From: Candidatus Woesearchaeota archaeon | Lineage (GTDB): Archaea; Nanobdellota; Nanobdellia; SCGC-AAA011-G17; JACPIM01 | Reading direction: 5' to 3' | Assembly (NCBI GenBank): GCA_016188045.1 | Contig: JACPIM010000006.1 | Coordinates: forward strand, 26,137-90,136 | DNA length: 64,000 nucleotides | Shown here: in pieces, positions 1 to 64,000 of the stretch | Layout of the letters: every line of letters begins with the position of its first letter | How positions within the stretch are numbered: the stretch's first letter is position 1 | Made by a program: the position numbers and the translations under genes | Notes under the pieces: model-generated | Seen by the model: only the letters and a program-made list of their open reading frames with translations | Told to the model about the DNA's origin: nothing | Database searches by the model: none

Positions 1-33
1 GTAGTAAATTTTATAAATACTTATTTTCTACTT

Positions 34-666
34 TTGCAGAAAATGAACAACCAGTCTACATTTGGTGGATTTAAAGAGCCAGGATTTAATGTAAATGATT
101 TAGTAGGAAAGCCAATTTGTTTCTATTTAGAAGGGGGCTATTTATATGGTGTTTTAAAAGAGGTAAGTGACTCAAATTTGGTAGTTATTGAAAGACCTGC
201 CGTTCGTATAGGTCAGAGAGGATTAGAATCATACATAGAAAGCAGACCAACACTATTTCCAATAAACAGAGCATTATCAATAAGAGAAGCATCACAAGAA
301 GAATTAGACAATGATAAATTATCTTTAGTTCAATTTGAAAGGTATCGTGATAAACCAGTAATTGTTAGAGATGGAGGAAAAAATAGTTTTGGTATACTAC
401 ACTGCATCTGGTCTGCAAACGCAGTAACTTTATTGCCATCATTAGTGCCAAAATATTGTCTTTATGGAGAATATTTAGAATGGGACAATACAAGACCACA
501 TTATGTTGCTGGTGTGATAGATATACTTGAGACAACTAAAGAAAATTTACAAAGAGTAGTAGATTCAAGTTTTAATGAATATAATCTACTAGCTAGAAGA
601 GCAGTATTAGAAGAACAAAAATTAAGAGAAGAAGAAAAAAGATTAGGCAATAAAGATAAGCAATAA
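34..666 (+). CDS. hypothetical protein; N-terminal segment resembles an Sm/LSm fold (LEGGYLYGVLKEVSDSNLVVIE)
   Basis: 210-aa ORF with a Gly/hydrophobic pattern like Sm1/Sm2 motifs. No catalytic motifs seen. The annotation is speculative. Confidence 0.35.
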   Translation: MQKMNNQSTFGGFKEPGFNVNDLVGKPICFYLEGGYLYGVLKEVSDSNLVVIERPAVRIGQRGLESYIESRPTLFPINRALSIREASQEELDNDKLSLVQFERYRDKPVIVRDGGKNSFGILHCIWSANAVTLLPSLVPKYCLYGEYLEWDNTRPHYVAGVIDILETTKENLQRVVDSSFNEYNLLARRAVLEEQKLREEEKRLGNKDKQ

Positions 667-738
667 CCTTTATAAATAATCTAATTTTAGGAAGATGATA
701 AGAAACGTAGTTTATTATATTTAGGAGGTATTTTATAC

Positions 739-3484
739 GTGATTACAAAACTAAAAAAAATAGACAATATAGAAAAAGCTCAGCCAGAAATTAACATTGG
801 TATGGTTGGACAATAAGTAAGCAAAAGCTTCTTAAGCCAAAGACGTAGACCATGGTAAATGTCTGGCAGCAGATGAAAAAATATTAATAAATAACAGATT
901 AATAGATGGTAGTGAATTAATCCAAAAAGCAAAAACCAATGGAAAATTAGTTTGGAAAAAAGATAATGAAGAGTTATATGATATAAAAGACCTTTATACA
1001 TACTCGTTAGATAGAGAATTTAAAATAAAAAGAACAAAAGCAAAATTATTCTTGCAAAAATATAATGGTAGATTATTAGAAATAACGACCGAGGGCGGAA
1101 GGCAGATTAAATTAACAAAGAACCATCCACTATTAAAAAATAATTTGGAGTGGATTCCTTCTTATAAATTAAAAAAAGGAGACAAAATAGCCATATCTAA
1201 TATAAGAGTGCCTAGCAAAAAGATAAAGTTCTGTGATTGGGAGCAGAAATTAAAAAAGAAGTGGTATTTTTTAACATATACAGAGTATATAAATCTAAAA
1301 AAAATAACCAATAATTTTGCAGATTTCTCTAAATGTTCAGCAAAAGATTTTAATGATTTAAGAATATTAATTAATTTAAGATATAAAGAAATAGCAAAAA
1401 ATACAAAGTTTTCATATTCTTGGGTTACTAAGATATTAAGGCAGGAGAAGAAACTAACCACAAAGCTCATTAATAGGCTAAACAATTATTTTAAAAAAAT
1501 AGATAAGAATAAATTTAAAATAGAAAAAAATGAAATAGTAGTTCAAACAGAAAAACATCCAGAAAGAGTATCTTGTAGATTTAAGGATACAAAAATAGAT
1601 GTAGACGTAGTAAAATGGTTTTCTCTATTACATGCAGAAGGCTACGCAAGAGATAAAGGGTTAGTGGTTGTTCAAAAAAATTACCCTCAAATTTTAAAAG
1701 AATTTATAAAGATATCAGAAGAAAAATTCGGAATTAAGTTTGGTAAAATTTCAAAAGACAAAAATAATGTTACTAGATTTGAGGTATATTCATACCCATT
1801 TATTGACTATTTGAAATATAAATTTAATCTAAAACTAGGTCCATCCAAAGAATCAACAATATGCAACTGGGTTTTATCATTAAACAAAGCTAGTCAAGCC
1901 GTATTCTTAAAATATTTTTTTGGCACAGAAGGTTCTGTTAACGAAAGGGGGAATCAAATACGGTTATGTCAAGTAAATAAAACCAATCTAAATATCCTTT
2001 CTGTTTTATTAAATAATTTTAGTATAAATCATAGATTTCATAATTTGATAAGAAAAAATAAGAAGAATATAGAGTATTACGTAACTATTTCGGGCAAAGA
2101 TAATTTTTATAAATTTACTAAAGAAATTGGTTTTTTTGATAAAGAAAAAGAAATAAAAGTTAAGAAATACCTAAAAAAACTAGGAAATAAACTATTTTTA
2201 ACTAAGTTCGATAATAAATATAAGAATATAACGTTCGATAAAATTAGAAATATAAAGAAGATTAACTATAATGATTATTTAGTTGACCTAGTAGTGCCAA
2301 AATATCATAATTTTTTTGCAGGTTACGGTGGTATACTGTGTCACAATACTACTCTTTTATATGCCCTTACTGGTCGTTGGACAGATACCCACTCAGAAGA
2401 AATCAAAAGGGGTATTACAATCAGATTAGGCTACGCAGACGCCATTATCTATAAAGATAAAAATATTTTCACAAATAAAAAAACAAAAACATCAAAACCA
2501 GTAAGAAAAGTTTCTTTTGTAGATGCTCCAGGACACGAATCTTTAATGGCTACGATGTTGGCAGGTTCAGCAATAATGGATGCAGCTATTTTATTGGTTG
2601 CAGCCAACGAAACTTGCCCTCAACCACAGACTAAAGAACACCTAATGGCTTTGGAGATTATAGGTGTTAAAAACATAATCATAGTTCAAAATAAAATAGA
2701 TTTAGTAACAGAAGAGCAAGCTAAAAAAAATTATGAGGAGATTAAAAATTTCATTAAAGGAACAATAGCGGAAAATTCTCAAATAATCCCAATTTCAGCA
2801 CAGCATAATGTTAACATAGATGTTTTATTAGAAATGATTGCTAATATCCCAACGCCAAAAAGAGATCCTTTAAAACCGCCATTAATGTTTATAGCAAGAA
2901 GCTTTGATATTAATAAGCCGGGACAAGAAGTAGAAGCTTTAGTTGGTGGTGTTCTAGGGGGTTCATTAAAGCAAGGTAAGCTAAAAGTTAATGACGAAAT
3001 TGAAATTCGTCCAGGCATAAAAGAGATAAGTCATGGAAAAGTTAAATGGGTTCCATTAAGAACAAAAATAGCTGACTTAAAGACCGGTGGTTTGTCAGTA
3101 AAAGAAGTTCAGCCCGGAGGTTCAATAGGATTGTTAACAGAACTAGATCCATCTTTAGTTAAATCAGATTCTTTATCAGGTAATATATTGGGTTATCCAG
3201 ATAATTTGCCAGAAGTTTATTATGAATTAAATTTAAAATCTCATTTATTAGACAGAGTTATAGGAACAAAAGAAGAACTTAAAGTAGAGCCAATAAAAAA
3301 AGCAGAATCTTTGTTATTAAACGTAAACTCAACAACAACCGTAGGTGTAGTAACGGAATTAAAAAAAGATCATTTCCATGCAATATTAAAATTGCCAATC
3401 TGTGCTTCAAAAACAGATAGAATTACCATTTCTAGGATTTTGGGCGGAAGATTTAGATTAATTGGTTATGCTGAAATAGTATAA
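739..3484 (+). CDS. eif2g: translation initiation factor aIF2 gamma subunit, interrupted by a 31-nt intervening sequence and a 496-aa intein
   Basis: Frame 1 encodes VITKLKKIDNIEKAQPEINIGMVG from GTG 739, with the SD-like AGGAGGT at 723-729. After a 31-nt insert, frame 2 continues HVDHGK followed by C, the intein start. After HN/T at 2347/2348 it continues TLLYALTGRWTDTHSEEIKRGITIRLGYADA...DAPGHE...NKIDL, a canonical aIF2-gamma/EF-Tu-like GTPase. The mature protein would be about 408 aa. The listed ORF start at 1052 is an internal Met of the intein. Confidence 0.75.
813..843 (+). other. 31-nt intervening sequence splitting the His codon of the GHVDHGK P-loop (putative mRNA intron or recoding site)
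   Basis: Removing 813..843 (equivalently 812..842) joins gga ca|c gta gac cat ggt aaa into MVGHVDHGK. The insert contains in-frame stops (taa, tag) and the palindromes AAGCTT and CTTAAG. Confidence 0.5.
860..2347 (+). other. intein in aIF2-gamma with a LAGLIDADG-type homing endonuclease domain
   Basis: Starts Cys (CLAADEKILINNRLIDGSEL, Hint block A) immediately after GHVDHGK. Central LLHAEGYARDKG and KYFFGTEGSV motifs match LAGLIDADG. Ends VPKYHNFFAGYGGILCHN followed by Thr(+1). Confidence 0.7.
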
Positions 3485-3520
3485 CAAGATATTTAAATAA
3501 ATAATAGTTATATAATTAAT

Positions 3521-3916
3521 ATGAGAAAAGAAATAGAAAATTGGTGGAAACAGGCAGAGGCAGACCTTAACTCAGCAAAGAATAGTTTCAATAGTAAGGA
3601 CTATTATGTCTGTGCATTTTTATGTCAGCAGGCAGTTGAAAAGGCGCTAAAGGCTTTACTTTTTAAGAAAGGATTTGAATTAATAAAAACACATGATTTA
3701 GTTCTATTAGCAAAAAAAATAAATGCACCGGATAATATTATTCAGTTATGTAAGATTCTAACGCCAGTTTATATTGAAACTAGATATCCTAACATTGATC
3801 AAGACGGATTTAAAAAATTTACCAAAGAAGAGACCAAAGAAGAGACCAAAGAAGAGACCAAAGAAGATATTAAGACTGCAGAGGAGATTATAAAATGGAC
3901 AAAAAAAAATCTATAA
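3521..3916 (+). CDS. HEPN domain protein (COG2250-type, TRYPN motif) with a C-terminal KEET tandem repeat
   Basis: QQAVEKALKALL and IETRYPN motifs are typical of the HEPN partner in HEPN/MNT pairs. The gene overlaps the downstream MNT gene. Confidence 0.6.
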   Translation: MRKEIENWWKQAEADLNSAKNSFNSKDYYVCAFLCQQAVEKALKALLFKKGFELIKTHDLVLLAKKINAPDNIIQLCKILTPVYIETRYPNIDQDGFKKFTKEETKEETKEETKEDIKTAEEIIKWTKKNL

Positions 3917-4212
3917 TAAATCAACTTAGAGAATTTAAATTAAAAACCAGCCATGAATTGCCTATAAAGAATATGTATCTATTTGGATCAAGAGCAAGGG
4001 GGAAGGCACATAGATGGAGTGATGTAGATTTGATAATAGTTTCAAAAAAGTTTAAAAAACTAACCTTTAGAAAGAGGGTTACAAAAATGTATGATTACTG
4101 GTATTTGGACTATCCAGTAGATTTTCTTTGTTACACTCCAGAAGAATTTGAAAGAAAAAAGAAAGAATATGGAATTGTAAAACAAGCGGTTAAAGAGGGT
4201 ATTGAGTTATAA
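3895..4212 (+). CDS. minimal nucleotidyltransferase (MNT), partner of the HEPN protein
   Basis: LFGSRARGKAHRWSDVDLIIV matches the Pol-beta NTase GSx9-13DxD motif. It overlaps the HEPN gene by 22 nt. Confidence 0.65.
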   Translation: MDKKKSIINQLREFKLKTSHELPIKNMYLFGSRARGKAHRWSDVDLIIVSKKFKKLTFRKRVTKMYDYWYLDYPVDFLCYTPEEFERKKKEYGIVKQAVKEGIEL

Positions 4213-4275
4213 CTATTAAAAAAATGAAATTTTTAGATTGCTTGGCTATGCTCTAATATTATCTAAGGCCTATTA

Positions 4276-4656
4276 TTAATTTTCATAAATTCTTGAAACA
4301 TAATCTTCAATATTGCCCTTCTTTCTTTCCCTTAATGCTTGATCTTGTTTTACTGGCTTCCTTGTTTTTGAAAAATCAATTTCCCTTGGAGCTATTGGAG
4401 TATCATAAGATTCAAATAAATATCTATAATCTGTTCCAATAACCTTTCCTTCACTTCTTCTAATTCTTTCAACAAACCCATATTTCTGCATTTGTTCAAG
4501 CAATCTTTCAATTGTAGTTTCCCTGCTTTTATCATCAATAACTACAATATGGTATCTTACAAGTCCATATTCAGGAGAAATTTCCCAATTCCATCTAACA
4601 TGCCTTTCTCTATTACTTATTTTTATAGCTTTTGAAGTTTCAGTCTGGATTTTCAT
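4276..4656 (-). CDS. hypothetical protein
   Basis: 126-aa ORF with no recognisable motif. Confidence 0.3.
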   Translation of the reverse strand: MKIQTETSKAIKISNRERHVRWNWEISPEYGLVRYHIVVIDDKSRETTIERLLEQMQKYGFVERIRRSEGKVIGTDYRYLFESYDTPIAPREIDFSKTRKPVKQDQALRERKKGNIEDYVSRIYEN

Positions 4657-4700
4657 TTTAACCTCTAGTTATATATAAAAACAAATAGATAAATTTATGA

Positions 4701-4716
4701 GGTGATAATATTCACC
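4701..4716. promoter_or_regulatory. inverted repeat GGTGATAATATTCACC upstream of a TATA-like box of the TrmB-like gene; candidate operator
   Basis: Perfect 5-bp arms GGTGA/TCACC with a 6-nt spacer. AGATTATATAG follows at 4721-4731, about 27 nt before ATG 4752, which implies a leaderless mRNA. Confidence 0.3.
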
Positions 4717-4751
4717 ACAAAGATTATATAGTTTTAAATATTTATGAAAGT

Positions 4752-5462
4752 ATGAATAAAGAAATTTTAAAAGAAATTGGTTTAACAGAGAATGAATCTA
4801 AGGTTTATCTTGCTTTGTTAGAGTTAGGACCTAGTTTGGCTGGTCAAATATCAAGAAAAACAGGGTTGCACAGAAGAACAGTTTATGACACAACAGAAAG
4901 GTTAATCGAGAAAGGCTTAATTGGTTATATCTTAAAAAATAATAGAAGAGTTTTCGAATCAAGTTCTCCTAAAAGATTTCTTGAAGTTATAAAAGAGAAA
5001 GAAAATTCAATAAATGAGATTTTACCAGAACTATTATCTTCTTATACTAAAACAAGAGAAAAACAAGAAACTAATTTTTATAATGGCAAAGAAGGAATAA
5101 AAACGGTTTTAGAAGATCAAATAGAGACAGGAAAAGAGATATTGATTTTAGGAGCGAGTTCTTTAGCTTACGAAGTTTTACAATTTTATTTTAAATGGTT
5201 TGATAAAAGAAGAAAAGAAAAAAAGATAAAAGCTAGAATAATTTTCAGTAAAAATATAAAAAAAATAAATATTCCGTTTGCAGAAATTCGTTATCTTCCA
5301 GAAAAATATTCATCTCCCTTGGCAATTAATATTTATAGTGATAAAGTTGCCATAATATTATGGAGCAAGGAGTCTCCAATAGCAATAGTTATAAAAAATA
5401 AAGAGATTTCAGAAGGATATAGAAAATATTTTGAGTTGGTTTGGAAAAATGCTGGAAGATAA
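4752..5462 (+). CDS. TrmB-family winged-helix transcriptional regulator
   Basis: N-terminal LTENESKVYLALLELGPSLAGQISRKTGLHRRTVYDTTERLIEKGLI matches the TrmB HTH. A paralog lies at 39712..40452. Confidence 0.6.
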   Translation: MNKEILKEIGLTENESKVYLALLELGPSLAGQISRKTGLHRRTVYDTTERLIEKGLIGYILKNNRRVFESSSPKRFLEVIKEKENSINEILPELLSSYTKTREKQETNFYNGKEGIKTVLEDQIETGKEILILGASSLAYEVLQFYFKWFDKRRKEKKIKARIIFSKNIKKINIPFAEIRYLPEKYSSPLAINIYSDKVAIILWSKESPIAIVIKNKEISEGYRKYFELVWKNAGR

Positions 5463-5463
5463 A

Positions 5464-6000
5464 TTATTTGTAATAAAAATACCCCTTGCATCCATTTGGT
5501 AATTTTGAAGGTTTTCTATGTTTAATCATATCTTGAGAAACTGCTTCGCCTCCAAACCATAAAGGAGAGAAGTCAATTGGAACACCATCAAGTTCTTTTT
5601 CATCTGTTCCTATTTCTAAAGCTTTTGTTAAATTTCCAGGACCATGAACACGTTCTCTCAATCCAACTTTATCGTATATATCTCCAGAAATAAACGTCAC
5701 ACAAGAAGGAAATCCTGTCTCTAGAGTTGCTACTCCTAAAACTTTTTTAGCATGTCTTGTTATAACTATTAAACTGCCAGGAGCATACAAAGTTTCTTTT
5801 GCCATATCTCTATCGTCCTCCCAAGGTGCGACTTCTGTTAATCTTGCATATAATTGAGCTTTTCCTTCGCGCTCTCTAACTAGTACTCTTCCTAATAGCT
5901 CTTTTGCAACTTCTTCAGCAGGCCTTGCAAAAAACTTTCTATCTAATGCCTCGCTTCTTTGGGGAATATAATATTCTTCAATAGATTTATTGGGTACCAT
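5464..6000 (-). CDS. 3-methyladenine (methylpurine) DNA glycosylase, Mpg/AAG family-like
   Basis: FFARPAEEVAKELLGRVLV ... EVAPW ... PGNLTKALEI resembles the MPG N-terminus and core. GC and Arg/Ala content are higher than the surrounding genes. Confidence 0.5.
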   Translation of the reverse strand: MVPNKSIEEYYIPQRSEALDRKFFARPAEEVAKELLGRVLVREREGKAQLYARLTEVAPWEDDRDMAKETLYAPGSLIVITRHAKKVLGVATLETGFPSCVTFISGDIYDKVGLRERVHGPGNLTKALEIGTDEKELDGVPIDFSPLWFGGEAVSQDMIKHRKPSKLPNGCKGYFYYK

Positions 6001-6044
6001 TTTATAACTATACAGTAGTCATATAAAGTAAGCTTTATAAACCT

Positions 6045-9000
6045 TTGTGCGATGTATTTTTCATGGAAAAACAAAAGAAATATGCTAATTTTCAAGAGTC
6101 ATGCGAACTAAAAGCAAGAGAAGGGACTCCAGCCGAAAGAGCAGAAGCAAGAAAGTATCTAAAGCCTGGCAAGGTATCTCTAAAACTAGCTCTTGATGCT
6201 GAAAGGAGAAAGTTAGAAAGAGCTACAACTGCAAATGATATTGCATTAATTGAAAGATATGGAAATAATATAGAAAAAGCTGAAGAAATAGGAATGAGAA
6301 CAGGAGAGCTTGAATTGACTTATGAGGGGGCAGAAAGAATTTACAAAAAAGTTAAGCAAATGGTTAAAGAAGCAGGTGTTAGGTCAAACACTGATTATTT
6401 AGGAATGTTTGATGTTTTTGACCCAATAACTGAACAAGACTTCATATCTACAGGAATGCTTTGCCTTGTTCCAGAAGTTAGGGAAATAGTAATGAATAAT
6501 GCAAGCACATTGTACAGGATAGCTTTAACAGCTAATTCTCGAAGAAGTTCGGGTTATGCCTTGCCTACTAGACATAAATCAGAAAGATCTTTTGAAGATA
6601 TGATCAATTCTCCAATTAGAACAATCTATTCTTCCTTGCCCAAACCAAAAGATGAAACAGAAGAAGAATTTCAAAGAAAATTAAAAGTTTTGCTGGACAA
6701 AAAAGTAGAAAGAGAAACCTTTCCTTTATTTAGAGATGCTCCTAAAAAAGCAATAGAAACTTTAGATAGAAAAATAACTGAAACAGAAAATGAAGGCTTA
6801 AGAGAAGCATATCAAAGATTACAAGGAACTTATAAGGGCTACTTGGATTTTAAATTAGAAGGAACAAATTTCAATTTTAGAGACCCAAGAACAGGAGAAC
6901 GTGGAGTTCTTCCTTCTTTGCATCAAAGAAGTGCCTTATATCATTTAATGAAAGAGCAAAAATTGGGAATTTTTGATGGATGTGGGACAGGAAAAACTGC
7001 AATAGCAACTTTAGCTCAACCATTAATTGAAAAACAGACTGGAAAAAAACCAAAAGTTCTTGTTGTAGTCGGTACAAATCAGGCAAAAAAAGCATGGAAA
7101 AAAGGGCTTGTTGGAGATAGTTCTCAAAGATACCTATCTGAACCTCAAAATGTTTTTGTGGTCAATGGAGAAAGAAAAGATAACAGATTTATGGAAGAAA
7201 TTGAAAAAGCAGATTGGGTTGTAATGAATAAAGAACAGTTGATTGTTAAGTCAAATGGAGGAGAAAGATTATTTTATGAAGATTTAAGAGATATGGACTT
7301 TGATTATTTTATTTGTGATGAAGCTCATCATATAAAATCACATAGAAAAACAACCAAAGGAGGCAGGCCCACATTAAGCATAGCTGCCCAAGAATTAGCT
7401 AAAAGTGCAAGATATGTAGCTTTATTGACTGCTTCGCCTATTGCAGACAGGTTAAATGATTATGGAGTGTTAGCAAGCATTCTTCAGCCAGAAAGATTTC
7501 CAACTCCTCAAAGTTTAGCAGAAAAAATAAGGCAAAATCCAAGAGAATTATATACCTTTTTTCATGAAAAAACAGTAAGAAGAACTTCTGAAGAAATTAA
7601 TGAAGAACTAGATTGGGAAGAGCGAGAAATTCCCATAGAAATGACTCCTGTTCAAGAAAAAATATACAGGCATCTTGAATTAGAACAGCCAGAGCAGTTT
7701 TTACAGCAAGCAACAAAAGCTCTTCTTGATCCAAGGCTTGTTGACCCTGAAGTTTTAAGAAGAGCGGGAGTTTTAGGAGAAGTTGGAATAGAAAGCTCTG
7801 CGAAGTATAAAAGATTAGAAGAAATACTTACTTCTGATAAGAGCCCTATAACAAGAGGAGAAAAGTTTGTTATTTTTACAGAATTAAGAGAAGGAGTTAC
7901 AGAACAAGAGCATGAATATTTAAGAAAACGTTATGAAGAAATAGGCCATCCGGAACTTTATGCTCAACTGCAATTAAATTTAACTCTTGACAGGATAATA
8001 GAGAGAGCTATTCAAAAAAAGTTTGGCAAAGAGTTAAAAGTAAGAGTTTTAGATGGTTCAATAACAGACATAGAAGAAAAAGAAAGGATAGTAGATAGAT
8101 TAACTCAAGATTTAGCTGGATTGGTCTGCACAACAGATACGGGAGGAGAAAGCCTTGATTTTAGCTCAGCGAGTTATGCTGCATTTTTAAGTGAAGATTG
8201 CGCCCCTAAAACTTCAGAGCAAGCTTTGTCAAGGCTATTAAGAAAAGGGCAATCTAAAAAAGTTAGAATAGATTATTTTCGTGTTCCAGATTCTCTTGAT
8301 ACAAAAATTAGAGATTATGTTGAGGCAAAAAGAATAGTAATAAAAATTGCTACAGACGGCCACAGCTTGCTTGAAAAAGAGCTAGAGCTGCTTGAAACTT
8401 CTGGAAGAGAAAGATTAATTGAAATGGTAAAAAAAAGCGTTGGCGGAACATCTATAGACACTTATAAGGCTGAAGTCAAAGAATTAGATGATTTTGAAAC
8501 TAAAAAAAGAGTGAAGAAAGGCAAAAGAAGCAGAAGCATAATAACTGCAAGTGATTATGAAACAACAGATGCTCAAAGAGTCAATCAATTAATAGGACAG
8601 AATCCAGTAAGCTGTTGGTTTAACCAAGAATTTGTTGATTTTTACATGAGAACTTTACCAAATCTTTCTCCTCCAGTTGTTCATAAAGCAAGAGTTATTG
8701 ATTTAATAAAAAGAGCAAAAGAAAGACAAGTTGTTTTTCCAAAAAATGTTTTAGCAGAAGCTTCTGGACCTTCAATGCTTTATGAATCTTACCAAGAACT
8801 TTCTCATTTAATAGCTCAAGCAGGAAATTCAATTCCTGAAGTTACAGACAGAGATATTTCTGCTTTAATGTTAGAAAGAGGAAAGAATTCAAGAAAAATA
8901 CTCGGAAATATGAATGGAGATGCAAGCGCAATTACAGACAGAAGCTTTGACATGGTTGACAATGGCTCTCTTCTTTTATTGCCAAGTCCTATTGAAATCA

Positions 9001-9512
9001 AAAAAACATTGTTAGAGTCTCATAGAGTTTTGAAAGAGCAAGGTTTATTGGAATTAGTTTTAAAAAATACAAAATTCTCTGATTCATTTTACTCTGGACT
9101 TGAGAGTTTAGGATTTGAAATTGTTTCAGATAAAAATACAGGCTTTGCAGTTTCTCGAGATTTCTTGAGAAGGCTAAAAGAAACTCATGGAGGGCATTAT
9201 GCAGAAAGTTATGCTTCTAAATTAGAAGATACATACATGCTCTTAGCAAGAAAAGTTGATAATCCAATAGATGTTGATGCAGATGCTTTTAGTTTTGAGC
9301 CTCTTGAAAACAATTCTGGAGAAGAGCCAGAAAGCGCAAGAGATCCAAGTGAATCAAGAAGCATAATGATAGCCAAAGGCAGAGACTATCTAAAGCCTAG
9401 AAGAAGATATCCAAAGAAACCCCAGAAAGTCATTACACCTGAAAGAGAAGTCACAGTTGATAAATGGGGAACTGTCATAGATGTGAAGAAGATAGGAGGA
9501 GAAGATGGTTAA
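6045..9512 (+). CDS. large SNF2-like superfamily-2 helicase/ATPase with long N- and C-terminal extensions
   Basis: Motif I GIFDGCGTGKTAIA, motif II ICDEAHHIKS (DEAH), motif III LLTASPIADRLNDYGVLASIL (SNF2-like TGTPxxN spacing), motif V TDTGGESLDF, motif VI QALSRLLRKGQ. Met 6063 is an alternative start. The gene is Arg-rich and GC-richer than the genome. Confidence 0.65.
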   Translation: MCDVFFMEKQKKYANFQESCELKAREGTPAERAEARKYLKPGKVSLKLALDAERRKLERATTANDIALIERYGNNIEKAEEIGMRTGELELTYEGAERIYKKVKQMVKEAGVRSNTDYLGMFDVFDPITEQDFISTGMLCLVPEVREIVMNNASTLYRIALTANSRRSSGYALPTRHKSERSFEDMINSPIRTIYSSLPKPKDETEEEFQRKLKVLLDKKVERETFPLFRDAPKKAIETLDRKITETENEGLREAYQRLQGTYKGYLDFKLEGTNFNFRDPRTGERGVLPSLHQRSALYHLMKEQKLGIFDGCGTGKTAIATLAQPLIEKQTGKKPKVLVVVGTNQAKKAWKKGLVGDSSQRYLSEPQNVFVVNGERKDNRFMEEIEKADWVVMNKEQLIVKSNGGERLFYEDLRDMDFDYFICDEAHHIKSHRKTTKGGRPTLSIAAQELAKSARYVALLTASPIADRLNDYGVLASILQPERFPTPQSLAEKIRQNPRELYTFFHEKTVRRTSEEINEELDWEEREIPIEMTPVQEKIYRHLELEQPEQFLQQATKALLDPRLVDPEVLRRAGVLGEVGIESSAKYKRLEEILTSDKSPITRGEKFVIFTELREGVTEQEHEYLRKRYEEIGHPELYAQLQLNLTLDRIIERAIQKKFGKELKVRVLDGSITDIEEKERIVDRLTQDLAGLVCTTDTGGESLDFSSASYAAFLSEDCAPKTSEQALSRLLRKGQSKKVRIDYFRVPDSLDTKIRDYVEAKRIVIKIATDGHSLLEKELELLETSGRERLIEMVKKSVGGTSIDTYKAEVKELDDFETKKRVKKGKRSRSIITASDYETTDAQRVNQLIGQNPVSCWFNQEFVDFYMRTLPNLSPPVVHKARVIDLIKRAKERQVVFPKNVLAEASGPSMLYESYQELSHLIAQAGNSIPEVTDRDISALMLERGKNSRKILGNMNGDASAITDRSFDMVDNGSLLLLPSPIEIKKTLLESHRVLKEQGLLELVLKNTKFSDSFYSGLESLGFEIVSDKNTGFAVSRDFLRRLKETHGGHYAESYASKLEDTYMLLARKVDNPIDVDADAFSFEPLENNSGEEPESARDPSESRSIMIAKGRDYLKPRRRYPKKPQKVITPEREVTVDKWGTVIDVKKIGGEDG

Positions 9513-10287
9513 AGAAAGGCCAAGCAAAGAGGAGTTGGAGAGATTGTATTGGGAGGAAGGAATGAGTCAAAGAAAGGTAGCTAAAAAATATAGAATGTCA
9601 GATAATACTTTAATTTGTTTAATGAATAAATTAAATATAAAAAGGAGAAAAACAGGAGGCAGTCCAGAAAGGAGTCCCTGGCCAAATTTTGAAAGTTGGA
9701 AAGCTTATGGAGTAGAAAGAGGTTACGAATTAAGTAATCCCGAAAATGTAAAAAAAGGAAATAAAGAAGAAAGGTCTTGGTATAATAAAGGAAGCAAAAA
9801 AAGATGGATATTAAAGTTTGATTTCAATAGAATGAGATTAGATGGAAAATGGGAAGAATTTCAAGAGTGGGAAAGATATGGCTTAGAGAGGGAATTTAAT
9901 AAAAGAAATCTTAACAGTTTAAGAAATAGTGAAAATGCTGAAGAAAGATCTTGGTATTGTAAAGGAAACAAAAAGAAATGGTTCCCCAAATTTGAATTTG
10001 CTGGGTTGAAAAGAAAAAAAAGATCTGTTAAAAGCGGCCAATGGAAAGATTTACAATTTGCATTACAACAAGCTAAATTATTTCTAGAAAAACACCCAGA
10101 ATATGAAGAATTACCTAGAGCTCGAATTATGTATCGGCTCGGTGTTTTTACCCTCGGACATGCAATCTATACATATCACGGTGGTTTCCCTGTTTTTCGG
10201 CAATTATTAAATGAGTATATGGGAAGAACATCTGTTATTGATCAACCTTCATTATTAGAGCAATATATTGGAGGAGAAAATGACTGA
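9505..10287 (+). CDS. HTH DNA-binding protein, paralog 1 of a three-gene family; C-terminal tail DQPSLLEQYIGGEND
   Basis: N-terminal ELERLYWEEGMSQRKVAKKYRMSDNTL resembles a sigma-r4/resolvase HTH. Internal duplicated motif ERSWY(N/C)KG.KK.W..KF.F. The start overlaps the helicase stop. Confidence 0.45.
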   Translation: MVKERPSKEELERLYWEEGMSQRKVAKKYRMSDNTLICLMNKLNIKRRKTGGSPERSPWPNFESWKAYGVERGYELSNPENVKKGNKEERSWYNKGSKKRWILKFDFNRMRLDGKWEEFQEWERYGLEREFNKRNLNSLRNSENAEERSWYCKGNKKKWFPKFEFAGLKRKKRSVKSGQWKDLQFALQQAKLFLEKHPEYEELPRARIMYRLGVFTLGHAIYTYHGGFPVFRQLLNEYMGRTSVIDQPSLLEQYIGGEND

Positions 10288-11053
10288 TTTTCTGCCTATA
10301 GGAACATTCTATGCAAATCTTTCTGGAGCACAGAGAAGAGCGATATTATATGCTATTGAAAAAGGTCTTGAATTAAGGAATTCTTGTCCTTGGATTGCAG
10401 ACGAGTTTAGGCAAGGAAAATCAATATCCGCTCTTGCACAAGATGAAAGAATAAAAAAAAGTTTTAATGGAAGCATAAAAACTTTGTATAGGGCATTAAG
10501 CCTTGCTTTAGGTGGTTATAATAGGGAAGTTTCTTTTTCTGAAATCCAACAATATTCTGGCTTAATTCCAAATGAAGAATATCTATCTTTAATACAAGAG
10601 CATAATAAACAATCAACCAATGAATGGAATAAACAAATGCAGGAAAGAGGCATAGGACTCGCTGCAATGACGCGCAAACAAAGACAAGAGATTGGTAGAA
10701 GAAGTGGATTGAAACAATTGGAGAATAAGATTGGAATTCATGCGCAAACACTAGAAGAAAGAAAACTCATAATAAAAAAAGCATTAGTTGCTCAAGGCAA
10801 GACTCCTTGGGAAAATGACGAGATGAAACATTGTTATGAATTATCTTTACAAGAAAGATTTAGAAAAAGTTCAAGAGTTAACTGGGAAGATATCGCGGTA
10901 TCTGTTAATCAAAAATATCATGCAGGAAAAAGCCTAAGAGATAACAGAGCAGTTGCAAAGGCAGCAAAAAAATGGGAAGAAAGAAATATGCCTAAGCAAG
11001 AAAGAGAGAATTCTTCTCTTTTAGAGCAGTATATTGGAGAGGAAGATGGGTAA
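10268..11053 (+). CDS. paralog 2 of the HTH family (lacks the N-terminal HTH); C-terminal tail SSLLEQYIGEEDG
   Basis: Shares the C-terminal SLLEQYIG tail with the other two paralogs. The start codon is embedded in the previous gene's terminal ggaggagaaaATGa. Confidence 0.4.
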   Translation: MEEKMTDFLPIGTFYANLSGAQRRAILYAIEKGLELRNSCPWIADEFRQGKSISALAQDERIKKSFNGSIKTLYRALSLALGGYNREVSFSEIQQYSGLIPNEEYLSLIQEHNKQSTNEWNKQMQERGIGLAAMTRKQRQEIGRRSGLKQLENKIGIHAQTLEERKLIIKKALVAQGKTPWENDEMKHCYELSLQERFRKSSRVNWEDIAVSVNQKYHAGKSLRDNRAVAKAAKKWEERNMPKQERENSSLLEQYIGEEDG

Positions 11054-11633
11054 AGAAAGACCGAACAGGGAGGAACTAGAAAGATTGTATACAGGTGAAA
11101 AGTTATCTGCTATTCAAATAGCAAAAGGATACGGAGTTAATTTCGCTAGAGTTTATAAATGGATGAAAGGTTATGAAATAAAAAGAAGAACTAAAAGTGA
11201 AGCAGTTAAATTGTATAATTGTAAAAGAATACCTGGAAAAAATGAATTGAAAAAATTAAAAAATATTCCCATAAAAGAAATTGCGATAAAATATGGGATT
11301 AATCAAACAACTGCCAGAAGTTGGTTAGATAGATATGATATAAAAAGGAAGAAGCATAAAAAAAATGTTAAACGAGGTTCATGGCAAAGTTTAGAATTTA
11401 CCTTAGAACAAGCAAAATTATTTTTAGAAAAGCATTCTGAATATGAAGAATTGCCAAGTGCAAAAATACTTTCAAAAAAAGGATATATAACTCTTGGAAC
11501 AATAATAGTTAGGTATCACGGCGGCTTTCCTGTCTTTAGACAAAAGTTAGAAGCATACATGCGAGGCGAGCCAATTCCTGAAAACCCAACAGATCAACCT
11601 TCATTATTAGAGCAATACATTGAAGATAGTTAA
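11034..11633 (+). CDS. paralog 3 of the HTH family; two HTH-like segments and C-terminal DQPSLLEQYIEDS
   Basis: ELERLYTGEKLSAIQIAKGYGVNFARVYKWM and IKEIAIKYGINQTTARSWL HTH-like segments. LEQAKLFLEKHSEYEELP...YHGGFPVFRQ is shared with paralog 1. Confidence 0.45.
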   Translation: MERKMGKERPNREELERLYTGEKLSAIQIAKGYGVNFARVYKWMKGYEIKRRTKSEAVKLYNCKRIPGKNELKKLKNIPIKEIAIKYGINQTTARSWLDRYDIKRKKHKKNVKRGSWQSLEFTLEQAKLFLEKHSEYEELPSAKILSKKGYITLGTIIVRYHGGFPVFRQKLEAYMRGEPIPENPTDQPSLLEQYIEDS

Positions 11634-11635
11634 CC

Positions 11636-11675
11636 ATTTTTCACAACCCTATTTCAACTTTATTATTTTTTTAAC
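11636..11675. repeat. degenerate third copy of the gyrA 3'-end repeat (TTCACAACCCTA...CAACTTTAT)
   Basis: Shares TTCACAACCCTA and CAACTTTAT with the repeats at 12056 and 13509 but lacks the central GAAACACTAG. Confidence 0.3.
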
Positions 11676-11996
11676 TAACATATCTTGATAAATTTTGAAT
11701 GCCTTACGATTTTCTTTCTTGTAAATATAAGGTGTTCCGATATCTTCTTTACATTTAGGGCAACTTAATGTTGGAATTGTTTTCAAAGGTTTAGTTTCAA
11801 GATTAGTCAGATTCTTTGGATAAAAAATTCTATCAAAATAAAGTCTCCGTAAATTGCCAGGACCATCTTTTTGGTAAACAAGAATCTTTTTACCACAAAC
11901 CCTACAAAATAGATCCATCAATCTTGAATACGTTCCCCTTACAGTTTTATATTTATCTTTTTTGAATTCAAAGCCCACATTATAATAAAATAACAA
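11649..11996 (-). CDS. hypothetical Zn-ribbon protein (CxxC ... CxxC)
   Basis: CRVCGKK and CPKCKED cysteine pairs. 115 aa. Confidence 0.35.
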   Translation of the reverse strand: MLFYYNVGFEFKKDKYKTVRGTYSRLMDLFCRVCGKKILVYQKDGPGNLRRLYFDRIFYPKNLTNLETKPLKTIPTLSCPKCKEDIGTPYIYKKENRKAFKIYQDMLVKKIIKLK

Positions 11997-12055
11997 AAGT
12001 ATTTATTAATGTTTTGATTAAACACCATAATAATATCCCAAAAATTATCAGCTAT

Positions 12056-12108
12056 TCTTCACAACCCTAGAAACACTAGCAACTTTATCGTTTTCTTTTA
12101 ATCTTATT
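12056..12108. repeat. displaced in-frame copy of the gyrA 3' end (about 53 nt, roughly 88% identical to 13509..13560); putative attL-like scar
   Basis: The minus strand encodes RLKENDKVASVSRVVKNS-stop, versus the GyrA C-terminus [18 protein letters not shown]-stop. Same orientation as the copy inside gyrA. Confidence 0.6.
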
Positions 12109-12190
12109 AAATTATTCAATAATTATTTAAAGTTATGTACATTAACATGGCCATAAAGTTTATAAATAAGTACATACCGATGTACATAAC

Positions 12191-13447
12191 ATGGAAAAAG
12201 CCAAATTAGAAGAATTTAATCATTGGTGGACAACCAGTAAAGTAGACGAAGAGTTAGCCTTGCCATTCAAAAGAAGTATATATTCAGAAATAGAAGGGCA
12301 CATCAATAAAAGGTTCATATTAGCTTTAGTTGGATTAAGGAGAGTTGGAAAAACAACAATAATATATCAAATTATAAAACAGTTACTAGAAAAAAACGTC
12401 GATAAGACAAATATTTTATTTTTTTCATTTGATGAAGTTTCAGCTGAATTAAGTGAAGTCCTAGAAACGTTCAAAGAAGTCCATAACAAAGACTTCAGAA
12501 AAGAGAAAATCTATGTTTTTCTTGATGAAATTCAGAAATGTAATAATTGGGAAAACGAACTAAAAAAATATTATGATCTTTATCCCAAACTAAAATTTAT
12601 AATAAGCGGCTCAGAATCTCTTTTCATAAGAAAAAAAACTAAAGAAACTCTGGCAGGAAGAATTTTTGAATTTGCTCTAAATCCATTCGCTTTTAGAGAA
12701 TATCTTAGATTTAATGAAATTAGTGAAGATGAATTTAAATATGAAACAAAAATAAAACCACTTTTTATTAAATTTGCAGAGAAAGGCGGTTTCCCAGAAA
12801 CATTTTCTTTTGAAACCGACAAGGAGTTTAAGGAATATATTAGGTCTCTAGTAGTTGATAAAATAATTTATAAGGATATTCCGAGAATATTTAAATTAGA
12901 AGACCCAGACTTCTTAAGGGTTCTTCTAGAATTAATTGCTACAAATCCAGGAATGTACATCGATTACCAATCCCTAAGTAAGCAATTTGAGAAAGATAGA
13001 AGAGTAATAAAAAGTTATATCACTTATCTTAAAGAAAGTTTTTTGATAACACTGTTAGGTAATTATAGGAAAGGGAGCATAATAACTTTAAGAAAGAAAA
13101 AAAGAGCCTATCCTGCAGATAATGCTTTGATATATCTATACAAACCAACCATTGATGAAGATTTTTTTGGAAAAATGGTTGAAGTTTTAGTAGTAAATAA
13201 ACTTAAAGCTTCATCTTTCTGGAAAAATAGTGGAGAGATAGACATAGTTCATGAAGATATCCCAATAGAAATAAAATATCAAGAAAAGATAAACTCAGAA
13301 GATTTTAAGCCAATAAAGGAATTTATGAAGAAATTTAATAAAAAAGAGGGTATAATGATAACTAAAAATGAAGAAAGAGAAATAAAGTTTGAAAAAGGCA
13401 TAATAAAGTTAATTCCTGTTTGGAAATGGCTTCTTGAAGAAAAATGA
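12191..13447 (+). CDS. AAA+ ATPase of the archaeal AAA_14/DUF4143 family
   Basis: Walker A LALVGLRRVGKTTII, Walker B VFLDEIQ, and a C-terminal DUF4143-like region. Preceded by a TATA-like TTTATAAATA at 12154-12163. Confidence 0.75.
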   Translation: MEKAKLEEFNHWWTTSKVDEELALPFKRSIYSEIEGHINKRFILALVGLRRVGKTTIIYQIIKQLLEKNVDKTNILFFSFDEVSAELSEVLETFKEVHNKDFRKEKIYVFLDEIQKCNNWENELKKYYDLYPKLKFIISGSESLFIRKKTKETLAGRIFEFALNPFAFREYLRFNEISEDEFKYETKIKPLFIKFAEKGGFPETFSFETDKEFKEYIRSLVVDKIIYKDIPRIFKLEDPDFLRVLLELIATNPGMYIDYQSLSKQFEKDRRVIKSYITYLKESFLITLLGNYRKGSIITLRKKKRAYPADNALIYLYKPTIDEDFFGKMVEVLVVNKLKASSFWKNSGEIDIVHEDIPIEIKYQEKINSEDFKPIKEFMKKFNKKEGIMITKNEEREIKFEKGIIKLIPVWKWLLEEK

Positions 13448-13498
13448 ATTTGGAAAGTATATTATTTTTGATATATTTTGTGTAAATGAACCACTTCC

Positions 13499-16400
13499 TC
13501 AACCGTTTTTCATAACCCTAGAAACACTAGCAATTTTATCCCCTTCTTTTAATCTCATTATTATAACACCCTGGCTGTTTCTCCCAACTTTAGATATATT
13601 ATTTACCTCAGTTCTTATTATCTGTCCTTTAACAGTTATACACATTATTTCATCGTAATCTTTCACAGTTTTAATTCCAACAACTTTTCCATTTTTCTCA
13701 GTTACATTAATATTCTTAACCCCAGAACCACCTCTTTTAATTAATCTATATTCACCCATACTAGTTCTTTTACCATATCCATTCTCAGTAACAGTTAGCA
13801 AATCTCCATCTTCTAAAGCAACCTCCATTCCAATAACCCCATCATCTCTTAATCTAATTCCTCTTACCCCAGTTGCATTTCTTCCCATTACTCTAACATC
13901 TTCCTCATTAAACTTGACAGCTTGCCCGTTTTTAGTTCCAATTATAAAATTTAGATACCCAGGAGTTAATCTAACTTGAACTACTTCATCATTATCATTA
14001 AGATTAATTGCATTTATCCCGCCTTTTCTAGGATTGCTATACTCTGAAAGCAAACTTTTTTTCAAAATTCCTTTTTTAGTAACAAAAATTAAAGAGTGTT
14101 TGTCATCAAATTCTTTTATAGGCAAGACAGCACTTACTTTTTCATTTTCTCCTAAATGCAATAGATTAATCAAAGCCCCGCCTTTTGCATATCTTGAAGC
14201 TTCAGGAATTTCGTAAGCCTTTAGCCAATGAACTCTCCCTTTATTAGTAAAAAACAACAATTGACTTAGATTGCTTGTAATAAATAATTCTTGAACCACA
14301 TCTTCTTCTTTAGTCGTAGTAGCTCTAATACCAGTTCCGCCTCTTCCTTGGCTTCTATAAAGTTCTAAAGAAGTTTGTTTTGCATATCCAGAAGAAGTAA
14401 TAGTCACAACAATATCTTCTTCATTTATCAAATCCTCATTAGTTACAACTTCCTCAATTTGATTTGATATTAATGTTTTTCTTTCATCTCCATATTCATT
14501 CTTGATTTCACTTAATTCGCTTTTTATTATTCCGAATATTTTTCCAATATCAGCTAAAATATTTTTCAATTCTTCTATCAGTATTAACAAATGTTCATAT
14601 TCTTCTTGTATTTTTCTGGTTTCTAAGGAAGTCAATCTTTGTAATCTCATCTCCAAAATAGCATTAGCCTGTATTTCTGTTAGCTCAAATCTCTGAACTA
14701 ATCCCATTCTCGCAACATCAACACTTTCGCTTCTTTTTATTAATTGAACAACAGGATCAATATTACTTAGTGCGATTCTTAAACCTTGCAATATATGTGC
14801 TCTTTTTTCAGCTTTATCTAATTCAAATTTGGTTCTTCTGATAACAACCGTTTTTCTATGAACAATAAATTCCTTAATTAATCCCTTTAAGTCTAAAACT
14901 TTAGGTTCATTGTTTACTAAAGCCAAATTAATAACACCAAACGTAGTTTGTAAAGAACTGAGTTTATACAGTTGGCTTAATATCAATTCACCATCAAAAT
15001 TTTTCTTTAATTCAATTACAATCCTCATTCCCTTTCTGTCGCTTTCATCTCTTATATCTGAAATACCTTCAATTCTTTTATCATGAACTAACTGAGCTAT
15101 TCCCTCAATCAATAATGATTTATTTACCATATAAGGAATTTCTGTTATGATTATCTTATCTTCCATAACTTCTGCCTTGGCTCTTACAGTTAGTTTTCCC
15201 CTTCCGCTTTCATAAGCGCTTTTAATTCCATTTTCTCCTAAAATAATACCGCCAGTAGGAAAATCAGGTCCTTTAATGAATTTCATTAACTCTAAACTAT
15301 TGCATTCAGGATGATCTATTGCAAAAATAATAGCATCACAAACTTCTCTGATATTATGCGGTGGAATATTAGTAGCCATTCCAACAGCAATACCACTAGA
15401 TCCGTTAATTAATAAATTTGGTAATTTACTTGGTAATACGGTTGGTTCTTTTTCACTATTGTCAAAATTATTCACCAAATCAACTGTATCTTTATCAATA
15501 TCAATTAAGATTTCTTCAGCCATTTTGCTTAATTTGGCCTCTGTGTATCTGTATGCAGCAGCAGCGTCTCCATCTACGGAATTATGTACAAAAACACCGC
15601 AATCTAAAAGAAAATTATGATTTTCATTAACTGTGATATCATACACATCTTCTATGTAATCTAAAAATTTAATGCTTACAACATAGTGATTGTATTCTTT
15701 AGCCAATACAACCATTTCATTAATATTTTTAAAGTATCTTATGACATTGTTAAATCTTGGAAAACAATTATTTGTTCTAAATTTATTATAATTTTCTTCG
15801 TTTATATTATCTTCACCAAGAGTAGTAATTAGCCTGTTAACATAATACAGTATTTTGTTCTTTATTATACTTTTTTTATAATTATCATTTTTCCAGTTCA
15901 TCTTATGGGCCATAGCGGCTTTTTGTGCAATATCTTTCATAAAATTTGGTTTATTTTTTAATCTTAACAAATTACTCTTTCTAATGCCGCCTATAACTTT
16001 TTTCCTGAAATTTTCATTGGCCCACAATTTCTTCATTTTTTCGATTTGTAGTTTTTTATACTCTTCATTTTGCCAAGCCTTTTTAGCCATTTCACTTAAA
16101 TGATTATGATTTTCATTAATGAACTTCAATCTGTAATCATTTTCTTTCCAAAGTTTTTTGCTTCTTTCAGAAATCAATTTACGTGCTTCTGAATTATTTC
16201 TATAGAACTCTTTAATGCTCTGTGCTCTTTTTTGTATGACTTCAGGATGTTCTAAAATATTTTTTTTTTGTTTTTCAGATATCTTATTTTTTATTTCTGG
16301 TTTATTTAGTGCCCTTTTGATGCTTTTAATTATAGAATCTCTTTTTTTCTTATCACTCCACATTTTTTTAGAAAATTCTGACATGCATTTTCTTCTTTCA

Positions 16401-17500
16401 GGATGTTTATTATAATTTTCTTTAATTTTATCTGAAAGTTTATGCCTTAATTCTGGATTTTTCCAAAGTTCTTTTCTTTTTTGAGAAGATTTTTTTATAA
16501 AGTTAAGATCTTTGTTTCTTTCAATAAGCCTTTTTCTTAATTTTTCTATATGTTCCGGGTTATTTTTATAGAAGTTTTTAACACCTGCCCTTTGTTTTAA
16601 TCTAAAACCCAAACCCTTCCAATTTTCTTTTATTTGAGTGTTGTGAATTTTTGTATGATCATTCCAACTTAGTCTCTTTAAATTATCTGGACTATTATCG
16701 AGCTTATTAAAATTAACATGGTGTTTTACAGGCCCATCGTTTATAGAATAAAGGCCCCTTTCTAAATTATAGGCATCAGCAATTTCATGGACAAAAAAAT
16801 ATCTATCTTCTTTGTTATCCTTTATCATCAAATAATCTTTTAATTCAGTATTGCCCCTTATCGGACTAAGTTTAAAGTAACCTGGCATTAAACTATCATC
16901 TGGGGTTAAATATCTCGCTTCTTTATATTTTAAATTTTTTAATAAAAATCTGTGATCTGGTGTACATCTTATTATCTCGCCGCCATCTAATGTTATCTCA
17001 ACTATTTCTGAATCTTTCTTTGTTAATCTTGGATTCTTAGCTTCCCCAACTACAATTTTACCATCTTTATTAATAGAATAAACATAAAATATTTCATCTT
17101 TTTTATAAAGTTCACAAAGTTCTTTAAAACTTTTAGAAGTTCCATCTAATAATTTAATTTTTGTATCCCCTGTAAAACAACCAAAATTTCCCTGTCCTTT
17201 AACTAAAGGATATCTTAATGAAAAATTCTGAGCCATTCTGACTAAAGCATCATAAACAGACATATCGCCGTGGGGATGAAATTTTGCTAGAACAGTCCCA
17301 ACGACATTTGCACTTTTCTTAAATGCTTTATTATAATCTAAACCTAATTGTTTCATAGCATAAAGAACTCTCCTATGAACTGGTTTTAATCCATCTCTGA
17401 CATCAGGAATAGCTCTTGCTACAATAACACTCATAGCATAGTCCATATAGGACTGCTTCATCTCATCTTCAATTAGTCTTTCTTGAATTTCTTCTGGCAT
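13499..17500 (-). CDS. gyrA: DNA gyrase subunit A, containing a 533-aa intein
   Basis: N-extein ...[33 protein letters not shown] | C-extein [17 protein letters not shown]..., then GyrA-box-like repeats to the C-terminus. The total of 1333 aa corresponds to about 800 aa of GyrA plus the intein. Confidence 0.85.
13509..13560. repeat. gyrA 3'-terminal coding sequence that is duplicated at 12056..12108 (attR-like)
   Basis: See the alignment with 12056..12108. Lies within the last about 20 codons of gyrA. Confidence 0.6.
15581..17179 (-). other. GyrA intein (gyrA-a site) with an HNH endonuclease motif and an array of about 12 basic 25-aa repeats
   Basis: Begins [13 protein letters not shown] after GNFG and ends CGVFVHN before SVDGD. 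HNH-like [27 protein letters not shown]. Repeats of the type K..W.NPE...K.S.K.KE. Confidence 0.7.
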
Positions 17501-17502
17501 TT

Positions 17503-17997
17503 CTATTTACCTACCACAACTCCCCCGATATAATCTTGATTAAAAACTTCTTCTCCATTATACAATATTCTTTCATGTCCACTAAATCTTCTGATATCGC
17601 CTAGGACTTCGTTTACATATTCCCATTTACCATATTTTAAATTATTGGGCCCCCTAAACGGCATTTGTAAAGGAACCGCACCCAAAGCTTTTTTCAAAAA
17701 ACCAAAAACTTGCTTTGCAAAAGCAACATCACCATAAAATCTATCTATCATACCACCAGAATATGCCATAGTCCAAATTGGTGTCCCATCTTTAACGCCA
17801 ATTCTAACAATCTCCATTCCGGGAGCTTGAAAAAAACCACAATAACTATCTCTGTAATAATATTCTCCTTCTTGGAATTCTAATTCATCAAATCTTGGTC
17901 TTTCTGATGCTATCTTCATTTTATTTACAGAGGCATAAGTATTTTTTTTAGCTTCTACCAAAAACTCTGCTAATTCCTCTAAATTTAATTCTCCCAT
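17503..17997 (-). CDS. hypothetical protein encoded between gyrB and gyrA
   Basis: 164-aa ORF with 2-nt spacing to the gyrA start and to the upstream ORF. No motif recognised. Confidence 0.4.
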
Positions 17998-17999
17998 CT

Positions 18000-18185
18000 T
18001 TAATATTCTCTTCTACCCACAGTTTCATCATATTCAAAACCTTCCTCCCTCAAATCAAGATCATCAAATCTATCATCCCTATGTCTAAATGGATATTTTA
18101 TTATAGAAACTGGTTCATCAACTACAAATTCCCCATCACTTCTCTCAATTAATATTCCAATATTTTCATTATTTATTCTACTCAT
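18000..18185 (-). CDS. small acidic hypothetical protein between gyrB and gyrA
   Basis: 61 aa, D/E-rich. Tightly spaced within the gyrB-gyrA transcription unit. Confidence 0.3.
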   Translation of the reverse strand: MSRINNENIGILIERSDGEFVVDEPVSIIKYPFRHRDDRFDDLDLREEGFEYDETVGRREY

Positions 18186-18196
18186 AATCTTACCCC

Positions 18197-20131
<1,935 letters not shown>

Positions 20132-20377
20132 TTAAGATTATATACTCTATAGAAAAATACTATTCTATATAAGTCTTTCTCAGCTTAAAACATCAAAATT
20201 TTGATAGCTCAAGCCCTATAAACGCAAAGTTCTATTCAAAAAAATAGCCTTTCTTTCGCCTTATATTAACAAAAAAACAACTTCTTAAGACTAGAAAAAG
20301 AGCGCACTAAATAATACTATTTTTATTACTGTCAGTAATAAATCACATTTATAAATACCCTCTTTCTAAGAAAATCT

Positions 20378-21142
20378 ATGGTTATTCAAGTAGCATTAAA
20401 AAATGAAGCAAATGAATCAGCATCTATATTAGATGCTTCTGTATTAGCGCCACATAATGAATATATTCAGAGATATAATCCAACATTAAGAGGATATTTA
20501 GGTAAATATGCTCAATCAAATGGAGCATTAACTGGTTCAAGTCCGCTTTTGCAAGTTAATTTACAAGATTCTGGATTGCTTCCAGGAGATGCAAGAGTTG
20601 TGACAAGAAGTGAATTAGAAACGGCAATCTCCAGAAGTACTGCTTTTTTAAGTGATACTTATACTGATTTTGGACTTGCTTTATTTACAGCAGGAGATCC
20701 ACACAAACCTAATGATTTGCCTTCTAAGGTATTAGCAGGGCAATTAAAACACAGAGGAATTAAACTCGGAAAAGGTAAATTAGTGCCTTTAACAGTTTTA
20801 AGCTTAGAAGAAAATGCAAATTCTGCTTATGGCGCGGTTTTTAGATTAAATGATAAAGCAAATAAAGATAATGTCTTAGATTTAAGAAATTTTAAATGGT
20901 ATTCTCTTAGAAGCGAAGGTATGTCCTGTGCTAGTCTCGGCAGGGACAGGCGCTGGGATGCCTACGGCAGCTACGTGGGCGATTCCGTTGACGATGGCCG
21001 GGTAGCCGTCGTAAGTGGCGAAGCCACTTCGCGAAAAATTTTAGATAATCATCTTACAAATTTTAGACAAGAAAGAGATGCAGAGATTGCAAAAATTCAA
21101 AGACAATACGCAGAGAGAGAAGCCCTATTAAGAGTAGAATGA
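20378..21142 (+). CDS. hypothetical protein carrying an internal 110-nt GC-rich patch
   Basis: 254-aa ORF. The stretch 20930..21040 is about 60% GC in a roughly 30% GC background and encodes SCASLGRDRRWDAYGSYVGDSVDDGRVAVVSGEATSR. Confidence 0.35.
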   Translation: MVIQVALKNEANESASILDASVLAPHNEYIQRYNPTLRGYLGKYAQSNGALTGSSPLLQVNLQDSGLLPGDARVVTRSELETAISRSTAFLSDTYTDFGLALFTAGDPHKPNDLPSKVLAGQLKHRGIKLGKGKLVPLTVLSLEENANSAYGAVFRLNDKANKDNVLDLRNFKWYSLRSEGMSCASLGRDRRWDAYGSYVGDSVDDGRVAVVSGEATSRKILDNHLTNFRQERDAEIAKIQRQYAEREALLRVE

Positions 21143-21338
21143 TTTTTAAACTATTATTTCTTTATAAAATTTCTAGCCATATTAACCTTTTAGTTATTTA
21201 ACTGTTAGTATTGCTGGGCTACATGTCAATTTATTAGAATCTAAAATAATACCTGCATTAAAAGAACAAAAAGCATTTGAATATCAAGGTGTTATTTATA
21301 TTCCAGTTGCTGCCTCAACTTTAAAACTTGTTAACTAA

Positions 21339-21878
21339 TCATCTTTTCTTTTTTCTTCTAATTTTCTTCCTTTTTATAAATAAAGTATATAAAAGTAGCA
21401 GTATAAATACTATAAAAAATAACAAAAAATAAGAATTATTACCTTTATTAGTTTTTATTTCTTCATTAACTTTAACTTCAGTTTCACATTCTTTTTCTTC
21501 AATAGGTTTACTAATACTAGTATTACATTTCTCAAAATCATGGCAATTTCTTTTTTGTTCATTATTAACACATTCTCTCCAATCCTCACAAATCCAATAC
21601 TCATTACATTTAACTATCCCATCAGTAGGTTTATTATCTATAATCTCTTCATTAGGTAATTTATTTCCACCACCAGAACCACCCCCACCTCCACTTCCAC
21701 CACCAGAACCTCCGGGAATGAAACATTCACCACAATCAAATTTGCAATTACTGCAACTTTCATTTATATTACAAATTCCATCACCACAACCAGAAACAAC
21801 AACATTAGAAGGAACATCAATAACAGAATACACAAAAACAGAGTTCAGAATAATAATCAAAAAAATTATTTTAAACAT
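21339..21878 (-). CDS. Cys-rich secreted/surface protein with a Gly-rich linker and C-terminal TM anchor
   Basis: N-terminal signal peptide, GGSGGGSGGGGGSGGG linker, many Cys residues, C-terminal hydrophobic helix plus RKKIRRKKKR. Confidence 0.4.
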   Translation of the reverse strand: MFKIIFLIIILNSVFVYSVIDVPSNVVVSGCGDGICNINESCSNCKFDCGECFIPGGSGGGSGGGGGSGGGNKLPNEEIIDNKPTDGIVKCNEYWICEDWRECVNNEQKRNCHDFEKCNTSISKPIEEKECETEVKVNEEIKTNKGNNSYFLLFFIVFILLLLYTLFIKRKKIRRKKKR

Positions 21879-22458
21879 TTACATATTTTTTTCTTCTTGT
21901 AAAAAACATAATTCCCACTATTATTAATATTAATATTAAAATTCCAACATAAAGTTCAATATAGCTTCTCCCTTGTTGATTGCACTTAATTCTTATTTCT
22001 AAAGGCACAGAAGCAGAAACAGTAGCAGTTGAGCCACTTCCAGCGCTAACTTCAGTTCCGCTTCCAGTAGCTATTACTTCACCTTTATAATTAACTTCAC
22101 CTAGACTACAGGTTTGCTCACACATTATTCCAGCGATTAAACAATCATCTTTGTAGACTTTAGGAATATCAAAGCACAACTTAACAGGAACTGAATTAGT
22201 ATTTGGCGTATTTGCCTTTACAAAAACAGTTTCACTTTCTTTAACTCTTATTACTTCTTGTAATTCTTTAGAAACACCTAATTGAGCATTGATATCTTCA
22301 TCCCAAGGATTATAAATCCCGTAATCCAAGCAAACAGGAGTTTTTTCATCAACATAAGCAGATTCACTAGTCCATTTAATTCCAACCCCTTTCAAAGCAA
22401 AACCACTAGGAACTAATAAAATGAGCAATAAAGAAAAAATAATTATTTTTGATTTCAT
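21871..22458 (-). CDS. secreted/surface protein with a C-terminal TM anchor
   Basis: Signal peptide MKSKIIIFSLLLILLVPSGFA and a C-terminal TM helix followed by RRKK. Confidence 0.4.
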   Translation of the reverse strand: MKSKIIIFSLLLILLVPSGFALKGVGIKWTSESAYVDEKTPVCLDYGIYNPWDEDINAQLGVSKELQEVIRVKESETVFVKANTPNTNSVPVKLCFDIPKVYKDDCLIAGIMCEQTCSLGEVNYKGEVIATGSGTEVSAGSGSTATVSASVPLEIRIKCNQQGRSYIELYVGILILILIIVGIMFFTRRKKYVNV

Positions 22459-22507
22459 CTTACCTCTTTTTAATAAATTCCTTTTTTTCGTTTCACAATA
22501 TTATTCT

Positions 22508-22541
22508 TTCCGCGAGCGCCCTTTAAAGAGCTCTAAGAAAG
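22508..22541 (-). promoter_or_regulatory. conserved promoter-like element copy A (minus-strand reading CTTAGAGCTCTTTAAAGGGCGCTCGCGGAAAG)
   Basis: One of three copies sharing CTTAGRGCYC-TTTAARG-GCGYTCGCGGAAA. Lies about 50-80 nt upstream of ATG 22458. Confidence 0.4.
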
Positions 22542-22544
22542 ACT

Positions 22545-23111
22545 TTAGCATACATTACCAGTTTGAACTCCCTTAAAACTTATGGTGTTAGTATAAGTAC
22601 CCGCTGCTTGGCTTCCAGGAACACTTAACCAAAATCTATAATAATCAGAATTGCCAGGCACAATGTTTGTGTCTGCACCAAAATAAACTAAATCAATAGC
22701 AATTGCACTAGTTAGTAAAGGATTAGTTATATCGCTATCCCATTTATAACTGGCTAAAGGAATAGTATTTAACCCGCTAGTTAATGGTGCACTTGCCTTT
22801 ACACAAAGATCAACATTAACATTAGAATCACTAGATACAGTAATAAAATAATTGCTTGTTCCAGCTTGATTATTTCCATCAGCATTTACATCTACATCCC
22901 CTGGATTTAAACCGCTCCATTTAATTCCGTCAGTTGTTAATGCATTAGACGCCGCTATTGCAAAATAATTTGCAATTAAAGCACTAGAACCAACTTGAAT
23001 TTCAGTAGCAGAACCAGTCAATTCATTATTTTTGCCAAAAGAAGGATAATATATTAACACTAAAGCAGCCAAAATTATTAATACAACCGCTATTAAATTA
23101 TTGCTATTCAT
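22545..23111 (-). CDS. secreted protein, paralogous C-terminal domain with 23159..24742
   Basis: N-terminal hydrophobic signal. C-terminal YYRFWLSVPGSQAAGTYTNTISFKGVQTGNVC aligns with YLKFYLTVPGSQSPGNYINLLDFKAVPTGVVP of the neighbouring gene. Confidence 0.4.
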   Translation of the reverse strand: MNSNNLIAVVLIILAALVLIYYPSFGKNNELTGSATEIQVGSSALIANYFAIAASNALTTDGIKWSGLNPGDVDVNADGNNQAGTSNYFITVSSDSNVNVDLCVKASAPLTSGLNTIPLASYKWDSDITNPLLTSAIAIDLVYFGADTNIVPGNSDYYRFWLSVPGSQAAGTYTNTISFKGVQTGNVC

Positions 23112-23158
23112 TATTTATTAAAGGCAGTTTTAATTATAAAAACCTTTTGATTTAACTT

Positions 23159-24742
23159 CTAAGGAACTACGCCGGTAGGAACAGCCTTAAAATCTAATAA
23201 ATTAATATAATTCCCAGGAGATTGACTACCAGGAACAGTTAAATAAAATTTCAAATAGATTCTATCTCCATTCACTAAATTATCTCCAATTTTATTATCA
23301 ATGTAATTCAAGGTTATAGGATTTTTAACTCCAGTTAAAACTTTGCTGTCAGTTATAGAAGAGCTAACTTTTTCATTTCCTAAAAAAATAGAATTACTTC
23401 CAGAGATTAAATCACCATTTCCTTTCAAATAAACATCAACATTAGTTCCCTCTGCGTTTACATCTATATAGTACAAGGTATCTCCATCATTCCCAATAGC
23501 ATCAAAATCACTTACAGGTAAAGTTTGAATATTCCACTTAATCCCATTACTAAGTTCATTTGAAATACCAATTCCTAAATTAGAAGAAACACCATAATCT
23601 ATTACACATCTGATTTTATCGACATAAATAAAGTCTGAATTTGATTTTCCTCCATTGTTAACAGTAATAAACAAAGTATTTATATCATTAACAGTTAATC
23701 CTTTATTTTGTAAATTAGTTAAAGAAATAATATTCTCACTAGCAGATCTTACAATATTGGAACTATCAATTAAGTTGCCTTTTTTTCTATTATAAATTTG
23801 AAATCTGCCATTATTATTAATATTGGCTGAGGTATAATAGTATAGCTCACAAAAAGCATTATTTATTATATTAGCAATTAAGCCAGTATCACTTAATTCA
23901 GATTCCAATTTAGCTCCCTTTTTCATACTTAGATATGAATTATCATCGCTTCTAATTAAGTCAACTTGATTTTGAGTTAATTGCGCGTTATTCAACCTTG
24001 TATTAACATGCACAATAGGCAACAATTCTTCAACTATGTTTGTAGGATCAGCAACAATAACAAACCAATCATCACTTCTACTATTTAATTCAGTAAAAAA
24101 TAAATATTTTGTGCTGGGTAAAGTTTTCTCAGGAGATTTTATCACATAAGTTTTAGAAACTATTCCGTCAGAATTCACATTCCAAATTAGTTTATTAAAC
24201 TTTGAATCATAACTGCTAACTATCCCACCATTTTCATCTACAATTATCCAGTCTTTTTCAAAATAATCAACTAAATTTCCATTGCCATTAAATCCATCAG
24301 CACTAATTGTCATTTCAACATCAGTCAAAGGCGGAGCTTTATGATTGCCACATTTATTGCAATTTAAAATTCTGCTAAAAACAATTTTGCTTTGTACATT
24401 AAAATCGGCTTTTATATAATCATTAATACTGTAATCATAAACCATAACATAATAATCTCCATTCCAGTTTAAAGGTATATCATATCTTACCCTAACAGCA
24501 TTATGACAAATAACATTTTTACAGTTTCTAAGAACAATTGTGTCTTGTAAAACATTTTCACTATTATAGACATAAATATATTTGTAAATCCCATTTTTAT
24601 CGGGATTTAGAAATAAAGTTAAAACCTCACCAGCATTATACTGGCTGCTTGGCTCGAAATTAACTTGTGCCATTCCAAATACATAGATAACATTAATAAA
24701 CAAAATAAAAATTACAAGAAAAAATATTTTTCTAGCATTCAT
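23159..24742 (-). CDS. large secreted protein (527 aa) with the shared C-terminal domain
   Basis: Signal peptide MNARKIFFLVIFILFINVIYVFG. Asn/Ser-rich. Confidence 0.45.
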   Translation of the reverse strand: MNARKIFFLVIFILFINVIYVFGMAQVNFEPSSQYNAGEVLTLFLNPDKNGIYKYIYVYNSENVLQDTIVLRNCKNVICHNAVRVRYDIPLNWNGDYYVMVYDYSINDYIKADFNVQSKIVFSRILNCNKCGNHKAPPLTDVEMTISADGFNGNGNLVDYFEKDWIIVDENGGIVSSYDSKFNKLIWNVNSDGIVSKTYVIKSPEKTLPSTKYLFFTELNSRSDDWFVIVADPTNIVEELLPIVHVNTRLNNAQLTQNQVDLIRSDDNSYLSMKKGAKLESELSDTGLIANIINNAFCELYYYTSANINNNGRFQIYNRKKGNLIDSSNIVRSASENIISLTNLQNKGLTVNDINTLFITVNNGGKSNSDFIYVDKIRCVIDYGVSSNLGIGISNELSNGIKWNIQTLPVSDFDAIGNDGDTLYYIDVNAEGTNVDVYLKGNGDLISGSNSIFLGNEKVSSSITDSKVLTGVKNPITLNYIDNKIGDNLVNGDRIYLKFYLTVPGSQSPGNYINLLDFKAVPTGVVP

Positions 24743-25175
24743 TTAACTTATACCCCCCTAGATTAGAATCACATATGTATTGCTTATTATTCATATTAAA
24801 TTTTGGTAATATCACAACCTTGTCTAGTTTTCCCATGAACTCTTCATAAGGCAGGTTAATTTCCTTAGTTCCAAAACCACCCAGTAAAGTTAATGGTACA
24901 CTAGGAATATCATAAACTTCATTCCCATATATTTTAAACAAAAAGCCATTATTTACATCAATATTCCCATTATTTTCTATCTTAATAATGATTTTTTCTT
25001 TATTATAACAAGCGCTTTTTACATCTATCTTTACTTCATCACACGGATTTTCTCCAAGATTAGAAACATATTTTTTAACATCAAAAGCAAAAAATACAAT
25101 AACAAATAAAACTACAATAATTAAAATTACTAAAACTGCTCCAACAAGTTCACTAATACCCCTTTTTTGCATCAA
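24732..25175 (-). CDS. archaeal type IV pilin-like protein (class III signal peptide)
   Basis: MMQKRGISELVGAVLVILIIVVLFVIVF has a KRG/IS prepilin-peptidase-type cleavage motif followed by a hydrophobic helix. Confidence 0.5.
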   Translation of the reverse strand: MMQKRGISELVGAVLVILIIVVLFVIVFFAFDVKKYVSNLGENPCDEVKIDVKSACYNKEKIIIKIENNGNIDVNNGFLFKIYGNEVYDIPSVPLTLLGGFGTKEINLPYEEFMGKLDKVVILPKFNMNNKQYICDSNLGGYKLNEC

Positions 25176-25207
25176 TTATAAAAGCAGTTCAAGATATAAA
25201 TAATTTG

Positions 25208-25909
25208 CTAATAGCTCCCGTGCCTATCAGTTATACTTACAACTTTCAATCGATTATAATTATAATTCATAACTGCCAACATATTACTTGTTCTGCCGGC
25301 ATTCCTTATTGTTGTACCAAGATCCATGTCTATGGCACTAATAGTATAACCACTATGCTCTTTAATTGGAAACAAAGCATAAGCTTCCCATCCAATAAGA
25401 TCTTTAGGTACTTGTCCTTTAAATAATATTTTTTTTGGTATTACTAAATAAACACCATAAGAAACTGGACCTTCTGATTGAATAGTAGAGTAAACCTGAT
25501 TATACACATTAGGTAAACTTAATCTTATGTCATCTCCCCCACCATCTTTCAAATCATGATCATATTCTACTATAAATCCATTAACAACCACATTGGTTCT
25601 TCCGCTACCTTCGATAGTAGTCCATTCAGAATCGGTGCTTGTTTGATCAACTAATTCATCTACATTATCAACATCATCCCATTCAACAACTCTTTGAGGA
25701 TATGGGCTATTTCCAGTAGGTAATGGTTCATCAGGAACATAAGGAGGATAATTAGGCACATAAAAGCCAGGAACAGGTTGATCTCCAGTAATAAGTTGCT
25801 CAATCGCTCTTTCTATCCCGCTGCTTGTACAAGAAGAGCCAAAAAGACCGACACCTATTCCGCTAGCAATTGCTAGTCTTCTTAATAATCCAAGTTTTTT
25901 GGTTCTCAT
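25208..25909 (-). CDS. secreted protein with a lipoprotein-like signal
   Basis: MRTKKLGLLRRLAIASGIGVGLFGSSC has a signal peptide with a Cys after the hydrophobic core. Confidence 0.35.
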   Translation of the reverse strand: MRTKKLGLLRRLAIASGIGVGLFGSSCTSSGIERAIEQLITGDQPVPGFYVPNYPPYVPDEPLPTGNSPYPQRVVEWDDVDNVDELVDQTSTDSEWTTIEGSGRTNVVVNGFIVEYDHDLKDGGGDDIRLSLPNVYNQVYSTIQSEGPVSYGVYLVIPKKILFKGQVPKDLIGWEAYALFPIKEHSGYTISAIDMDLGTTIRNAGRTSNMLAVMNYNYNRLKVVSITDRHGSY

Positions 25910-26007
25910 ACTAATTTAAGATTAAGATAGATTATATAAATTATTTGTTATCACCTAACTAAATAAAAACAATATCATTTATAAACTTATGAACTAAAAA
26001 TTTAGTT

Positions 26008-26358
26008 ATGAAAACTATAATCTTAGACACAGATTTTATCTTAACATCAGTAAAATTTAAGATAGATATAAAAGAACAATTAAAACAATTATGTGACTTT
26101 AATTTCAATATTTCCTATTTGGATAAGACTTTAGATGAGCTAAAAAACAAGCCAAATGAAAATCTAGCAAAAACCTTGATTTCTAACTTCAATATAATAA
26201 AAACAACCAGAGACAAGTCAGTAGATGAATTAATCTTAGATATTTCAAACAGCAACACCATAATTGCCACCCAGGATAAAGAGCTAAAAGAAAAGCTTAA
26301 AAAGGGTAAAATTGCAGTCATTACTATTAGACAAAAAAAATATCTTGTTTTTGCATGA
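26008..26358 (+). CDS. PIN-domain protein (conserved neighbour of rpoE in archaea)
   Basis: MKTIILDTDFIL has the acidic N-terminal PIN signature. Position upstream of RpoE' and Spt4 matches the conserved archaeal arrangement. Confidence 0.45.
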   Translation: MKTIILDTDFILTSVKFKIDIKEQLKQLCDFNFNISYLDKTLDELKNKPNENLAKTLISNFNIIKTTRDKSVDELILDISNSNTIIATQDKELKEKLKKGKIAVITIRQKKYLVFA

Positions 26359-26368
26359 GGCATAGAAA

Positions 26369-26941
26369 ATGTTTTATGAAGTTGAAGTTAGGAGCCACAT
26401 TCGTGTTCCACCATCTAAATTTAAGAATGATATTAAAACTTCAATATTAGAAAGCCTAAACAACCAGTTCTCAAATTTTATATCAAAGGATTTGGGTCTT
26501 GTTGTAAGTGTTTCAGAAGTTATTTCAATAGGTGATGGGGTTTTAATACCTGGAGATGGAGCAGCTTATTACGACACAGTATTCAAATTAATTGTTTTTA
26601 AGCCGGAAATTCAAGAAGTAATTAACGGAACAATAACAGAGATAGCAGAATTTGGGGCCTTTATTGATATAGGACCAATAGATGGCATGATTCATATTTC
26701 ACAAACAATGGACGATTTTGTCTCATATAGCAAGGCAGGAGTTTTAACAGGAAAAGAAACAAAAAAGGTTCTAAAAGTAGGGGATAAATGCCGGGCTCGT
26801 ATTATTGCGGTCTCTTACAAAGAACTATTAAACCCAAAAATAGGATTAACAATGAGGCAGCCCTGGCTTGGGAATATTAATTGGATAGACGAGGATATTA
26901 AAAAACAGAAAAAAGAAGAAAAAGAAGAGAAGGAGAAATAA
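26369..26941 (+). CDS. rpoE: DNA-directed RNA polymerase subunit E' (Rpb7 homolog, S1 domain)
   Basis: MFYEVEVRSHIRVPPSKF is an Rpb7-like N-terminus. An S1 domain follows (GTITEIAEFGAFIDIGPIDGMIHIS). Confidence 0.8.
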   Translation: MFYEVEVRSHIRVPPSKFKNDIKTSILESLNNQFSNFISKDLGLVVSVSEVISIGDGVLIPGDGAAYYDTVFKLIVFKPEIQEVINGTITEIAEFGAFIDIGPIDGMIHISQTMDDFVSYSKAGVLTGKETKKVLKVGDKCRARIIAVSYKELLNPKIGLTMRQPWLGNINWIDEDIKKQKKEEKEEKEK

Positions 26942-27036
26942 AAAATAATTATCATTGGAGGTATCAGAATAGCGGTGGGTTGATAAGAATCCAAATAAAA
27001 TGGAATTAGTGGGTTGATAAGGGTTTACCCTTATAA

Positions 27037-27056
27037 CCGTAGGTGTCTATATGGCA
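27037..27056 (+). promoter_or_regulatory. shared 20-nt leader CCGTAGGTGTCTATATGGCA spanning the SD-like AGGTG and the start codon of spt4
   Basis: Identical apart from one base (CCGCAGG...) to the 20-mer at the S27ae start at 27638..27657. Confidence 0.4.
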
Positions 27057-27239
27057 ACAAAAAAAGTTTGCAAAAAATGTAAGTTGTTTGTTACAGGTCC
27101 ACAATGCCCAATTTGTCACGGTAATGAATTTACAGATAATTGGAAAGGAAAGCTAGTTATACTAGACCCAACCAAATCAGAGATAGCTAAAAAAATAGGT
27201 ATAAACGCAAAAGGGGAATATGCTATTAAAGTAAGATAA
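27051..27239 (+). CDS. spt4: transcription elongation factor Spt4 / RNAP subunit E''
   Basis: CKKCKLFVTGPQCPICHG zinc ribbon plus SEIAKKIGINAKGEYAIKV, matching archaeal Spt4. Confidence 0.8.
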   Translation: MATKKVCKKCKLFVTGPQCPICHGNEFTDNWKGKLVILDPTKSEIAKKIGINAKGEYAIKVR

Positions 27240-27240
27240 A

Positions 27241-27543
27241 ATGTTAAACCTTAAAATATTAAATGAAATTCAAAGAAAATTATTAGAAAGAAAAGAATTA
27301 GAGATTGAAGCAATCTTTGACGGTCCAACTCCTAAGAAACAAGATTTATTAAAAGAAATTGCTTCATTAACAAAATCAAAAGAAAACTTAATTGTTTTAA
27401 AAAGAATAAACCAACTTTATGGCGCTTCAAAGGCAAAAATTTTAGTTTATATTTACGGTTCAGAAGAAGCATTTAAAAAAACAGAGCCAAAGGAGAAAAA
27501 ACCAAAAGAGAAAAAAGAACAACCAAAACAAGAAACTAAATAA
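27241..27543 (+). CDS. rps24e: ribosomal protein S24e
   Basis: LLERKELEIEAIFDGPTPKKQDLLKEIA...AKILVYIYGSEEAFKKTEPK is an S24e-like pattern, in the conserved spt4-s24e-s27ae order. Confidence 0.7.
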   Translation: MLNLKILNEIQRKLLERKELEIEAIFDGPTPKKQDLLKEIASLTKSKENLIVLKRINQLYGASKAKILVYIYGSEEAFKKTEPKEKKPKEKKEQPKQETK

Positions 27544-27637
27544 AATGTAATTAATGGATTAATAATGGCTTACCATTATAACCAGAGGTAATTTAAAGGT
27601 AGTTCATAAGAACTAAATAAAAGGGAAGTAATAGAAA

Positions 27638-27657
27638 CCGCAGGTGTCTATATGGCA
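27638..27657 (+). promoter_or_regulatory. shared 20-nt leader CCGCAGGTGTCTATATGGCA at the S27ae start
   Basis: See 27037..27056. Confidence 0.4.
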
Positions 27658-27837
27658 AAGAAAAAAGTTAAAAACAAAAAACCAAGCAAAAAATATTCAA
27701 AATACAGAGTAGAAGGAAATAAATTAATTAGAGGTAAAACTTGCCCCAAATGTGGTGCTTCTTATTTTTTAGCAGAACACAAAAATAGGGTTTACTGCGG
27801 TAATTGTAAGTACACAGAATTTTCTCATAAAAAATAA
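27652..27837 (+). CDS. rps27ae: ribosomal protein S27ae (eS31)
   Basis: KVKNKKPSKKYSKYRVEGNKLIRGKTCPKCGASYFLAEHKNRVYCGNCKYTEF has the S27a zinc ribbon. Confidence 0.8.
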   Translation: MAKKKVKNKKPSKKYSKYRVEGNKLIRGKTCPKCGASYFLAEHKNRVYCGNCKYTEFSHKK

Positions 27838-27840
27838 TTA

Positions 27841-28044
27841 TTAAAAAATCTTCTTGTAAAAAATATAAATTCCAATAATTACCAGAATTAAACTTAAAAT
27901 AGGAAAAGTCCCATATCCAAAAATCATATTCTTGCTGGTATAAGCAGTATAGCTTGGTTCAATAAAAATCAGCAAAGTTGCAAATAACAAAATAAATATA
28001 GATAAGATAATGTGCTCGTTCCTCCTGCTGTACTTATTTGCCAC
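27841..28044 (-). CDS. small membrane protein (2 TM)
   Basis: 67 aa with two hydrophobic helices. Confidence 0.3.
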   Translation of the reverse strand: MANKYSRRNEHIILSIFILLFATLLIFIEPSYTAYTSKNMIFGYGTFPILSLILVIIGIYIFYKKIF

Positions 28045-28087
28045 AAAAATATCTATTATTTACAAGTTTATATTGTTTTGCATCTAT

Positions 28088-28306
28088 CTAATAAAACCTA
28101 TAGTTTTCTTCACCTATATCTACTAAATTGGCTGCCTTTAGGTATTCTTCAAAATTTTTCTTAATAATAATATCATCCTTAACTAAATCTCCGCAATAGC
28201 CACAGTAAAAATACGCCCTATTTTCCTCCGCGTTTAGAACAATCTTTGTCTCTTTATGGCACTTTTCACAATCGATTATTATAATATTGTTTTCTTTTCT
28301 TATCAT
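28088..28306 (-). CDS. small zinc-ribbon protein
   Basis: CEKCHK ... CGYCGD four-Cys pattern. Confidence 0.35.
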   Translation of the reverse strand: MIRKENNIIIIDCEKCHKETKIVLNAEENRAYFYCGYCGDLVKDDIIIKKNFEEYLKAANLVDIGEENYRFY

Positions 28307-28616
28307 AAACCCACCACAAAATACAAGGTTTCTATAAAAAGTAATCAGAACTAATTATTGCATACAATTATCTCTCGTTAATCTTAGTCTATTATCTAGA
28401 TTAATAAACCTTGTTTATATAAAATATATAGAATTAAACCCTGGGGAGCTAAATCCGAAGACAAGCTCCCTGGGAAAAAAGAGGTGATAAGACTTTATAA
28501 CTTATGAACTTATATATAAATTTTTCTATAGAAACTACTTTAAAATGATAACAAAACAAAGATATTTAGAATATAGACATAATTAACCAAATATCGCAAA
28601 AGTAGAGATAACTAAA

Positions 28617-29942
28617 CTACACAATCTTTACTTTCTGCCCATCATTTAAGATATGTATCTTGTCTTCTCTATATCCAAGTTCTAACCACAATTCCTTGGC
28701 CGGGCTTGTAACATTTCTCCCGCCATGCGCAGGTATCAAATGCTCTGGTCTTATTAATTTAATTAATTCTCTTCCATCTTCCTTAAAACCATGTCCAGAA
28801 ACGTGGATATCTAAAAACAACCGGCATCCAAGTTTATTCAATTTTTCCTCTAATTTTTTCCTGTTTTTAATGTTTTCTTCAGTCGGTATGGTCTTGCAAG
28901 AAAAAATAACAAAATCATCTTTTTTAAACTTAAAATGAAAAACATCATTTGCAATTTTAGTTAATGTGCTTCCAGGTTCAGCTTGATTTCCAGTACATAC
29001 TATTAAATATCTGCTGGCACCTTCCCTATCAATTTGTTTTAATTTTTTTCTTATTTTCTGGGCATAAGCAACAATTTCAACTTTTTTAGAAAAATTTATT
29101 ATTCCAACATCTTCAGCAGCCCTTACATATCTATTTAAGCTTCTTCCTAAAAAAACAACCTTTCTCCCCAATTTATTTCCAAATTCAACTATGCTCTTCA
29201 ATCTTGCAATATGAGAAGAAAAAGTAGTAACAACTATAGCTTTTCCTTTATTATCCGTCTCCAATAAAACTTCTCTTAGCATTTCTCTTGCAACTTTTTC
29301 ACTTGGAGTTTTTGAATTTTCTTTAGAATACAAACTGTCTAAGAAAAGAACTTTTACATCTTCTAGTTTTCCAATTGTTTCATAATTAGGTTTATTTCCC
29401 AAAACAGGAGTATTATCTAATTTAAAATCCAAAGAATAAGCAACCTTACCATATTTTGTATGTAAAACAGATAAAGCTGTTTGCGGTATGGAATGAGTCA
29501 TATTAAAAAATTCAATTTTCAAATCTTTGCTGATTTTTAAGCTATTTCCAACATTCAATGATTTAAATTTATTATGTAATTTTTTCCCTTTATCTTTAAT
29601 AATAGAATCCAAAACCCTCATAGTATATGGTGTCCCTATTATTTTCGCGTTCTTGTATTTTTTAGCCAAGTGAACTACAGCACCAATATGATCAAGATGT
29701 CCATGTCCCAAAATAATTGCTTTTACTTTATCCCTATCATGATATAAAACAGAATCATCAGGTATTGCCTTTATTCTTCTCAAGTCCTCTTCAGAAAGTT
29801 TTTCTTGCTCGCTGTCTTCATAACCAACAATTGCAGGCAAATATAAACCAATATCAAATATGACTATTTCATCATCAACTTTAATAGCAGTCATATTCCT
29901 TCCAACTTCATTATAACCGCCAATAGCAATAACTTCAATCAT
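28617..29942 (-). CDS. rnj: beta-CASP metallo-beta-lactamase ribonuclease (archaeal RNase J-like)
   Basis: ILGHGHLDHIGA matches the MBL HxHxDH motif. Size and layout are like archaeal RNase J. Confidence 0.55.
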   Translation of the reverse strand: MIEVIAIGGYNEVGRNMTAIKVDDEIVIFDIGLYLPAIVGYEDSEQEKLSEEDLRRIKAIPDDSVLYHDRDKVKAIILGHGHLDHIGAVVHLAKKYKNAKIIGTPYTMRVLDSIIKDKGKKLHNKFKSLNVGNSLKISKDLKIEFFNMTHSIPQTALSVLHTKYGKVAYSLDFKLDNTPVLGNKPNYETIGKLEDVKVLFLDSLYSKENSKTPSEKVAREMLREVLLETDNKGKAIVVTTFSSHIARLKSIVEFGNKLGRKVVFLGRSLNRYVRAAEDVGIINFSKKVEIVAYAQKIRKKLKQIDREGASRYLIVCTGNQAEPGSTLTKIANDVFHFKFKKDDFVIFSCKTIPTEENIKNRKKLEEKLNKLGCRLFLDIHVSGHGFKEDGRELIKLIRPEHLIPAHGGRNVTSPAKELWLELGYREDKIHILNDGQKVKIV

Positions 29943-30040
29943 GATAAAAATAGATAATTATATTCTTATAAAACTATCTTTTTATTAATTATTACTTAGT
30001 TACCTATATCTTTTTAAATTATTATTAACTCATACTAAGT

Positions 30041-30331
30041 ATGGTACACTTAGAAACATTAGAAAGGATGAGGAAACATTTCAGAGAAAATCTTGAAGAA
30101 TATGTAAAAAATCATTCAGGACAATTTGTACTTATTGAGGGTTGTTCATTAAACCAACTAACCGTAACTTTCTATAGAACACAAGAAGAATTAAGAGTAG
30201 CAACAAAAAAATATGAGGGTCTTTATGGACCAACATTTTTAGTAGAGCAAATCCCAACCCAAATAAAAACTAAAACTAGGGAAGAAGAATTTCTTGAAAG
30301 ATTAATTGAGCTTACTGGACTTAGCCTATAG
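30041..30331 (+). CDS. hypothetical protein
   Basis: 96-aa ORF. Confidence 0.3.
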   Translation: MVHLETLERMRKHFRENLEEYVKNHSGQFVLIEGCSLNQLTVTFYRTQEELRVATKKYEGLYGPTFLVEQIPTQIKTKTREEEFLERLIELTGLSL

Positions 30332-30342
30332 TAAATAAATAA

Positions 30343-30627
30343 CTAAATAAAATTTTTTTTGCTAATTTCAATTATATATCTGGCTTTTTTTTTGGGTATA
30401 GCAATCATAAAGGGTTTTAAATTTACTCTTTCATCCACAATTTCTTTTTTTTCATTTAACCAATATACATCAATAGGATAAAAAACAAAAAACATATGTA
30501 TCATAGCACCAATTCTTGTTTCTTTACATAAATCAAATATTAGGTTTCTTTTTTTAGAAAACATTAATCCTCTGAATTTTTTAAAAAAACCAGTGCACTC
30601 TTCCAAATTTTTAAAAGAAATGTTCAT
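30343..30627 (-). CDS. DUF192 (COG1430) family protein
   Basis: FVFYPIDVYWLNEKKEIVD resembles DUF192. Confidence 0.45.
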   Translation of the reverse strand: MNISFKNLEECTGFFKKFRGLMFSKKRNLIFDLCKETRIGAMIHMFFVFYPIDVYWLNEKKEIVDERVNLKPFMIAIPKKKARYIIEISKKNFI

Positions 30628-30630
30628 TTT

Positions 30631-30897
30631 TTAGAACCTATATTTATGACCAAAAACTATTTTTTCCAAGTATAATTCATTTAAATTTTCATCATAAGAA
30701 TAAATAATCCTTAATGTTCCAATCCAAAGTCTACAGCTTCCAGATAAATCATAATGAAGATACTTATATCTTATTGGATTTTTAGCAACCTCTTCAACTT
30801 TTTTCTTAATCCTTTCTTGTATGAATAGATCTAGCTTCTTGAAATCTTTTTCAAACTCTTTAGTAGGTAGAATTTTATAGGGCATTCCAATCAGCAA
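30631..30897 (-). CDS. RelE/ParE-family toxin (type II TA)
   Basis: KILPTKEFEKDFKKLD ... YRLWIGTLRIIYSYDEN..LYLEKIVFGHKYRF has a RelE-like fold signature. Overlaps the upstream small antitoxin ORF. Confidence 0.55.
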   Translation of the reverse strand: MLIGMPYKILPTKEFEKDFKKLDLFIQERIKKKVEEVAKNPIRYKYLHYDLSGSCRLWIGTLRIIYSYDENLNELYLEKIVFGHKYRF

Positions 30898-31051
30898 ATT
30901 CCCTGTTTTTTACTTGTTCCTTTGCTTTCTTATAAGAAGCCATAAATTCCTTATCGCCCATAAGTTCTATAGATTCAACTATGGCATCAAATTCTTCCTT
31001 AACCCTAACTAAATCAGATATAGCCTTCTTATTGATTAATACAGTTTCCAT
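30875..31051 (-). CDS. putative antitoxin (58 aa, below the ORF-track threshold)
   Basis: Hand translation of the minus strand gives METVLINKKAISDLVRVKEEFDAIVESIELMGDKEFMASYKKAKEQVKNREFADWNAL, overlapping the RelE start. Confidence 0.4.
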   Translation of the reverse strand: METVLINKKAISDLVRVKEEFDAIVESIELMGDKEFMASYKKAKEQVKNREFADWNAL

Positions 31052-31086
31052 ATAAAATTAATTTAGTTAAAATACCTTTATATAAT

Positions 31087-31719
31087 TTACGTTATATTTT
31101 TAACTCTTATCACAGCATATTCCTCATTACTTGCAGGCCTTTCAGTACTTTTCAAATTAGTTACTTCTAAATTATCAAATGTTTTCGATTCTCCCTTATG
31201 TATCCTTAATGAATCAGATTTAGACTTGGTAGAAACATCAACTAAAATACTATTAAAATCATCTGAATATACCTCTCTTAAAGTTACTTTTTTACCTAAG
31301 ATCTCTTTAGTTTCACCAAACCAGAACAAATACTCATTTTCCTTAAGCTCTATTTTGCTCCACTCTAATTCAACAATGCTTCCCGCATCATAATCAATAT
31401 CAATTTTGTTAGCCCATAATTCATAATTTCCTACCCTTATTGGTTTTTTAGTGCCAAAAATAGATTTCACAAAACCATCAAATTCAACTTCAATTTCAGA
31501 ATCAATGCCTATTTTTTTAATTGTAGCTTCTTTTCCGCCAATATTTAAAACATCGCCTTCCTGATAAATATTTGTTTTAATCTCTTGGTTATCAGAAGTT
31601 TCCTCTCTATCTGAAATCTTGGAATCTTCAAAATTAACTTTCCTCAAATCATTATTCTGCACAGTGCAACCAGCCAAGAGTATTAGGGTTAATATTAATA
31701 TTAAAATTTTGTTTTTCAT
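31087..31719 (-). CDS. lipoprotein
   Basis: MKNKILILILTLILLAGCTV lipobox. Confidence 0.45.
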   Translation of the reverse strand: MKNKILILILTLILLAGCTVQNNDLRKVNFEDSKISDREETSDNQEIKTNIYQEGDVLNIGGKEATIKKIGIDSEIEVEFDGFVKSIFGTKKPIRVGNYELWANKIDIDYDAGSIVELEWSKIELKENEYLFWFGETKEILGKKVTLREVYSDDFNSILVDVSTKSKSDSLRIHKGESKTFDNLEVTNLKSTERPASNEEYAVIRVKNIT

Positions 31720-31927
31720 ATATATTTTATCTATAAGAAAAGTATATAAATTTTTAGTTTATTATAAAAATATGCCAGACCCATATAAAGAGGTATATGA
31801 CGAAGACGAGGATATTTACACAGAAGAAGGCTTAGAAGAGCTAGAGGAAGAAGATGAAATTTCTACTAATGAAGAAGCTTTTATGGAAGGCTATATAAAG
31901 AAAAAGAAGCATAAAAAGAAGAAATAA

Positions 31928-32182
31928 TTATTTGCAGTTTGCTAATTTATATCTAAGATTATCTAAAATTTGCGAAGAATAAGAGGACAAACATCGTAAA
32001 TTCATCGTTGCCAGGTGTCTTATCAAACCAACATCGGTATCGTCATAATGAGGTATTCTTTCATAGCCCAAACCACTGGTAACTCGATGTTCAATGATAT
32101 TTTGAAGATTTTCTAATCCAGCATCTACTTGGGTTTCAATATCCATTTTCCTACTAAATCTCCTTAAATATAAATACTCCAA
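31928..32182 (-). CDS. hypothetical protein
   Basis: 84-aa ORF. Confidence 0.3.
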   Translation of the reverse strand: MEYLYLRRFSRKMDIETQVDAGLENLQNIIEHRVTSGLGYERIPHYDDTDVGLIRHLATMNLRCLSSYSSQILDNLRYKLANCK

Positions 32183-32471
32183 CTAAAAAACTTATTGAAA
32201 ACAAAGTTAATAAAAATACATTGCTCATTAAATCAAAAAATCCTAAAAATTCATTTAATAATCCAAAATAACCGCTAAACTCTATTATTAAATATTTTAT
32301 AAACTTAATGAAAAAAGTTAAAACTAATAAAAAAACCCCAAATATCAAAACATTATAACCGTTTAAAACTCTGTTAGACTCATATTCTTTTCTTTTAATT
32401 AATATAATCAAGTTATACACTAAAAGTATAAATCCTAATAAACTTAAAATCAAAAAAGCAGTATTACTCAT
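32154..32471 (-). CDS. membrane protein (3 TM)
   Basis: Hydrophobic throughout. Overlaps neighbours in operon fashion. Confidence 0.35.
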   Translation of the reverse strand: MSNTAFLILSLLGFILLVYNLIILIKRKEYESNRVLNGYNVLIFGVFLLVLTFFIKFIKYLIIEFSGYFGLLNEFLGFFDLMSNVFLLTLFSISFLVGVFIFKEI

Positions 32472-33579
32472 CTTTCCTCCTCATAAAGTCAGCGATATCA
32501 TCTTCAAGTTGTTTTCTTCTCATTTTTAATTCTTTTTCTCTTTCTTTTAATTTTTCTCTATATTCTTTTAACTTCGTCTCTTCCAGTAATAGTCCTTCTC
32601 TTTTTCTTTCATAAGATTCTTTGCTTTTCTCAGCTTCTTCCATCATCTTATCTACTTTATTTCTTTCAATGGCCATCTCATCTTTATTATCCTCGATTTG
32701 ATCCTCTCTAGTTATTAATTTTTCTTCTTTCTCAGTTAAACCTTTCTCTTTTATTTTTATTTTATCTTCTTTTTTCTTTATTTTTTCATAGTCTCTATTA
32801 ATCTCGTTTTTTTTATTATCTAAATTTTTAAGTTCTTTAGACATATTATCAATCTTCTTCCTTTCATCAATAATATCTTTCTTCTCTTTTCTTATTTTTT
32901 TCAGTATTTTCTTATTCTTCTCTCTTAATTTGTTAATTCTTATTCTCTCAACCTCAATTTCTTCTTTAGAATCTTCAATAACTTCTTTCTCTTTCTCTAT
33001 TCTTTTTTTCTCTTCGTTAATTTCTTTTTTTGTTTTTTTGGCTTCTTTCACATCCAGTTCTAATTTTTCTTCTTTTTTCTTTAATTCTTCAATTCTTTTA
33101 TTTTGTTCTTCTTCTTTTCTAGCTACCTCTCCTTCTCTTTTGTTTAGTTGTTTAGTAATATTTTTCTCATACTCTACCAATTCTCTTTCTTTCTTATCCA
33201 ATTTCTTTAATTCGGGATCAACAATTTTTCTGGCAAATTCTAGAGCAATTGGATGTTTTGGTTTTTCTTTTAATTCAATTAATTCAGCATATCTTTTATG
33301 ATCTCTCAATTTGAAATCCATTATTGAAATTAAGAATAAAATTACAGAAATCACTAAAACACCGATTAATTCAATATATGTTCTTATGTTTTCACTTAAA
33401 TTAGGCAGTCCAATGACTATATAAGGAAATCCTAAAAACAAGATTAAGCTTATTATTATTGGTTTTCTGAATAACTCATTAATGCCTTCTTTTTTTAATT
33501 TTTCCCAGTAAAAAGCAACAATAATAAATATAACGCTTACTAGATATTTTTGCAAACTTAAAAATAATTCAACTGCCAT
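32464..33579 (-). CDS. membrane-anchored long coiled-coil protein (K/E-rich)
   Basis: Three N-terminal TM helices followed by about 250 aa of heptad-like KE-rich sequence. Confidence 0.45.
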   Translation of the reverse strand: MAVELFLSLQKYLVSVIFIIVAFYWEKLKKEGINELFRKPIIISLILFLGFPYIVIGLPNLSENIRTYIELIGVLVISVILFLISIMDFKLRDHKRYAELIELKEKPKHPIALEFARKIVDPELKKLDKKERELVEYEKNITKQLNKREGEVARKEEEQNKRIEELKKKEEKLELDVKEAKKTKKEINEEKKRIEKEKEVIEDSKEEIEVERIRINKLREKNKKILKKIRKEKKDIIDERKKIDNMSKELKNLDNKKNEINRDYEKIKKKEDKIKIKEKGLTEKEEKLITREDQIEDNKDEMAIERNKVDKMMEEAEKSKESYERKREGLLLEETKLKEYREKLKEREKELKMRRKQLEDDIADFMRRKDE

Positions 33580-33712
33580 ATTTAATCCTTAAGTATATTT
33601 TTGCTATTATAAAGTAGTATATAAATCTTATTATTTACTTTATAAAAGTTATTATTCATTTTAAAGCAAAAAGCTTAAATATATAATAATATTATAGTAT
33701 TACCAGAGCAAT

Positions 33713-33979
33713 ATGGCAAAATCAAATACTCTAAGTTTCACAGTACCAGATGAATTAAAGCTTAAATTAGATGTAATCACTAAAATAGGTTATTATGATT
33801 CAATGTCAGAATTCTTAAGAGATGCAATTAGAACACTATTATCTCAAAATAAGGATTTAAGGATTTCTATAGCATATCAATTGTTTAAAGATAAAAAAAT
33901 AGGCCTTGGAAAAGCATCTGAAATAATAGGCGAAAACATAAAGGAAACTAAGGAATTATTTGAAAAAAGAGAAATTTAA
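33713..33979 (+). CDS. ribbon-helix-helix (CopG-like) protein
   Basis: LSFTVPDELKLKLD ... YDSMSEFLRDAIRTLL resembles an RHH antitoxin/regulator. Confidence 0.55.
   Translation: MAKSNTLSFTVPDELKLKLDVITKIGYYDSMSEFLRDAIRTLLSQNKDLRISIAYQLFKDKKIGLGKASEIIGENIKETKELFEKREI
33927..33979. repeat. 3' end of the RHH gene, duplicated at 35041..35092 (about 90% identical)
   Basis: TAGGCGAAAACATAAAGGAAACTAAGGAATTATTTGAAAAAAGAGAAAT versus TAGGCGAAAATATAAAAGAAACTAAGGAACTATTTAAAAAAAGAGACAT. Confidence 0.6.
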
Positions 33980-34045
33980 CTGTGGTTACATAAAGAACCA
34001 TATGGTAACCAAAAAGTTTATATAGTAATTTAAGTTACCATAATT

Positions 34046-34648
34046 ATGGAAAAAATAGAAAAAACCATCAAACCAAAAATAGAAAAATTAGAACTAAATG
34101 AAGCGTATATAAAAGTAATTTATTGGTTTTTTTCCTTTCCAACAAGGTCAATAAGTCTATCAGAACTCGCTAAAGAACTTAAGATATCTAAAAGAAGAGC
34201 AAGTATTATAGTATCCTCTCTGATATCTGAAGGATTCTTAATAAAAGAGGAGATAGGCAGAAGTTGGAGACTCTCTTGTAATCAGCACCACATTTATAAT
34301 TATACAAGGAAAATTAGTTATAATCTTAGCTTAGTTTATAGTTTATTATATGAACTTAAACTGATCGATGAAATTTATAAGATTAGTGGTCAACCAAAAG
34401 CGGTAATTTTATTTGGAAGTTATAGAAAGGGAGATGATATAGATAAAAGCGACTTAGACCTCGCTGTTGAAGTTATCAATGATGAAGAAATAAAGATAAT
34501 TAATCTTGGGAAAATACCAGAATTAGGTTACAGGAAAAATATTCCGGTCAACCTGCATATTTTTTCTAGAAAAAAAATTGATTTAAACCTATTCAATAAT
34601 GTGGCTAATGGTATTGTGTTAGAGGGATTTTTAGAGGTAAAAAAATGA
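34046..34648 (+). CDS. wHTH-nucleotidyltransferase fusion protein
   Basis: N-terminal wHTH (LSELAKELKISKRRASIIVSSLISEGFL) and the NTase motif ILFGSYRKGDDIDKSDLDLAVEV. Confidence 0.55.
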   Translation: MEKIEKTIKPKIEKLELNEAYIKVIYWFFSFPTRSISLSELAKELKISKRRASIIVSSLISEGFLIKEEIGRSWRLSCNQHHIYNYTRKISYNLSLVYSLLYELKLIDEIYKISGQPKAVILFGSYRKGDDIDKSDLDLAVEVINDEEIKIINLGKIPELGYRKNIPVNLHIFSRKKIDLNLFNNVANGIVLEGFLEVKK

Positions 34649-35043
34649 GATACAAGAGACCAGATAAAAAAAATTCTTTAAGTCTTGTAGAGGCTTCAAA
34701 AAAAGAAATAAATTTTGCACTTTCTTTAGAGGTCAATGAACAATCAGGTCCAACAATTATAAGAAATATTTATGAAAGTTTTAGGATGTTAGGGGATGCA
34801 CTACTTATAAATCAAGGCATTGAATCAAAGGACCATGTAGAATGTATAAACGCCCTTTTAAAATTGAAAGTTAATACAACAAGGCCAATAAATCTTATTA
34901 ATAATCTAAGGATACTTAGGCATAATATAAATTATTATGGTTATAGGCCGAGATTGGAAGAAGTTCAAGAAGCTATTTCTATTGCTAAAACCTGTTTTAT
35001 CCAAATTTTTAATGAAGTATGTAAAATAATAAAAACCAAATAG
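34645..35043 (+). CDS. HEPN-like protein, partner of the NTase
   Basis: An alpha-helical 132-aa protein with RILRHNINYYGY resembling the HEPN R-x(n)-H..Y motif. Overlaps the NTase stop. Confidence 0.4.
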   Translation: MRYKRPDKKNSLSLVEASKKEINFALSLEVNEQSGPTIIRNIYESFRMLGDALLINQGIESKDHVECINALLKLKVNTTRPINLINNLRILRHNINYYGYRPRLEEVQEAISIAKTCFIQIFNEVCKIIKTK

Positions 35044-35092
35044 GCGAAAATATAAAAGAAACTAAGGAACTATTTAAAAAAAGAGACATAGT
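35041..35092. repeat. displaced copy of the RHH gene 3' end, immediately after the HEPN stop
   Basis: See 33927..33979. Same orientation. Confidence 0.6.
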
Positions 35093-35403
35093 TAGCGTTT
35101 TTCTTCTATAAGATTAGCAAGATATCCTTGCCTTGATTTATACTCTTTATTTCTATTTATAAATAAATACATAAAGATAATAACAATTGCAATACAGAGA
35201 AGTTTAATAATTATATCGTAATCACTTCCTTTATCTATTTTAAAAAACCATATATCGTTTGTAAAGCAAAGCCACCAACAACACCAGCCAATGCCCCAAA
35301 TACAAAAAATAAGCTTTCAGTTCTTTTACTTTCAACATTATTCCATTCATCAACTAACTCATTACAATCCATATCTATATACTTTTTTGCCAACTTAATT
35401 TAA

Positions 35404-36030
35404 TTAGTCTTCTCCGCCAAAGTCTTCTTCTTTATATTTGAATTCTTCATCAGTTTTTATTATTCCTTTATTTTTCAGATACTCTTTGGCTAAAACATAA
35501 AAAAATAAACCTAAACTTTTTTTACCCTTATTATTGCAAGGCACTACCAAATCAATAAAATTGCTTTCATTATTAGTATCACATATTGCAACTACAGGAA
35601 TTCCAATTTTAACAGCATCATTTAAAGCATTTTTATCCAGCCAAGGATCAACTACCACCAATAACTTCGCCTCGGCAAATATCTCTAAAATAGGATTAGT
35701 CAACATTCCAGGAGGATATCTCCCAGCAATACATCTAACACCGGTAGCTTTAGCAAACATATTAAGAGCATCCCAGCTATTTTCTCTCCTTCCAACAATT
35801 AATGTATCCTCAGGATTATATTTAGCTAAAAACTTTGCAGCCAAACCAATTCTGTCATTTATTTTTTGTAAATTTAAAACAGCTAATCCGTCTGGCCTTA
35901 TTTTATATATGAATTGACTCATATATTTGGTTCTAAACTTAGTTCCTATGTGAACTCCAGCTTTCAAATACTGATTTACATCAACGAGTAATTTCTCTTC
36001 TACCATAAAACAATTCACTAGAAAAACCAT
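35404..36030 (-). CDS. rps2: ribosomal protein S2 (uS2)
   Basis: LLVDVNQYLKAGVHIGTKFRTKYMSQFIYKIRPDGLAVLNLQK matches the S2 N-terminus. The true start is probably an internal Met (MVEEK). Confidence 0.8.
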   Translation of the reverse strand: MVFLVNCFMVEEKLLVDVNQYLKAGVHIGTKFRTKYMSQFIYKIRPDGLAVLNLQKINDRIGLAAKFLAKYNPEDTLIVGRRENSWDALNMFAKATGVRCIAGRYPPGMLTNPILEIFAEAKLLVVVDPWLDKNALNDAVKIGIPVVAICDTNNESNFIDLVVPCNNKGKKSLGLFFYVLAKEYLKNKGIIKTDEEFKYKEEDFGGED

Positions 36031-36131
36031 TTATAAATCTTGCTATGATTTTTTAATAAGCTATAAGAAAATTATAAAAAGTAGTAATAATATACAAAAA
36101 CTTATAAAGAACAGTACTACTAAACAGAATT

Positions 36132-37244
36132 ATGAGATTTAGATATTTATTATATCCAGAAGCACAAGATAAACTTAATTCTAGTGGATTATTAAAAAAA
36201 ATACAAGATGTTCATGATAGTGAAGAAGGATTGCCTATTATTGGATATACCTCTGATGAGGATATAATCTGGGCAGTAAAAGAAATGCAAGAACAAGGAT
36301 TTTTCAAAACAATGCCCAATACTGAAAGAAAAGATTTCATGACTAAGTTGAATGAAGTATTTAAAGATAAAAAAGGACATACATGGCGCGTCCATAGAAA
36401 TGGCGGGGTGGTAGAAGAGCCTGCAGAAGCAGAGGACTTTTATTTGATGACTGGCTGGTTATCATCATGCGTATTAGACGTAGATGAAATATGGGACTAT
36501 CGTAAGTTTGATTTTCAATCACTTAATGATTTTGTTGGTTGTGTTGGTGCCGCGGTTTGGTTATTTAACCACGGTGATTTTAGAGGAGGATATAAGTGGA
36601 GTACAACAACCACTAATGGAAGAACATTAGAAAATAATATAACTGGAGATAGCAATCTTGATTTAAGAATTCATCAAACTGATATAACTCACGATAGATT
36701 AACATTCGACCCTGTTGGCGCGGTAGTTTCTTACCGCCCAGAATTAGATGATGACCATAGGTGTGTTGCCGCATATCATTCTACCGAGCAAGATTTTATT
36801 GTTGGAGTTTTAAAATGGATACATCAACAAAATATTCCTTCTGAAATGTTAAAAGATAGGGGGTTGCCTCTAATAAAGTATATCAGATCATTAGGACATA
36901 CAATTGGAGCAGCTACAGAATGCTTTGGAGATTTTGGTGGTATGGATAATCCAATGATTAGATTAAATTACTTTTACGACCCAATGCCCGTTTTAGATGA
37001 AAACTATACCACAGAAAAACCGACTTTTGATGGAGTACATGTAGATGGTGAAAGTTTCTATAGTATGTATGTTGGACCTAGTAGGGAATTAATATTATCC
37101 TACCAAGGCAAAGAGAGAGAAGCTCAGAAAAAAATTGATGCTTGTTTTTTACCAAGTGAAGCAGATCATTTATTAAGAGGAATATGCTATCAAGCAGCTA
37201 AAGGGCTAGGTAGAACTATTCCTCAAAAATTAATTTCACTATAG
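36132..37244 (+). CDS. hypothetical protein (Trp/Gly-rich, compositionally atypical)
   Basis: 370-aa ORF with higher GC and an unusual W/G/D composition. No known motif recognised. Confidence 0.35.
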   Translation: MRFRYLLYPEAQDKLNSSGLLKKIQDVHDSEEGLPIIGYTSDEDIIWAVKEMQEQGFFKTMPNTERKDFMTKLNEVFKDKKGHTWRVHRNGGVVEEPAEAEDFYLMTGWLSSCVLDVDEIWDYRKFDFQSLNDFVGCVGAAVWLFNHGDFRGGYKWSTTTTNGRTLENNITGDSNLDLRIHQTDITHDRLTFDPVGAVVSYRPELDDDHRCVAAYHSTEQDFIVGVLKWIHQQNIPSEMLKDRGLPLIKYIRSLGHTIGAATECFGDFGGMDNPMIRLNYFYDPMPVLDENYTTEKPTFDGVHVDGESFYSMYVGPSRELILSYQGKEREAQKKIDACFLPSEADHLLRGICYQAAKGLGRTIPQKLISL

Positions 37245-37334
37245 AATATAGGTTTTCTAGTCAAATGGATAGAGACTTAGAAGAAATAAGAGGAAAACCA
37301 ACTAAATAATTTAAAAAAATAAAGAAAAAAAGGA

Positions 37335-38006
37335 TTACAAGTCCTTTTTCACGTCCTTTATGATGTTTTCAGCTTCTTTTCTCAAACCTAAACCCAATGC
37401 AATTCCTAAAGCCAAAGCTATGCCTGCAGCCAAAGCAACAATCACATACAAGATTAAGTTTTCAAATAAGCTTACATCCAATCCTATTAAATCTAATGCT
37501 TGAACACCAACGAGTATTATTATAACCCATTTTAATATCCTAGCAGTTAGTTTCATTCCCTTCAGTCTTGTGTGTTCTACTACTTTTATCTCAACATAGT
37601 GCGCAGCAGCCAATCCTAACAACATAATGATTACAGCTACTAAAAGTTTAGGTAACCACACAACAAATTTAGTCAATAGCTCACTTAATGTCCCAAGCTC
37701 TAATGTAGAAACAGCTACTTGAAAAGCAATAATTAATATCCACCACTTCAATAGCTCTCCTAATAAAGCCGGCACATCTGTATGCCCCACTGCTTTAGTC
37801 AATTGTGCTTTTCTTAATAAATTGTCTATCTTTAATCTATCCAATAAGATTCTTAATGCATGGCCTAATATTACAGCAACAAAAGCACCGACTAATATTA
37901 CTAGTACAGCAACTATGATGCTCGGTAAAACAGTAACAAATGCCCCCCACAACTGACTCAATGGATTAGTAACTCCGTACACTGTATCCTGCACAAAATT
38001 CACCAT
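37335..38006 (-). CDS. polytopic membrane protein (conserved TM helix repeat type)
   Basis: Five to six TM helices. Ala/Leu/Val-rich with a higher-GC coding sequence. Confidence 0.4.
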   Translation of the reverse strand: MVNFVQDTVYGVTNPLSQLWGAFVTVLPSIIVAVLVILVGAFVAVILGHALRILLDRLKIDNLLRKAQLTKAVGHTDVPALLGELLKWWILIIAFQVAVSTLELGTLSELLTKFVVWLPKLLVAVIIMLLGLAAAHYVEIKVVEHTRLKGMKLTARILKWVIIILVGVQALDLIGLDVSLFENLILYVIVALAAGIALALGIALGLGLRKEAENIIKDVKKDL

Positions 38007-38178
38007 CTAATACACCTCCATTTTTATTATAATTAAGTTAATATTTTAATTATTTGAGAGTTTAAATAGTTTCATTAGCACTTTACAATTGTAACATATA
38101 TTAAAAACCATACATAAACTTATATACTACCGATATTTCTTGAATATTAATAATTTAACCACTATATAAACTTATACC

Positions 38179-38445
38179 ATGTTTCAACAAAAACCAATAC
38201 ATTTCCCAAATTTGAAAACAGTTCTTATGGTAGAGAAGTTTTTACAAGAGCAAAGAAGGCCGGTAAGCAAGAATACTATCTTAGAAAACATTCCAAAAAA
38301 AACAATGAGGCAAACTTTAAACATAATCTTGGAATATTTAGAGTTAAGCAATAAAATATATCTAGGTGATAAAGGGGTAGAATGGGTTTTTGACGAAGAC
38401 AAGAAACTAAAAACCTTACTAAAAAAAGCTACTGATTCTTTTTAA
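38179..38445 (+). CDS. hypothetical small protein
   Basis: 88-aa ORF. Confidence 0.3.
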   Translation: MFQQKPIHFPNLKTVLMVEKFLQEQRRPVSKNTILENIPKKTMRQTLNIILEYLELSNKIYLGDKGVEWVFDEDKKLKTLLKKATDSF

Positions 38446-39589
38446 TTTCATCTTCAATATATTTTAATCTGTTTATCTTAGTTAATCTTTCTTTTCCAAA
38501 TATCCCTAATTTAATAAAAGAAATATTCCATCCCACAGCCAAATCCGCAATAATAGAATCCTTAGTTTCCCCGCTTCTATGAGATATTACAGGAGTTATA
38601 TTATTAAGTTTAGCCCAGTCAACAACTTGTTTTGTTTTTATCAAAGAACCAATTTGGTTTGGTTTTATTATTACTGAATTAATGTTTTTATCAGCTTTCT
38701 TCAGTCTATCTAAATTAGTGCAAATTAAATCATCACCACATACCATTTCGCATTTTATTTTGGAAAAACCTTCAAAATCTTCTTCATCTAATGGGTCTTC
38801 AACATATTCTAGCCCATATCTTGAAACTAAAGTATTGATGAACTTAATTTGATGCTCTCTTCTTAATCTTCCTTTTTTATAGAAATAAAACCCACCGCTA
38901 TGCAAGCTACTAGCAGCAACATCTAATCCAACTCCAACAAAGATATCAAAATTTTCAAAAAATTCTTCAGTTAAATTCTTTAAAAGATCTAAAACAGTAG
39001 TAACGTCTAAGGTAGTTATCCAAGCTCCCTCATCATTTCTTCCAATTGGTTTTAACTGTTTTTCAACTTGTTTATAGATATAATGGTTTGCAAAAGCATT
39101 ATCTTTAAAACTATCTCCATGAGGAATTAGTAAAAATTCCTGTACCTCTGTACTTTCACCTCTGTAATGTTTGCCTCCGCCAATACAATTTCCTAAGGGT
39201 ATAGGTAAATTATCCGCTTTAGGATCTAAAAATTTCCAAACATCATTATTGCTGGCTGCTCTTAACAAAGCATATTCCAACGCTAATACTACATTACCGC
39301 CAACTTTTTCTAACTTCTCAGTATTATCATACTTAAATATGGTATTCTCAATTTCATTTAGATCATCAAAAATCTCAAATCTAAAACCTTTCAAAGCTTT
39401 ATGCAAAGTTCTATTGACAAAACTTAAGTGAATTCCTTTTTTAGACAAGGGATAAACTTCATGTTTCCCAACAGAAGCACCAATAGGAGCACTTCCAATA
39501 AATCTTTTATTAACAGTAATTTCAATAGTTTTCTCTCCTCTAGAATTTAAAATCACCCTGCCTTTTATTTTTTTTATCTTCATTAACAA
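38429..39589 (-). CDS. eno: enolase (phosphopyruvate hydratase)
   Basis: SHRSGETKDSIIADLAV, IKPNQIGSL and GDDLICTN are enolase signature motifs. Confidence 0.85.
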   Translation of the reverse strand: MLMKIKKIKGRVILNSRGEKTIEITVNKRFIGSAPIGASVGKHEVYPLSKKGIHLSFVNRTLHKALKGFRFEIFDDLNEIENTIFKYDNTEKLEKVGGNVVLALEYALLRAASNNDVWKFLDPKADNLPIPLGNCIGGGKHYRGESTEVQEFLLIPHGDSFKDNAFANHYIYKQVEKQLKPIGRNDEGAWITTLDVTTVLDLLKNLTEEFFENFDIFVGVGLDVAASSLHSGGFYFYKKGRLRREHQIKFINTLVSRYGLEYVEDPLDEEDFEGFSKIKCEMVCGDDLICTNLDRLKKADKNINSVIIKPNQIGSLIKTKQVVDWAKLNNITPVISHRSGETKDSIIADLAVGWNISFIKLGIFGKERLTKINRLKYIEDEIKKNQ

Positions 39590-39711
39590 GAAATAGGAAT
39601 TAGTTAATATATAAATTTATTTTTTTCTTTGAGCGATAAAATCTACGATGCTATTGCATATAATATTCATACTACTTTAGGACTCTGCCCCCTGCTGATT
39701 TTAATCTAGGC

Positions 39712-40452
39712 TTATAATTTTGCTATTTTCCATAATTCCTCAAAGTATCTTCTCTGATTTTTTGCCATTTCTTCGTTGTCTATAAGAACAGCAAATGGCT
39801 CTTTTGTCCATGATTGAAGCGCAATTTTGTTGCCATAAATAATTGTTGCAGTAGGAGAATTGGCTTTTATTGGCATAAATTTATATTGTGCATATTTGAG
39901 AGTTTGTTTATATTCATTTACCCGTTTATGAGCTTCTAGAGAATCATTATATATAATTTTCATGAATATTTTTTGTTTTACTCTTTGAGTATGCCATTTT
40001 TCCATAAAAGCAGGGATAATTGGAAAAGAAGATTTTGAACTCCCATATCCTAAAAATTCATTTATTCCAGCTTTTAAAATATTATCCATGACAGTTTTCA
40101 TACCTTCTATTCCCTCATACACTTCAACTTTCGGCCTTTTTACTCCTTTTAATTTTTGTAACTCTTCAAGATTAGGCAATATCTCTTTTATTGATTCTTC
40201 TTTCTCTTTTAGTATTCTCAGTAATTCTTGTGGTTCTGCAGCTGTAAAGTGTTTTTTGTTAGCTTTTATATTGTAAGAAACAAGACCTAAATTTATTAAT
40301 CTCTCCAGAATATCATAAATTAATGTTCTTGGTAGATTGCTTTTGATAGATATGTCTATTGCTGTAGTCTCTCCTAACCCTAGACAGCTTAAATATACTT
40401 TTCCTTCTTTTTCTGATAATCCAAATTTTTTCAGAGATTGTATGATTTCCAT
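39712..40452 (-). CDS. TrmB-family transcriptional regulator (paralog of 4752..5462)
   Basis: LSEKEGKVYLSCLGLGETTAIDISIKSNLPRTLIYDILERLINLGLV matches the TrmB HTH. Confidence 0.55.
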   Translation of the reverse strand: MEIIQSLKKFGLSEKEGKVYLSCLGLGETTAIDISIKSNLPRTLIYDILERLINLGLVSYNIKANKKHFTAAEPQELLRILKEKEESIKEILPNLEELQKLKGVKRPKVEVYEGIEGMKTVMDNILKAGINEFLGYGSSKSSFPIIPAFMEKWHTQRVKQKIFMKIIYNDSLEAHKRVNEYKQTLKYAQYKFMPIKANSPTATIIYGNKIALQSWTKEPFAVLIDNEEMAKNQRRYFEELWKIAKL

Positions 40453-40577
40453 CTTATAATTTAAAGACTTTAAACTTTTAAATCTTTCTATTGTCGTAAA
40501 TTATTTACAACAAATATTTAAATATAGATATTTTAGCACTACTAAAGAGTTAATAAAATATATCTAATTAATATAAA

Positions 40578-41333
40578 ATGGAAACAAAATTATCCGCTCA
40601 TAAGGCCAAGAAAGTTTTGGACACATATCAACAAGCGTCGTCTAAAACAGAAGTTGATCCTTCCTGGACAAAATATCTTCTTGTAACACATCCTGTAGAA
40701 TTCATTACAACTATTGGAAGAGTTAGTGGTAGAGTTATAGCAAATGTTGCGCCTTTTGCAACTTGTCTTGATACAAGTTATGAGCCACCATATGTTACTT
40801 TTTCAGCAGCATTAAGGCAGCATTCTATTGGAGGGCAGATCCAATCTAAAGGAAAGATGAATACTTATTTAAATATCAGACAAAATGGTTTGTTTATTGT
40901 AAATGTTCCTAGAATCTCTCTCCTTGATGTTATGGATATTATTGCTTACCCTTATTCTAGAAAAGGTTTAGAGGACAAATTAGAGAAAGCGGGCTTAACG
41001 AAACTAAGACCATTTGTTCTTTCAAGAAAGCACGAGATTTATCCACCACTTATTGGAGAATGTTTGGCGCATTTAGAATGTGAAGTAGTTGATATACATC
41101 GACCAGCAGAAAGTGATCATTATAATATTACTGGTAGAGTAGTTGGTGCTTCTTATGATGAAAGTTTAGGAGATGAAATTGATGAAATCAGGGTAAACTT
41201 AGCTAAATTCATATTTCATCATTTTGGGGCAAATTCAGAAAATCCAAAAATTAGAAACATAGGGACTATTTATCCAACAAAAAGGGAAGCAATAACTTTT
41301 AAAATTGAAGAGAAAGTTTCTGTAAGGGGTTAA
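40578..41333 (+). CDS. flavin reductase-like FMN-binding domain protein
   Basis: ANVAPFATCLDTSYEPPYVTFSA resembles the PF01613 split-barrel signature. Confidence 0.45.
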   Translation: METKLSAHKAKKVLDTYQQASSKTEVDPSWTKYLLVTHPVEFITTIGRVSGRVIANVAPFATCLDTSYEPPYVTFSAALRQHSIGGQIQSKGKMNTYLNIRQNGLFIVNVPRISLLDVMDIIAYPYSRKGLEDKLEKAGLTKLRPFVLSRKHEIYPPLIGECLAHLECEVVDIHRPAESDHYNITGRVVGASYDESLGDEIDEIRVNLAKFIFHHFGANSENPKIRNIGTIYPTKREAITFKIEEKVSVRG

Positions 41334-41433
41334 ATGATGCTCGCCTTTTTAATTTAGTTAGGCGTATAATTCTCAATCATAATAAACTTCCAATGGACTA
41401 AAGATTTGTCTGCTCATTCACTATACTTTAAAT

Positions 41434-41925
41434 TTATTTTTTCTTCCATACACCAAGTTCTTTACCTTTCAGGTAATTATCCAGCATATCTATCTCTTCA
41501 TAAATGCCATCAATTAAATCATATTCCTTAGCCTCTTCTAAAGTAACCCATTTGTATTCTGTTAAGTCTTTACAAAGTTTAACATCACCATCATCATGAT
41601 CAGCATAGAAACTAAGAACCAAAGCAGGTATTTTATCTGGCCTGATAAAAGACAAACTTGTTATGTAACCGATATTCTTAATGTTTAATCCAACTTCCTC
41701 CATTACCTCTCTTCTAAGAAGAGTTTCACAAACATTATACCATTGTCCTGCAGAAGTATCTTCTTTTCTTTTTGAATAATCACTTACTTCTAATTTACCG
41801 CCAGGAACAGTCCATTTATTAGGAAATGCTTTTTCATTGGCAGATCTTTTAGCTATCAAATACTTTCCATCTTTAACAATAATGCAAGTGGCAACTACAT
41901 AATGGGCCTTATTAGGATCATACAT
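41434..41925 (-). CDS. NUDIX hydrolase
   Basis: Nudix box GGKLEVSDYSKRKEDTSAGQWYNVCETLLREVMEEVGL. Confidence 0.65.
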   Translation of the reverse strand: MYDPNKAHYVVATCIIVKDGKYLIAKRSANEKAFPNKWTVPGGKLEVSDYSKRKEDTSAGQWYNVCETLLRREVMEEVGLNIKNIGYITSLSFIRPDKIPALVLSFYADHDDGDVKLCKDLTEYKWVTLEEAKEYDLIDGIYEEIDMLDNYLKGKELGVWKKK

Positions 41926-41958
41926 AAAATAAATAAGAAATATTCAAAGTATAAAAAT

Positions 41959-42174
41959 TTAACTAACTCTTTGAGGCAATGGCCTTTTTATTGTTATAGG
42001 CAATATCCCATCATCAAATTCTCTCTTTGAAATCTCAATAGGGCTGTATCTTATCTCTTCTAAGTCTTTTTTACTCATTTTAATAAGCAAAGGAGCCCCC
42101 ATTGCTAATTGCAAAGCTCTAGCGCCTATAATTCTTGCTTTCTCGTATTTTGTGTAAATAATCTTTTTATCCAT
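41959..42174 (-). CDS. rpoK: RNA polymerase subunit K (Rpb6/omega homolog)
   Basis: [22 protein letters not shown] matches the Rpb6 core. Confidence 0.7.
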
Positions 42175-42196
42175 TTTTAATATATTTTCTTTCCAG

Positions 42197-42232
42197 TTTC
42201 CGCGAGCGCTTTCCTAAAGGGCCCTAAGAAAG
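42197..42232 (-). promoter_or_regulatory. conserved promoter-like element copy B (minus-strand CTTAGGGCCCTTTAGGAAAGCGCTCGCGGAAAC), directly after the rrp42 stop and upstream of rpoK
   Basis: The same core as copies A and C. An A/T-rich AAAATATATTAAAA follows before ATG 42174. Confidence 0.4.
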
Positions 42233-42234
42233 GT

Positions 42235-43023
42235 TTATTTAAAAAGCTTTCTTAATTCTTTTCCTTTCTTTGTAGCTAGTTCAATTATTTTCTCTGTGTC
42301 TTCAGGAGTTAATGGTGAAATTCCACCTTTCTGCAAAGCACATATTCTCCCATCTTCAACAGTTGTAACAGTTAATCTTGCACCCATTGCATTCTCCTCA
42401 TCAAGGGTAGGATCAAGAATGAATTTATTCTTAATCTTTAATACAGTCACCGGTATGGGCAATTCTTTTAATTCAATGCCTTTTTTTGTTTTTTCTTTGT
42501 AATCAATTTTTTCTTCTTTCTCGTCATATTTAGGAAACTTTGCATCTTTAATTGCAGCCAAAGTAGCCAAACCAATAGCATCTGCTAAATTTCCATCGTC
42601 ATTTATGCTATAAGCATCAATCAATATTGTCCATACTTTTTCGCCTTTCTTTATAGTAAGTTTCTTGAAATCAATTGCCTTGCTTTCTCTTAAGCCCCTG
42701 TCAACTACAGATCTTGCTAGTTCAATGCTTTTAATTGTTGGTGGCCCGGATTCAAATTCACCAGAACTCAAAGGCAATAGTTCAACATTAGCGATAATAG
42801 TTCCCTCATCAAGTCTATCAGGATAAGGTTCACCAACTTCCATTTTTATCCCGGCAACAACTTCGGTTTTTCCAATTTTTACCAGAGCACTACCTTCAGC
42901 GGACTTGGCGCTAACACCATATTCAATTTTTATATCTCTGAATTGGTCTAATTTTCTTCCGTCTAATCTGGAATCTTTATCAATCAAATTAATGATGTGA
43001 CTAGTAACAATGCCGTTACTCAT
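42235..43023 (-). CDS. rrp42: exosome complex component Rrp42
   Basis: RNase PH-like, non-catalytic. Gene order rrp4-rrp41-rrp42. Confidence 0.75.
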   Translation of the reverse strand: MSNGIVTSHIINLIDKDSRLDGRKLDQFRDIKIEYGVSAKSAEGSALVKIGKTEVVAGIKMEVGEPYPDRLDEGTIIANVELLPLSSGEFESGPPTIKSIELARSVVDRGLRESKAIDFKKLTIKKGEKVWTILIDAYSINDDGNLADAIGLATLAAIKDAKFPKYDEKEEKIDYKEKTKKGIELKELPIPVTVLKIKNKFILDPTLDEENAMGARLTVTTVEDGRICALQKGGISPLTPEDTEKIIELATKKGKELRKLFK

Positions 43024-43727
43024 TTTAAATACCTCGCCCTTAAAGCATCTTTCTGCACTTTATAGATTTGTTCACAAGCTTTCTTTGCGCTTTTCAAAAC
43101 CTCTTTCAGTTCATTTAAAGTTACAAGACCATCCATTTGTAACAAGGTTATTTCACCAGTTCTAGGCAGCATAGCTATGGGTATGTCAGCCATTCCGCCT
43201 TCATAGTCTTCTTCTTCTTTTGAAACATCTAAAACTACTTTGTCTTCTATTCTGCCTACTGCAACAGCAGATATTAAATCTTTCATAGGAAAGCCAGCAT
43301 CAGCTAAAGCTAAAGCAGCCGCGGTTATTCCAGCACATCTAGTTCCAGCATCTGTCTGTAATAATTCAATGTAAACATCTACAACAGCACTAGGAAATTC
43401 ACTTAAGTCCAACACAGGTTCCAATGCTTTTTCAGTTATGTGGCTGATTTCTTTGCTTCTTCTGCTTGGCCCAGGTCTCACTCTCTCGCCAGAACCTGAA
43501 AAGCTCATCATATTATAATTACATCTTAAAACCCCTTTCGTAGGATCTTGTAAAAACCTAGGATGTAATACTCTAGGACCATAAACAGCAGCAATAGCTA
43601 TTGTCTTTCCAATTTTGAATTTAGCGCTTCCGTCAGCATTTGGTATTACACCAACCTCTGCGCTAATTTCTCTTAATTCATCAAACTTTCTTCCATCAAA
43701 TCTTTTATTGTACGGCATTTTTAACAC
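43020..43727 (-). CDS. rrp41: exosome complex exonuclease Rrp41
   Basis: RNase PH fold with the phosphate-binding PGPSRRSKEIS. Start overlaps the rrp4 stop. Confidence 0.8.
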   Translation of the reverse strand: MLKMPYNKRFDGRKFDELREISAEVGVIPNADGSAKFKIGKTIAIAAVYGPRVLHPRFLQDPTKGVLRCNYNMMSFSGSGERVRPGPSRRSKEISHITEKALEPVLDLSEFPSAVVDVYIELLQTDAGTRCAGITAAALALADAGFPMKDLISAVAVGRIEDKVVLDVSKEEEDYEGGMADIPIAMLPRTGEITLLQMDGLVTLNELKEVLKSAKKACEQIYKVQKDALRARYLK

Positions 43728-44421
43728 CTACCTTACTTTCTAAAAACATTTTTATCTCATCTGTTAAACCTTGAATATGAGCTCTTTCCTCAATTTTTTT
43801 AATAGCCTCCACAGCGATTACTTCTTTCAAAGGATCAATGTCGTATAACCAAACAAGGCCGTTTTGACCAACAACAATTCTGCAATCAGTCATTTGCTTT
43901 ATCATAGATATCATGCTTCCTTGCTTTCCAATTATTCTAGGAACTTTAGCAGAATTAACTTTTATTATTCTGCCTTCAGATAATTTTCTTAACCCAGGAC
44001 CTTTCATGCTTAAATCAATTTCTTTGCTCTTGGAAACATTGGTTATGTTGGCTACAACAAAATCATTATAATCATAATACTGTGTTAAGTCAGCTCCTTT
44101 TGGTATGTATTCCATGCTGCCATCTCTTAAAGGTATGCAGGCATGATTAGAATATCCTATATCAACAAACCAGCAATTATTAGTAACCTCTACTATTTTT
44201 CCAATTACCGTATCTCCTCTCTTTGGAATATATTTAGCATTTAATGGAACCAATTTTAATAATCTTCCATTTACGCTTACAACTCCCACCTGTGAAGCAA
44301 TTATGTTTTCTCCCTCTCTAAAAGCTCCGCCAGCCGGTAAAAAATCCATTCCCTCAGCTAATACATCGCCGGGGACTACAATGTCTTTATCTTTTACTTT
44401 TAATTCTCCCATATTATTCAA
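43705..44421 (-). CDS. rrp4: exosome RNA-binding subunit Rrp4 (S1 + KH)
   Basis: S1 domain followed by KH (VPRIIGKQGSMISMI). Confidence 0.75.
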   Translation of the reverse strand: MNNMGELKVKDKDIVVPGDVLAEGMDFLPAGGAFREGENIIASQVGVVSVNGRLLKLVPLNAKYIPKRGDTVIGKIVEVTNNCWFVDIGYSNHACIPLRDGSMEYIPKGADLTQYYDYNDFVVANITNVSKSKEIDLSMKGPGLRKLSEGRIIKVNSAKVPRIIGKQGSMISMIKQMTDCRIVVGQNGLVWLYDIDPLKEVIAVEAIKKIEERAHIQGLTDEIKMFLESKVGVKNAVQ

Positions 44422-44444
44422 CTCCTAATATTCTTTGAACGTAA

Positions 44445-45137
44445 TTATTCTAAGATTTTGCTTTCTACTTCTCCATGGCATAAACCATTAAGTTTAGAGA
44501 AAAATTCGTCAACCAAACCACCAGGCAATTCTAAATTGGCTTTTAAACTGCCATCTCCCAACCATTCGGTTTTAGGATTTCCATAACTTTTTAATATATG
44601 GTAACTTTGCCCAGCAAATTTAGCAGGTATTACAACCTGAATTTTTTTTGTTTCAAATCTTATTGGTATTATTATTTTTAATTTTTTTAATATATCATCA
44701 ACTTGGTCACCTGCAGATTTATTCTCATCAATATGAACTTTAGCTTCTTCCATTGCACTTTCTATTCTCTGCGGTGGATGTGGTAATCCTGTTTTAGGGT
44801 CAACAGCATTCCTATGTATAATATTTATAACCTGTTTTCTTATTTCCTCTCTTTGCTTTGCTAAATGTTCTCTGGTTAACTGCACGCTTCCATTTGTGAT
44901 TATTATTTTGCTTACTTCAATAAAATCCGTTGTCTTGAATATCCTCTGCAAATCATGTTCACTAGCTTTATCTCCTTTTTTTACATCCTTGTAAATTTCA
45001 TCAACAGCCAAAACATCCTCAATAGAAACACTTTTTCCGTTTCTAAGATCTAGGGCTTTATCACAATCTACTAAAATTTCAAAATTTTTTCCGTTTCTCT
45101 CTAATCTGGCAACTACTGCCTTGTCAACATTAACCAT
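44445..45137 (-). CDS. sdo1: ribosome maturation protein SBDS/Sdo1
   Basis: VARLERNGKNFEILVDCDKALDLRNGK matches the SBDS N-terminal FYSH domain. Conserved position between psmA and rrp4. Confidence 0.7.
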   Translation of the reverse strand: MVNVDKAVVARLERNGKNFEILVDCDKALDLRNGKSVSIEDVLAVDEIYKDVKKGDKASEHDLQRIFKTTDFIEVSKIIITNGSVQLTREHLAKQREEIRKQVINIIHRNAVDPKTGLPHPPQRIESAMEEAKVHIDENKSAGDQVDDILKKLKIIIPIRFETKKIQVVIPAKFAGQSYHILKSYGNPKTEWLGDGSLKANLELPGGLVDEFFSKLNGLCHGEVESKILE

Positions 45138-45138
45138 T

Positions 45139-45867
45139 TTATTTGTATTTAGAAAGTTTGTCTTGAGTTAATTTATTAAATTTCTTTTCATCATTCTTAA
45201 TAAAAGCGCCGTCGATTCTTGAAATATCAAAGTCTTTTCCCAATACTTTTTTTATTGCTTTTAAAGCCAATTTTATCCCATCTTCAACATTAATGTTTTC
45301 TCTATATTCGCTATCCAGTATTTCCTTTATCTCTGTTTCTCCCTCTCCTATTGCTGTAGCTTTAAACTCAAAAAATATTCCGGTAGGATCAGTCAAAAAT
45401 AGTTTTGGTTCTGCTTCATCTTCAGGTCCATCAACACCAGCAAATAATACACTCACTCCAAATGGTCTTGCTCCGCCATATTGTGTAAATTGTTGTTTTA
45501 TATTGCAAATATCCTTTACTATGCTTTGAACATCTATTGGTGAATCATAGGTAACTTTATGTTGCTGAGCTAAAACCTGTGACCTTTCAATTAAAACCCT
45601 CCCATCACTTAATATTCCAGAAGCAGTTGCAGCAATATGATCATCAACTTGAAACACTTTCTCAACGCTTTCAGGAACTATTAATTTTTCAACTATTCTT
45701 TTATCAGCTACTAAAACAACTCCATCTTTACAAACAACTCCAATTGCGCTTGTGCCTTGTTTTACAGTTTTTTTAGCATATTCAACTTGTAATAATCTTC
45801 CATCAGGACTGAACATGGTGCTAGTTCTATCATAGCCCATTGCCTGATGTGACATTTGTGGTTGCAT
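45139..45867 (-). CDS. psmA: proteasome subunit alpha
   Basis: YDRTSTMFSPDGRLLQVEYA matches the alpha-subunit N-terminal signature. Confidence 0.85.
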   Translation of the reverse strand: MQPQMSHQAMGYDRTSTMFSPDGRLLQVEYAKKTVKQGTSAIGVVCKDGVVLVADKRIVEKLIVPESVEKVFQVDDHIAATASGILSDGRVLIERSQVLAQQHKVTYDSPIDVQSIVKDICNIKQQFTQYGGARPFGVSVLFAGVDGPEDEAEPKLFLTDPTGIFFEFKATAIGEGETEIKEILDSEYRENINVEDGIKLALKAIKKVLGKDFDISRIDGAFIKNDEKKFNKLTQDKLSKYK

Positions 45868-45881
45868 TTTTATTCCTCCTT

Positions 45882-46154
45882 TTAATCCAAACTAAACAGC
45901 TGTTCTAATAGTGAATGACTATCATTAGGTGTCTTCCTACCTCTCCCAAATTTTATATACATCATACTTTGGTATCTTTCCCTAACTGCCGGATTCTCGT
46001 CTATAGCCCGAGTTACAAATAAATACCTATTTAATCCGCCAACGCTTTCTAAAAAAGCGCGTCTATCATCTTCACTATCCATATCATCTAATTCTGTATC
46101 CAACTCGATATACCATCTTAAATCTCTATTAGTAACTCTTCCAAAAAAAACCAT
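45882..46154 (-). CDS. hypothetical protein sharing a domain (DDRRAFLESVGGLNRY) with 51529..52158
   Basis: Occupies the slot where Rpp30 usually sits in the archaeal superoperon. C-terminal ...HSLLEQLFSLD. Confidence 0.3.
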   Translation of the reverse strand: MVFFGRVTNRDLRWYIELDTELDDMDSEDDRRAFLESVGGLNRYLFVTRAIDENPAVRERYQSMMYIKFGRGRKTPNDSHSLLEQLFSLD

Positions 46155-46155
46155 T

Positions 46156-46461
46156 TTATATTGCTCCTTTCAAATTGTTTAAAGTGCCAGAAACTCTAAC
46201 AGTTCTTATCATTAAATCTGGTCTGTAAATCAAAGCCAACCCTGTTTTGATTTCATCTACAAATTTATGATTCACTTGAATTATTCCTATTTCATTTTCA
46301 TGTTTAATAAATTTTAAGCCAGATTTAGCAATTCCTAATTCACCCATAAAAGATTTTAAACTTCCGTCTATATCATCCTTATTCATTTTTTTATTTGTTT
46401 TATATAAAATATATCTTTTCCTTTCTTTTAAACTTGGCAATAAATTCTTAATTTTTATCAC
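46156..46461 (-). CDS. RNase P protein component 2 (Pop5/Rpp14)-like
   Basis: LKERKRYILYK and size about 100 aa. Conserved position upstream of psmA. Confidence 0.5.
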   Translation of the reverse strand: MIKIKNLLPSLKERKRYILYKTNKKMNKDDIDGSLKSFMGELGIAKSGLKFIKHENEIGIIQVNHKFVDEIKTGLALIYRPDLMIRTVRVSGTLNNLKGAI

Positions 46462-46596
46462 CCTGAGAAATGAGGTCTAATGCCTTATCTTCCTTTCTCC
46501 CGCATTAATAATTATAAAAAAAGACTATATAAACCTTACGTTTCCAATTTTTAAAAAAACATAAATTTAAAAAGTAAAAATCAAAGGAAGCACATC

Positions 46597-46967
46597 ATGT
46601 TAAAAATACTTTTAGTGGATGATTCAAAAACAACTAGGCTTGTCATTAGGGGGTTTTTAGAAGACGTGTTGGGTGAAGAGGTTTTAATAGATGAAGCTAC
46701 AGATGGAACAGAAGCGGTAGATTATATAAAAAAAGACAATTTCCAGATTTAGTATTAACAGATATGCATATGCCAAGAATGAATGGATTTCAAGCAGCAC
46801 AAGAAATTAGATCTTTAGGATATAACGGACCATTATTAATACAAAGCACTGATGATGCTTCAATAGCATACCTAAGAAAATATGGAGATCAAACCGTAGA
46901 ATATTTAATTAAAGGAGATACAGAAGCATTAAAACAAACCATTAACAAGCATTTAAAACCAGCTTAG
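46597..46967 (+). pseudogene. CheY-like receiver-domain protein interrupted by a -1 frameshift near 46745
   Basis: MLKILLVDDSKTTRLVIRGFLE...DGTEAVDYIKKDNF then a stop. Continuation in the +1 frame gives PDLVLTDMHMPRMNGFQAAQEIRS... Inserting one C in TTCCAG would restore DNFPDLVLTD. Confidence 0.45.
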
Positions 46968-49501
46968 TTCTCTTCCTTTATGCCTTTATTTTTTCCTTTT
47001 ATTAACAAATACTCTTTCCTAAAGAAAAATATCAAGGAAATCAACACCAAAACCCCAGTAATAACACCACCAACAAGTTTCTTGTCAAATATTTCTTCTT
47101 TTTTAATAATTTCTACTTTTTCAGGTTCTTCTTTTTTATCCTCTTGTTTTTTCTCTTCTTTTACTTCTATATTTTCAGAAGCAGTTTCTAAATCAGGTAT
47201 ATTTGGTGAACTTTTTACTGCGGGAGCTGGTTCTAAATTTTCAGTTTTAGTTACAGTAGTTCCTCCTCCACTTCCACCTCCGCCACCACCGCTAGAACCA
47301 CCAGAAGCAACATTTTCACAATTAGTTGCATCTATGCTAGTACAACCACTACAACTCAAGCTACCAGAATTATAACCTCTAACAGAGCAACTATCTCCTC
47401 CAAAATCACTTCCATCGCAAGTTTCAGTGGAATTCTTTAAATTATCTCCGCAAAATTCTAAATTTAAGACATTTAAATTCCAATAAGTAAAATTATAACT
47501 TATACTATCATTCACATAAACAGAAATATTATAATTTCCACTCCTGCTATAGCTTCCTATAAAATTATAATTATCAGAGACACTAACCAAAGTATTATTT
47601 AAATACCATTCAACACCCACAAGATCACCATTAGCATCAGAATAGCTTATATTAAAACTCTGATTTCCAGGTTCTGTAATAGTAACATTGTTCACATTAG
47701 GAAAAAAAGAGTTAATTCTGGGGATATTATTAAAATTAACTCTGATAGTTCTATTATTATCCAAACCAAAAAATCCATCAGTATCATAACTAATGCAATT
47801 CCATCCAAAAGTTAAATTCCCGCTTAAATTTAAACTAAACAAAACATTTTTCTGTAATCCACTTATATTTTTAGTCTGATTTATTAACCATTCACCTGTT
47901 AAATTATGAATTAAGCTTATATTAATTAATCCGGTTAAATCAGAGGCAGTGCAATTAAAAATTAAATTTCCATTCAAGTTATTCACATTATCATCAGGAG
48001 AATTTAAAGTTACTCTTGGTATGTCTAATCCAAAATTAATTTTACTAAAATTAGTATTTCCTTTAGTATCATTGGCAAAAACAGTTAATATGTGATTCCC
48101 TCCCAAAGGAAAAAAAGAAATATTTCCATCAAGACTTATGTTGTTTAAGTTATCTATGCTATACCAAACTTTATTCAAGAATCGGTCATTAATAGTAAAA
48201 TTCAAGCTAATATTATTCATAGAATTGTGCTTGGTTCCATTTACTGGTTGATCTACATAAATTTCAGGATAAATATTATCAATACTTGAAATTGCATCTT
48301 TAACATTAATTCTTCTCCAGCTTTCAATTAATTTCCCAGTTTTATTCAAAGCATCTTGAACTTGATACGGATTTAAATAAGCGCTATCTTGTTCATAACT
48401 ATACTGCTGTAGTAAAGCAGCAGATCCGGAAGCATGAGGAGTTGCCATACTGGTTCCATCCATAACAACATATCCTCCACTCATCGAAGTGGATGTTATA
48501 TCAGAGCCAGGAGCCAATATGTCAAGTAGTTTATTTTTATTGGTATAACTTGCAATACTGTCGCTTTTTGTAGTAGCACCAACAGAAGTTGAATTTCTAA
48601 TGCAACCAGGGCTTGTTATTCCAGTAGTAACACCATTATTTCCACTAGCTACAAAAACAGGGATATTATTCTTTATAGCATTGTTTATTGCAGTAGTTAG
48701 TATAGTAAAAGTATTATCACAATAATCACTAAAAACACTATCACTACCTATACTCATAGATATTGCAGTTATATTATATTTAGTCTTATTATTAACACAC
48801 CAATCAATTCCAGCACTTATTCCGCTTTCACTTCCACCACCACCAGAATTTAAAACTTTTATATGAACTAAACTTGCATTTGGAGCAACCATATTAACTA
48901 TCCCGGTAACATGTGTCCCATGTCCATGATCATCATAAGGGTCATTGTCATTATTCACAACATCATAACCATCAATAATTTTACAACCATTACCAAAACA
49001 ACCACCAAAAGCAGTATGACTATAATTTACCCCCGTGTCTAAAATGCATACTCCGGTATTTAAGCCAGTAATATTATTATTTAAAACAAAGGTATGAACC
49101 AAACTAGCATTTATTAAATTAACAGAACCATCAACAGCAACTTTAAACTTATGATCTAGTTGTATTTCTTCTATGTTTTCATTATTTTTTAATTCTTCTA
49201 AACCTTCCTTGGTGATATTACCAGAAACAGCATTAAAACTCTCTAAATTTAAACTTTCTTTAAAACCATTATCTTTTAATTCTTCTTTTGCTGATTTAAA
49301 ATTAATTTTATTATAGGCCGTTCCTATTCCAACATTAGAATCTCTAAACTTTATTATTACAAGAACCTCGCTATTTTTTTTTAATTCTCTTTCAACTTCA
49401 GGCCTAACTTTATCAGCAGCTACAAAATTTAAAATGAAAATAATACTGATTATTATTAATACAAAAAAGACAGATTGTTTATTCACCACTTTATTTATCA
49501 T
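46964..49501 (-). CDS. subtilisin-like serine protease (S8) with pro-domain, Gly/Ser linker and C-terminal TM anchor
   Basis: Catalytic triad contexts DTGV, HGTHVTG and GTSMATPH. C-terminal SGGSSGGGGGGSGGG linker plus a TM helix. Confidence 0.8.
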   Translation of the reverse strand: MINKVVNKQSVFFVLIIISIIFILNFVAADKVRPEVERELKKNSEVLVIIKFRDSNVGIGTAYNKINFKSAKEELKDNGFKESLNLESFNAVSGNITKEGLEELKNNENIEEIQLDHKFKVAVDGSVNLINASLVHTFVLNNNITGLNTGVCILDTGVNYSHTAFGGCFGNGCKIIDGYDVVNNDNDPYDDHGHGTHVTGIVNMVAPNASLVHIKVLNSGGGGSESGISAGIDWCVNNKTKYNITAISMSIGSDSVFSDYCDNTFTILTTAINNAIKNNIPVFVASGNNGVTTGITSPGCIRNSTSVGATTKSDSIASYTNKNKLLDILAPGSDITSTSMSGGYVVMDGTSMATPHASGSAALLQQYSYEQDSAYLNPYQVQDALNKTGKLIESWRRINVKDAISSIDNIYPEIYVDQPVNGTKHNSMNNISLNFTINDRFLNKVWYSIDNLNNISLDGNISFFPLGGNHILTVFANDTKGNTNFSKINFGLDIPRVTLNSPDDNVNNLNGNLIFNCTASDLTGLINISLIHNLTGEWLINQTKNISGLQKNVLFSLNLSGNLTFGWNCISYDTDGFFGLDNNRTIRVNFNNIPRINSFFPNVNNVTITEPGNQSFNISYSDANGDLVGVEWYLNNTLVSVSDNYNFIGSYSRSGNYNISVYVNDSISYNFTYWNLNVLNLEFCGDNLKNSTETCDGSDFGGDSCSVRGYNSGSLSCSGCTSIDATNCENVASGGSSGGGGGGSGGGTTVTKTENLEPAPAVKSSPNIPDLETASENIEVKEEKKQEDKKEEPEKVEIIKKEEIFDKKLVGGVITGVLVLISLIFFFRKEYLLIKGKNKGIKEEN

Positions 49502-49517
49502 AAAATTTTATTACTAT

Positions 49518-49997
49518 TTAAACCTTTTTTCTCTCAAAATTTAAGGCTTTTTTAGCTTCTCCAGGAGTCATTCCCATAACTCTGCCAAAACTAGCCAAAT
49601 CTTTTGTAGATCTTAATTCATATCTATCTTTAGCCCCGCTTAAAATAACCATTTTAACTTTGTATTTCCTGCATAATGCAACATTTTGCATCATCTTTCC
49701 TAATATCACGCTTCTATTTTTGCTTTTTAAAACATCATTAAAATTAAATCCTATCACAATATCGTTTTTTCTGGCCAACTCACATAGCACTTGATTTAAT
49801 CCGGAATCTCTTGAATGCATAAAATCTTTAGTTCTTGTTTTTTCAGGGCTTAGAAATATATCAATTTTTTTATTTTCAACAATTTTCCTGTTTTTACCAT
49901 CATCGCCCCCAACTTCAATTTTAAAATCTTTAAAAGTATAAAATCTAGTAAAACCAAGCATTTCCCCATTATACTCAAAATCAATTATGTCTATCAT
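49518..49997 (-). CDS. RNase P protein component 3 (Rpp30)-like, short form
   Basis: VILSGAKDRYELRSTKDLASFGRVMGMTPGEAKKAL resembles the Rpp30 C-terminal half. Confidence 0.35.
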   Translation of the reverse strand: MIDIIDFEYNGEMLGFTRFYTFKDFKIEVGGDDGKNRKIVENKKIDIFLSPEKTRTKDFMHSRDSGLNQVLCELARKNDIVIGFNFNDVLKSKNRSVILGKMMQNVALCRKYKVKMVILSGAKDRYELRSTKDLASFGRVMGMTPGEAKKALNFERKKV

Positions 49998-50000
49998 TTG

Positions 50001-50354
50001 TTATAACCTTCTAATTCTAATTTTGCCTTCTGTTACTACAATAAAACTTGATGACAATCTATTTGATAATTGGCTAATAATTTTATAAACATATTTTTGC
50101 CTTTGCAAAGGTGAATCTTGTTTTAACCTTAATAAGATAACACCAGAAGATGGCTCCTTAAGACGAAAAATAAATTCACCAAAATCTTTATCGTTGGTTA
50201 TTAAAATCCTTTTTTTATTTTCTGCATATTTAATTACTTCCATATCAGAAGCCTTAGGCATAATATCGCCAACATAAACTGCATCATGTTTTCGATCTAA
50301 AAGAAAAAGTACTAATTTTTTACCAGCACTTTCATCTACAAGAAACTTATGCAT
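50001..50354 (-). CDS. DUF5615 (Mut7-C/PIN-like) toxin-type protein
   Basis: MHKFLVDESAG...ILITNDKDFG is the pattern of DUF5615, which partners with DUF433. Confidence 0.5.
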   Translation of the reverse strand: MHKFLVDESAGKKLVLFLLDRKHDAVYVGDIMPKASDMEVIKYAENKKRILITNDKDFGEFIFRLKEPSSGVILLRLKQDSPLQRQKYVYKIISQLSNRLSSSFIVVTEGKIRIRRL

Positions 50355-50360
50355 TTTTAA

Positions 50361-50594
50361 TTATGCAAGCGGAAAGACATCCTCTCCTTTAATCACATCA
50401 GCAACATAATCTAAAGCGGCTTTTATATCATCTTCTGTTAAGTTAGGATAATCCTCAAGTATTTCTTCTTTTGTCATGCCTTGTGCTAATAATCTTATAA
50501 TGGCATCAACAGGTATTCTTGTACCCTTTATTAAAGGTTTGCCTACCATAATTTCAGGATTAATAATAATTCTTTTATTTAATGCTTGTTCCAT
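50361..50594 (-). CDS. DUF433 antitoxin-type protein
   Basis: PEIMVGKPLIKGTRIPVDAIIRLLAQGMTKEEILEDYPNLTEDDIKAALDY matches the DUF433 signature. Confidence 0.6.
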   Translation of the reverse strand: MEQALNKRIIINPEIMVGKPLIKGTRIPVDAIIRLLAQGMTKEEILEDYPNLTEDDIKAALDYVADVIKGEDVFPLA

Positions 50595-50744
50595 AGTATT
50601 ATACTTCTTATTTATACTTATAAAGATATCGCTAATTTTGTATTAAATCAATTATGTCTATCACGATTTAATTAGTAAGATGGTTATTTATTAATCTTTT
50701 TATAAAACACTAATTTTTTAAATAATAACATATTTATCTTTACT

Positions 50745-51464
50745 ATGCAAAACAAGTTATATGAAATGTTGATTAATGAAGATGAAATTACTTGGCAGTC
50801 TATTATATATGATTTAATAAAAACAGAGCAGATGGATCCTTGGGATATTAATATCTCATTATTAGCTAAACGTTATTTAGAGACGATAAAGGAATTACAG
50901 GATCATAGTTTTTTCATTTCAGGAAAAGTAGTTTTGGCTGCATCACTCTTGCTAAGGATAAAATCTTATAAATTAGTAAACGAAAATATAGCAGAATTTG
51001 ATAATTTATTGTTCCAGAAAGAGCAAGATCTGTTATCAGAAGAAGAAAATCCCTTAGATTTCCTAGGAGAAGAAAAAATACCTACTTTATTAGTAAAAAC
51101 CCCACAAGCAAGAAAAAGAAAAGTAACTGTTAATGATTTAATAGAAGCATTGCAAAAAGCACTACAAGTAGACGAAAAAAGAAATATCAGAAGAAGAGAC
51201 GAAAGAGTTTTGAGAGAAATTAATCTTCCAAAATATAAAATAGATATTTCTGCTTTAATTAAAAACTTATACTTAAAAATAAAGGATTTTTTTCAAAACC
51301 ACCCTAAAGTAACATTTACACAATTATTACCTTCAGATAAAAAAGAAGATAAAATTTACACTTTTATACCTTTATTGCATTTAGCTTCTCAAAATAAAGT
51401 TAATCTAGAACAAGAAGCTCCATTTGGCGAAATCAATATTACAGAAGCAAAAGAAGAAGATTAA
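50745..51464 (+). CDS. scpA: segregation and condensation protein A (ScpA kleisin)
   Basis: LIKTEQMDPWDINISLLAKRYLETI matches the ScpA N-terminal signature. Confidence 0.55.
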   Translation: MQNKLYEMLINEDEITWQSIIYDLIKTEQMDPWDINISLLAKRYLETIKELQDHSFFISGKVVLAASLLLRIKSYKLVNENIAEFDNLLFQKEQDLLSEEENPLDFLGEEKIPTLLVKTPQARKRKVTVNDLIEALQKALQVDEKRNIRRRDERVLREINLPKYKIDISALIKNLYLKIKDFFQNHPKVTFTQLLPSDKKEDKIYTFIPLLHLASQNKVNLEQEAPFGEINITEAKEED

Positions 51465-51528
51465 TATTATTTCTAATAAGTAGTAACAAAATAGAAAGGT
51501 TTATAAAACAAAATCGCGCAATATAAGA

Positions 51529-52158
51529 ATGGCAAAAGAACAAGAATATGCTTTAAAAAGAATAGATGAATGGTATCTAGCTAATTTTAGAAGAAATATT
51601 ACTAGAGAAATCACAGACAAACTTAAAGTTAGGGTAAAATCACATTTAGACCAAGAAGAAGTGAGATCTCTAGAAGGATTATTTGGAGAAGATATCTTTG
51701 GAATGATTGACTTTGATTTTCTTTCAAAATTTTATGCTTCCAATCCTTTTTCAAAAGGTTATGCCATGTTAGCTGGTTCTATACAAGATTTTTCTTTAGC
51801 GCTTGATATGTTGCCGGAAGGAGTAAAAAGTAAATATATGCAACCAACTATAGATTCTCTTTTAGGAGTTAGAAGATTATTTGATGGAATAGTGGAGGGG
51901 GTAAGAAAAAAAGCAGATGAAATATTTCCAGATGAGTTAACTGATAGGGATGTAAGAAGAGCATTTATGGATTCTACGGGCGGGTTAGATAATTATTGTG
52001 GGGTCCCTATGATGTCTATAGAAGCGTTGCTTGTTTCTCTTAATCTTGCCGCAATAAGGGGAGCCATAAATCAAGAACAATATCAACAAATAGTTAAACT
52101 TTTTAATACAATAAAAGAAGAAATGCCGGAGTTCACAAGAATTTTATTTAAAGAATAA
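51529..52158 (+). CDS. hypothetical protein (shares a domain with 45882..46154)
   Basis: DRDVRRAFMDSTGGLDNYCGV aligns with DDRRAFLESVGGLNRYLFV. Confidence 0.35.
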   Translation: MAKEQEYALKRIDEWYLANFRRNITREITDKLKVRVKSHLDQEEVRSLEGLFGEDIFGMIDFDFLSKFYASNPFSKGYAMLAGSIQDFSLALDMLPEGVKSKYMQPTIDSLLGVRRLFDGIVEGVRKKADEIFPDELTDRDVRRAFMDSTGGLDNYCGVPMMSIEALLVSLNLAAIRGAINQEQYQQIVKLFNTIKEEMPEFTRILFKE

Positions 52159-52224
52159 AAACACACTTTGTTCATAGTTTTTAACATAACAACCTTTATA
52201 AATAATTAAATAATTTATTTCTAT

Positions 52225-52824
52225 ATGGATTTTTTCCAAAAAATAAAAGAAATATTAGTAAAACCATCAAAGTTTTTCTCCGAAATAGAAAAAGAAAAAT
52301 CAATAAAACCTTCAATAATTTATATCTCAATTTTGACTATATTCTATAGTGTTATGAGTATAATCTTGTTATTATTATTTAAAGATTATTTAACAACTTT
52401 CTTCCTAAATATGTTCAATCTACCAACAGAGCAACCGTTTAGTTTATCTAAACAACTAATTTTTATAATAATTGGAATCCCGGCCTCAATTTTGTTCAGT
52501 TTTATTTTGGCAGCCATTTTATATGTTTGGTTAATGATATTCGGATCTGATAAAGATTATAAAACAGCATATAAATTATTAACTTATTCAGAAACACCCA
52601 GCCTGTTATTTGGCTGGATACCAATAATTAACTGGTTTTCCTGGATTTATTCATTAATATTATTAATAATAGGAACACATAAAATCTATAAGTTCAGCAA
52701 ATTAAAATCGTCTTTAATATACATAATACCTCTAGGAATCTTATTAATCTTAATTTTAATATTATTCATAATGCTTTCCTTAATTTTAATTTCATTATCT
52801 GGCCAAGTACCGCAAAGTTTCTAA
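52225..52824 (+). CDS. Yip1-like multi-TM membrane protein
   Basis: Five TM helices. The N-terminus MDFFQKIKEILVKPSKFFSEI is typical of the Yip1/DUF1282 family. Confidence 0.45.
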   Translation: MDFFQKIKEILVKPSKFFSEIEKEKSIKPSIIYISILTIFYSVMSIILLLLFKDYLTTFFLNMFNLPTEQPFSLSKQLIFIIIGIPASILFSFILAAILYVWLMIFGSDKDYKTAYKLLTYSETPSLLFGWIPIINWFSWIYSLILLIIGTHKIYKFSKLKSSLIYIIPLGILLILILILFIMLSLILISLSGQVPQSF

Positions 52825-52887
52825 ATCCGATATATTTAAATTAAGAGGTTTATTAAGAATAATAAAGAATTATGATGGAGGTATAAG

Positions 52888-53169
52888 ATGACAACAAAGG
52901 TTTATATTGGAAATTTAGCATTTAGTGTTGATACTGAAGGCCTTAAGGCTTTATTCTCAAAGTTTGAGAGTATAACTGAAGTGACTGTTATTAATGATAA
53001 ATTTTCAGGCAGATCAAAAGGATTTGGTTTCATTACTTTTTCAGATGACGAAGAAGCAAAAAAAGCAATTTCTGAAATGAATGGGAAAGAAGTCGAAGGA
53101 AGAGCCTTAAAAGTTAATGAAGCTAGGCCTATGGAAGAAAGACCAAGAAGAAGTTTTAATAGATACTAA
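52888..53169 (+). CDS. RRM-type RNA-binding protein
   Basis: RNP-2 VYIGNL and RNP-1 KGFGFITF. Confidence 0.7.
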   Translation: MTTKVYIGNLAFSVDTEGLKALFSKFESITEVTVINDKFSGRSKGFGFITFSDDEEAKKAISEMNGKEVEGRALKVNEARPMEERPRRSFNRY

Positions 53170-53230
53170 AACTTAAGAAGAGATTGCTTATTTTTCTATT
53201 TTTTTAATTTTAGAAAATTGAGCTAACCGC

Positions 53231-54421
53231 TTAAATCCTCACTTTCTTTTCTTTTCCGGTTTTCATATCTCGTATAGTTACTTTTCCTTTATCTTTTTCT
53301 CCAACAATAACTAAATTTTTAGCTTTAACAGAATCAGCATATCCCATCTGTTTGCCTAAGTTTCTCCCTAAAATCTCAACTTCGACATTATAATCTTTCC
53401 TTAATTTATCAGCAATTTTAATTGCCTTTTTATTCATTTTTTCACTAACAGGAGCTATAAAGTAATCAATTTCTTTATTTAACTTAGGAATTTTTTTCTT
53501 TTTCTCTAAAAATAATTGTATTACAATATCACCCATCCCATATCCTACACCAGGAATACCAGCTAAATCATCATATCTTCCACCACCAGCAACAGCTCTG
53601 AATTCCATACTAGAATCAAAAACCTCAAACACAGTTCCGGTATAATAATCAAATCCCCTCATAATGCTTAAATCAAGTTTACAATAATCTAAAACACCAT
53701 AATCATTCAATAAAGTAAATAATTCTTTTAACTTGTCCAAACCAGGACTATTTATCTTAATCTTATTTAAATCTCTAATTTTTAATAATTTAAATAATTC
53801 GTCTACTTTCTTAGGCTCTACTCCCTTCTCTCTTAGTTCTTTTTTAATGTCCTCATCAGAATATTTGCAGATTTTATCCAAAATTCTGTAAATATCTTTT
53901 AAATTTTCTTTTTTAATTCCAATGTCCAACAATAGATCTTCCATTAATTTTCTATTGCTTATTCTAACAAAAAAATCTTTTTTACCAAGGCCAAGTTCTT
54001 TCATTATTTCAATGCTGGTAGCTATAACTTCAGCATCAGCCATTTGATTCTTGCTTCCCAAACAATCCAAATTAAACTGAAAAAATTCTCTGACTCTTCC
54101 TTTTTGTGGTCTTTCATATCTTAAGCATCTGGAAATAGAATACCATTTTATTGGCAATTTCAAATCTTTTTTATTTTTAATCATCCTGGCAACAGTTGGT
54201 GTTGTCTCAGGCCTTAAAGCTAATTTTCTTCCGCCTTTATCAGTAAAAGAATAAATTTGTTCTGGTATTTCTTCTCCAGACTTATTATAAAGCTCAATAG
54301 GTTCTAATATTGGTCCATCTATCTCAGAATAACCATATTTCTCAGCTATCTTTCTCCATTTACCAAATATCCAATTTTGAATCCTTTTATCTTCAGGATA
54401 AAAATCTCTAAAACCTTCCAT
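53231..54421 (-). CDS. hisS: histidyl-tRNA synthetase
   Basis: Class II aaRS motifs (RPETTPTVARM, RYERPQKGRVREFFQFNLD) and a HisRS anticodon-binding C-terminus. Confidence 0.85.
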   Translation of the reverse strand: MEGFRDFYPEDKRIQNWIFGKWRKIAEKYGYSEIDGPILEPIELYNKSGEEIPEQIYSFTDKGGRKLALRPETTPTVARMIKNKKDLKLPIKWYSISRCLRYERPQKGRVREFFQFNLDCLGSKNQMADAEVIATSIEIMKELGLGKKDFFVRISNRKLMEDLLLDIGIKKENLKDIYRILDKICKYSDEDIKKELREKGVEPKKVDELFKLLKIRDLNKIKINSPGLDKLKELFTLLNDYGVLDYCKLDLSIMRGFDYYTGTVFEVFDSSMEFRAVAGGGRYDDLAGIPGVGYGMGDIVIQLFLEKKKKIPKLNKEIDYFIAPVSEKMNKKAIKIADKLRKDYNVEVEILGRNLGKQMGYADSVKAKNLVIVGEKDKGKVTIRDMKTGKEKKVRI

Positions 54422-54440
54422 TTTTATACCTCTTTAAAAG

Positions 54441-54561
54441 GGTGGATGGCGGAATTTGAATCCGCGATCACAAGCTTTCTGCTTTTTTGGGATCTTAGCA
54501 CTTTTCTTAAAAGGGCTAAAGCCACAGGCTTGTATGTTAGCCAGGCTACACCACATCCACC
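54441..54561 (-). tRNA. tRNA-His (GUG) with genome-encoded G-1 and a 45-nt intron after position 37
   Basis: Hand-folded. G-1, acceptor GTGGATG/CATCCAC, D-arm GTGT-AGCCTGGCTA-ACAT. Anticodon stem CAAGC/GCTTG with loop CTGTGG|intron|A. T-arm GCGGA-TTCAAAT-TCCGC, discriminator C. Intron at 54477..54521. CCA is not encoded. Confidence 0.7.
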
Positions 54562-54741
54562 ATATAGTTTTAATAAGAATTCAGGATTTAAAAGAGTTTT
54601 CTTACTATCAAAATCTTCCCTAACAATGAATAAAATCAACTCTTTCCATGCTTGATTTAATAGAAATGCTTATTTAAAAACCTTTACATTTCAAATTTTA
54701 AGCAAAACTTATATATAATTAATTCATTATTTATAACACTA

Positions 54742-55197
54742 ATGGCAGTTTATACCACCAATAGTTTAACTGGAACAATTATTGGAAAGATAATTTTTAT
54801 AATAATAGGATTAATTTTCTTTATATCAGCAATAATAAATATACTTCGTGGCTATTCAAGCAAAAACTGGCCATCTGTTCAAGGAAAGATTATTCATTCA
54901 GATATTCAGATTCAGAGAGATATCAGGCATGGACCTAATTACAGCCCCACAATACTTTTTGAATATTTCATCAACGGAACAAAGTATTTTTCTAATAGGA
55001 TTTCATTCGGTGGAACCAGCACAGGCCTAATAGGCATTCAAAGAATCTTAATTAAATACCCGGTAGGTTCAGATGTCCTTGTTTATTATAATCCACAAAA
55101 ACCACAAATTTCTATTCTAGAACCAGGGATTACTTTTAGCATAATTATTTTTCTTTTAGTAGGGATTATATTCACAATAGTCGGCTTTTTTATTTAA
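54742..55197 (+). CDS. DUF3592-like membrane protein
   Basis: N- and C-terminal TM helices with a central beta-rich region (SVQGKIIHSDIQ). Confidence 0.4.
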   Translation: MAVYTTNSLTGTIIGKIIFIIIGLIFFISAIINILRGYSSKNWPSVQGKIIHSDIQIQRDIRHGPNYSPTILFEYFINGTKYFSNRISFGGTSTGLIGIQRILIKYPVGSDVLVYYNPQKPQISILEPGITFSIIIFLLVGIIFTIVGFFI

Positions 55198-55216
55198 TAT
55201 TTATCTTTTCTTCTTT

Positions 55217-55663
55217 TTAGTTTTTTTTAATAGTTATTTTTTCCTTAGTAAGCTCTTCAATGTTTTTAACAAACAGTATTGTTCTTTCAAAAAAACTTCT
55301 TAATTTTTCAAAATTAACATCCATCACATCAGTAATTAAAGCAACATTCTTTCTGTATTCATCTTTTCTCCTAAAAGGAGCAGCATCTAGTTCTTTCAAT
55401 AAAAGATAAAATTTCATGTCTGATTTAAATTCTGGTTTTCTCTCTTCTAGTTGCTTTACCCTTACTCGAGGAACATCAGATATTTCTTTAATCTTTAAAT
55501 ATTTTAAAGCATTTAAGATGGCAAAATCATAAGCGCTGATTAATCTTTTTATGGTATTCTTGATTACATCAACAGTTCTTGTATACTTCAAAGTAACATA
55601 AATTAGATGATCCGCCCTTTTCAATTCTTGTTCCGCACTTTCCTCTAACTCGTCAAATTCCAT
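55217..55663 (-). CDS. hypothetical alpha-helical protein, paralog of 55653..56129
   Basis: DHLIYVTLKYTRTVDVIKNTIKRLISAYDFAILNAL aligns with DHMVYVTYPLVNDPKLMFGIVDKLFNTLIDVITAVL. Confidence 0.35.
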   Translation of the reverse strand: MEFDELEESAEQELKRADHLIYVTLKYTRTVDVIKNTIKRLISAYDFAILNALKYLKIKEISDVPRVRVKQLEERKPEFKSDMKFYLLLKELDAAPFRRKDEYRKNVALITDVMDVNFEKLRSFFERTILFVKNIEELTKEKITIKKN

Positions 55664-56129
55664 TTTTTATTAATAACATATTAGCATTATTCATAAACTC
55701 TTTAGATTTATTTACATATTCCTTGACTTTCTTGTAATTTAGTGATTTAGTATTAAAACCAGAACTGCATATTACTAAATTGTCTCTTCTTACAAATTCC
55801 ATCGGGCTTCTTTTCCTAAACTCCTTAAATTTATTTAATTCTTCCAATAATAAAAATATATTTCCATTAAAATTATATCTTTTACCTATCACTTTTTTAA
55901 ATAATTCTAATTTTTCATTTAAACTTTCAGGAACATGACTTATCCTCTTATACAAATAGTCATAGTTTAATACCGCAGTTATTACATCAATTAAGGTATT
56001 GAACAATTTATCAACAATACCAAACATAAGTTTCGGGTCATTAACCAAAGGATAAGTAACATAAACCATATGATCAACCGTTTTAAAGTCATTTAAAGCT
56101 TTTTTCATCAAGGTCTCATACATTTCCAT
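55653..56129 (-). CDS. hypothetical alpha-helical protein, paralog of 55217..55663
   Basis: See above. The two genes overlap by 11 nt. Confidence 0.35.
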   Translation of the reverse strand: MEMYETLMKKALNDFKTVDHMVYVTYPLVNDPKLMFGIVDKLFNTLIDVITAVLNYDYLYKRISHVPESLNEKLELFKKVIGKRYNFNGNIFLLLEELNKFKEFRKRSPMEFVRRDNLVICSSGFNTKSLNYKKVKEYVNKSKEFMNNANMLLIKNGI

Positions 56130-56155
56130 ATAATATATATACTAGATAAAATATA

Positions 56156-56485
56156 TTAATCTTTCTTAAGTTTCAATATCGCTTTAGCAAGATCTCCTTC
56201 TTTTTTTAAGGTAGATTTAGCCTCTTCTTCACTGCATCCTGTTTGTTCCATCACTGTTTTAATATCGTCTTCATTAAATAATTCTATATCTTCTTCTTCA
56301 TAATCACCAATTATTTGAAATGTTTCCTGACCCATAGCATTTATTTTACTAACTTCAGGATTAATAAATCTTAATTGTTTATCTTTACCTTTGATTATTA
56401 CCTCTTCAGCTTCTATTTCTTCTTGTTTCATCCCAAGCTTTTTCATTGCTTGTTTCATCATTTTAGGATTAATTCCGGGTAACAT
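56156..56485 (-). CDS. nac: nascent polypeptide-associated complex protein (NAC alpha, with UBA-like C-terminus)
   Basis: MMKQAMKKLGMKQEEI...VIIKGKDKQLRF NAC domain. The C-terminal EEEAKSTLKKEGDLAKAIL is UBA-like. Confidence 0.75.
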   Translation of the reverse strand: MLPGINPKMMKQAMKKLGMKQEEIEAEEVIIKGKDKQLRFINPEVSKINAMGQETFQIIGDYEEEDIELFNEDDIKTVMEQTGCSEEEAKSTLKKEGDLAKAILKLKKD

Positions 56486-56522
56486 ATATATAAAGAAATA
56501 AGAACTACTATAAAAACCTTAT

Positions 56523-56690
56523 TCTAAAGTCCAAATATGTTAAATCTTTTTAATAACAACTCTAAAACTATAACTATAACTATTATAATCACTATGGTCA
56601 TAGGGCCAAATTCAAGTTTGCTTTTATAATCCTCAAAATATCTTACTAATCCACCGCCAGATTGCGGTAATTGAATTTTATTATCTGCCA
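56523..56690 (-). CDS. secG: preprotein translocase Sec61 beta (55 aa; missed by the >=60-aa ORF filter)
   Basis: Hand translation gives MADNKIQLPQSGGGLVRYFEDYKSKLEFGPMTIVIIIVIVIVLELLLKRFNIFGL, with the GGLVRYF motif and a single C-terminal TM helix. Confidence 0.55.
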
Positions 56691-56699
56691 TTTTATTTT

Positions 56700-57160
56700 T
56701 TTCTTATTTCATCATTTTTAAGTCTTTCTCTAATCATGGTAGGGTATCTACTTATTATATAATGCTTCAAGCAATGATTGTGCAGCACTAGATACAACTC
56801 CCTATCCTCAAATAAAGGAACAAAAGGAAGAAAAAATGAAAGTTTACCACCACAGTAGAGGTTCCAAGAGCACGAACTTTTAAATCTAAACTGCCATATT
56901 CTGTCCATGCCATAAAAAAGATTCCTTTTTCTTCCATATAACCATTAACGCACCTTTAGCATATAAAAGGTTTGCCATAATTATTAAAAATAGAGGTAGG
57001 TAGGTTATAAGCCACCTTCTGTTGAATCTAACGATTTTCATCATTAATGATTCATTTCAACATCCGACTAAGCGACCTTACCTTTTTTCTAAAGGGGTGT
57101 CTTGCACAAGTTGGGGCTCGCCGTTTCATCCATTTCTACTGAAACATCAGTTTTTTCAAC
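56700..57160 (-). ncRNA. candidate structured non-coding RNA downstream of promoter-like element C
   Basis: GC-richer non-coding block. The only ORF (56693..56908) has an implausible W/C/F-rich composition. Stem-loops such as GTTTC-N13-GAAAC. Fragments faintly resemble RNase P CR-IV/V (GGTAAGGTCGC, ACAGAATATGGCAGTTTAG) but no convincing CR-I was found. Confidence 0.2.
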
Positions 57161-57166
57161 ATCATT

Positions 57167-57205
57167 TTCCGCGAACGCTTTTTTTAAAAGGGTTCTTTAG
57201 CAGTA
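57167..57205 (-). promoter_or_regulatory. conserved promoter-like element copy C (minus-strand TTTTAAAAAAAGCGTTCGCGGAAAATG)
   Basis: TATA-like TTTTAAAAAAA followed by GCGTTCGCGG, as in copies A and B. Confidence 0.4.
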
Positions 57206-57282
57206 GCTGGTCTCGTTTCTGTGCGGTTGCCTTCCATTTCTGAAATCTGATTTGCATCAGACAACTCACTCCAGTAAAGGAG

Positions 57283-57336
57283 TTGATAAGAACTTTTGGT
57301 CAACCAACATAGGAGTTGATAAGAACCTTGGTTCTT
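57283..57336. repeat. two direct GGAGTTGATAAGAAC repeats, the second forming the hairpin ATAAGAACC-tt-GGTTCTTAT
   Basis: GAGTTGATAAGAAC occurs at 57290 and 57322. The perfect 9-bp inverted repeat sits around 57325..57344. Confidence 0.45.
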
Positions 57337-57552
57337 ATTGTGGATGGACTTTCCTCATTTCTTGACTGTTTAAAGTCGAAAAAACGATAGTTGAACACCT
57401 ACCTACTAAAATAATCTATATACTGTAGAATATAAATGTTTTGATTTTAGTGATTAACGTTGAAATAATTGATTTAGGCCTAGTTATGAAACTTTATTTA
57501 CATAGTAAAATCCAGAAAGCCTTATATATAATTTCGCCTTAATAATAACAAA

Positions 57553-58113
57553 ATGGATAGGAGAGTCAGTGAACTATCAATATTAGAGAAATTTGTAAAT
57601 AATTTTGTTTCTATAGTTGAAAAACATTGCAAATATGTGGTTGTTTCTGGTTTTGTTGCAATTGCTCATGGAAGAACAAGAGGAACAGAGGATATTGATA
57701 TAATAATAGAAAGATTAGATGAACTTAAATTTTATAAATTGCATAATGATTTATTGAAGAAAGGATTTGTTTGTGTTCAGGCAGATGATGCAAAAACAGT
57801 TTGTGATTATCTAAAAGATAATTTAAGTGTTAGGTATATTAAAAAAGGCACTTTTGTTCCAGAGATGGAAGTTAAATTTACAAAAGATTCATTAGATGAA
57901 TATCAAATACAGACAAGAAAAAAATTACCTCTTAGTGGCCTGGATATTTATTTTTCTACAATAGAAATGAACATAGCATCTAAAGAGGAATTATTAAAAT
58001 CTGAAAAAGACATGGAAGATGCAAAACATTTAAGAGAAGTTTACTCTGATGAAATAGATGAAAATGAGATTAATAAGATAAAAAAAGAAATTAAAAGATT
58101 AAGATTAAAATGA
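57553..58113 (+). CDS. Pol-beta-superfamily nucleotidyltransferase-like protein
   Basis: VVSGFVAIAHGRTRGTEDIDIII is NTase-like (G[SG]x9-13DxD). First gene of a five-gene overlapping operon. Confidence 0.4.
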   Translation: MDRRVSELSILEKFVNNFVSIVEKHCKYVVVSGFVAIAHGRTRGTEDIDIIIERLDELKFYKLHNDLLKKGFVCVQADDAKTVCDYLKDNLSVRYIKKGTFVPEMEVKFTKDSLDEYQIQTRKKLPLSGLDIYFSTIEMNIASKEELLKSEKDMEDAKHLREVYSDEIDENEINKIKKEIKRLRLK

Positions 58114-58307
58114 GAGATAAAACACATTCAGAACAGATTGTAAGATGGGCAAGATTTGTAAAAAACAATGATATTTCTACTTGGAAACCAATGGTTAAAG
58201 CTTTAACAGATTCACAAATAATTATGGCAAATAGATTTTATTCAAATTTGATAAAAACTGAAAAAGGAAAATTAAAAGCTGAAAAATTGTTAAAAAGGAA
58301 GCTATGA
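58110..58307 (+). CDS. small basic hypothetical protein
   Basis: 65 aa. Overlaps both neighbours (ATGA-type overlaps). Confidence 0.3.
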   Translation: MRDKTHSEQIVRWARFVKNNDISTWKPMVKALTDSQIIMANRFYSNLIKTEKGKLKAEKLLKRKL

Positions 58308-58308
58308 A

Positions 58309-58974
58309 ATGACCCTCAAACTATCACCTTCAAGTATAAACCTAATGCTAGAATGCCCTAGATGCTTCTGGCTTCAAATAGTCAAGAAAATAAAACGCCC
58401 TGAATCTATTTTTCCTTCTCTCCCTTCTGGCATGGATAAGATATTAAAAGAGCATTTTGATAGATTTATGGAAAAAAACGAATTACCTCCCGAAATAAAA
58501 GAGCATGTTAAAGATTGTAAATTATTCAATGATAAGGAAAAACTTAAAATTTGGAGAAATAACTTAAAAGGCATAGAGTATAAAGATGAGGAAAATGATA
58601 TTCTTTTGCATGGTGCAGTTGACAATTTACTAGTAAAAGGCAAAAAATTAATAGTTTTAGACTATAAAACTAGAGGTTTTCCATTAAAAGAAGATACTCA
58701 TGAGCATTATCAGGTTCAGCTTGATTTGTATAATTTTTTATTAAGGAAGAATAATTATGAAACAGAAGATTATAGTTATTTATTGTTTTATTATCCTAAT
58801 AAAGTATTAGAGACCGGAGAAGTTATATTTGATACTAGATTGATTAAGATGAAGACTAGTAGTTTAGATGGAGAAAAGATATTTAAGGAAGCTGTTAGAG
58901 TTATTAAGAATAATATGCCTGAAGCTGGAAAAGAGTGTGGGTTTTGTAGGCGAATAAATGAAAATGGACCATAG
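58309..58974 (+). CDS. Cas4/RecB-like PD-(D/E)xK nuclease with putative Fe-S cysteines
   Basis: N-terminal CPRCFW, core GAVDNLLVKGKKLIVLDYKT (D..D-Y-K), QVQLDLY (QxxxY), C-terminal CGFCRR. This four-Cys arrangement is like Cas4/AddB nucleases. No CRISPR array is nearby. Confidence 0.55.
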   Translation: MTLKLSPSSINLMLECPRCFWLQIVKKIKRPESIFPSLPSGMDKILKEHFDRFMEKNELPPEIKEHVKDCKLFNDKEKLKIWRNNLKGIEYKDEENDILLHGAVDNLLVKGKKLIVLDYKTRGFPLKEDTHEHYQVQLDLYNFLLRKNNYETEDYSYLLFYYPNKVLETGEVIFDTRLIKMKTSSLDGEKIFKEAVRVIKNNMPEAGKECGFCRRINENGP

Positions 58975-59326
58975 TACAAAGATTCAAGAATTAAAAGAAA
59001 AAATAAAACAATTTTGCGAGGATAGAGATTGGGATCAGTATCATGGAGCAAAAGAACTTTCAATAGGGGTAATTACGGAGGCTTCTGAATTATTAGAACA
59101 TTTTAGATTTAAATCAGAAAAAGAAATTGAAGAGTTTTTTAAAGATAATAACAAAAAGGAGAAAATTTCTGAAGAAGTAGCTGACGTATTATATTTCATT
59201 TTAAGATTTGCTCAAAGATATGATATTGATCTAGCAACCGTATTAAATAAAAAAATGGAAAAAAATGAACAAAAATATCCTTTAGAAAAATCAAAAGGGA
59301 GTAATAAAAAATATACAGAACTATGA
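58958..59326 (+). CDS. MazG-like nucleotide pyrophosphohydrolase (small all-alpha NTP-PPase)
   Basis: ITEASELLEHF and EEVADVLYFILRFAQRYDIDL match the MazG EExxE/D motifs. Confidence 0.6.
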   Translation: MKMDHSTKIQELKEKIKQFCEDRDWDQYHGAKELSIGVITEASELLEHFRFKSEKEIEEFFKDNNKKEKISEEVADVLYFILRFAQRYDIDLATVLNKKMEKNEQKYPLEKSKGSNKKYTEL

Positions 59327-61191
59327 GATTATACGAAGAGGCAGTTGAAAAATTCAAAGAAGATGTTTCTCAAAATAAAATAGCAGATAAGATCTCAAAT
59401 CAATATCAAGAATATTACAAAAGAAAGGCAAACCCATCAGAAGTTAGGTCTTGGGTTAATTCTTTAAATTTTGTTAAAAATGTTTTAGAATATGCTCCGA
59501 TAGAAAAAAATAGAATAATAGTTGAATATGAATTACCTTACTCAGAAAAAAGAATAGATGTTATCTTATTTGGAAAAGATGAAGAAGGAAATGATAATAT
59601 AGTTATAATTGAGTTAAAACAATGGTCTAATGAAAATGTCAAAGATTCAGAAAATGAAGGCAACGTTAGAGTAGATTATGGTAGATTTGAACAAGAATCT
59701 CCACATCCTTCGTTACAGATAGAGGGCTATTATTGGCACTTAAAGGATTTCTTAACAGTATTTGAAGAAGAGCCAAAAATAATGTTAAGTGCTTGTGTTT
59801 ATTGTCATAATTACACTAAAGGTGAAAACGAAGTTCTTTATTTACCCAAGTTTAAACCCAATCTAGAAAAATATCCTGTTTTCTCAAAACAAGAAATAAT
59901 CGATTTTGGAAAATATCTAAAAACCAAATTGGCTACAGATCCAGGATTAGAAGTATTCGGAAGATTCAAGAATAGTATTTTTAGACCATCTAAAAAATTA
60001 ATGAATCACGTAGGGGAGATGATTAATCAACAGCAAATCTTCCATTTAATTGATGAGCAAATCACCTCTTATAAAGCAATAATGCAACAAGCAAAGAATT
60101 TAACAAAATCAAAAGAAAAAGCAGTAATAATAATCAAGGGTGGACCTGGTACAGGAAAATCTGTAATTGCCTTAGAAGTTATGGGCGAATTAATGGAAAA
60201 AGGAATAAATGTTGTTCATGCTACAGGATCTTCTGCATTTACAAATACATTAAGAAAAATATTAGGAATAAGGGCAGCTAAACAATTTAAGTTTTTTAAT
60301 AGTTTTTTAAAGCATAAAGAAAACAGCATAGATGTCTTAATTTGTGATGAGGCTCACAGAATCAGAAAGACAAGTGAAAGTATGTACACACCAAAGACGC
60401 TAAGAACAGGAGAACCGCAAATAAATGAGTTAATTAGGTCTGCAAAGTTAAGCATTTTTTTCTTGGATGAAAAACAAGTTGTTAGACCAACAGAAATAGG
60501 AAGTTCAAAATTAATAAAAGAAGCAGCTGAAAGATTTGAAGCTAAAATCTACGAAATGCCAGAATTAAAAACTCAATTTAGGTGTGGTGGTTCTGGTGGT
60601 TACTTAGAAAAAATTGAGCAAATATTAAACATAAGAGAAGAAGGAACAGAATTGGAGTCGGAAGAAGAAATAAAAATGGAACTTAAAATTCTCGGTTCTC
60701 CACACAAGCTTAAAGAAATAATAGATAGAAAAAATAGAGAAAAGAAAAATTGCGCAAGATTAACGGCCGGATTTTGTTGGTCATGGAGTAAACCAAACAA
60801 AGATGGTTCTTTAGTTAATGATGTTAAAATAGGAGATTTTGAAATGCCCTGGGAAAATAAAGAGACCTTCTGGAAGTGGGCCACTGAAGATTCTGGAATG
60901 GAACAAGTCGGCACAGTTTATACTTCACAAGGATTTGAATTTGATTACATAGGGGTAATATTTGGAAATGATTTAGTTTGGAATAAAGAAACAAAAAGTT
61001 GGTATGCTAAACCAGAAAACTCTTATGATAATATGGCAAAAAGGGGAAATGACGAATTTGTAAACCATCTTAAAAATATTTATAGGGTCCTTCTATCAAG
61101 AGCACACAAAGGAGTTTATATTTATTTTATGGATAAAAATACTGAAGAGTATTTTATCAAAAAAGCCAGAGAATTAAAGCTTATTACCTAA
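59323..61191 (+). CDS. DUF2075-like protein: N-terminal PD-(D/E)xK nuclease-like motif plus P-loop NTPase/helicase-like domain
   Basis: RIDVILFG...IVIIELKQW (D...ELK), Walker A IIKGGPGTGKS, Walker B VLICDEAHRI, and a C-terminal YTSQGFEFDYIGVIFG block typical of the DUF2075/Schlafen-like ATPase family. Confidence 0.6.
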   Translation: MRLYEEAVEKFKEDVSQNKIADKISNQYQEYYKRKANPSEVRSWVNSLNFVKNVLEYAPIEKNRIIVEYELPYSEKRIDVILFGKDEEGNDNIVIIELKQWSNENVKDSENEGNVRVDYGRFEQESPHPSLQIEGYYWHLKDFLTVFEEEPKIMLSACVYCHNYTKGENEVLYLPKFKPNLEKYPVFSKQEIIDFGKYLKTKLATDPGLEVFGRFKNSIFRPSKKLMNHVGEMINQQQIFHLIDEQITSYKAIMQQAKNLTKSKEKAVIIIKGGPGTGKSVIALEVMGELMEKGINVVHATGSSAFTNTLRKILGIRAAKQFKFFNSFLKHKENSIDVLICDEAHRIRKTSESMYTPKTLRTGEPQINELIRSAKLSIFFLDEKQVVRPTEIGSSKLIKEAAERFEAKIYEMPELKTQFRCGGSGGYLEKIEQILNIREEGTELESEEEIKMELKILGSPHKLKEIIDRKNREKKNCARLTAGFCWSWSKPNKDGSLVNDVKIGDFEMPWENKETFWKWATEDSGMEQVGTVYTSQGFEFDYIGVIFGNDLVWNKETKSWYAKPENSYDNMAKRGNDEFVNHLKNIYRVLLSRAHKGVYIYFMDKNTEEYFIKKARELKLIT

Positions 61192-61851
61192 CCAATTCCA
61201 GTATCTATTTTTTCCAACGATAACATGATCTAGAACTTGTATACCTAACATTTTCCCAGTGTCAATCATTTTTTTAGTAATCTCAATGTCTTCATTAGAA
61301 GGACTAGGATCTCCACTAGGATGATTATGCACTAAAACAATAGAATTTGCACTTTCTCTAATAGCATAATTAAATATCTCCCTAGGATGTATCAAAGAAG
61401 AATTCAAGCTTCCAACAAATATCTCTTTTTCACCAATAATCTTATTCTTAGTATCTAATAAAACAACCCAAAAAACTTCTTTTTTTAAAGGAACAAACCT
61501 ATCAACAAATCTATTAAACACATCTTTAGGGCTATTAAAATAACCAGTATTAAAACCGCCTTTCTTTAATTTATTAGTTCTTCTGAATAATTCAAATAAA
61601 CTCATAATTTTAGCAGCTTTAAATTCATTCTTAATTTCATTATGTAATTCATTTAAGCTTAAATCAGCTAATCTATGAAAGTTATATTTTTTCAGTAGTT
61701 TATTAGCCAAATCTATTGCACTTTCATCTTTTTCAACTCCAGAACCAAGAATTAAAGCTAATAACTCCGCCTCATTTAATTTTTCAACACCTTCTCTCTT
61801 CAATCTAGTCAAAGGTTGTGTAAAAAAAGGCATTTCTTCTATTTTCATCAT
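61174..61851 (-). CDS. radC: RadC-like JAB/MPN domain protein
   Basis: N-terminal HhH (LLALILGSG) and the JAMM motif HNHPSGDPSPSNEDIEITKKM. Convergent with DUF2075 and overlaps it by 18 nt. Confidence 0.7.
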   Translation of the reverse strand: MMKIEEMPFFTQPLTRLKREGVEKLNEAELLALILGSGVEKDESAIDLANKLLKKYNFHRLADLSLNELHNEIKNEFKAAKIMSLFELFRRTNKLKKGGFNTGYFNSPKDVFNRFVDRFVPLKKEVFWVVLLDTKNKIIGEKEIFVGSLNSSLIHPREIFNYAIRESANSIVLVHNHPSGDPSPSNEDIEITKKMIDTGKMLGIQVLDHVIVGKNRYWNWLGNKL

Positions 61852-62000
61852 TATTTTAATATCAACTCATTTTTAATGTATTTCTAAGAATAAACATATA
61901 TTTTGTAATTTAGTAGTTTCACACTAGTTTATTATGAGTTATGAGTCATAAAAAGATTTAAAAACATAGTTATCCTTAGAATTATCAGGAGAACATAAAA

Positions 62001-62240
62001 ATGCAAGAAGCTCAAATACTTAAAATGTTAACCACGTTTGATTTAGACTTGGAGTGGTTTAAAGAGAACTTAACCTCTTTAAAGGAAAATTATGACCAAA
62101 ATTATGTAGCTATAGAGAATACTGAAGTCATAGTACATGATAAAAATATAGATAACCTAATCACAAAACTAAAACAACTAGGCAAAGACCCATCAAAAGT
62201 ATTCATACAATTTGTTTCTAAAGTTAAATCAATATTTTGA
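62001..62240 (+). CDS. hypothetical small protein
   Basis: 79-aa ORF overlapping the following protease gene. Confidence 0.25.
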   Translation: MQEAQILKMLTTFDLDLEWFKENLTSLKENYDQNYVAIENTEVIVHDKNIDNLITKLKQLGKDPSKVFIQFVSKVKSIF

Positions 62241-62688
62241 TAATCAGATGAGAATTCCTCTAATACTAGTTGATGGAACCCCACGCGTTAATGCTATCCT
62301 GTTTTCCAATCGTTATCATTTTGGTTTAGCAAGGATAACTTTTGTTGTAGATACAGGAAGTAATGCTACTTTTATTGGTGAAGAGGATTTTGCAGGATTA
62401 CAAATTTCAATGGATACGTTGCATAAAGAAGAGGCATTTAAAATGGCGGGATCAAAATATAATCTCTTGCTAGGAAAAGAGGGAACATTATTATTCAAAA
62501 CAAATGAAAATAAAACTACACGTATTGAATTGCCAAATATCCCCATAGCCAAAACAATCAGCAAGAAAGCTTTAGACATAGAAGGTATACCATCCATACT
62601 TGGAACAGATTTTCTAGAAAAAAATAAACTTACTTTATATTTTAATCCAAGTAAGGATCTGATGTATTTGGAAAAAGAAGAATACTAG
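62212..62688 (+). CDS. retropepsin-like (clan AA) aspartic protease
   Basis: ILVDGTPRVNAILFSNRYHFGLARITFVVDTGSNATFIG contains the D-T/S-G-A catalytic motif context. Confidence 0.5.
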   Translation: MFLKLNQYFDNQMRIPLILVDGTPRVNAILFSNRYHFGLARITFVVDTGSNATFIGEEDFAGLQISMDTLHKEEAFKMAGSKYNLLLGKEGTLLFKTNENKTTRIELPNIPIAKTISKKALDIEGIPSILGTDFLEKNKLTLYFNPSKDLMYLEKEEY

Positions 62689-62693
62689 GAAAT

Positions 62694-62725
62694 CATAAGA
62701 ACGTAGTTCTTATCTAATTAAAAAT
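62694..62725. repeat. hairpin ATAAGAAC-gta-GTTCTTAT, the same inverted repeat as at 57325, about 130 nt downstream of the 23S 3' end
   Basis: AATCATAAGAACGTAGTTCTTATCTAATT. Confidence 0.45.
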
Positions 62726-62849
62726 TTATCAACTTTCCAAATAAGGCTGTGTATTTATTTAGAAGAGATTAAAAAAAGATTCATTAGAAAAGATACTGTT
62801 TAGATATTTTAATAAAGTAAAAGCATAGGCAATTAACTCTAAAAGTTTT

Positions 62850-64000
62850 ATTTTCGAACAATTAGTAATCACAGGCTGAACATCTCGTTACCTTGATGCT
62901 TACACCCTGATCCTATTAACCCCATCTTCTATGGGAGTTCTACGTCTCTTTTCGCGGATTCTTTCGAGCTTAGATGCTTTCAGCTCTTATGAACTATAGC
63001 GTAGCTGCTCGGCCTACCTTATCAGATAACCGATTGACCAGAGGCTACGAACCCCCGTTCCTCTCGTACTAAAGGGTCCTTCCACTCAGACATTTAACAC
63101 TTCCAGTAGATATCATACAAACTGTCTCACAACGTTCTTAACCCAGCTCACGAACCGTTTTAATGGGTGAACACCCCCACCCTTGGCTGCCTTCAGTTCA
63201 AAGAGTAAAATAGTTTCTAAATATATTTTTATAATCCAAAAAGATAATTCTGTTTTGATATATAAATTCCAAAGTCCAAACTATTATATTTTCATACTTC
63301 TTTTAATTAGTTTAGAAATATCTAGGAAACAAATATATCTACAGAAAAAATATTTTTGGGTTTGAGTTTAAAATAATATTTATATAAACTTTACTCTTCG
63401 ATATTCTGCACAGCCATTGTATTGATGAAGAATATACACTCTTTCATCTTGGATACGGTGAGCCGACATCGAAGTAGCAAACAGCGCCGTCGATTTACTC
63501 TTTCTTTTCCGAGGTTTTCTTCCTAAGAAAAGCTCTATGAGCTCTTAGGCGCTACGACTCAATTATCCCCGAGATAGCTTTTCTGTCATACCTAGCCCCT
63601 ATTAATAAGGACATAGGGGTTCGCTAGACCAGACTTTCGTCTTTGGATTTTGTATTGTTTAAAATCCAATCAGGCCCACTTTTGCTCTTGCGCTCTACTC
63701 CAGATTTCTAAACTGGATGAGTGGACCATAGGGCCCTGCTGATACCTTTTCAGCAGGGTGCCGCCCCAGCCAAACTGTCTGCCTGCTGGTGTTTTTCTTT
63801 TTAGAAATTAGAAACATAAATTCTATAGGGTGGTATCTCACTTTTGTTTACACTTACCCTAGCGAGCAAGCTTTAGCAACTCCCACCTATTCTGCACTAA
63901 AAAATATATATTTCAACAACAAGCTACAGTAAAGTTCTGCGGGGTCTTCGCTTCCCACTGGAAGTCACTGGCATTCACACCAGTCTTGCGTGTTCAGAGG
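62850..64000 (-). rRNA. 23S rRNA, 3' portion (domains V-VI), continuing beyond the window end
   Basis: The reverse complement contains ...CTTCGATGTCGGCTC..., AGTACGAGAGGAACGGGGGTTCG (sarcin-ricin loop), GCTGAAAGCATCTAAGCTCGAAAG and GACCCCGCAGAACTTTACTGTAGCTTG, all matching conserved 23S blocks. Confidence 0.9.
63206..63450 (-). other. about 245-nt AT-rich insertion within 23S domain V (candidate rRNA intron or expansion segment)
   Basis: Conserved ...GTCGGCTCACCGTATCC is followed by 245 nt of about 20% GC before resuming ...TGAACTGAAGGCAGCCAAGGGT. E. coli has contiguous CATCCTGGGGCTGAAGTAGGTCCCAAGGGT here. Confidence 0.4.

Follow-up and report, generated by a model that had tools for sequence, protein, structure and literature searches.

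Chromosomal toxin-antitoxin modules are patchily distributed between strains and usually come without a mobility gene, and how they spread has long been puzzling. [quoted passage not shown] Repeats of 46 bp reported at such genes overlap 2-15 bp of gene ends and arise by no known mechanism (PMC2853133). The locus described here lies in a 64-kb stretch of DNA, which was analysed as a whole and is called the window. It resembles the restriction-modification insertions (Nobusato et al. 2000, Gene 259:99; PMC2853133) in that a small, here presumably addictive, module stands without a transposase or integrase between direct repeats, variable in length from tens to hundreds of bp, which are single in insert-free genomes and often cover the 3' end of a gene, and in that other modules substitute for it allelically at one locus (PMC2853133). 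It differs in cargo, which is MNT-HEPN, DUF433/DUF5615, AbiE-like, GNAT, RHH/PIN or an ATPase, and in hosts, which are DPANN and other archaea, whereas zero archaeal cases survived the screen of Furuta et al. (PMC2853133). A further difference is that many independent events are found for one cassette family with a near-constant unit size. Kobayashi's idea that DNA breakage by the cargo itself drives insertion would transfer poorly to RNase-type toxins.

The target gene encodes an 88 amino acid RHH + UPF0175 protein (33713..33979, forward strand; Pfam: RHH_1 E=2e-4, above the cut-off, and UPF0175 E=3.4e-6) and is syntenic with ribosomal protein uS2 across Woesearchaeota. A repeat search of the window aligned 33925..33975 with 35039..35089, both on the forward strand and in direct orientation, with 46 of 51 nt identical (90%) at a spacing of 1114 nt. 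The sequence-only reading had set the edges of this repeat a little differently, at 33927-33979 and 35041-35092 with 44/49 identities. It had also let the distal copy start at the stop codon of the HEPN gene, and this TAG (35041-35043) is indeed contained in the copy's first 5 nt. The proximal copy represents the final 17 codons of the RHH gene and translates as IGENIKETKELFEKREI-stop, with the stop codon (33977-33979) directly after it. The distal copy reads IGENIKETKELFKKRDIVSVFLL-stop in the same frame, lies outside every called ORF and is a non-coding remnant of the 3' end of RHH.

The repeat is far above chance and not of low complexity. It is purine-rich, yet mixed stretches such as TAGGCG and ACTAAGGAA are present among others, and the local alignment score of the two copies is 77, compared to a mean of 23.6 and a maximum of 33 in 100 shuffles. 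Realignment thus disposed of the low-complexity explanation that the earlier reading had raised, and the opposite orientation that would have spoken against an insertion is not seen either. Direct-repeat pairs at a comparable level number eight in the window, and all of them represent paralogy or a flanked cassette. An assembly artefact is unlikely, because the two copies differ and the structure is present in four independent assemblies.

Compared with the related locus L006, the proximal copy differs at 4 of 51 positions and the distal copy at 6 of 51, and the proximal copy is the nearer one to three relatives. All five differences between the copies lie on the distal copy's own branch; three of these changes are GC>AT and three of the five are synonymous. 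The distal copy is a decaying relic, while the proximal copy keeps the RHH gene intact. The relic reads ATA-GTT-AGC where ATT-TAA would be expected, so either a later rearrangement removed the stop or the duplication ended 1-4 nt short of it. A similar order of gene body, C-terminal segment, inserted ORF of about 1 kb and displaced duplicate of the C-terminus is known from the fungal mitochondrial mORFs (in atp6, atp9, cox2 and nad3 of Allomyces and Glomus; PMC3630166), which bring a replacement C-terminus with them. There the foreign C-terminus is the proximal one, and the distal one is native and most similar to relatives, whereas in the window the proximal copy is closest to the relatives and the cargo lacks a homing endonuclease. 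A foreign replacement 3' end of this kind was rejected on both grounds.

The insert between the copies (33980-35038; 1059 nt, about 1.06 kb) contains a 66-nt promoter/operator and two overlapping ORFs, in agreement with the earlier claim that it carries the NTase-HEPN module only. Its left end, the operator and promoter (33980..34045, forward strand), is a block conserved in about 70 homologous cassettes. The parts of the operator palindrome are GGTTAC (33984-33989), TGGTAACC (34003-34010) and GTTACC (34034-34039), with a fold z-score of -2.0. An archaeal BRE/TATA element, AAAAAG TTTATATA (34011-34024), lies inside the palindrome, and the ATG of the nucleotidyltransferase follows 22 nt later.

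The first ORF encodes a 200 amino acid wHTH-nucleotidyltransferase (34046..34648, forward strand), an MNT-like presumed antitoxin and presumed autorepressor. It matches the Pfam families NTP_transf_2 (E=4.9e-7, 30.5 bits with a cut-off of 21) and Polbeta (E=9e-7), while its match to the NCBIfam MntA model (E=3.8e-7, 30 bits) stays under the cut-off of 60; residues 13-74 show weak wHTH matches in Pfam. The motif G[GS]-x9-13-D-x-[DE] is present as LFGSYRKGDDIDKSDLDLAV. The family motif GSYRKGDD...SDLDLAV is invariant, with G, S and D-x-D invariant in an alignment of 39 sequences.

The second ORF encodes a 132 amino acid protein (34645..35043, forward strand), the presumed toxin, whose start overlaps the nucleotidyltransferase stop (ATGA) and whose own TAG sits within the distal repeat copy. 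Its Pfam HEPN match reaches E=0.06 only, and its family profile gave no meaningful match to PDB sequences. The single-sequence AF2 model (pLDDT 81.4) was compared with the PDB using Foldseek, and nearly all top matches are HEPN proteins, such as 2hsb, 3o10, 1wol and MntA-HepT complexes, at TM 0.5-0.68 and weak E-values of 2e-3 to 0.3. The partner of the nucleotidyltransferase is therefore modelled with a HEPN fold, for which support at the sequence level is poor. In the family motif NLR-x-LR[H/N]NINYYGY, R89, R92 and Y97 are invariant and H93 is common, not invariant; the spacing departs from a clean Rx4-6H.

The closest described pair is the type VII system HepT/MntA (Yao et al. 2020, PMC7641770), which likewise consists of two overlapping genes, with a GS...DxD nucleotidyltransferase beside a HEPN-fold protein, and MntA-HepT complexes are among the structural matches of the HEPN protein of the window. 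Unlike MntA, the nucleotidyltransferase of the window carries an N-terminal winged-helix domain, and its gene precedes the HEPN gene. Its partner has R-x2-R-[H/N]-x3-Y instead of the clean Rx4-6H, and matches to the curated models are below the cut-offs. By analogy with HepT/MntA, the nucleotidyltransferase would neutralise a HEPN RNase and repress its own promoter, and the pair would therefore be addictive once acquired.

Ribosomal protein uS2 (35404..36030, reverse strand) is the conserved convergent neighbour of the RHH gene and bounds a variable spacer. We found 85 RHH homologues with 55-97% identity, nearly all of 87-88 amino acids and ending in ...REI/REL. RHH and uS2 are convergent neighbours at 17 Woesearchaeota loci, with a smallest gap of 85 nt, and most of these loci have no NTase/HEPN pair. 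The RHH 3' end is present once, and NTase/HEPN absent, at L012/L004 (RHH 86% identical), at L020, which has the 85-nt spacer, and at 13 other loci; a second RHH 3' end was looked for in 15 other loci and found in none. At L006-L011, where RHH is 97% and uS2 96% identical, the same site holds a non-orthologous MNT-HEPN pair with 24% and 29% amino acid identity. In a strain with 92%-identical flanks that carries such a pair, similarity to the window ends precisely at the stop codons of RHH and uS2. The cassette is an insertion between RHH and uS2. The spacer is hypervariable in all lineages, and the sequence just 3' of the RHH stop differs in four of four close relatives. The comparison with empty sites that the sequence-only reading had proposed does yield relatives without the pair, but the RHH empty sites belong only to lineages that are 65-86% identical. 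A recent filled/empty pair in near-identical strains was not found, and look-ups of the exact proteins (RHH, its relatives at 97% and 93% identity, and rpp30) led to nothing but filled sites or truncated contigs.

Outside this locus we collected 80 homologous cassettes from metagenomes. At the DNA level they match the window only over 33976/33983-35041, neither RHH nor uS2 is found near any of the 80, and the repeat edges in the window lie within 8 nt of the limits of this common unit. The repeats delimit a mobile unit. Repeats at other NTase/HEPN pairs had been proposed as a check, and a direct repeat of 20-72 nt, each with its own locus-specific sequence, flanks about one sixth of the homologous cassettes, while about five sixths have no detectable flanking repeat. 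The repeat at L053 (48/50 identical) covers the 3' end of uS7 and that at L111 (52/55) the 3' end of AMMECR1, where all three changes in the relic are non-synonymous. Further repeats were found at L078 (40/45), L068 (34/36) and L100 (about 72 nt), and repeats of 20-40 nt at L107/L108, L042, L114 and L117. This one cassette family provides at least nine insertions that arose independently and whose junctions can be read.

The spacing of the repeats around the homologous cassettes is 1105-1188 nt. In the cases scored in an anchored test, the start of the second copy falls at -8 to +15 nt relative to the last base of the HEPN stop; the exception is L114, where it lies 83 nt past the stop. The observed scores in this test are 44, 39, 36, 30, 19 and 18, and for the cross-locus null (n=730) the 99th percentile is 12 and the maximum 18. 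Comparable repeat pairs number 51 in 415 kb around the NTase cassettes versus 0 in 178 kb of Woesearchaeota RHH/uS2 loci. The left ends of the cassettes are fuzzy, lying 8-58 nt ahead of the promoter unit, and no defined end sequence was found among them, so that conserved cassette termini were rejected. The promoter unit is tandemly duplicated in most homologous cassettes, and the cassettes of the window and of L049 appear shortened at the 5' end when compared with cassettes carrying two such units. For the uS7 target of L053, the nearest relative reaches only 84% identity and differs in the region downstream, so that no empty site was found.

Other cargo shows the same architecture, and four events are found within the window. 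The parallel with a gyrA/ATPase locus that the earlier reading had drawn holds: the 3' end of gyrA (copy A, the functional and proximal copy, 13499..13560, reverse strand) is repeated as a relic (copy B, 12048..12109, reverse strand) over 62 nt with 84% identity, and TGA is aligned in both. Between copies A and B lies an ATPase gene (12191..13447, forward strand) with the Pfam domains AAA_14 (E=3.5e-35) and DUF4143 (E=3.9e-15). Downstream follow a small Cys-rich, Zn-ribbon-like ORF (11649..11915, reverse strand), which is the cargo of an earlier insertion and matches no Pfam family, and a second relic (copy C, 11630..11651, reverse strand; TAGGGTTGTGAAAAATGGTTAA), of which 19 of 22 nt are identical to copy A. 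The TAA of copy C overlaps that of a convergent gene whose end is at 11633. The stop marks the end of copies B and C alike, and each of the three gyrA copies has private changes. The gyrA case cannot be generalised in the same way as the NTase-HEPN cassette, because no homologues of the ATPase or the Zn-ribbon ORF were found across the 766 kb of collected loci. A cluster-member look-up also gave no close relative of ScpA.

A further case in the window concerns the RNase P p30 gene (49518-49997), whose first codons (49978..49996, reverse strand) are the functional copy of an exact 19-nt repeat. The inserted toxin-antitoxin pair (50001..50594, reverse strand) consists of DUF433 (50361-50594) and the PIN-like DUF5615 (50001-50354), as annotated by Pfam, and upstream of it lies the relic of the rpp30 5' end (50645..50663, reverse strand), which is identical at 19/19 positions, has GTG for ATG and reads MIDIIDLIQN-stop. 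Elsewhere, the signature was found at an AbiEii-like pair (L049, 51-nt repeat with two changes, both synonymous), a DUF2283 pair (L050, 100/101), a different HEPN+NTase pair (L040, 93/96), a GNAT pair (L047, 50-nt repeat) and an RHH/PIN pair of Thermoplasmata (145/149), hence at several other toxin-antitoxin types as well as at the ATPase. The duplications range from 19 to 175 nt overall, and their boundaries are within a few nt of start or stop codons in most cases. Old junctions have been re-used exactly by new cassettes at gyrA (twice), L049 and L050. Long-target-duplication insertion thereby extends to archaea and to toxin-antitoxin systems.

Four properties by which Furuta et al. recognised such insertions are found here as well: the repeats are longer than 30 bp, they are single in insert-free relatives (read across a variable spacer and in relatives more distant than near-identical strains), they enclose less than 20 kb with the whole module and without a mobility gene, and they are not a tRNA or att site. 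The explanation we favour, and hold to be probable, is that a self-contained toxin-antitoxin cassette of about 1.06 kb was inserted after the RHH stop with a long target duplication by a process that does not depend on the cargo. On this view, some 51-55 nt of target sequence were duplicated when the cassette entered the tiny spacer behind the RHH stop. The process would operate in compact archaeal genomes, would not be encoded by the cassette, and would place promoter-to-stop cassettes at ORF boundaries with duplications of 19-175 nt. For the chemistry of the break and the source of the DNA we infer three steps: staggered single-strand cuts, tens of nucleotides apart, would break the chromosome; end joining would capture incoming linear DNA; and fill-in synthesis of both overhangs would produce the duplication. 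Selection would then retain only those insertions in which the duplication restores the gene end that was broken and the cargo withstands loss. Such restoration by a long duplication shows how insertions can be tolerated where genomes have hardly any intergenic DNA. We attribute the clustering of boundaries at ORF ends to such selection, given spacers of 0-20 nt, and a homology-guided or site-directed process could equally account for it. Random fragment capture alone does not explain the close, fuzzy cassette ends, of which the right one is mostly within 15 nt of the HEPN stop.

A homology-guided process would take the form of a cassette that arrived already joined to a piece of a donor RHH 3' end. 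The vehicle could be a circle, excised by recombination between an earlier repeat pair, or linear DNA anchored by homology on one side. It would integrate through one crossover or through homology-facilitated illegitimate recombination; both ways leave the homologous segment duplicated on the two sides and require no recombinase or special break. Repeat boundaries exactly at gene ends and the re-use of junctions (gyrA B/C, L049, L050) are accounted for directly, and long-duplication insertions are found mostly in naturally competent bacteria (Furuta et al., PMC2853133). Synonymous changes, as at L049 (2/2) and RHH (3/5), would be expected of a copy derived from a functional allele; the relic of L111 contradicts this, and the pooled synonymous codon changes (7/17) are not significantly above neutral expectation, being too few sites for telling the models apart. 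Homology-assisted integration also predicts that the distal copy is closest to the relatives, and the comparison with L006 shows the reverse. Moreover, a cassette reaching a target for the first time would still have to use some other mechanism, and the 80 homologous cassettes are spread over many unrelated sites. We consider this account unlikely for the RHH locus.

Integration with a target duplication by cargo-independent break repair, our preferred reading, also has to be weighed against a site-specific recombinase acting in trans, of the integrase/Xer type or an integron integrase, with the repeats as attL/attR or the insert as an integron-type cassette. Direct repeats flank insertion sequences, casposons and integrase-borne elements too, and integrative elements typically duplicate gene 3' ends. 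Here, however, neither a transposase nor a recombinase gene was found within the insert by Pfam or NCBIfam, and casposase, terminal inverted repeats and att core are equally lacking; the window contains no tRNA that could have served as a target and no Rfam match. The duplications of those elements are short and fixed, in contrast to 19-175 nt here. The cassette is accordingly not an insertion sequence or DNA transposon. Nor is it an integrase-mediated element, as the repeats are unrelated between loci and the junctions of different loci share no core sequence. A tyrosine recombinase gene does lie about 600 nt from the L111 cassette, while most loci have no recombinase inside or adjoining. Integron cassettes are known from Archaea, with integrons and attC arrays in Nanoarchaeota MAGs (bioRxiv 10.1101/2022.02.06.479319), and resemble the cassettes studied here in having one or two genes, often toxin-antitoxin, and in varying between strains. 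The cassettes described here differ from them in that they have their own promoter, stand singly at dispersed housekeeping loci (9 of 10 tested flanking neighbours are housekeeping genes) and not in attI arrays, and have target-derived repeats. No attC-like hairpin follows the HEPN gene, as judged from the DNA fold of 35030-35130 (z = -0.34), and by this general fold measure the cassette is not an integron cassette. A recombinase in trans is therefore very unlikely. The scan of viral contigs contained no copy of the cassette.

Less probable still is that no mobile event took place and that the distal copy stems from a local partial duplication of RHH or from a second paralogue, with the NTase-HEPN pair merely lying between. 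The hypervariable RHH-uS2 spacer with its differing post-stop sequences would fit such local change. Against this, the repeat edges agree to within 8 nt with the extent of the unit that the 80 cassettes in other contexts have in common, homologous cassettes show this geometry with other target sequences, and two RHH 3' ends occur at no other Woesearchaeota locus examined. Finally, insertion by a reverse transcriptase in trans, comparable to the processed copies made by LINEs, can be set aside as the least credible account: a right end usually 0-15 nt from the HEPN stop, a left end that varies by about 50 nt, the 5'-truncated look of the window and L049 cassettes and the variable length of the target duplications would suit it, but the cassettes contain the promoter and the upstream operator, neither of which would be part of an RNA transcribed from that promoter, no A-tails were found at the cassettes and no reverse transcriptase was seen at the loci examined, and cargo in both orientations to the target is equally explained by insertion at the DNA level.

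Beyond the single locus, we tentatively suggest that DPANN and some other archaea possess a dedicated route which inserts promoter-to-stop cassettes, mainly toxin-antitoxin, at ORF boundaries with 19-175-nt duplications, a generalisation that may well not hold. Such a route could consist of a trans-acting machinery or of a repair pathway coupled to DNA uptake. In one variant the wHTH-nucleotidyltransferase, through predicted binding to the repeated GGTAACC/GGTTCT sites at the left end, may itself join in the integration. If true, a dedicated archaeal route would be the long-missing means for the transposase-free movement of chromosomal toxin-antitoxin and defence modules. The flanking repeats provide a simple computational marker of recently gained cassettes in DPANN metagenome-assembled genomes, and by repeat identity the recent events are those with 100/101, 19/19 and 48/50 identical positions.

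In the window, whose G+C content is 30%, the repeat search found a 51-nt repeat in direct orientation (46/51 identical) at 33925-33975 and 35039-35089. The proximal copy comprises the final 17 codons of an 88-aa gene (33713-33979) that matches the Pfam families RHH_1 and UPF0175. The distal copy begins at the stop codon of a HEPN-like ORF, translates in the RHH frame as IGENIKETKELFKKRDIVSVFLL-stop and is without the expected ATT-TAA. This confirms the duplication of the RHH gene's 3' end claimed by the sequence-only reading, with edges moved by about 2 nt. The RHH tail and the downstream spacer gave a local alignment score of 77, compared to a mean of 23.6 and a maximum of 33 in 100 shuffles; the repeat sequence is purine-rich yet not simple. 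Additionally, a 14-nt perfect inverted repeat links 34806-34819 (TATAAATCAAGGCA) in the HEPN coding region with 35129-35142 (TGCCTTGATTTATA) in the spacer just past the relic copy, where about 0.02 such inverted repeats are expected by chance.

The interval between the copies (33980-35038) holds a control region and two protein genes. In the 66-nt control region an archaeal BRE/TATA (34011-34024, AAAAAG-TTTATATA) is bracketed by a GGTAACC/GGTTACC palindrome. The 200-aa protein combines a winged-helix N-terminus with a minimal nucleotidyltransferase (NTase) domain carrying the GS...DxD motif, and matches Pfam NTP_transf_2 and Polbeta and, weakly, NCBIfam MntA. The start of the 132-aa protein overlaps the NTase stop (ATGA). 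Its Pfam HEPN match has an E-value of 0.06 only, and the HEPN family profile found nothing among the PDB sequences. A structure search with its single-sequence AlphaFold model (pLDDT 81) returned almost only HEPN structures, MntA-HepT complexes among them. The conserved motif of the 132-aa family, R-x2-R-[H/N]-x3-Y, is unlike the textbook Rx4-6H. We therefore treat the pair, by architecture and fold, as an MNT-HEPN type toxin-antitoxin module with putative activity. In most NTase cassettes, e.g. at the compared loci L052, L093, L068 and L111, a promoter/operator unit of ~33 nt (TGGTAACC-AAAAAGTTTATATAGT-...GTTACC) is tandemly duplicated at the left end, with a degenerate upstream copy; in those of the window, L049, L046 and L047 there is a single unit with a fragment.

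The 88-aa RHH/UPF0175 protein is conserved in Woesearchaeota and Nanoarchaeia, nearly always with 87-88 aa, and its homologues (n=85, 55-97% identity) nearly all end in REI/REL. In 17 genome loci its gene is convergent with the ribosomal protein uS2 gene, and the stop-to-stop spacer is between 85 nt (L020) and 2.1 kb long, with unrelated genes by lineage. L012/L004, with an 86% identical RHH, has neither NTase nor HEPN. The strain group L006-L011, with RHH 97% and uS2 96% identical to the window's and flanking DNA about 92% identical, carries another pair of wHTH-NTase (169 aa) and HEPN (137 aa), 24% and 29% identical to the window pair. DNA homology between the window and L006 ends at 33977 (RHH stop) and restarts at 35395 (uS2 stop). 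No second RHH 3' end was found in the RHH-uS2 loci compared. The pair-less loci and the homology breaks at the two stops show that the NTase-HEPN segment at this site is an insertion, as the sequence-only reading proposed; it carries this module only. L006 also has an extra 121-aa ORF (5443-5808, about 360 nt) between a 371-aa coiled-coil gene and RHH, which is missing in the window at 33576-33581; the homology blocks on either side share 6 nt at this breakpoint, which marks a further indel of gene size at an ORF boundary.

Scanning metagenomes with aligned NTase homologues yielded 80 loci (53-74% identity), with neither RHH nor uS2 near the cassettes. The unit common to cassettes in many contexts coincides within 8 nt with the interval between the repeat copies, because the DNA homology of these loci to the window starts at the earliest at 33976-33983 (one A-rich outlier apart) and ends at the latest at 35041. 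By comparing, locus by locus, the sequence preceding the NTase with that following its HEPN gene, we found locus-specific direct repeats flanking homologous cassettes: 50 nt (48/50, spacing 1128) at L053, 55 nt (52/55, spacing 1188) at L111, 45 nt (40/45, spacing 1150) at L078, 36 nt (34/36, spacing 1118) at L068, ~72 nt with gaps (spacing 1182) at L100, 40 and 21 nt (spacings 1139 and 1126) at L107 and L108, 20 nt (spacing 1173) at L042, 21 nt (spacing 1162) at L114 and 22 nt (spacing 1105) at L117. Anchored-test scores were 44, 39, 36 (window), 30, 19 and 18, where the null of other loci's downstream segments (n=730) has a 99th percentile of 12 and a maximum of 18. Roughly one sixth of the independent cassettes have a detectable flanking repeat. 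In the cases scored in the anchored test, copy 2 starts between -8 and +15 nt relative to where the HEPN stop codon ends; at L114 it starts 83 nt past the stop. Copy 1 ends 8-58 nt upstream of the conserved promoter/operator block, so the cassette ends are tight, not fixed.

The duplicated targets of the flanked cassettes are ordinary genes. The neighbours of these cassettes have housekeeping functions, and a single Xer-like recombinase lies near L111. The repeat covers the final 13 codons of uS7 and another 11 nt at L053 and the last 17 codons of the AMMECR1 gene at L111, where the relic carries three non-synonymous changes and still has the original TAA; the gene itself now stops at a junction-derived TGA. 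At L078 the target gene end went from EFSVAK-stop to EFK-stop. L108 and the otherwise identical L107 (4940-4982 / 4940-5015) differ by a 10-nt deletion in L108 that removes the HEPN stop, and their sequences diverge completely 21 nt into copy 2; this cassette-repeat junction is therefore rearranged again. Different MNT-HEPN cassettes also occur in tandem, since L102 (10-1962) has a window-type pair and, directly behind it, one of L006 type (54% and 50% identical to that of L006).

Other small cassettes in the NTase loci are bracketed by long repeats as well, and the insertion signature recurs at many targets independently of the cargo. These are an AbiEii-like NTase pair (51-nt repeat, reaching into the 3' end of a 589-aa gene that now ends in ...EIGS-stop instead of ...EIGYN-stop), a DUF2283 pair (101 nt, 100/101), another HEPN+NTase pair (96 nt, 93/96) and a GNAT pair (50 nt). 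A Thermoplasmata RHH-UPF0175/PIN pair lies between the copies of a 149-nt direct repeat as well (L032, 1258-1406 and 2460-2608, 145/149). Comparable repeat pairs numbered 51 in 415 kb around NTase cassettes versus 0 in 178 kb of Woesearchaeota RHH/uS2 loci. The L032 pair consists of an RHH/UPF0175 homologue (117 aa) and a PIN-like 162-aa gene in an island of other toxin-antitoxin pairs, whereas the Woesearchaeota 88-aa protein is a conserved orphan adjoining uS2.

The window has three further repeat-flanked cases besides the RHH site. In the gyrA/ATPase case, with which the sequence-only reading drew its parallel, the gyrA 3' end (13499-13560) occurs again at 12048-12109, past an AAA_14/DUF4143 ATPase gene. 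A third gyrA 3'-end copy (11630-11651, minus strand, 22 nt, 19/22 identical) lies exactly where a small Zn-ribbon-like ORF stops. The TAA of this copy and that of the convergent gene ending at 11633 overlap, which implies that the ancestral spacer after gyrA had zero length; two serial insertions after the gyrA stop are likewise implied. In the fourth cassette (50001-50644, minus strand), apparently a recent event, a DUF433 + DUF5615 (PIN-like) toxin-antitoxin pair has entered the RNase P p30 gene (rpp30) at its start codon and lies between 19-nt exact direct repeats (49978-49996 and 50645-50663). In this case a gene 5' end was duplicated, and the upstream relic copy has GTG in place of ATG and reads MIDIIDLIQN-stop. 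The gyrA ORF itself (13499-17500, minus strand, 1333 aa) has a large insertion (... VFVHNS) resembling an intein that includes an additional domain.

The window cassette has no terminal inverted repeats, no attC-like hairpin after the HEPN gene and no recombinase gene inside the insert; no tRNA or Rfam family match was found in the window, and no cassette in viral contigs. Cis-encoded machinery is absent. The proximal and distal RHH copies show 4 vs 6, 5 vs 7 and 6 vs 9 differences to three relatives, and all five differences between the copies fall on the distal copy's own branch, three of them GC>AT. This pattern fits a duplication in place followed by neutral decay of the relic. The ~10% divergence of the relic suggests an event of roughly the same age as the split from the L006 lineage.

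The site combines a defined cassette with a duplicated target and a relic in decay. Capture at staggered breaks is the explanation that we prefer and infer, with moderate confidence when taken together with these findings, the recurrence and the missing machinery. Breaks tens of nt apart would capture incoming DNA and the overhangs would be filled in; in a genome with 0-20-nt spacers, selection would keep only duplications that rebuild the cut gene end, and would also retain addictive cargo. The main rival is homology-assisted integration, in which a circle or one-anchor fragment carries a piece of the same gene. The clustering of repeat boundaries at most a few nt away from stop or start codons and the exact re-use of old junctions by new cassettes (gyrA twice, L049, L050) would be more natural under it, but it does not account for first arrivals at new targets and predicts the wrong copy as native at RHH; we regard it as unlikely. 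A fungal mORF-type event, in which the mobile element carries a foreign replacement C-terminus (PMC3630166) and the distal copy is therefore expected to be native, was rejected at RHH, as all three relatives resemble the proximal copy more than the distal one.

Insertion with long target duplication was described by Kobayashi's group for bacterial restriction-modification genes, with repeats of variable length (30 to over 400 bp), among them 46 bp repeats overlapping gene 3' ends, no mobility genes and allelic substitution by other modules at one locus; their screen gave no archaeal case, and how such insertions arise is not known (PMC2853133). Our literature search found no report of it for HEPN/MNT, other toxin-antitoxin cassettes or archaea, and we therefore file the RHH-site feature under this phenomenon as a variant. 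It differs in its cargo, in the domain of life and in the many independent events for one cassette family. The duplication at RHH is real and the sequence-only reading is supported; taken further, it points to DPANN archaea gaining cassettes repeatedly and without a recombinase. Long target duplication is known yet mechanistically unsolved, and the DPANN cassettes give unusually many readable junctions.

Two further groups of similar segments lie in the window. After a helicase-like 1155-aa ORF, three consecutive overlapping genes (9505-11633, plus strand) encode 260, 261 and 199 aa, the first and third being paralogues. Each ends in a similar segment of ~31-34 nt (10240, 11006 and 11592; ...SLLEQYIG(G/E)E..), which also holds the ribosome-binding site and start of the next gene, and the helicase-like ORF ends alike (...KIGGEDG). 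Two neighbouring small Zn-ribbon genes, Spt4-like (27051-27239) and S27ae-like (27652-27837), are alike in their upstream regions and first codons (26985-27068 and 27530-27669), with repeats of 54 nt and 34 nt (83-91% identical, offsets 545 and 601) that may reflect a shared promoter/leader or an old duplication.

Follow-up and report, generated by a model that had tools for sequence, protein, structure and literature searches.

In the genome of a tiny archaeon of the Woesearchaeota, the approximately 5 kb that separate the RNase P RNA gene from the rRNA operon are probably a small accessory island at a variable site or hot spot, built from at least four independently moving modules. It contains a gene pair encoding a MazG-like pyrophosphatase and a nuclease-helicase, which was found together in many genomes of archaea and bacteria. 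The window is the whole 64,000-nt stretch of DNA analysed, and positions refer to it. The following features were assigned:

56996-57406, minus strand: left flank, archaeal RNase P RNA gene (110 bits with Rfam RF00373, whose gathering score is 84)
57553-58113, plus strand: p1, MenT/AbiEii-like minimal nucleotidyltransferase, 186 aa (from its signature and Foldseek)
58110-58307, plus strand: p2, partner of p1, 65 aa (4-nt overlap with p1)
58309-58974, plus strand: p3, solo Cas4-like PD-(D/E)xK nuclease (PDDEXK_1, 5.9e-12)
58958-59326, plus strand: p4, DCTPP1-type MazG-like all-alpha NTP pyrophosphatase (PF12643, 1.3e-14)
59323-61191, plus strand: p5, NERD-like PD-(D/E)xK nuclease with DUF2075/SLFN-g3 SF1 helicase (PF09848, 2.2e-83; NERD, 1.2e-4)
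61174-61851, minus strand: p6, full-length RadC/YicR, UPF0758 N-terminal domain and JAB (201 bits with NF000642, whose cut-off is 180)
62001-62240, plus strand: p7, small DUF5678 protein (PF18929, 1.4e-5)
62212-62688, plus strand: p8, retropepsin-like aspartic protease, weak match (gag-asp_proteas, 2.2e-4, below cut-off)
62695-62713, no strand assigned: right hairpin, ATAAGAAC-GTA-GTTCTTAT, with the p8 stop codon 7 nt before it
62842-64000, minus strand: right flank, 3' part of archaeal LSU (23S) rRNA (Rfam RF02540, 704 bits)

Setting and borders of the island

The coordinates of p1, p2, p3, p4 and p5, all on the plus strand, and of the RadC gene (p6) on the minus strand were exact. The initial annotation had described the five plus-strand genes as overlapping throughout, which holds for p1/p2 (4 nt), p3/p4 (17 nt) and p4/p5 (4 nt) but not for p2/p3 (p2 end 58307, p3 start 58309). 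The convergent RadC gene does overlap the 3' end of p5, by 18 nt. The genes are real and their domain calls were largely upheld by profile search, except that the nucleotidyltransferase is not CBASS-like. Housekeeping genes lie on both sides of the island; the LSU rRNA located with Rfam places the block against the rRNA operon, as had been proposed, and the reported lack of a CRISPR nearby agrees with the finding of no CRISPR-like array in the window.

Two hairpins had been taken to bracket the block. Both exist, but neither is a border. The left one (57319-57338) is part of the RNase P RNA gene and hence does not bracket the block; in the RF00373 alignment it falls within a 73-nt lineage-specific insertion in the RNA. 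The right one is a gene-end element, since it is kept together with its flanks in a relative (L090), there downstream of a 3' fragment of p3. For the octamer ATAAGAAC, 12 occurrences were counted where 4.4 were expected.

The proposal of an accessory defence-type island was supported by a second relative (L002), where the RNase P RNA and the rRNA again form the flanks but enclose 15 kb of largely different cargo. The site is therefore not a conserved, non-variable location, and the insertion sites of the cassette differ even among Woesearchaeota.

The MazG/helicase-nuclease pair

Both members of the p4-p5 pair, called the cassette below, retain their catalytic residues. p4, whose assignment to MazG was confirmed, matches the mouse and human DCTPP1 (RS21-C6) structures at 7e-18 and carries the whole catalytic set of that enzyme (E41, E44, E47, E73 and D76), invariant in 59 partners. 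The N-terminal nuclease motif and Walker A/B P-loop that had been noticed in p5 are likewise conserved: D79/E97/K99, the Walker A stretch G273-S280 (GGPGTGKS) and D342-E343 (DEAH) are invariant. The Schlafen-like affinity also stands, the helicase being the SLFN-g3_helicase of Pfam. Foldseek matched the p5 model, which has an N-terminal domain of low confidence, to SLFN11 (the best PDB match), RecD2, Dna2 and Dda. The Schlafen group 3 proteins SLFN11 and SLFN14 have an N-terminal RNase domain, whereas p5 has a PD-(D/E)xK nuclease instead. DCTPP1 and Schlafen proteins are not known to be linked, either in an operon or physically.

In a survey of 80 genome loci, MazG was found directly upstream of p5 relatives (41-81 % identity) in 70, spanning DPANN archaea, CPR, Omnitrophota, Gammaproteobacteria, Acidobacteriota and Bacillota. 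The distance from the MazG stop to the helicase start was -7 to +6 nt in 56 of 60 cases, 20 of the 56 having the 4-nt overlap seen in the window. The pair was retained at only 25-35 % identity on Bacillus, Priestia and Halalkalicoccus (haloarchaeal) plasmids and in one Microcystis phage record. Its distribution is patchy, and p5 is closer to bacterial homologues (up to 64 % identity) than to many archaeal ones (50-54 %), which suggests cross-domain transfer of the cassette.

The survey bore out the linkage of MazG, the DUF2075 nuclease-helicase and RadC in many genomes. RadC recurs with the cassette at 12-13 loci and in four different gene orders, a Cas4-like nuclease at 13 loci and SRA-HNH at 10; Fic and TA pairs recur as well, and beyond these the neighbours of the cassette were almost all unique (158 Pfam families, 150 neighbouring ORFs). 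The MrcB_N-MazG-DUF2075 genes of a Priestia plasmid are surrounded by restriction-modification genes. The L017 cassette lies beside exosome/proteasome genes. RadC, whose score exceeds the equivalog cut-off, is convergent with p5 also in L001-L004 and L156/157, and co-directional within the operon in bacteria. In this lineage RadC and p4-p5 appear to travel as a unit of about 2.85 kb: L001 and L002 are homologous to the window from the MazG start to the RadC start.

Modules around the cassette

p1 and p2 are a putative toxin-antitoxin-like pair of a MenT/AbiEii-type nucleotidyltransferase and a small partner. p1 had no Pfam or NCBIfam match, its family being without a Pfam model, and all of its 1277 homologues are annotated as hypothetical. 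The nucleotidyltransferase signature SG...GTEDID (S32-G33...G44-T45-E46-D47-x-D49) is invariant, and the AF2 model (pLDDT 85) gave as its best Foldseek match the MenT1 toxin (8an5, E 1.2e-5, TM 0.60). Of the earlier placing in the MNT/AbiEii/CBASS family, the nucleotidyltransferase part is retained; a CBASS-like enzyme was ruled out, as no cyclase model matched. Each of the p1 homologues examined has an ORF of 62-67 aa directly behind it although their contexts are unrelated, and p1-p2 occur alone elsewhere between unrelated genes. The pair thus resembles MenAT1 (Rv0078A/B; MenT1 has 184 aa) and AbiE-type toxin-antitoxin systems in its G-S...D-x-D signature and its obligate small partner gene. 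It differs from them in that p1 lacks a sequence-level match to AbiEii/DUF1814 models and that the partner lies downstream with no detectable similarity to known antitoxins; toxicity is putative. p2 gave no recognisable domain in profile searches and no PDB match.

p3 was called a Cas4-like nuclease with terminal cysteines and a QxxxY motif, and its motif residues (C16, C19, D105, D118, K120, Q137, Y141, C210 and C213) are conserved in 88 homologues. It shares the PD-(D/E)xK core, QxxxY and four conserved cysteines with solo Cas4/RecB-family nucleases and matches Cas4 HMMs at about 1e-9, but lies under the curated Cas4 cut-off (TIGR00372, score 34.7 against 65), and its cysteine pattern is CxxC...CxxC as opposed to C...CxxCx5C. 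It also matches phrog_31195 at 1.4e-37. No cas genes or array surround it, and the usual neighbours of its relatives are restriction-modification genes. p3 would thus be a solo Cas4-like module normally residing beside such genes.

p7 and p8 seem to form a separate small pair. The retropepsin-like protease that had been noted along with the block corresponds to p8, whose match is weak; p8 also hit PADLOC PDC-M08B at 5.9e-4, and translation may really begin at the ATG near 62248.

The original proposal was that all five plus-strand genes and RadC constitute one integrated, previously unknown multi-gene defence system. The ORFs are closely packed and overlapping on one strand, the order p3-MazG-DUF2075-RadC is repeated in several DPANN loci (L003, L004, L156, L157), even at only 43 % p5 identity, and two bacterial loci (L029, L030) have p3-like nucleases at a distance of 1-2 kb from the cassette. 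However, p1-p2 accompanied p5 relatives at a single locus of 80, and MazG or DUF2075 was near p3 relatives in only 6 of 80. The close relative L090 carries p1-p2-p3 (88 % nucleotide identity) without MazG-DUF2075-RadC, and two others (L001, L002) have the cassette without p1-p3. A single coupled system is thus very improbable, although the recurrence of the DPANN block means that p3 may be more than a bystander of the cassette.

Known relatives and possible function of the cassette

The combination had not been recognised as a named system, and no name was found in the searchable literature, but the MazG-DUF2075 pair itself has been cloned as a candidate. Pyrophosphatase plus DUF2075 was among 45 candidate systems predicted from defence islands (Millman et al. 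2022, bioRxiv 10.1101/2022.05.11.491447), with 'Pyrophosphatase' represented in Table S2 by SG192 of Bacillus firmus LK28 and SG193 of B. thuringiensis Lr3/2. SG192 gave no protection against 26 phages and the second construct could not be cloned (10.1101/2022.05.11.491447). As in the window, the gene of a small MazG-like pyrophosphatase comes immediately before that of a DUF2075 protein; the SG192 pyrophosphatase shares 45 % identity with p4 (E 7e-27), and the SG192 DUF2075 protein 34 % with p5 (408 aligned columns, 399 available SG192 residues, E 2e-62). Their pair is bacterial and appears in the supplementary table only, whereas the copy in the window is archaeal and joined to RadC and the Cas4-like nuclease.

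p5 shares its N-terminal PD-(D/E)xK-type nuclease and SF1B/DUF2075 helicase with Nhi (S. epidermidis SERP2475), AbiO and the validated 'Nhi-like' protein of B. cereus, the start of the last aligning weakly with the p5 N-terminus (E 4e-5). These are single-gene systems, whereas p5 has a conserved MazG partner, and the PADLOC Nhi and AbiO models cover only p5 residues 228-421 (about 54 bits). The best PADLOC match of p5, the candidate PDC-S41 (a DUF2075 protein of about 650 aa), was rejected as a paralogue of a different family, scoring 2.1e-23 against 8.9e-288 for true members; PDC-S41 members are sometimes found directly downstream of a p5-type gene.

An anti-virus role for p4-p5, its substrates and any physical complex are inferred. 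The cassette would be a conserved functional unit in which a DCTPP1-like MazG is translationally coupled to an Nhi-type nuclease with a DUF2075/Schlafen-type helicase. The helicase-nuclease would load on invading or replicating foreign DNA and degrade it, as described for Nhi, while MazG would hydrolyse dCTP or 5-modified dCTP, leaving the invader starved or unable to make modified DNA; alternatively, it may remove modified nucleotides set free by degradation. RadC, SRA-HNH endonucleases and the Cas4-like nuclease would be optional accessories. Counting against this reading are the negative phage test of SG192 and the failed cloning of the second construct, the absence of p4 and the full-length p5 family from PADLOC v2, the modest defence signal among the neighbours and the low confidence of the p5 N-terminal model.

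The RadC link and the LexA/UmuD-type S24 peptidase at the C-terminus of some p5 homologues are just as compatible with a role in DNA damage. Alone or accompanied by RadC and the Cas4-like nuclease, the cassette could be a genome-maintenance or replication-stress module and not an immune system, its pyrophosphatase cleaning the dNTP pool and its helicase-nuclease processing damaged or stalled DNA, loosely like eukaryotic SLFN11-type helicase and DCTPP1. DCTPP1 is a house-cleaning enzyme, many cassettes adjoin ordinary genes, and the published phage test was negative. This explanation is nevertheless rather unlikely given the patchy distribution with high cross-domain identity, the lack of conserved synteny or of a common insertion site, and plasmid carriage beside restriction-modification, SRA-HNH and MrcB_N genes.

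Less likely still is a selfish role as cargo of mobile elements, the cassette acting as an addiction module or as a tool of inter-element competition or counter-defence, with MazG neutralising or regulating a toxic nuclease-helicase. The failed cloning of one homologue, coupling as tight as in toxin-antitoxin pairs, the TA-like modules that surround the cassette here and in L002, and are present in L090 too, and its presence on plasmids, in one phage record and on one IMG/VR contig would fit. The strictly conserved catalytic residues of MazG, however, point to enzymatic work and not mere binding, viral carriage was limited to that one viral contig and 4 phage records, and no integrase or transposase travelled with the cassette among the neighbours of related loci.

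The MazG/helicase-nuclease pair is thus a widely shared, still unproven functional unit, for which defence is the most likely reading.

Layout, borders and mosaic structure of the island

All ORF positions in the initial annotation proved exact on checking. The island (genes from 57553 to 62688) carries, on the plus strand, p1 (a nucleotidyltransferase, NTase), p2 (its 65-aa partner), p3 (a Cas4-like nuclease), p4 (a MazG-like pyrophosphatase) and p5 (a 622-aa nuclease-helicase), followed by p6 to p8. The features needed to delimit it are as follows:

56996-57406, minus strand, archaeal RNase P RNA (Rfam)
61174-61851, minus strand, p6, RadC (ORF)
upstream of p8, p7, DUF5678 protein (Pfam)
62842-64000, minus strand, 3' part of the LSU rRNA (Rfam)

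The overlaps claimed for the plus-strand genes were found for p1/p2 (4 nt), p3/p4 (17 nt) and p4/p5 (4 nt), but p2, ending at 58307, and p3, starting at 58309, abut without overlap. The convergent RadC gene overlaps the 3' end of p5 by 18 nt, as described. The protein annotated as a retropepsin-like protease, p8, gave a weak retropepsin-like match; its annotated TTG start overlaps p7 (62212-62260), and an ATG at about 62248, 8 nt past the p7 stop codon, is a more likely start. The absence of CRISPR was borne out, with no interspaced repeat array across the 64-kb window. The left flank consists of housekeeping genes (exosome subunits, SBDS, proteasome alpha, HisRS, NAC and Sec61beta). At 55217-56129 (minus strand) lie two adjacent overlapping genes of 148 and 158 aa, apparent paralogues of one another, for which no Pfam match was found.

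The two hairpins reported to bracket the block (arms ATAAGAAC/GTTCTTAT) are both present, but a bracketing role is not upheld since the left one lies inside the RNase P RNA gene. The Rfam alignment places it within a 73-nt insertion of this RNA, so it belongs to the RNase P gene and marks no border. The RNase P RNA is 411 nt long here versus 300 nt in L002, a locus from another Woesearchaeote, and the extra sequence (57271-57338) includes the hairpin as well as a 33-nt stretch duplicated in tandem (GGAGTTGATAAGAAC twice). The right hairpin with its flanks (62687-62744) and the non-coding stretch upstream of RadC/p7 (61861-61911) are 93-94 % identical to adjacent segments of the relative's locus L090 (6794-6897), where they occur in reversed order immediately after a displaced p3 3' fragment. 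The right hairpin thus looks like a reusable gene-end element. The hairpins were rejected as att-like borders, given the location of the left one in RNase P RNA and the conservation of the right one, together with its flanks, after the L090 p3 fragment. No longer repeat pair flanking the block was found, and there is no integrase. In the whole window the octamer ATAAGAAC was counted 12 times versus 4.4 expected, a number reached in 0 of 100 shuffles, and hairpins form only at the two noted sites of the 12.

Comparison with relatives revealed a variable site. In L002, where p5 is 80 % identical, RNase P RNA and LSU rRNA form the flanks as they do in the window, and the interval between them measures 15.1 kb (L002 1897-17869). 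It contains other TA-like and nuclease genes, its cargo including NYN, an RNase_H_2-fold protein, MazG-DUF2075-RadC and a YoeB-like pair, a DUF6036 nucleotidyltransferase with a wHTH partner, DUF3800 and an AAA_14-DUF4143 ATPase, and a LAGLIDADG protein adjoining the rRNA. At the DNA level L001 and L002 are homologous to the window from 58964-58984 (the MazG start) to 61775-61803 (near the RadC start), which defines a MazG-DUF2075-RadC unit of approximately 2.85 kb. L090 carries p1-p2-p3 at 88 % nucleotide identity and lacks this unit, and in L017 the MazG-DUF2075 pair sits beside homologues of the exosome, SBDS and proteasome genes, from which it is separated by 12 kb in the window. The gene cluster is real, correctly located and within a real variable island, and both its mosaic structure and the identity of p4-p5 as the conserved unit are well established.

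The p1-p2 pair and the p3 nuclease

The proposal that the five plus-strand genes form one system was not sustained, since several small modules were found instead. Among 80 genome loci of p5 relatives, p1 and p2 occur near p5 in one, at a distance of 4.5 kb, and in a metagenomic set of 80 p3-centred loci (65-84 % identity) MazG/DUF2075 genes are nearby in only 6 and RadC in 8. Tight ORF overlap in a small archaeal genome is no proof of a single system.

Searches of Pfam and NCBIfam, AbiEii/DUF1814-type profiles included, gave no match for p1; the sole profile match was PADLOC PDC-M21B (2.5e-5), and every one of the 1277 homologues is labelled hypothetical. These proteins share the invariant signature SG...GTEDxD (S32-G33 and D47-x-D49 in p1). 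The structure of p1 was predicted confidently (pLDDT 85), and the top Foldseek match of the model was M. tuberculosis MenT1 (E 1.2e-5, probability 1.0, TM 0.60). The predicted model has a nucleotidyltransferase fold with the G-S...D-x-D signature of the MenT/AbiEii type, so p1 would share fold and catalytic signature with these toxins although it falls outside the AbiEii/DUF1814-type sequence profiles. Membership of the CBASS enzyme family was not borne out, with no PADLOC cyclase model matching p1 at E ≤ 0.1.

An overlapping ORF of 62-67 aa always adjoins p1 homologues downstream. No similarity of this p2-type partner to known antitoxins was found, and Pfam and PDB sequence searches detected no p2 relatives of known function; the PDB sequence search likewise gave nothing useful for p1, p3 or a profile of p5 with its homologues. 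The p1-p2 pair occurs in unrelated contexts, among metabolic genes in Methanoperedens and between RadA and eIF-2B in a Pacearchaeote. In another archaeon (L173-L176; approximately 10001-10755 in L173) a lone pair with p1 86 % identical lies between aEF1A and aEF2, a striking insertion in a core translation gene cluster.

The description of p3 as a Cas4-like Fe-S nuclease holds in part. The protein matches PDDEXK_1 (5.9e-12), and among 88 homologues conservation reaches 97 % or more at D105, D118, K120, Q137 and Y141; C16, C19, C210 and C213 are conserved in the same set, so the PD-(D/E)xK core and QxxxY motif of Cas4 are common to p3. The score against Cas4 TIGR00372 (34.7 bits) is, however, below the curated cut-off of 65. 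The Fe-S cysteines of Cas4 follow the pattern C...CxxCx5C, a spacing not matched by the CxxC...CxxC of p3. Relatives of p3 lie beside restriction-modification (R-M) genes rather than cas genes. Type IIG, type I and type III R-M genes, methylases, an SNF2 helicase and Fic recur there, so the alternative of a housekeeping repair nuclease embedded in core synteny was rejected for p3. p3 also matches a PHROG of unknown function.

In L090 the 3' end of p3 is present in three copies (2216-2427, 5184-5306 and 6539-6750), which bracket cassettes with two MNT-HEPN-like pairs and an NYN-like gene. Duplicated p3 gene ends also surround inserts in L091, L156/L157 and L164/L165, and short copies of the p3 5' end are found elsewhere, preceding a Fic gene and various others. 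No integrase was seen. Since p3 ends are duplicated around inserted cassettes, they look like a hot spot of recombination or insertion.

Enzymes, distribution and partners of the MazG-DUF2075 cassette

Sequence comparison clearly places p4 among the MazG-like all-alpha pyrophosphatases as a relative of mammalian DCTPP1: it scored 54.6 bits against PF12643 (cut-off 27) and matched DCTPP1 structures at 7e-18. Across 59 cassette-linked partners R23, W25, H29, E41, E44, E73, D76, K99, Y107, K118 and Y119 are invariant, and E47 and N103 are conserved in 88 and 98 %, respectively. All thirteen residues are identical in mouse DCTPP1, and they include the catalytic E-x-x-E ... E-x-x-D set (E41, E44, E47, E73 and D76).

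The reading of p5 as a D...ELK nuclease joined to a Walker A/B DUF2075/Schlafen-like protein was confirmed by its domains and invariant motifs. The PF09848 (DUF2075)/Schlafen-group-3 helicase match reached 2.2e-83, and the N-terminal NERD domain scored 22.9 bits in Pfam (cut-off 22.1). D79, E97 and K99 are invariant in 25 homologues, as are GGPGTGKS and DEAH. Protein P0001, from a Candidatus Woesearchaeota contig, matches p5 at 100 % identity, which identifies the contig as the source of the window. The best Foldseek matches of the p5 model (pLDDT 70, its N-terminal part weak) were SLFN11 and the SF1B helicases RecD2, Dna2 and Dda.

The p5 relatives in the 80 genome loci (41-81 % identity) come from DPANN and other archaea, CPR, Omnitrophota, Gammaproteobacteria, Acidobacteriota, Bacillota and other groups, and their superfamily, with 620 clusters at 50 % identity (E ≤ 1e-30), is modest in size. 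A MazG homologue lies immediately upstream of the p5 relative in 70 of the 80 loci, mostly translationally coupled; of 60 such gene pairs, 56 have a gap of -7 to +6 nt, and 20 show the 4-nt ATGA overlap seen here. Distant relatives keep the pair on B. cereus and B. thuringiensis megaplasmids (NTP pyrophosphatase, HNH, DUF2075), on a Priestia plasmid (MrcB_N protein, MazG and DUF2075 amid R-M genes), on a Halalkalicoccus plasmid and in a Microcystis phage record. A DNA-level search found no E. coli carriers. A viral origin is unsupported, with a single IMG/VR locus carrying p5 and none carrying p1 or p3 with the patterns used.

Other genes accompany the cassette less regularly. The 150 sampled p5 neighbours matched 158 Pfam families; p3-like genes are found near p5 relatives in 13-14 of the 80 loci and RadC in 12-13. 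Neighbour clustering revealed an SRA-HNH endonuclease in 10 loci, mostly as the next gene on the same strand, and recurrent HNH_2 protein, second DUF2075 paralogue, Fic and YoeB-like pair, the rest being unique. Tandem DUF2075 paralogues, one of the p5 type and one of the PADLOC PDC-S41 type, are frequent (L081, L031/L035/L039/L054), and in L081, a Hymenobacter canadensis plasmid, the tandem adjoins a DNA methyltransferase and a DUF4747 protein. The cassette spreads horizontally into variable sites, often beside nucleases reading modified cytosine.

The RadC-like JAB call for p6 was correct: it is a full-length RadC/YicR protein, scoring 201 bits against the equivalog NF000642 (cut-off 180), with PF20582 (UPF0758 N-terminal) and PF04002 (JAB) domains and an HNHPSG, read from the translation, that fits HxHPxG. 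RadC joins the cassette in at least four gene orders. In Woesearchaeota it is convergent and downstream, whereas in three gammaproteobacterial MAGs (L019 297-3908, L020 6941-10561, L025 2210-5824) it heads a tight co-directional RadC-MazG-DUF2075-SRA-HNH operon; three other loci have the order MazG-RadC-DUF2075, and in one locus RadC is downstream. The SRA-HNH operon ties the cassette to an endonuclease reading 5-methyl- or 5-hydroxymethyl-cytosine. The association with RadC, kept despite the shuffled order, argues for a functional link and favours the main rival to a defence function, a role of the cassette in genome maintenance. The same role is favoured by some p5 homologues of approximately 795 aa (P0110, P0241) with a C-terminal LexA/UmuD-type S24 peptidase domain (GKSMEP...KK), a fusion that hints at self-cleavage control on DNA damage or single-stranded DNA. 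The patchy, cross-domain and plasmid-borne distribution of the cassette speaks against genome maintenance.

Relation to known systems and possible function

Nhi, encoded by a single gene, has been described as a nuclease-helicase that acts on phage DNA. Its N-terminal PD-(D/E)xK-type nuclease and SF1B/DUF2075 helicase with Walker A/B motifs are both present in p5, but Nhi stands alone whereas p5 has a MazG-like gene upstream. The PADLOC Nhi model matched p5 only partially (53.5 bits, residues 242-421 of 622), as did the AbiO model (approximately 54 bits), and PDC-S41 gave 80.5 bits over residues 3-326 only, in comparison to 8.9e-288 for true members encoded by neighbouring genes. With profile matches that are only partial, p5 was rejected as a member of PDC-S41, Nhi or AbiO; PDC-S41 proper is a p5 paralogue, sometimes next door. 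There is no PADLOC model for p4.

The gene combination had not been recognised as a named system, and full-text searches found no paper linking DUF2075, Schlafen, Nhi or RadC with MazG/pyrophosphatase besides one supplement, in which MazG with DUF2075 is already listed. Table S2 of Millman et al. 2022 (bioRxiv 10.1101/2022.05.11.491447) contains the candidate "Pyrophosphatase", a 98-aa pyrophosphatase with a 643-aa DUF2075 protein, within a set of 45 that came from defence-island predictions and were challenged with 26 phages. Its layout is that of p4/p5, with the pyrophosphatase gene directly upstream of the DUF2075 gene, and the proteins of construct SG192 are homologous to p5 (34 % identity, E 2e-62) and p4 (45 %, E 7e-27). 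No defence was seen with SG192 (Bacillus firmus), a negative phage test that counts in favour of genome maintenance, and the cloning of SG193 (B. thuringiensis) failed; the authors noted that candidates left unverified may still be defensive (Millman et al. 2022). The same study validated a single-gene "Nhi-like" protein with the same nuclease and DUF2075 layout (Millman et al. 2022), and a 2019 survey found DUF2075 NTPases adjoining modification-dependent endonucleases. The p4-p5 pair is an archaeal member of a two-gene family shortlisted earlier and still unvalidated, and it is the most interesting part of the island.

The cassette keeps the catalytic residues of both enzymes, and its genes are coupled. 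A defence role is about evenly balanced against the alternatives. In such a role p5 would unwind and cut foreign DNA in the fashion of Nhi, and p4 would hydrolyse dCTP or 5-modified dCTP. DCTPP1 prefers 5-modified dCTPs. Hydrolysis by p4 might starve the invader or keep modified bases from being incorporated or recycled, with RadC, SRA-HNH and the Cas4-like nuclease as optional helpers. The modified-cytosine idea is a minority possibility. The complete proposal, in which MazG-DUF2075 with optional partners is a widespread archaeal and bacterial immunity combining DNA destruction with (modified-)dCTP hydrolysis against modified-cytosine viruses, and the published negative result is due to the host and phage panel only, is considered rather unlikely. 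If true, a DCTPP1-type enzyme would for the first time be found at the core of a defence system, and DCTPP1 and the Schlafen-type helicase, both human proteins, would be linked to a single prokaryotic immune operon.

The cassette is directly testable, since cultured carriers exist: megaplasmids of B. thuringiensis and B. cereus as well as Priestia aryabhattai, Parageobacillus caldoxylosilyticus and Halalkalicoccus jeotgali. Among them are B. thuringiensis pCH_181-a (WP_000389841.1 / WP_021728772.1), the P. aryabhattai NM1_A2 plasmid, P. caldoxylosilyticus NBRC 107762 and H. jeotgali B3 plasmid 1. If it is defensive, a DCTPP1-type nucleotide-pool enzyme would join the known Nhi-like nuclease-helicase theme, with a testable link among modified-cytosine viruses, pool sanitation and DNA degradation. 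The theme would then reach the DPANN archaea, whose immune repertoire is poorly known, and the pairing of two families of eukaryotic genome-guardian enzymes would seem to have arisen in prokaryotes.
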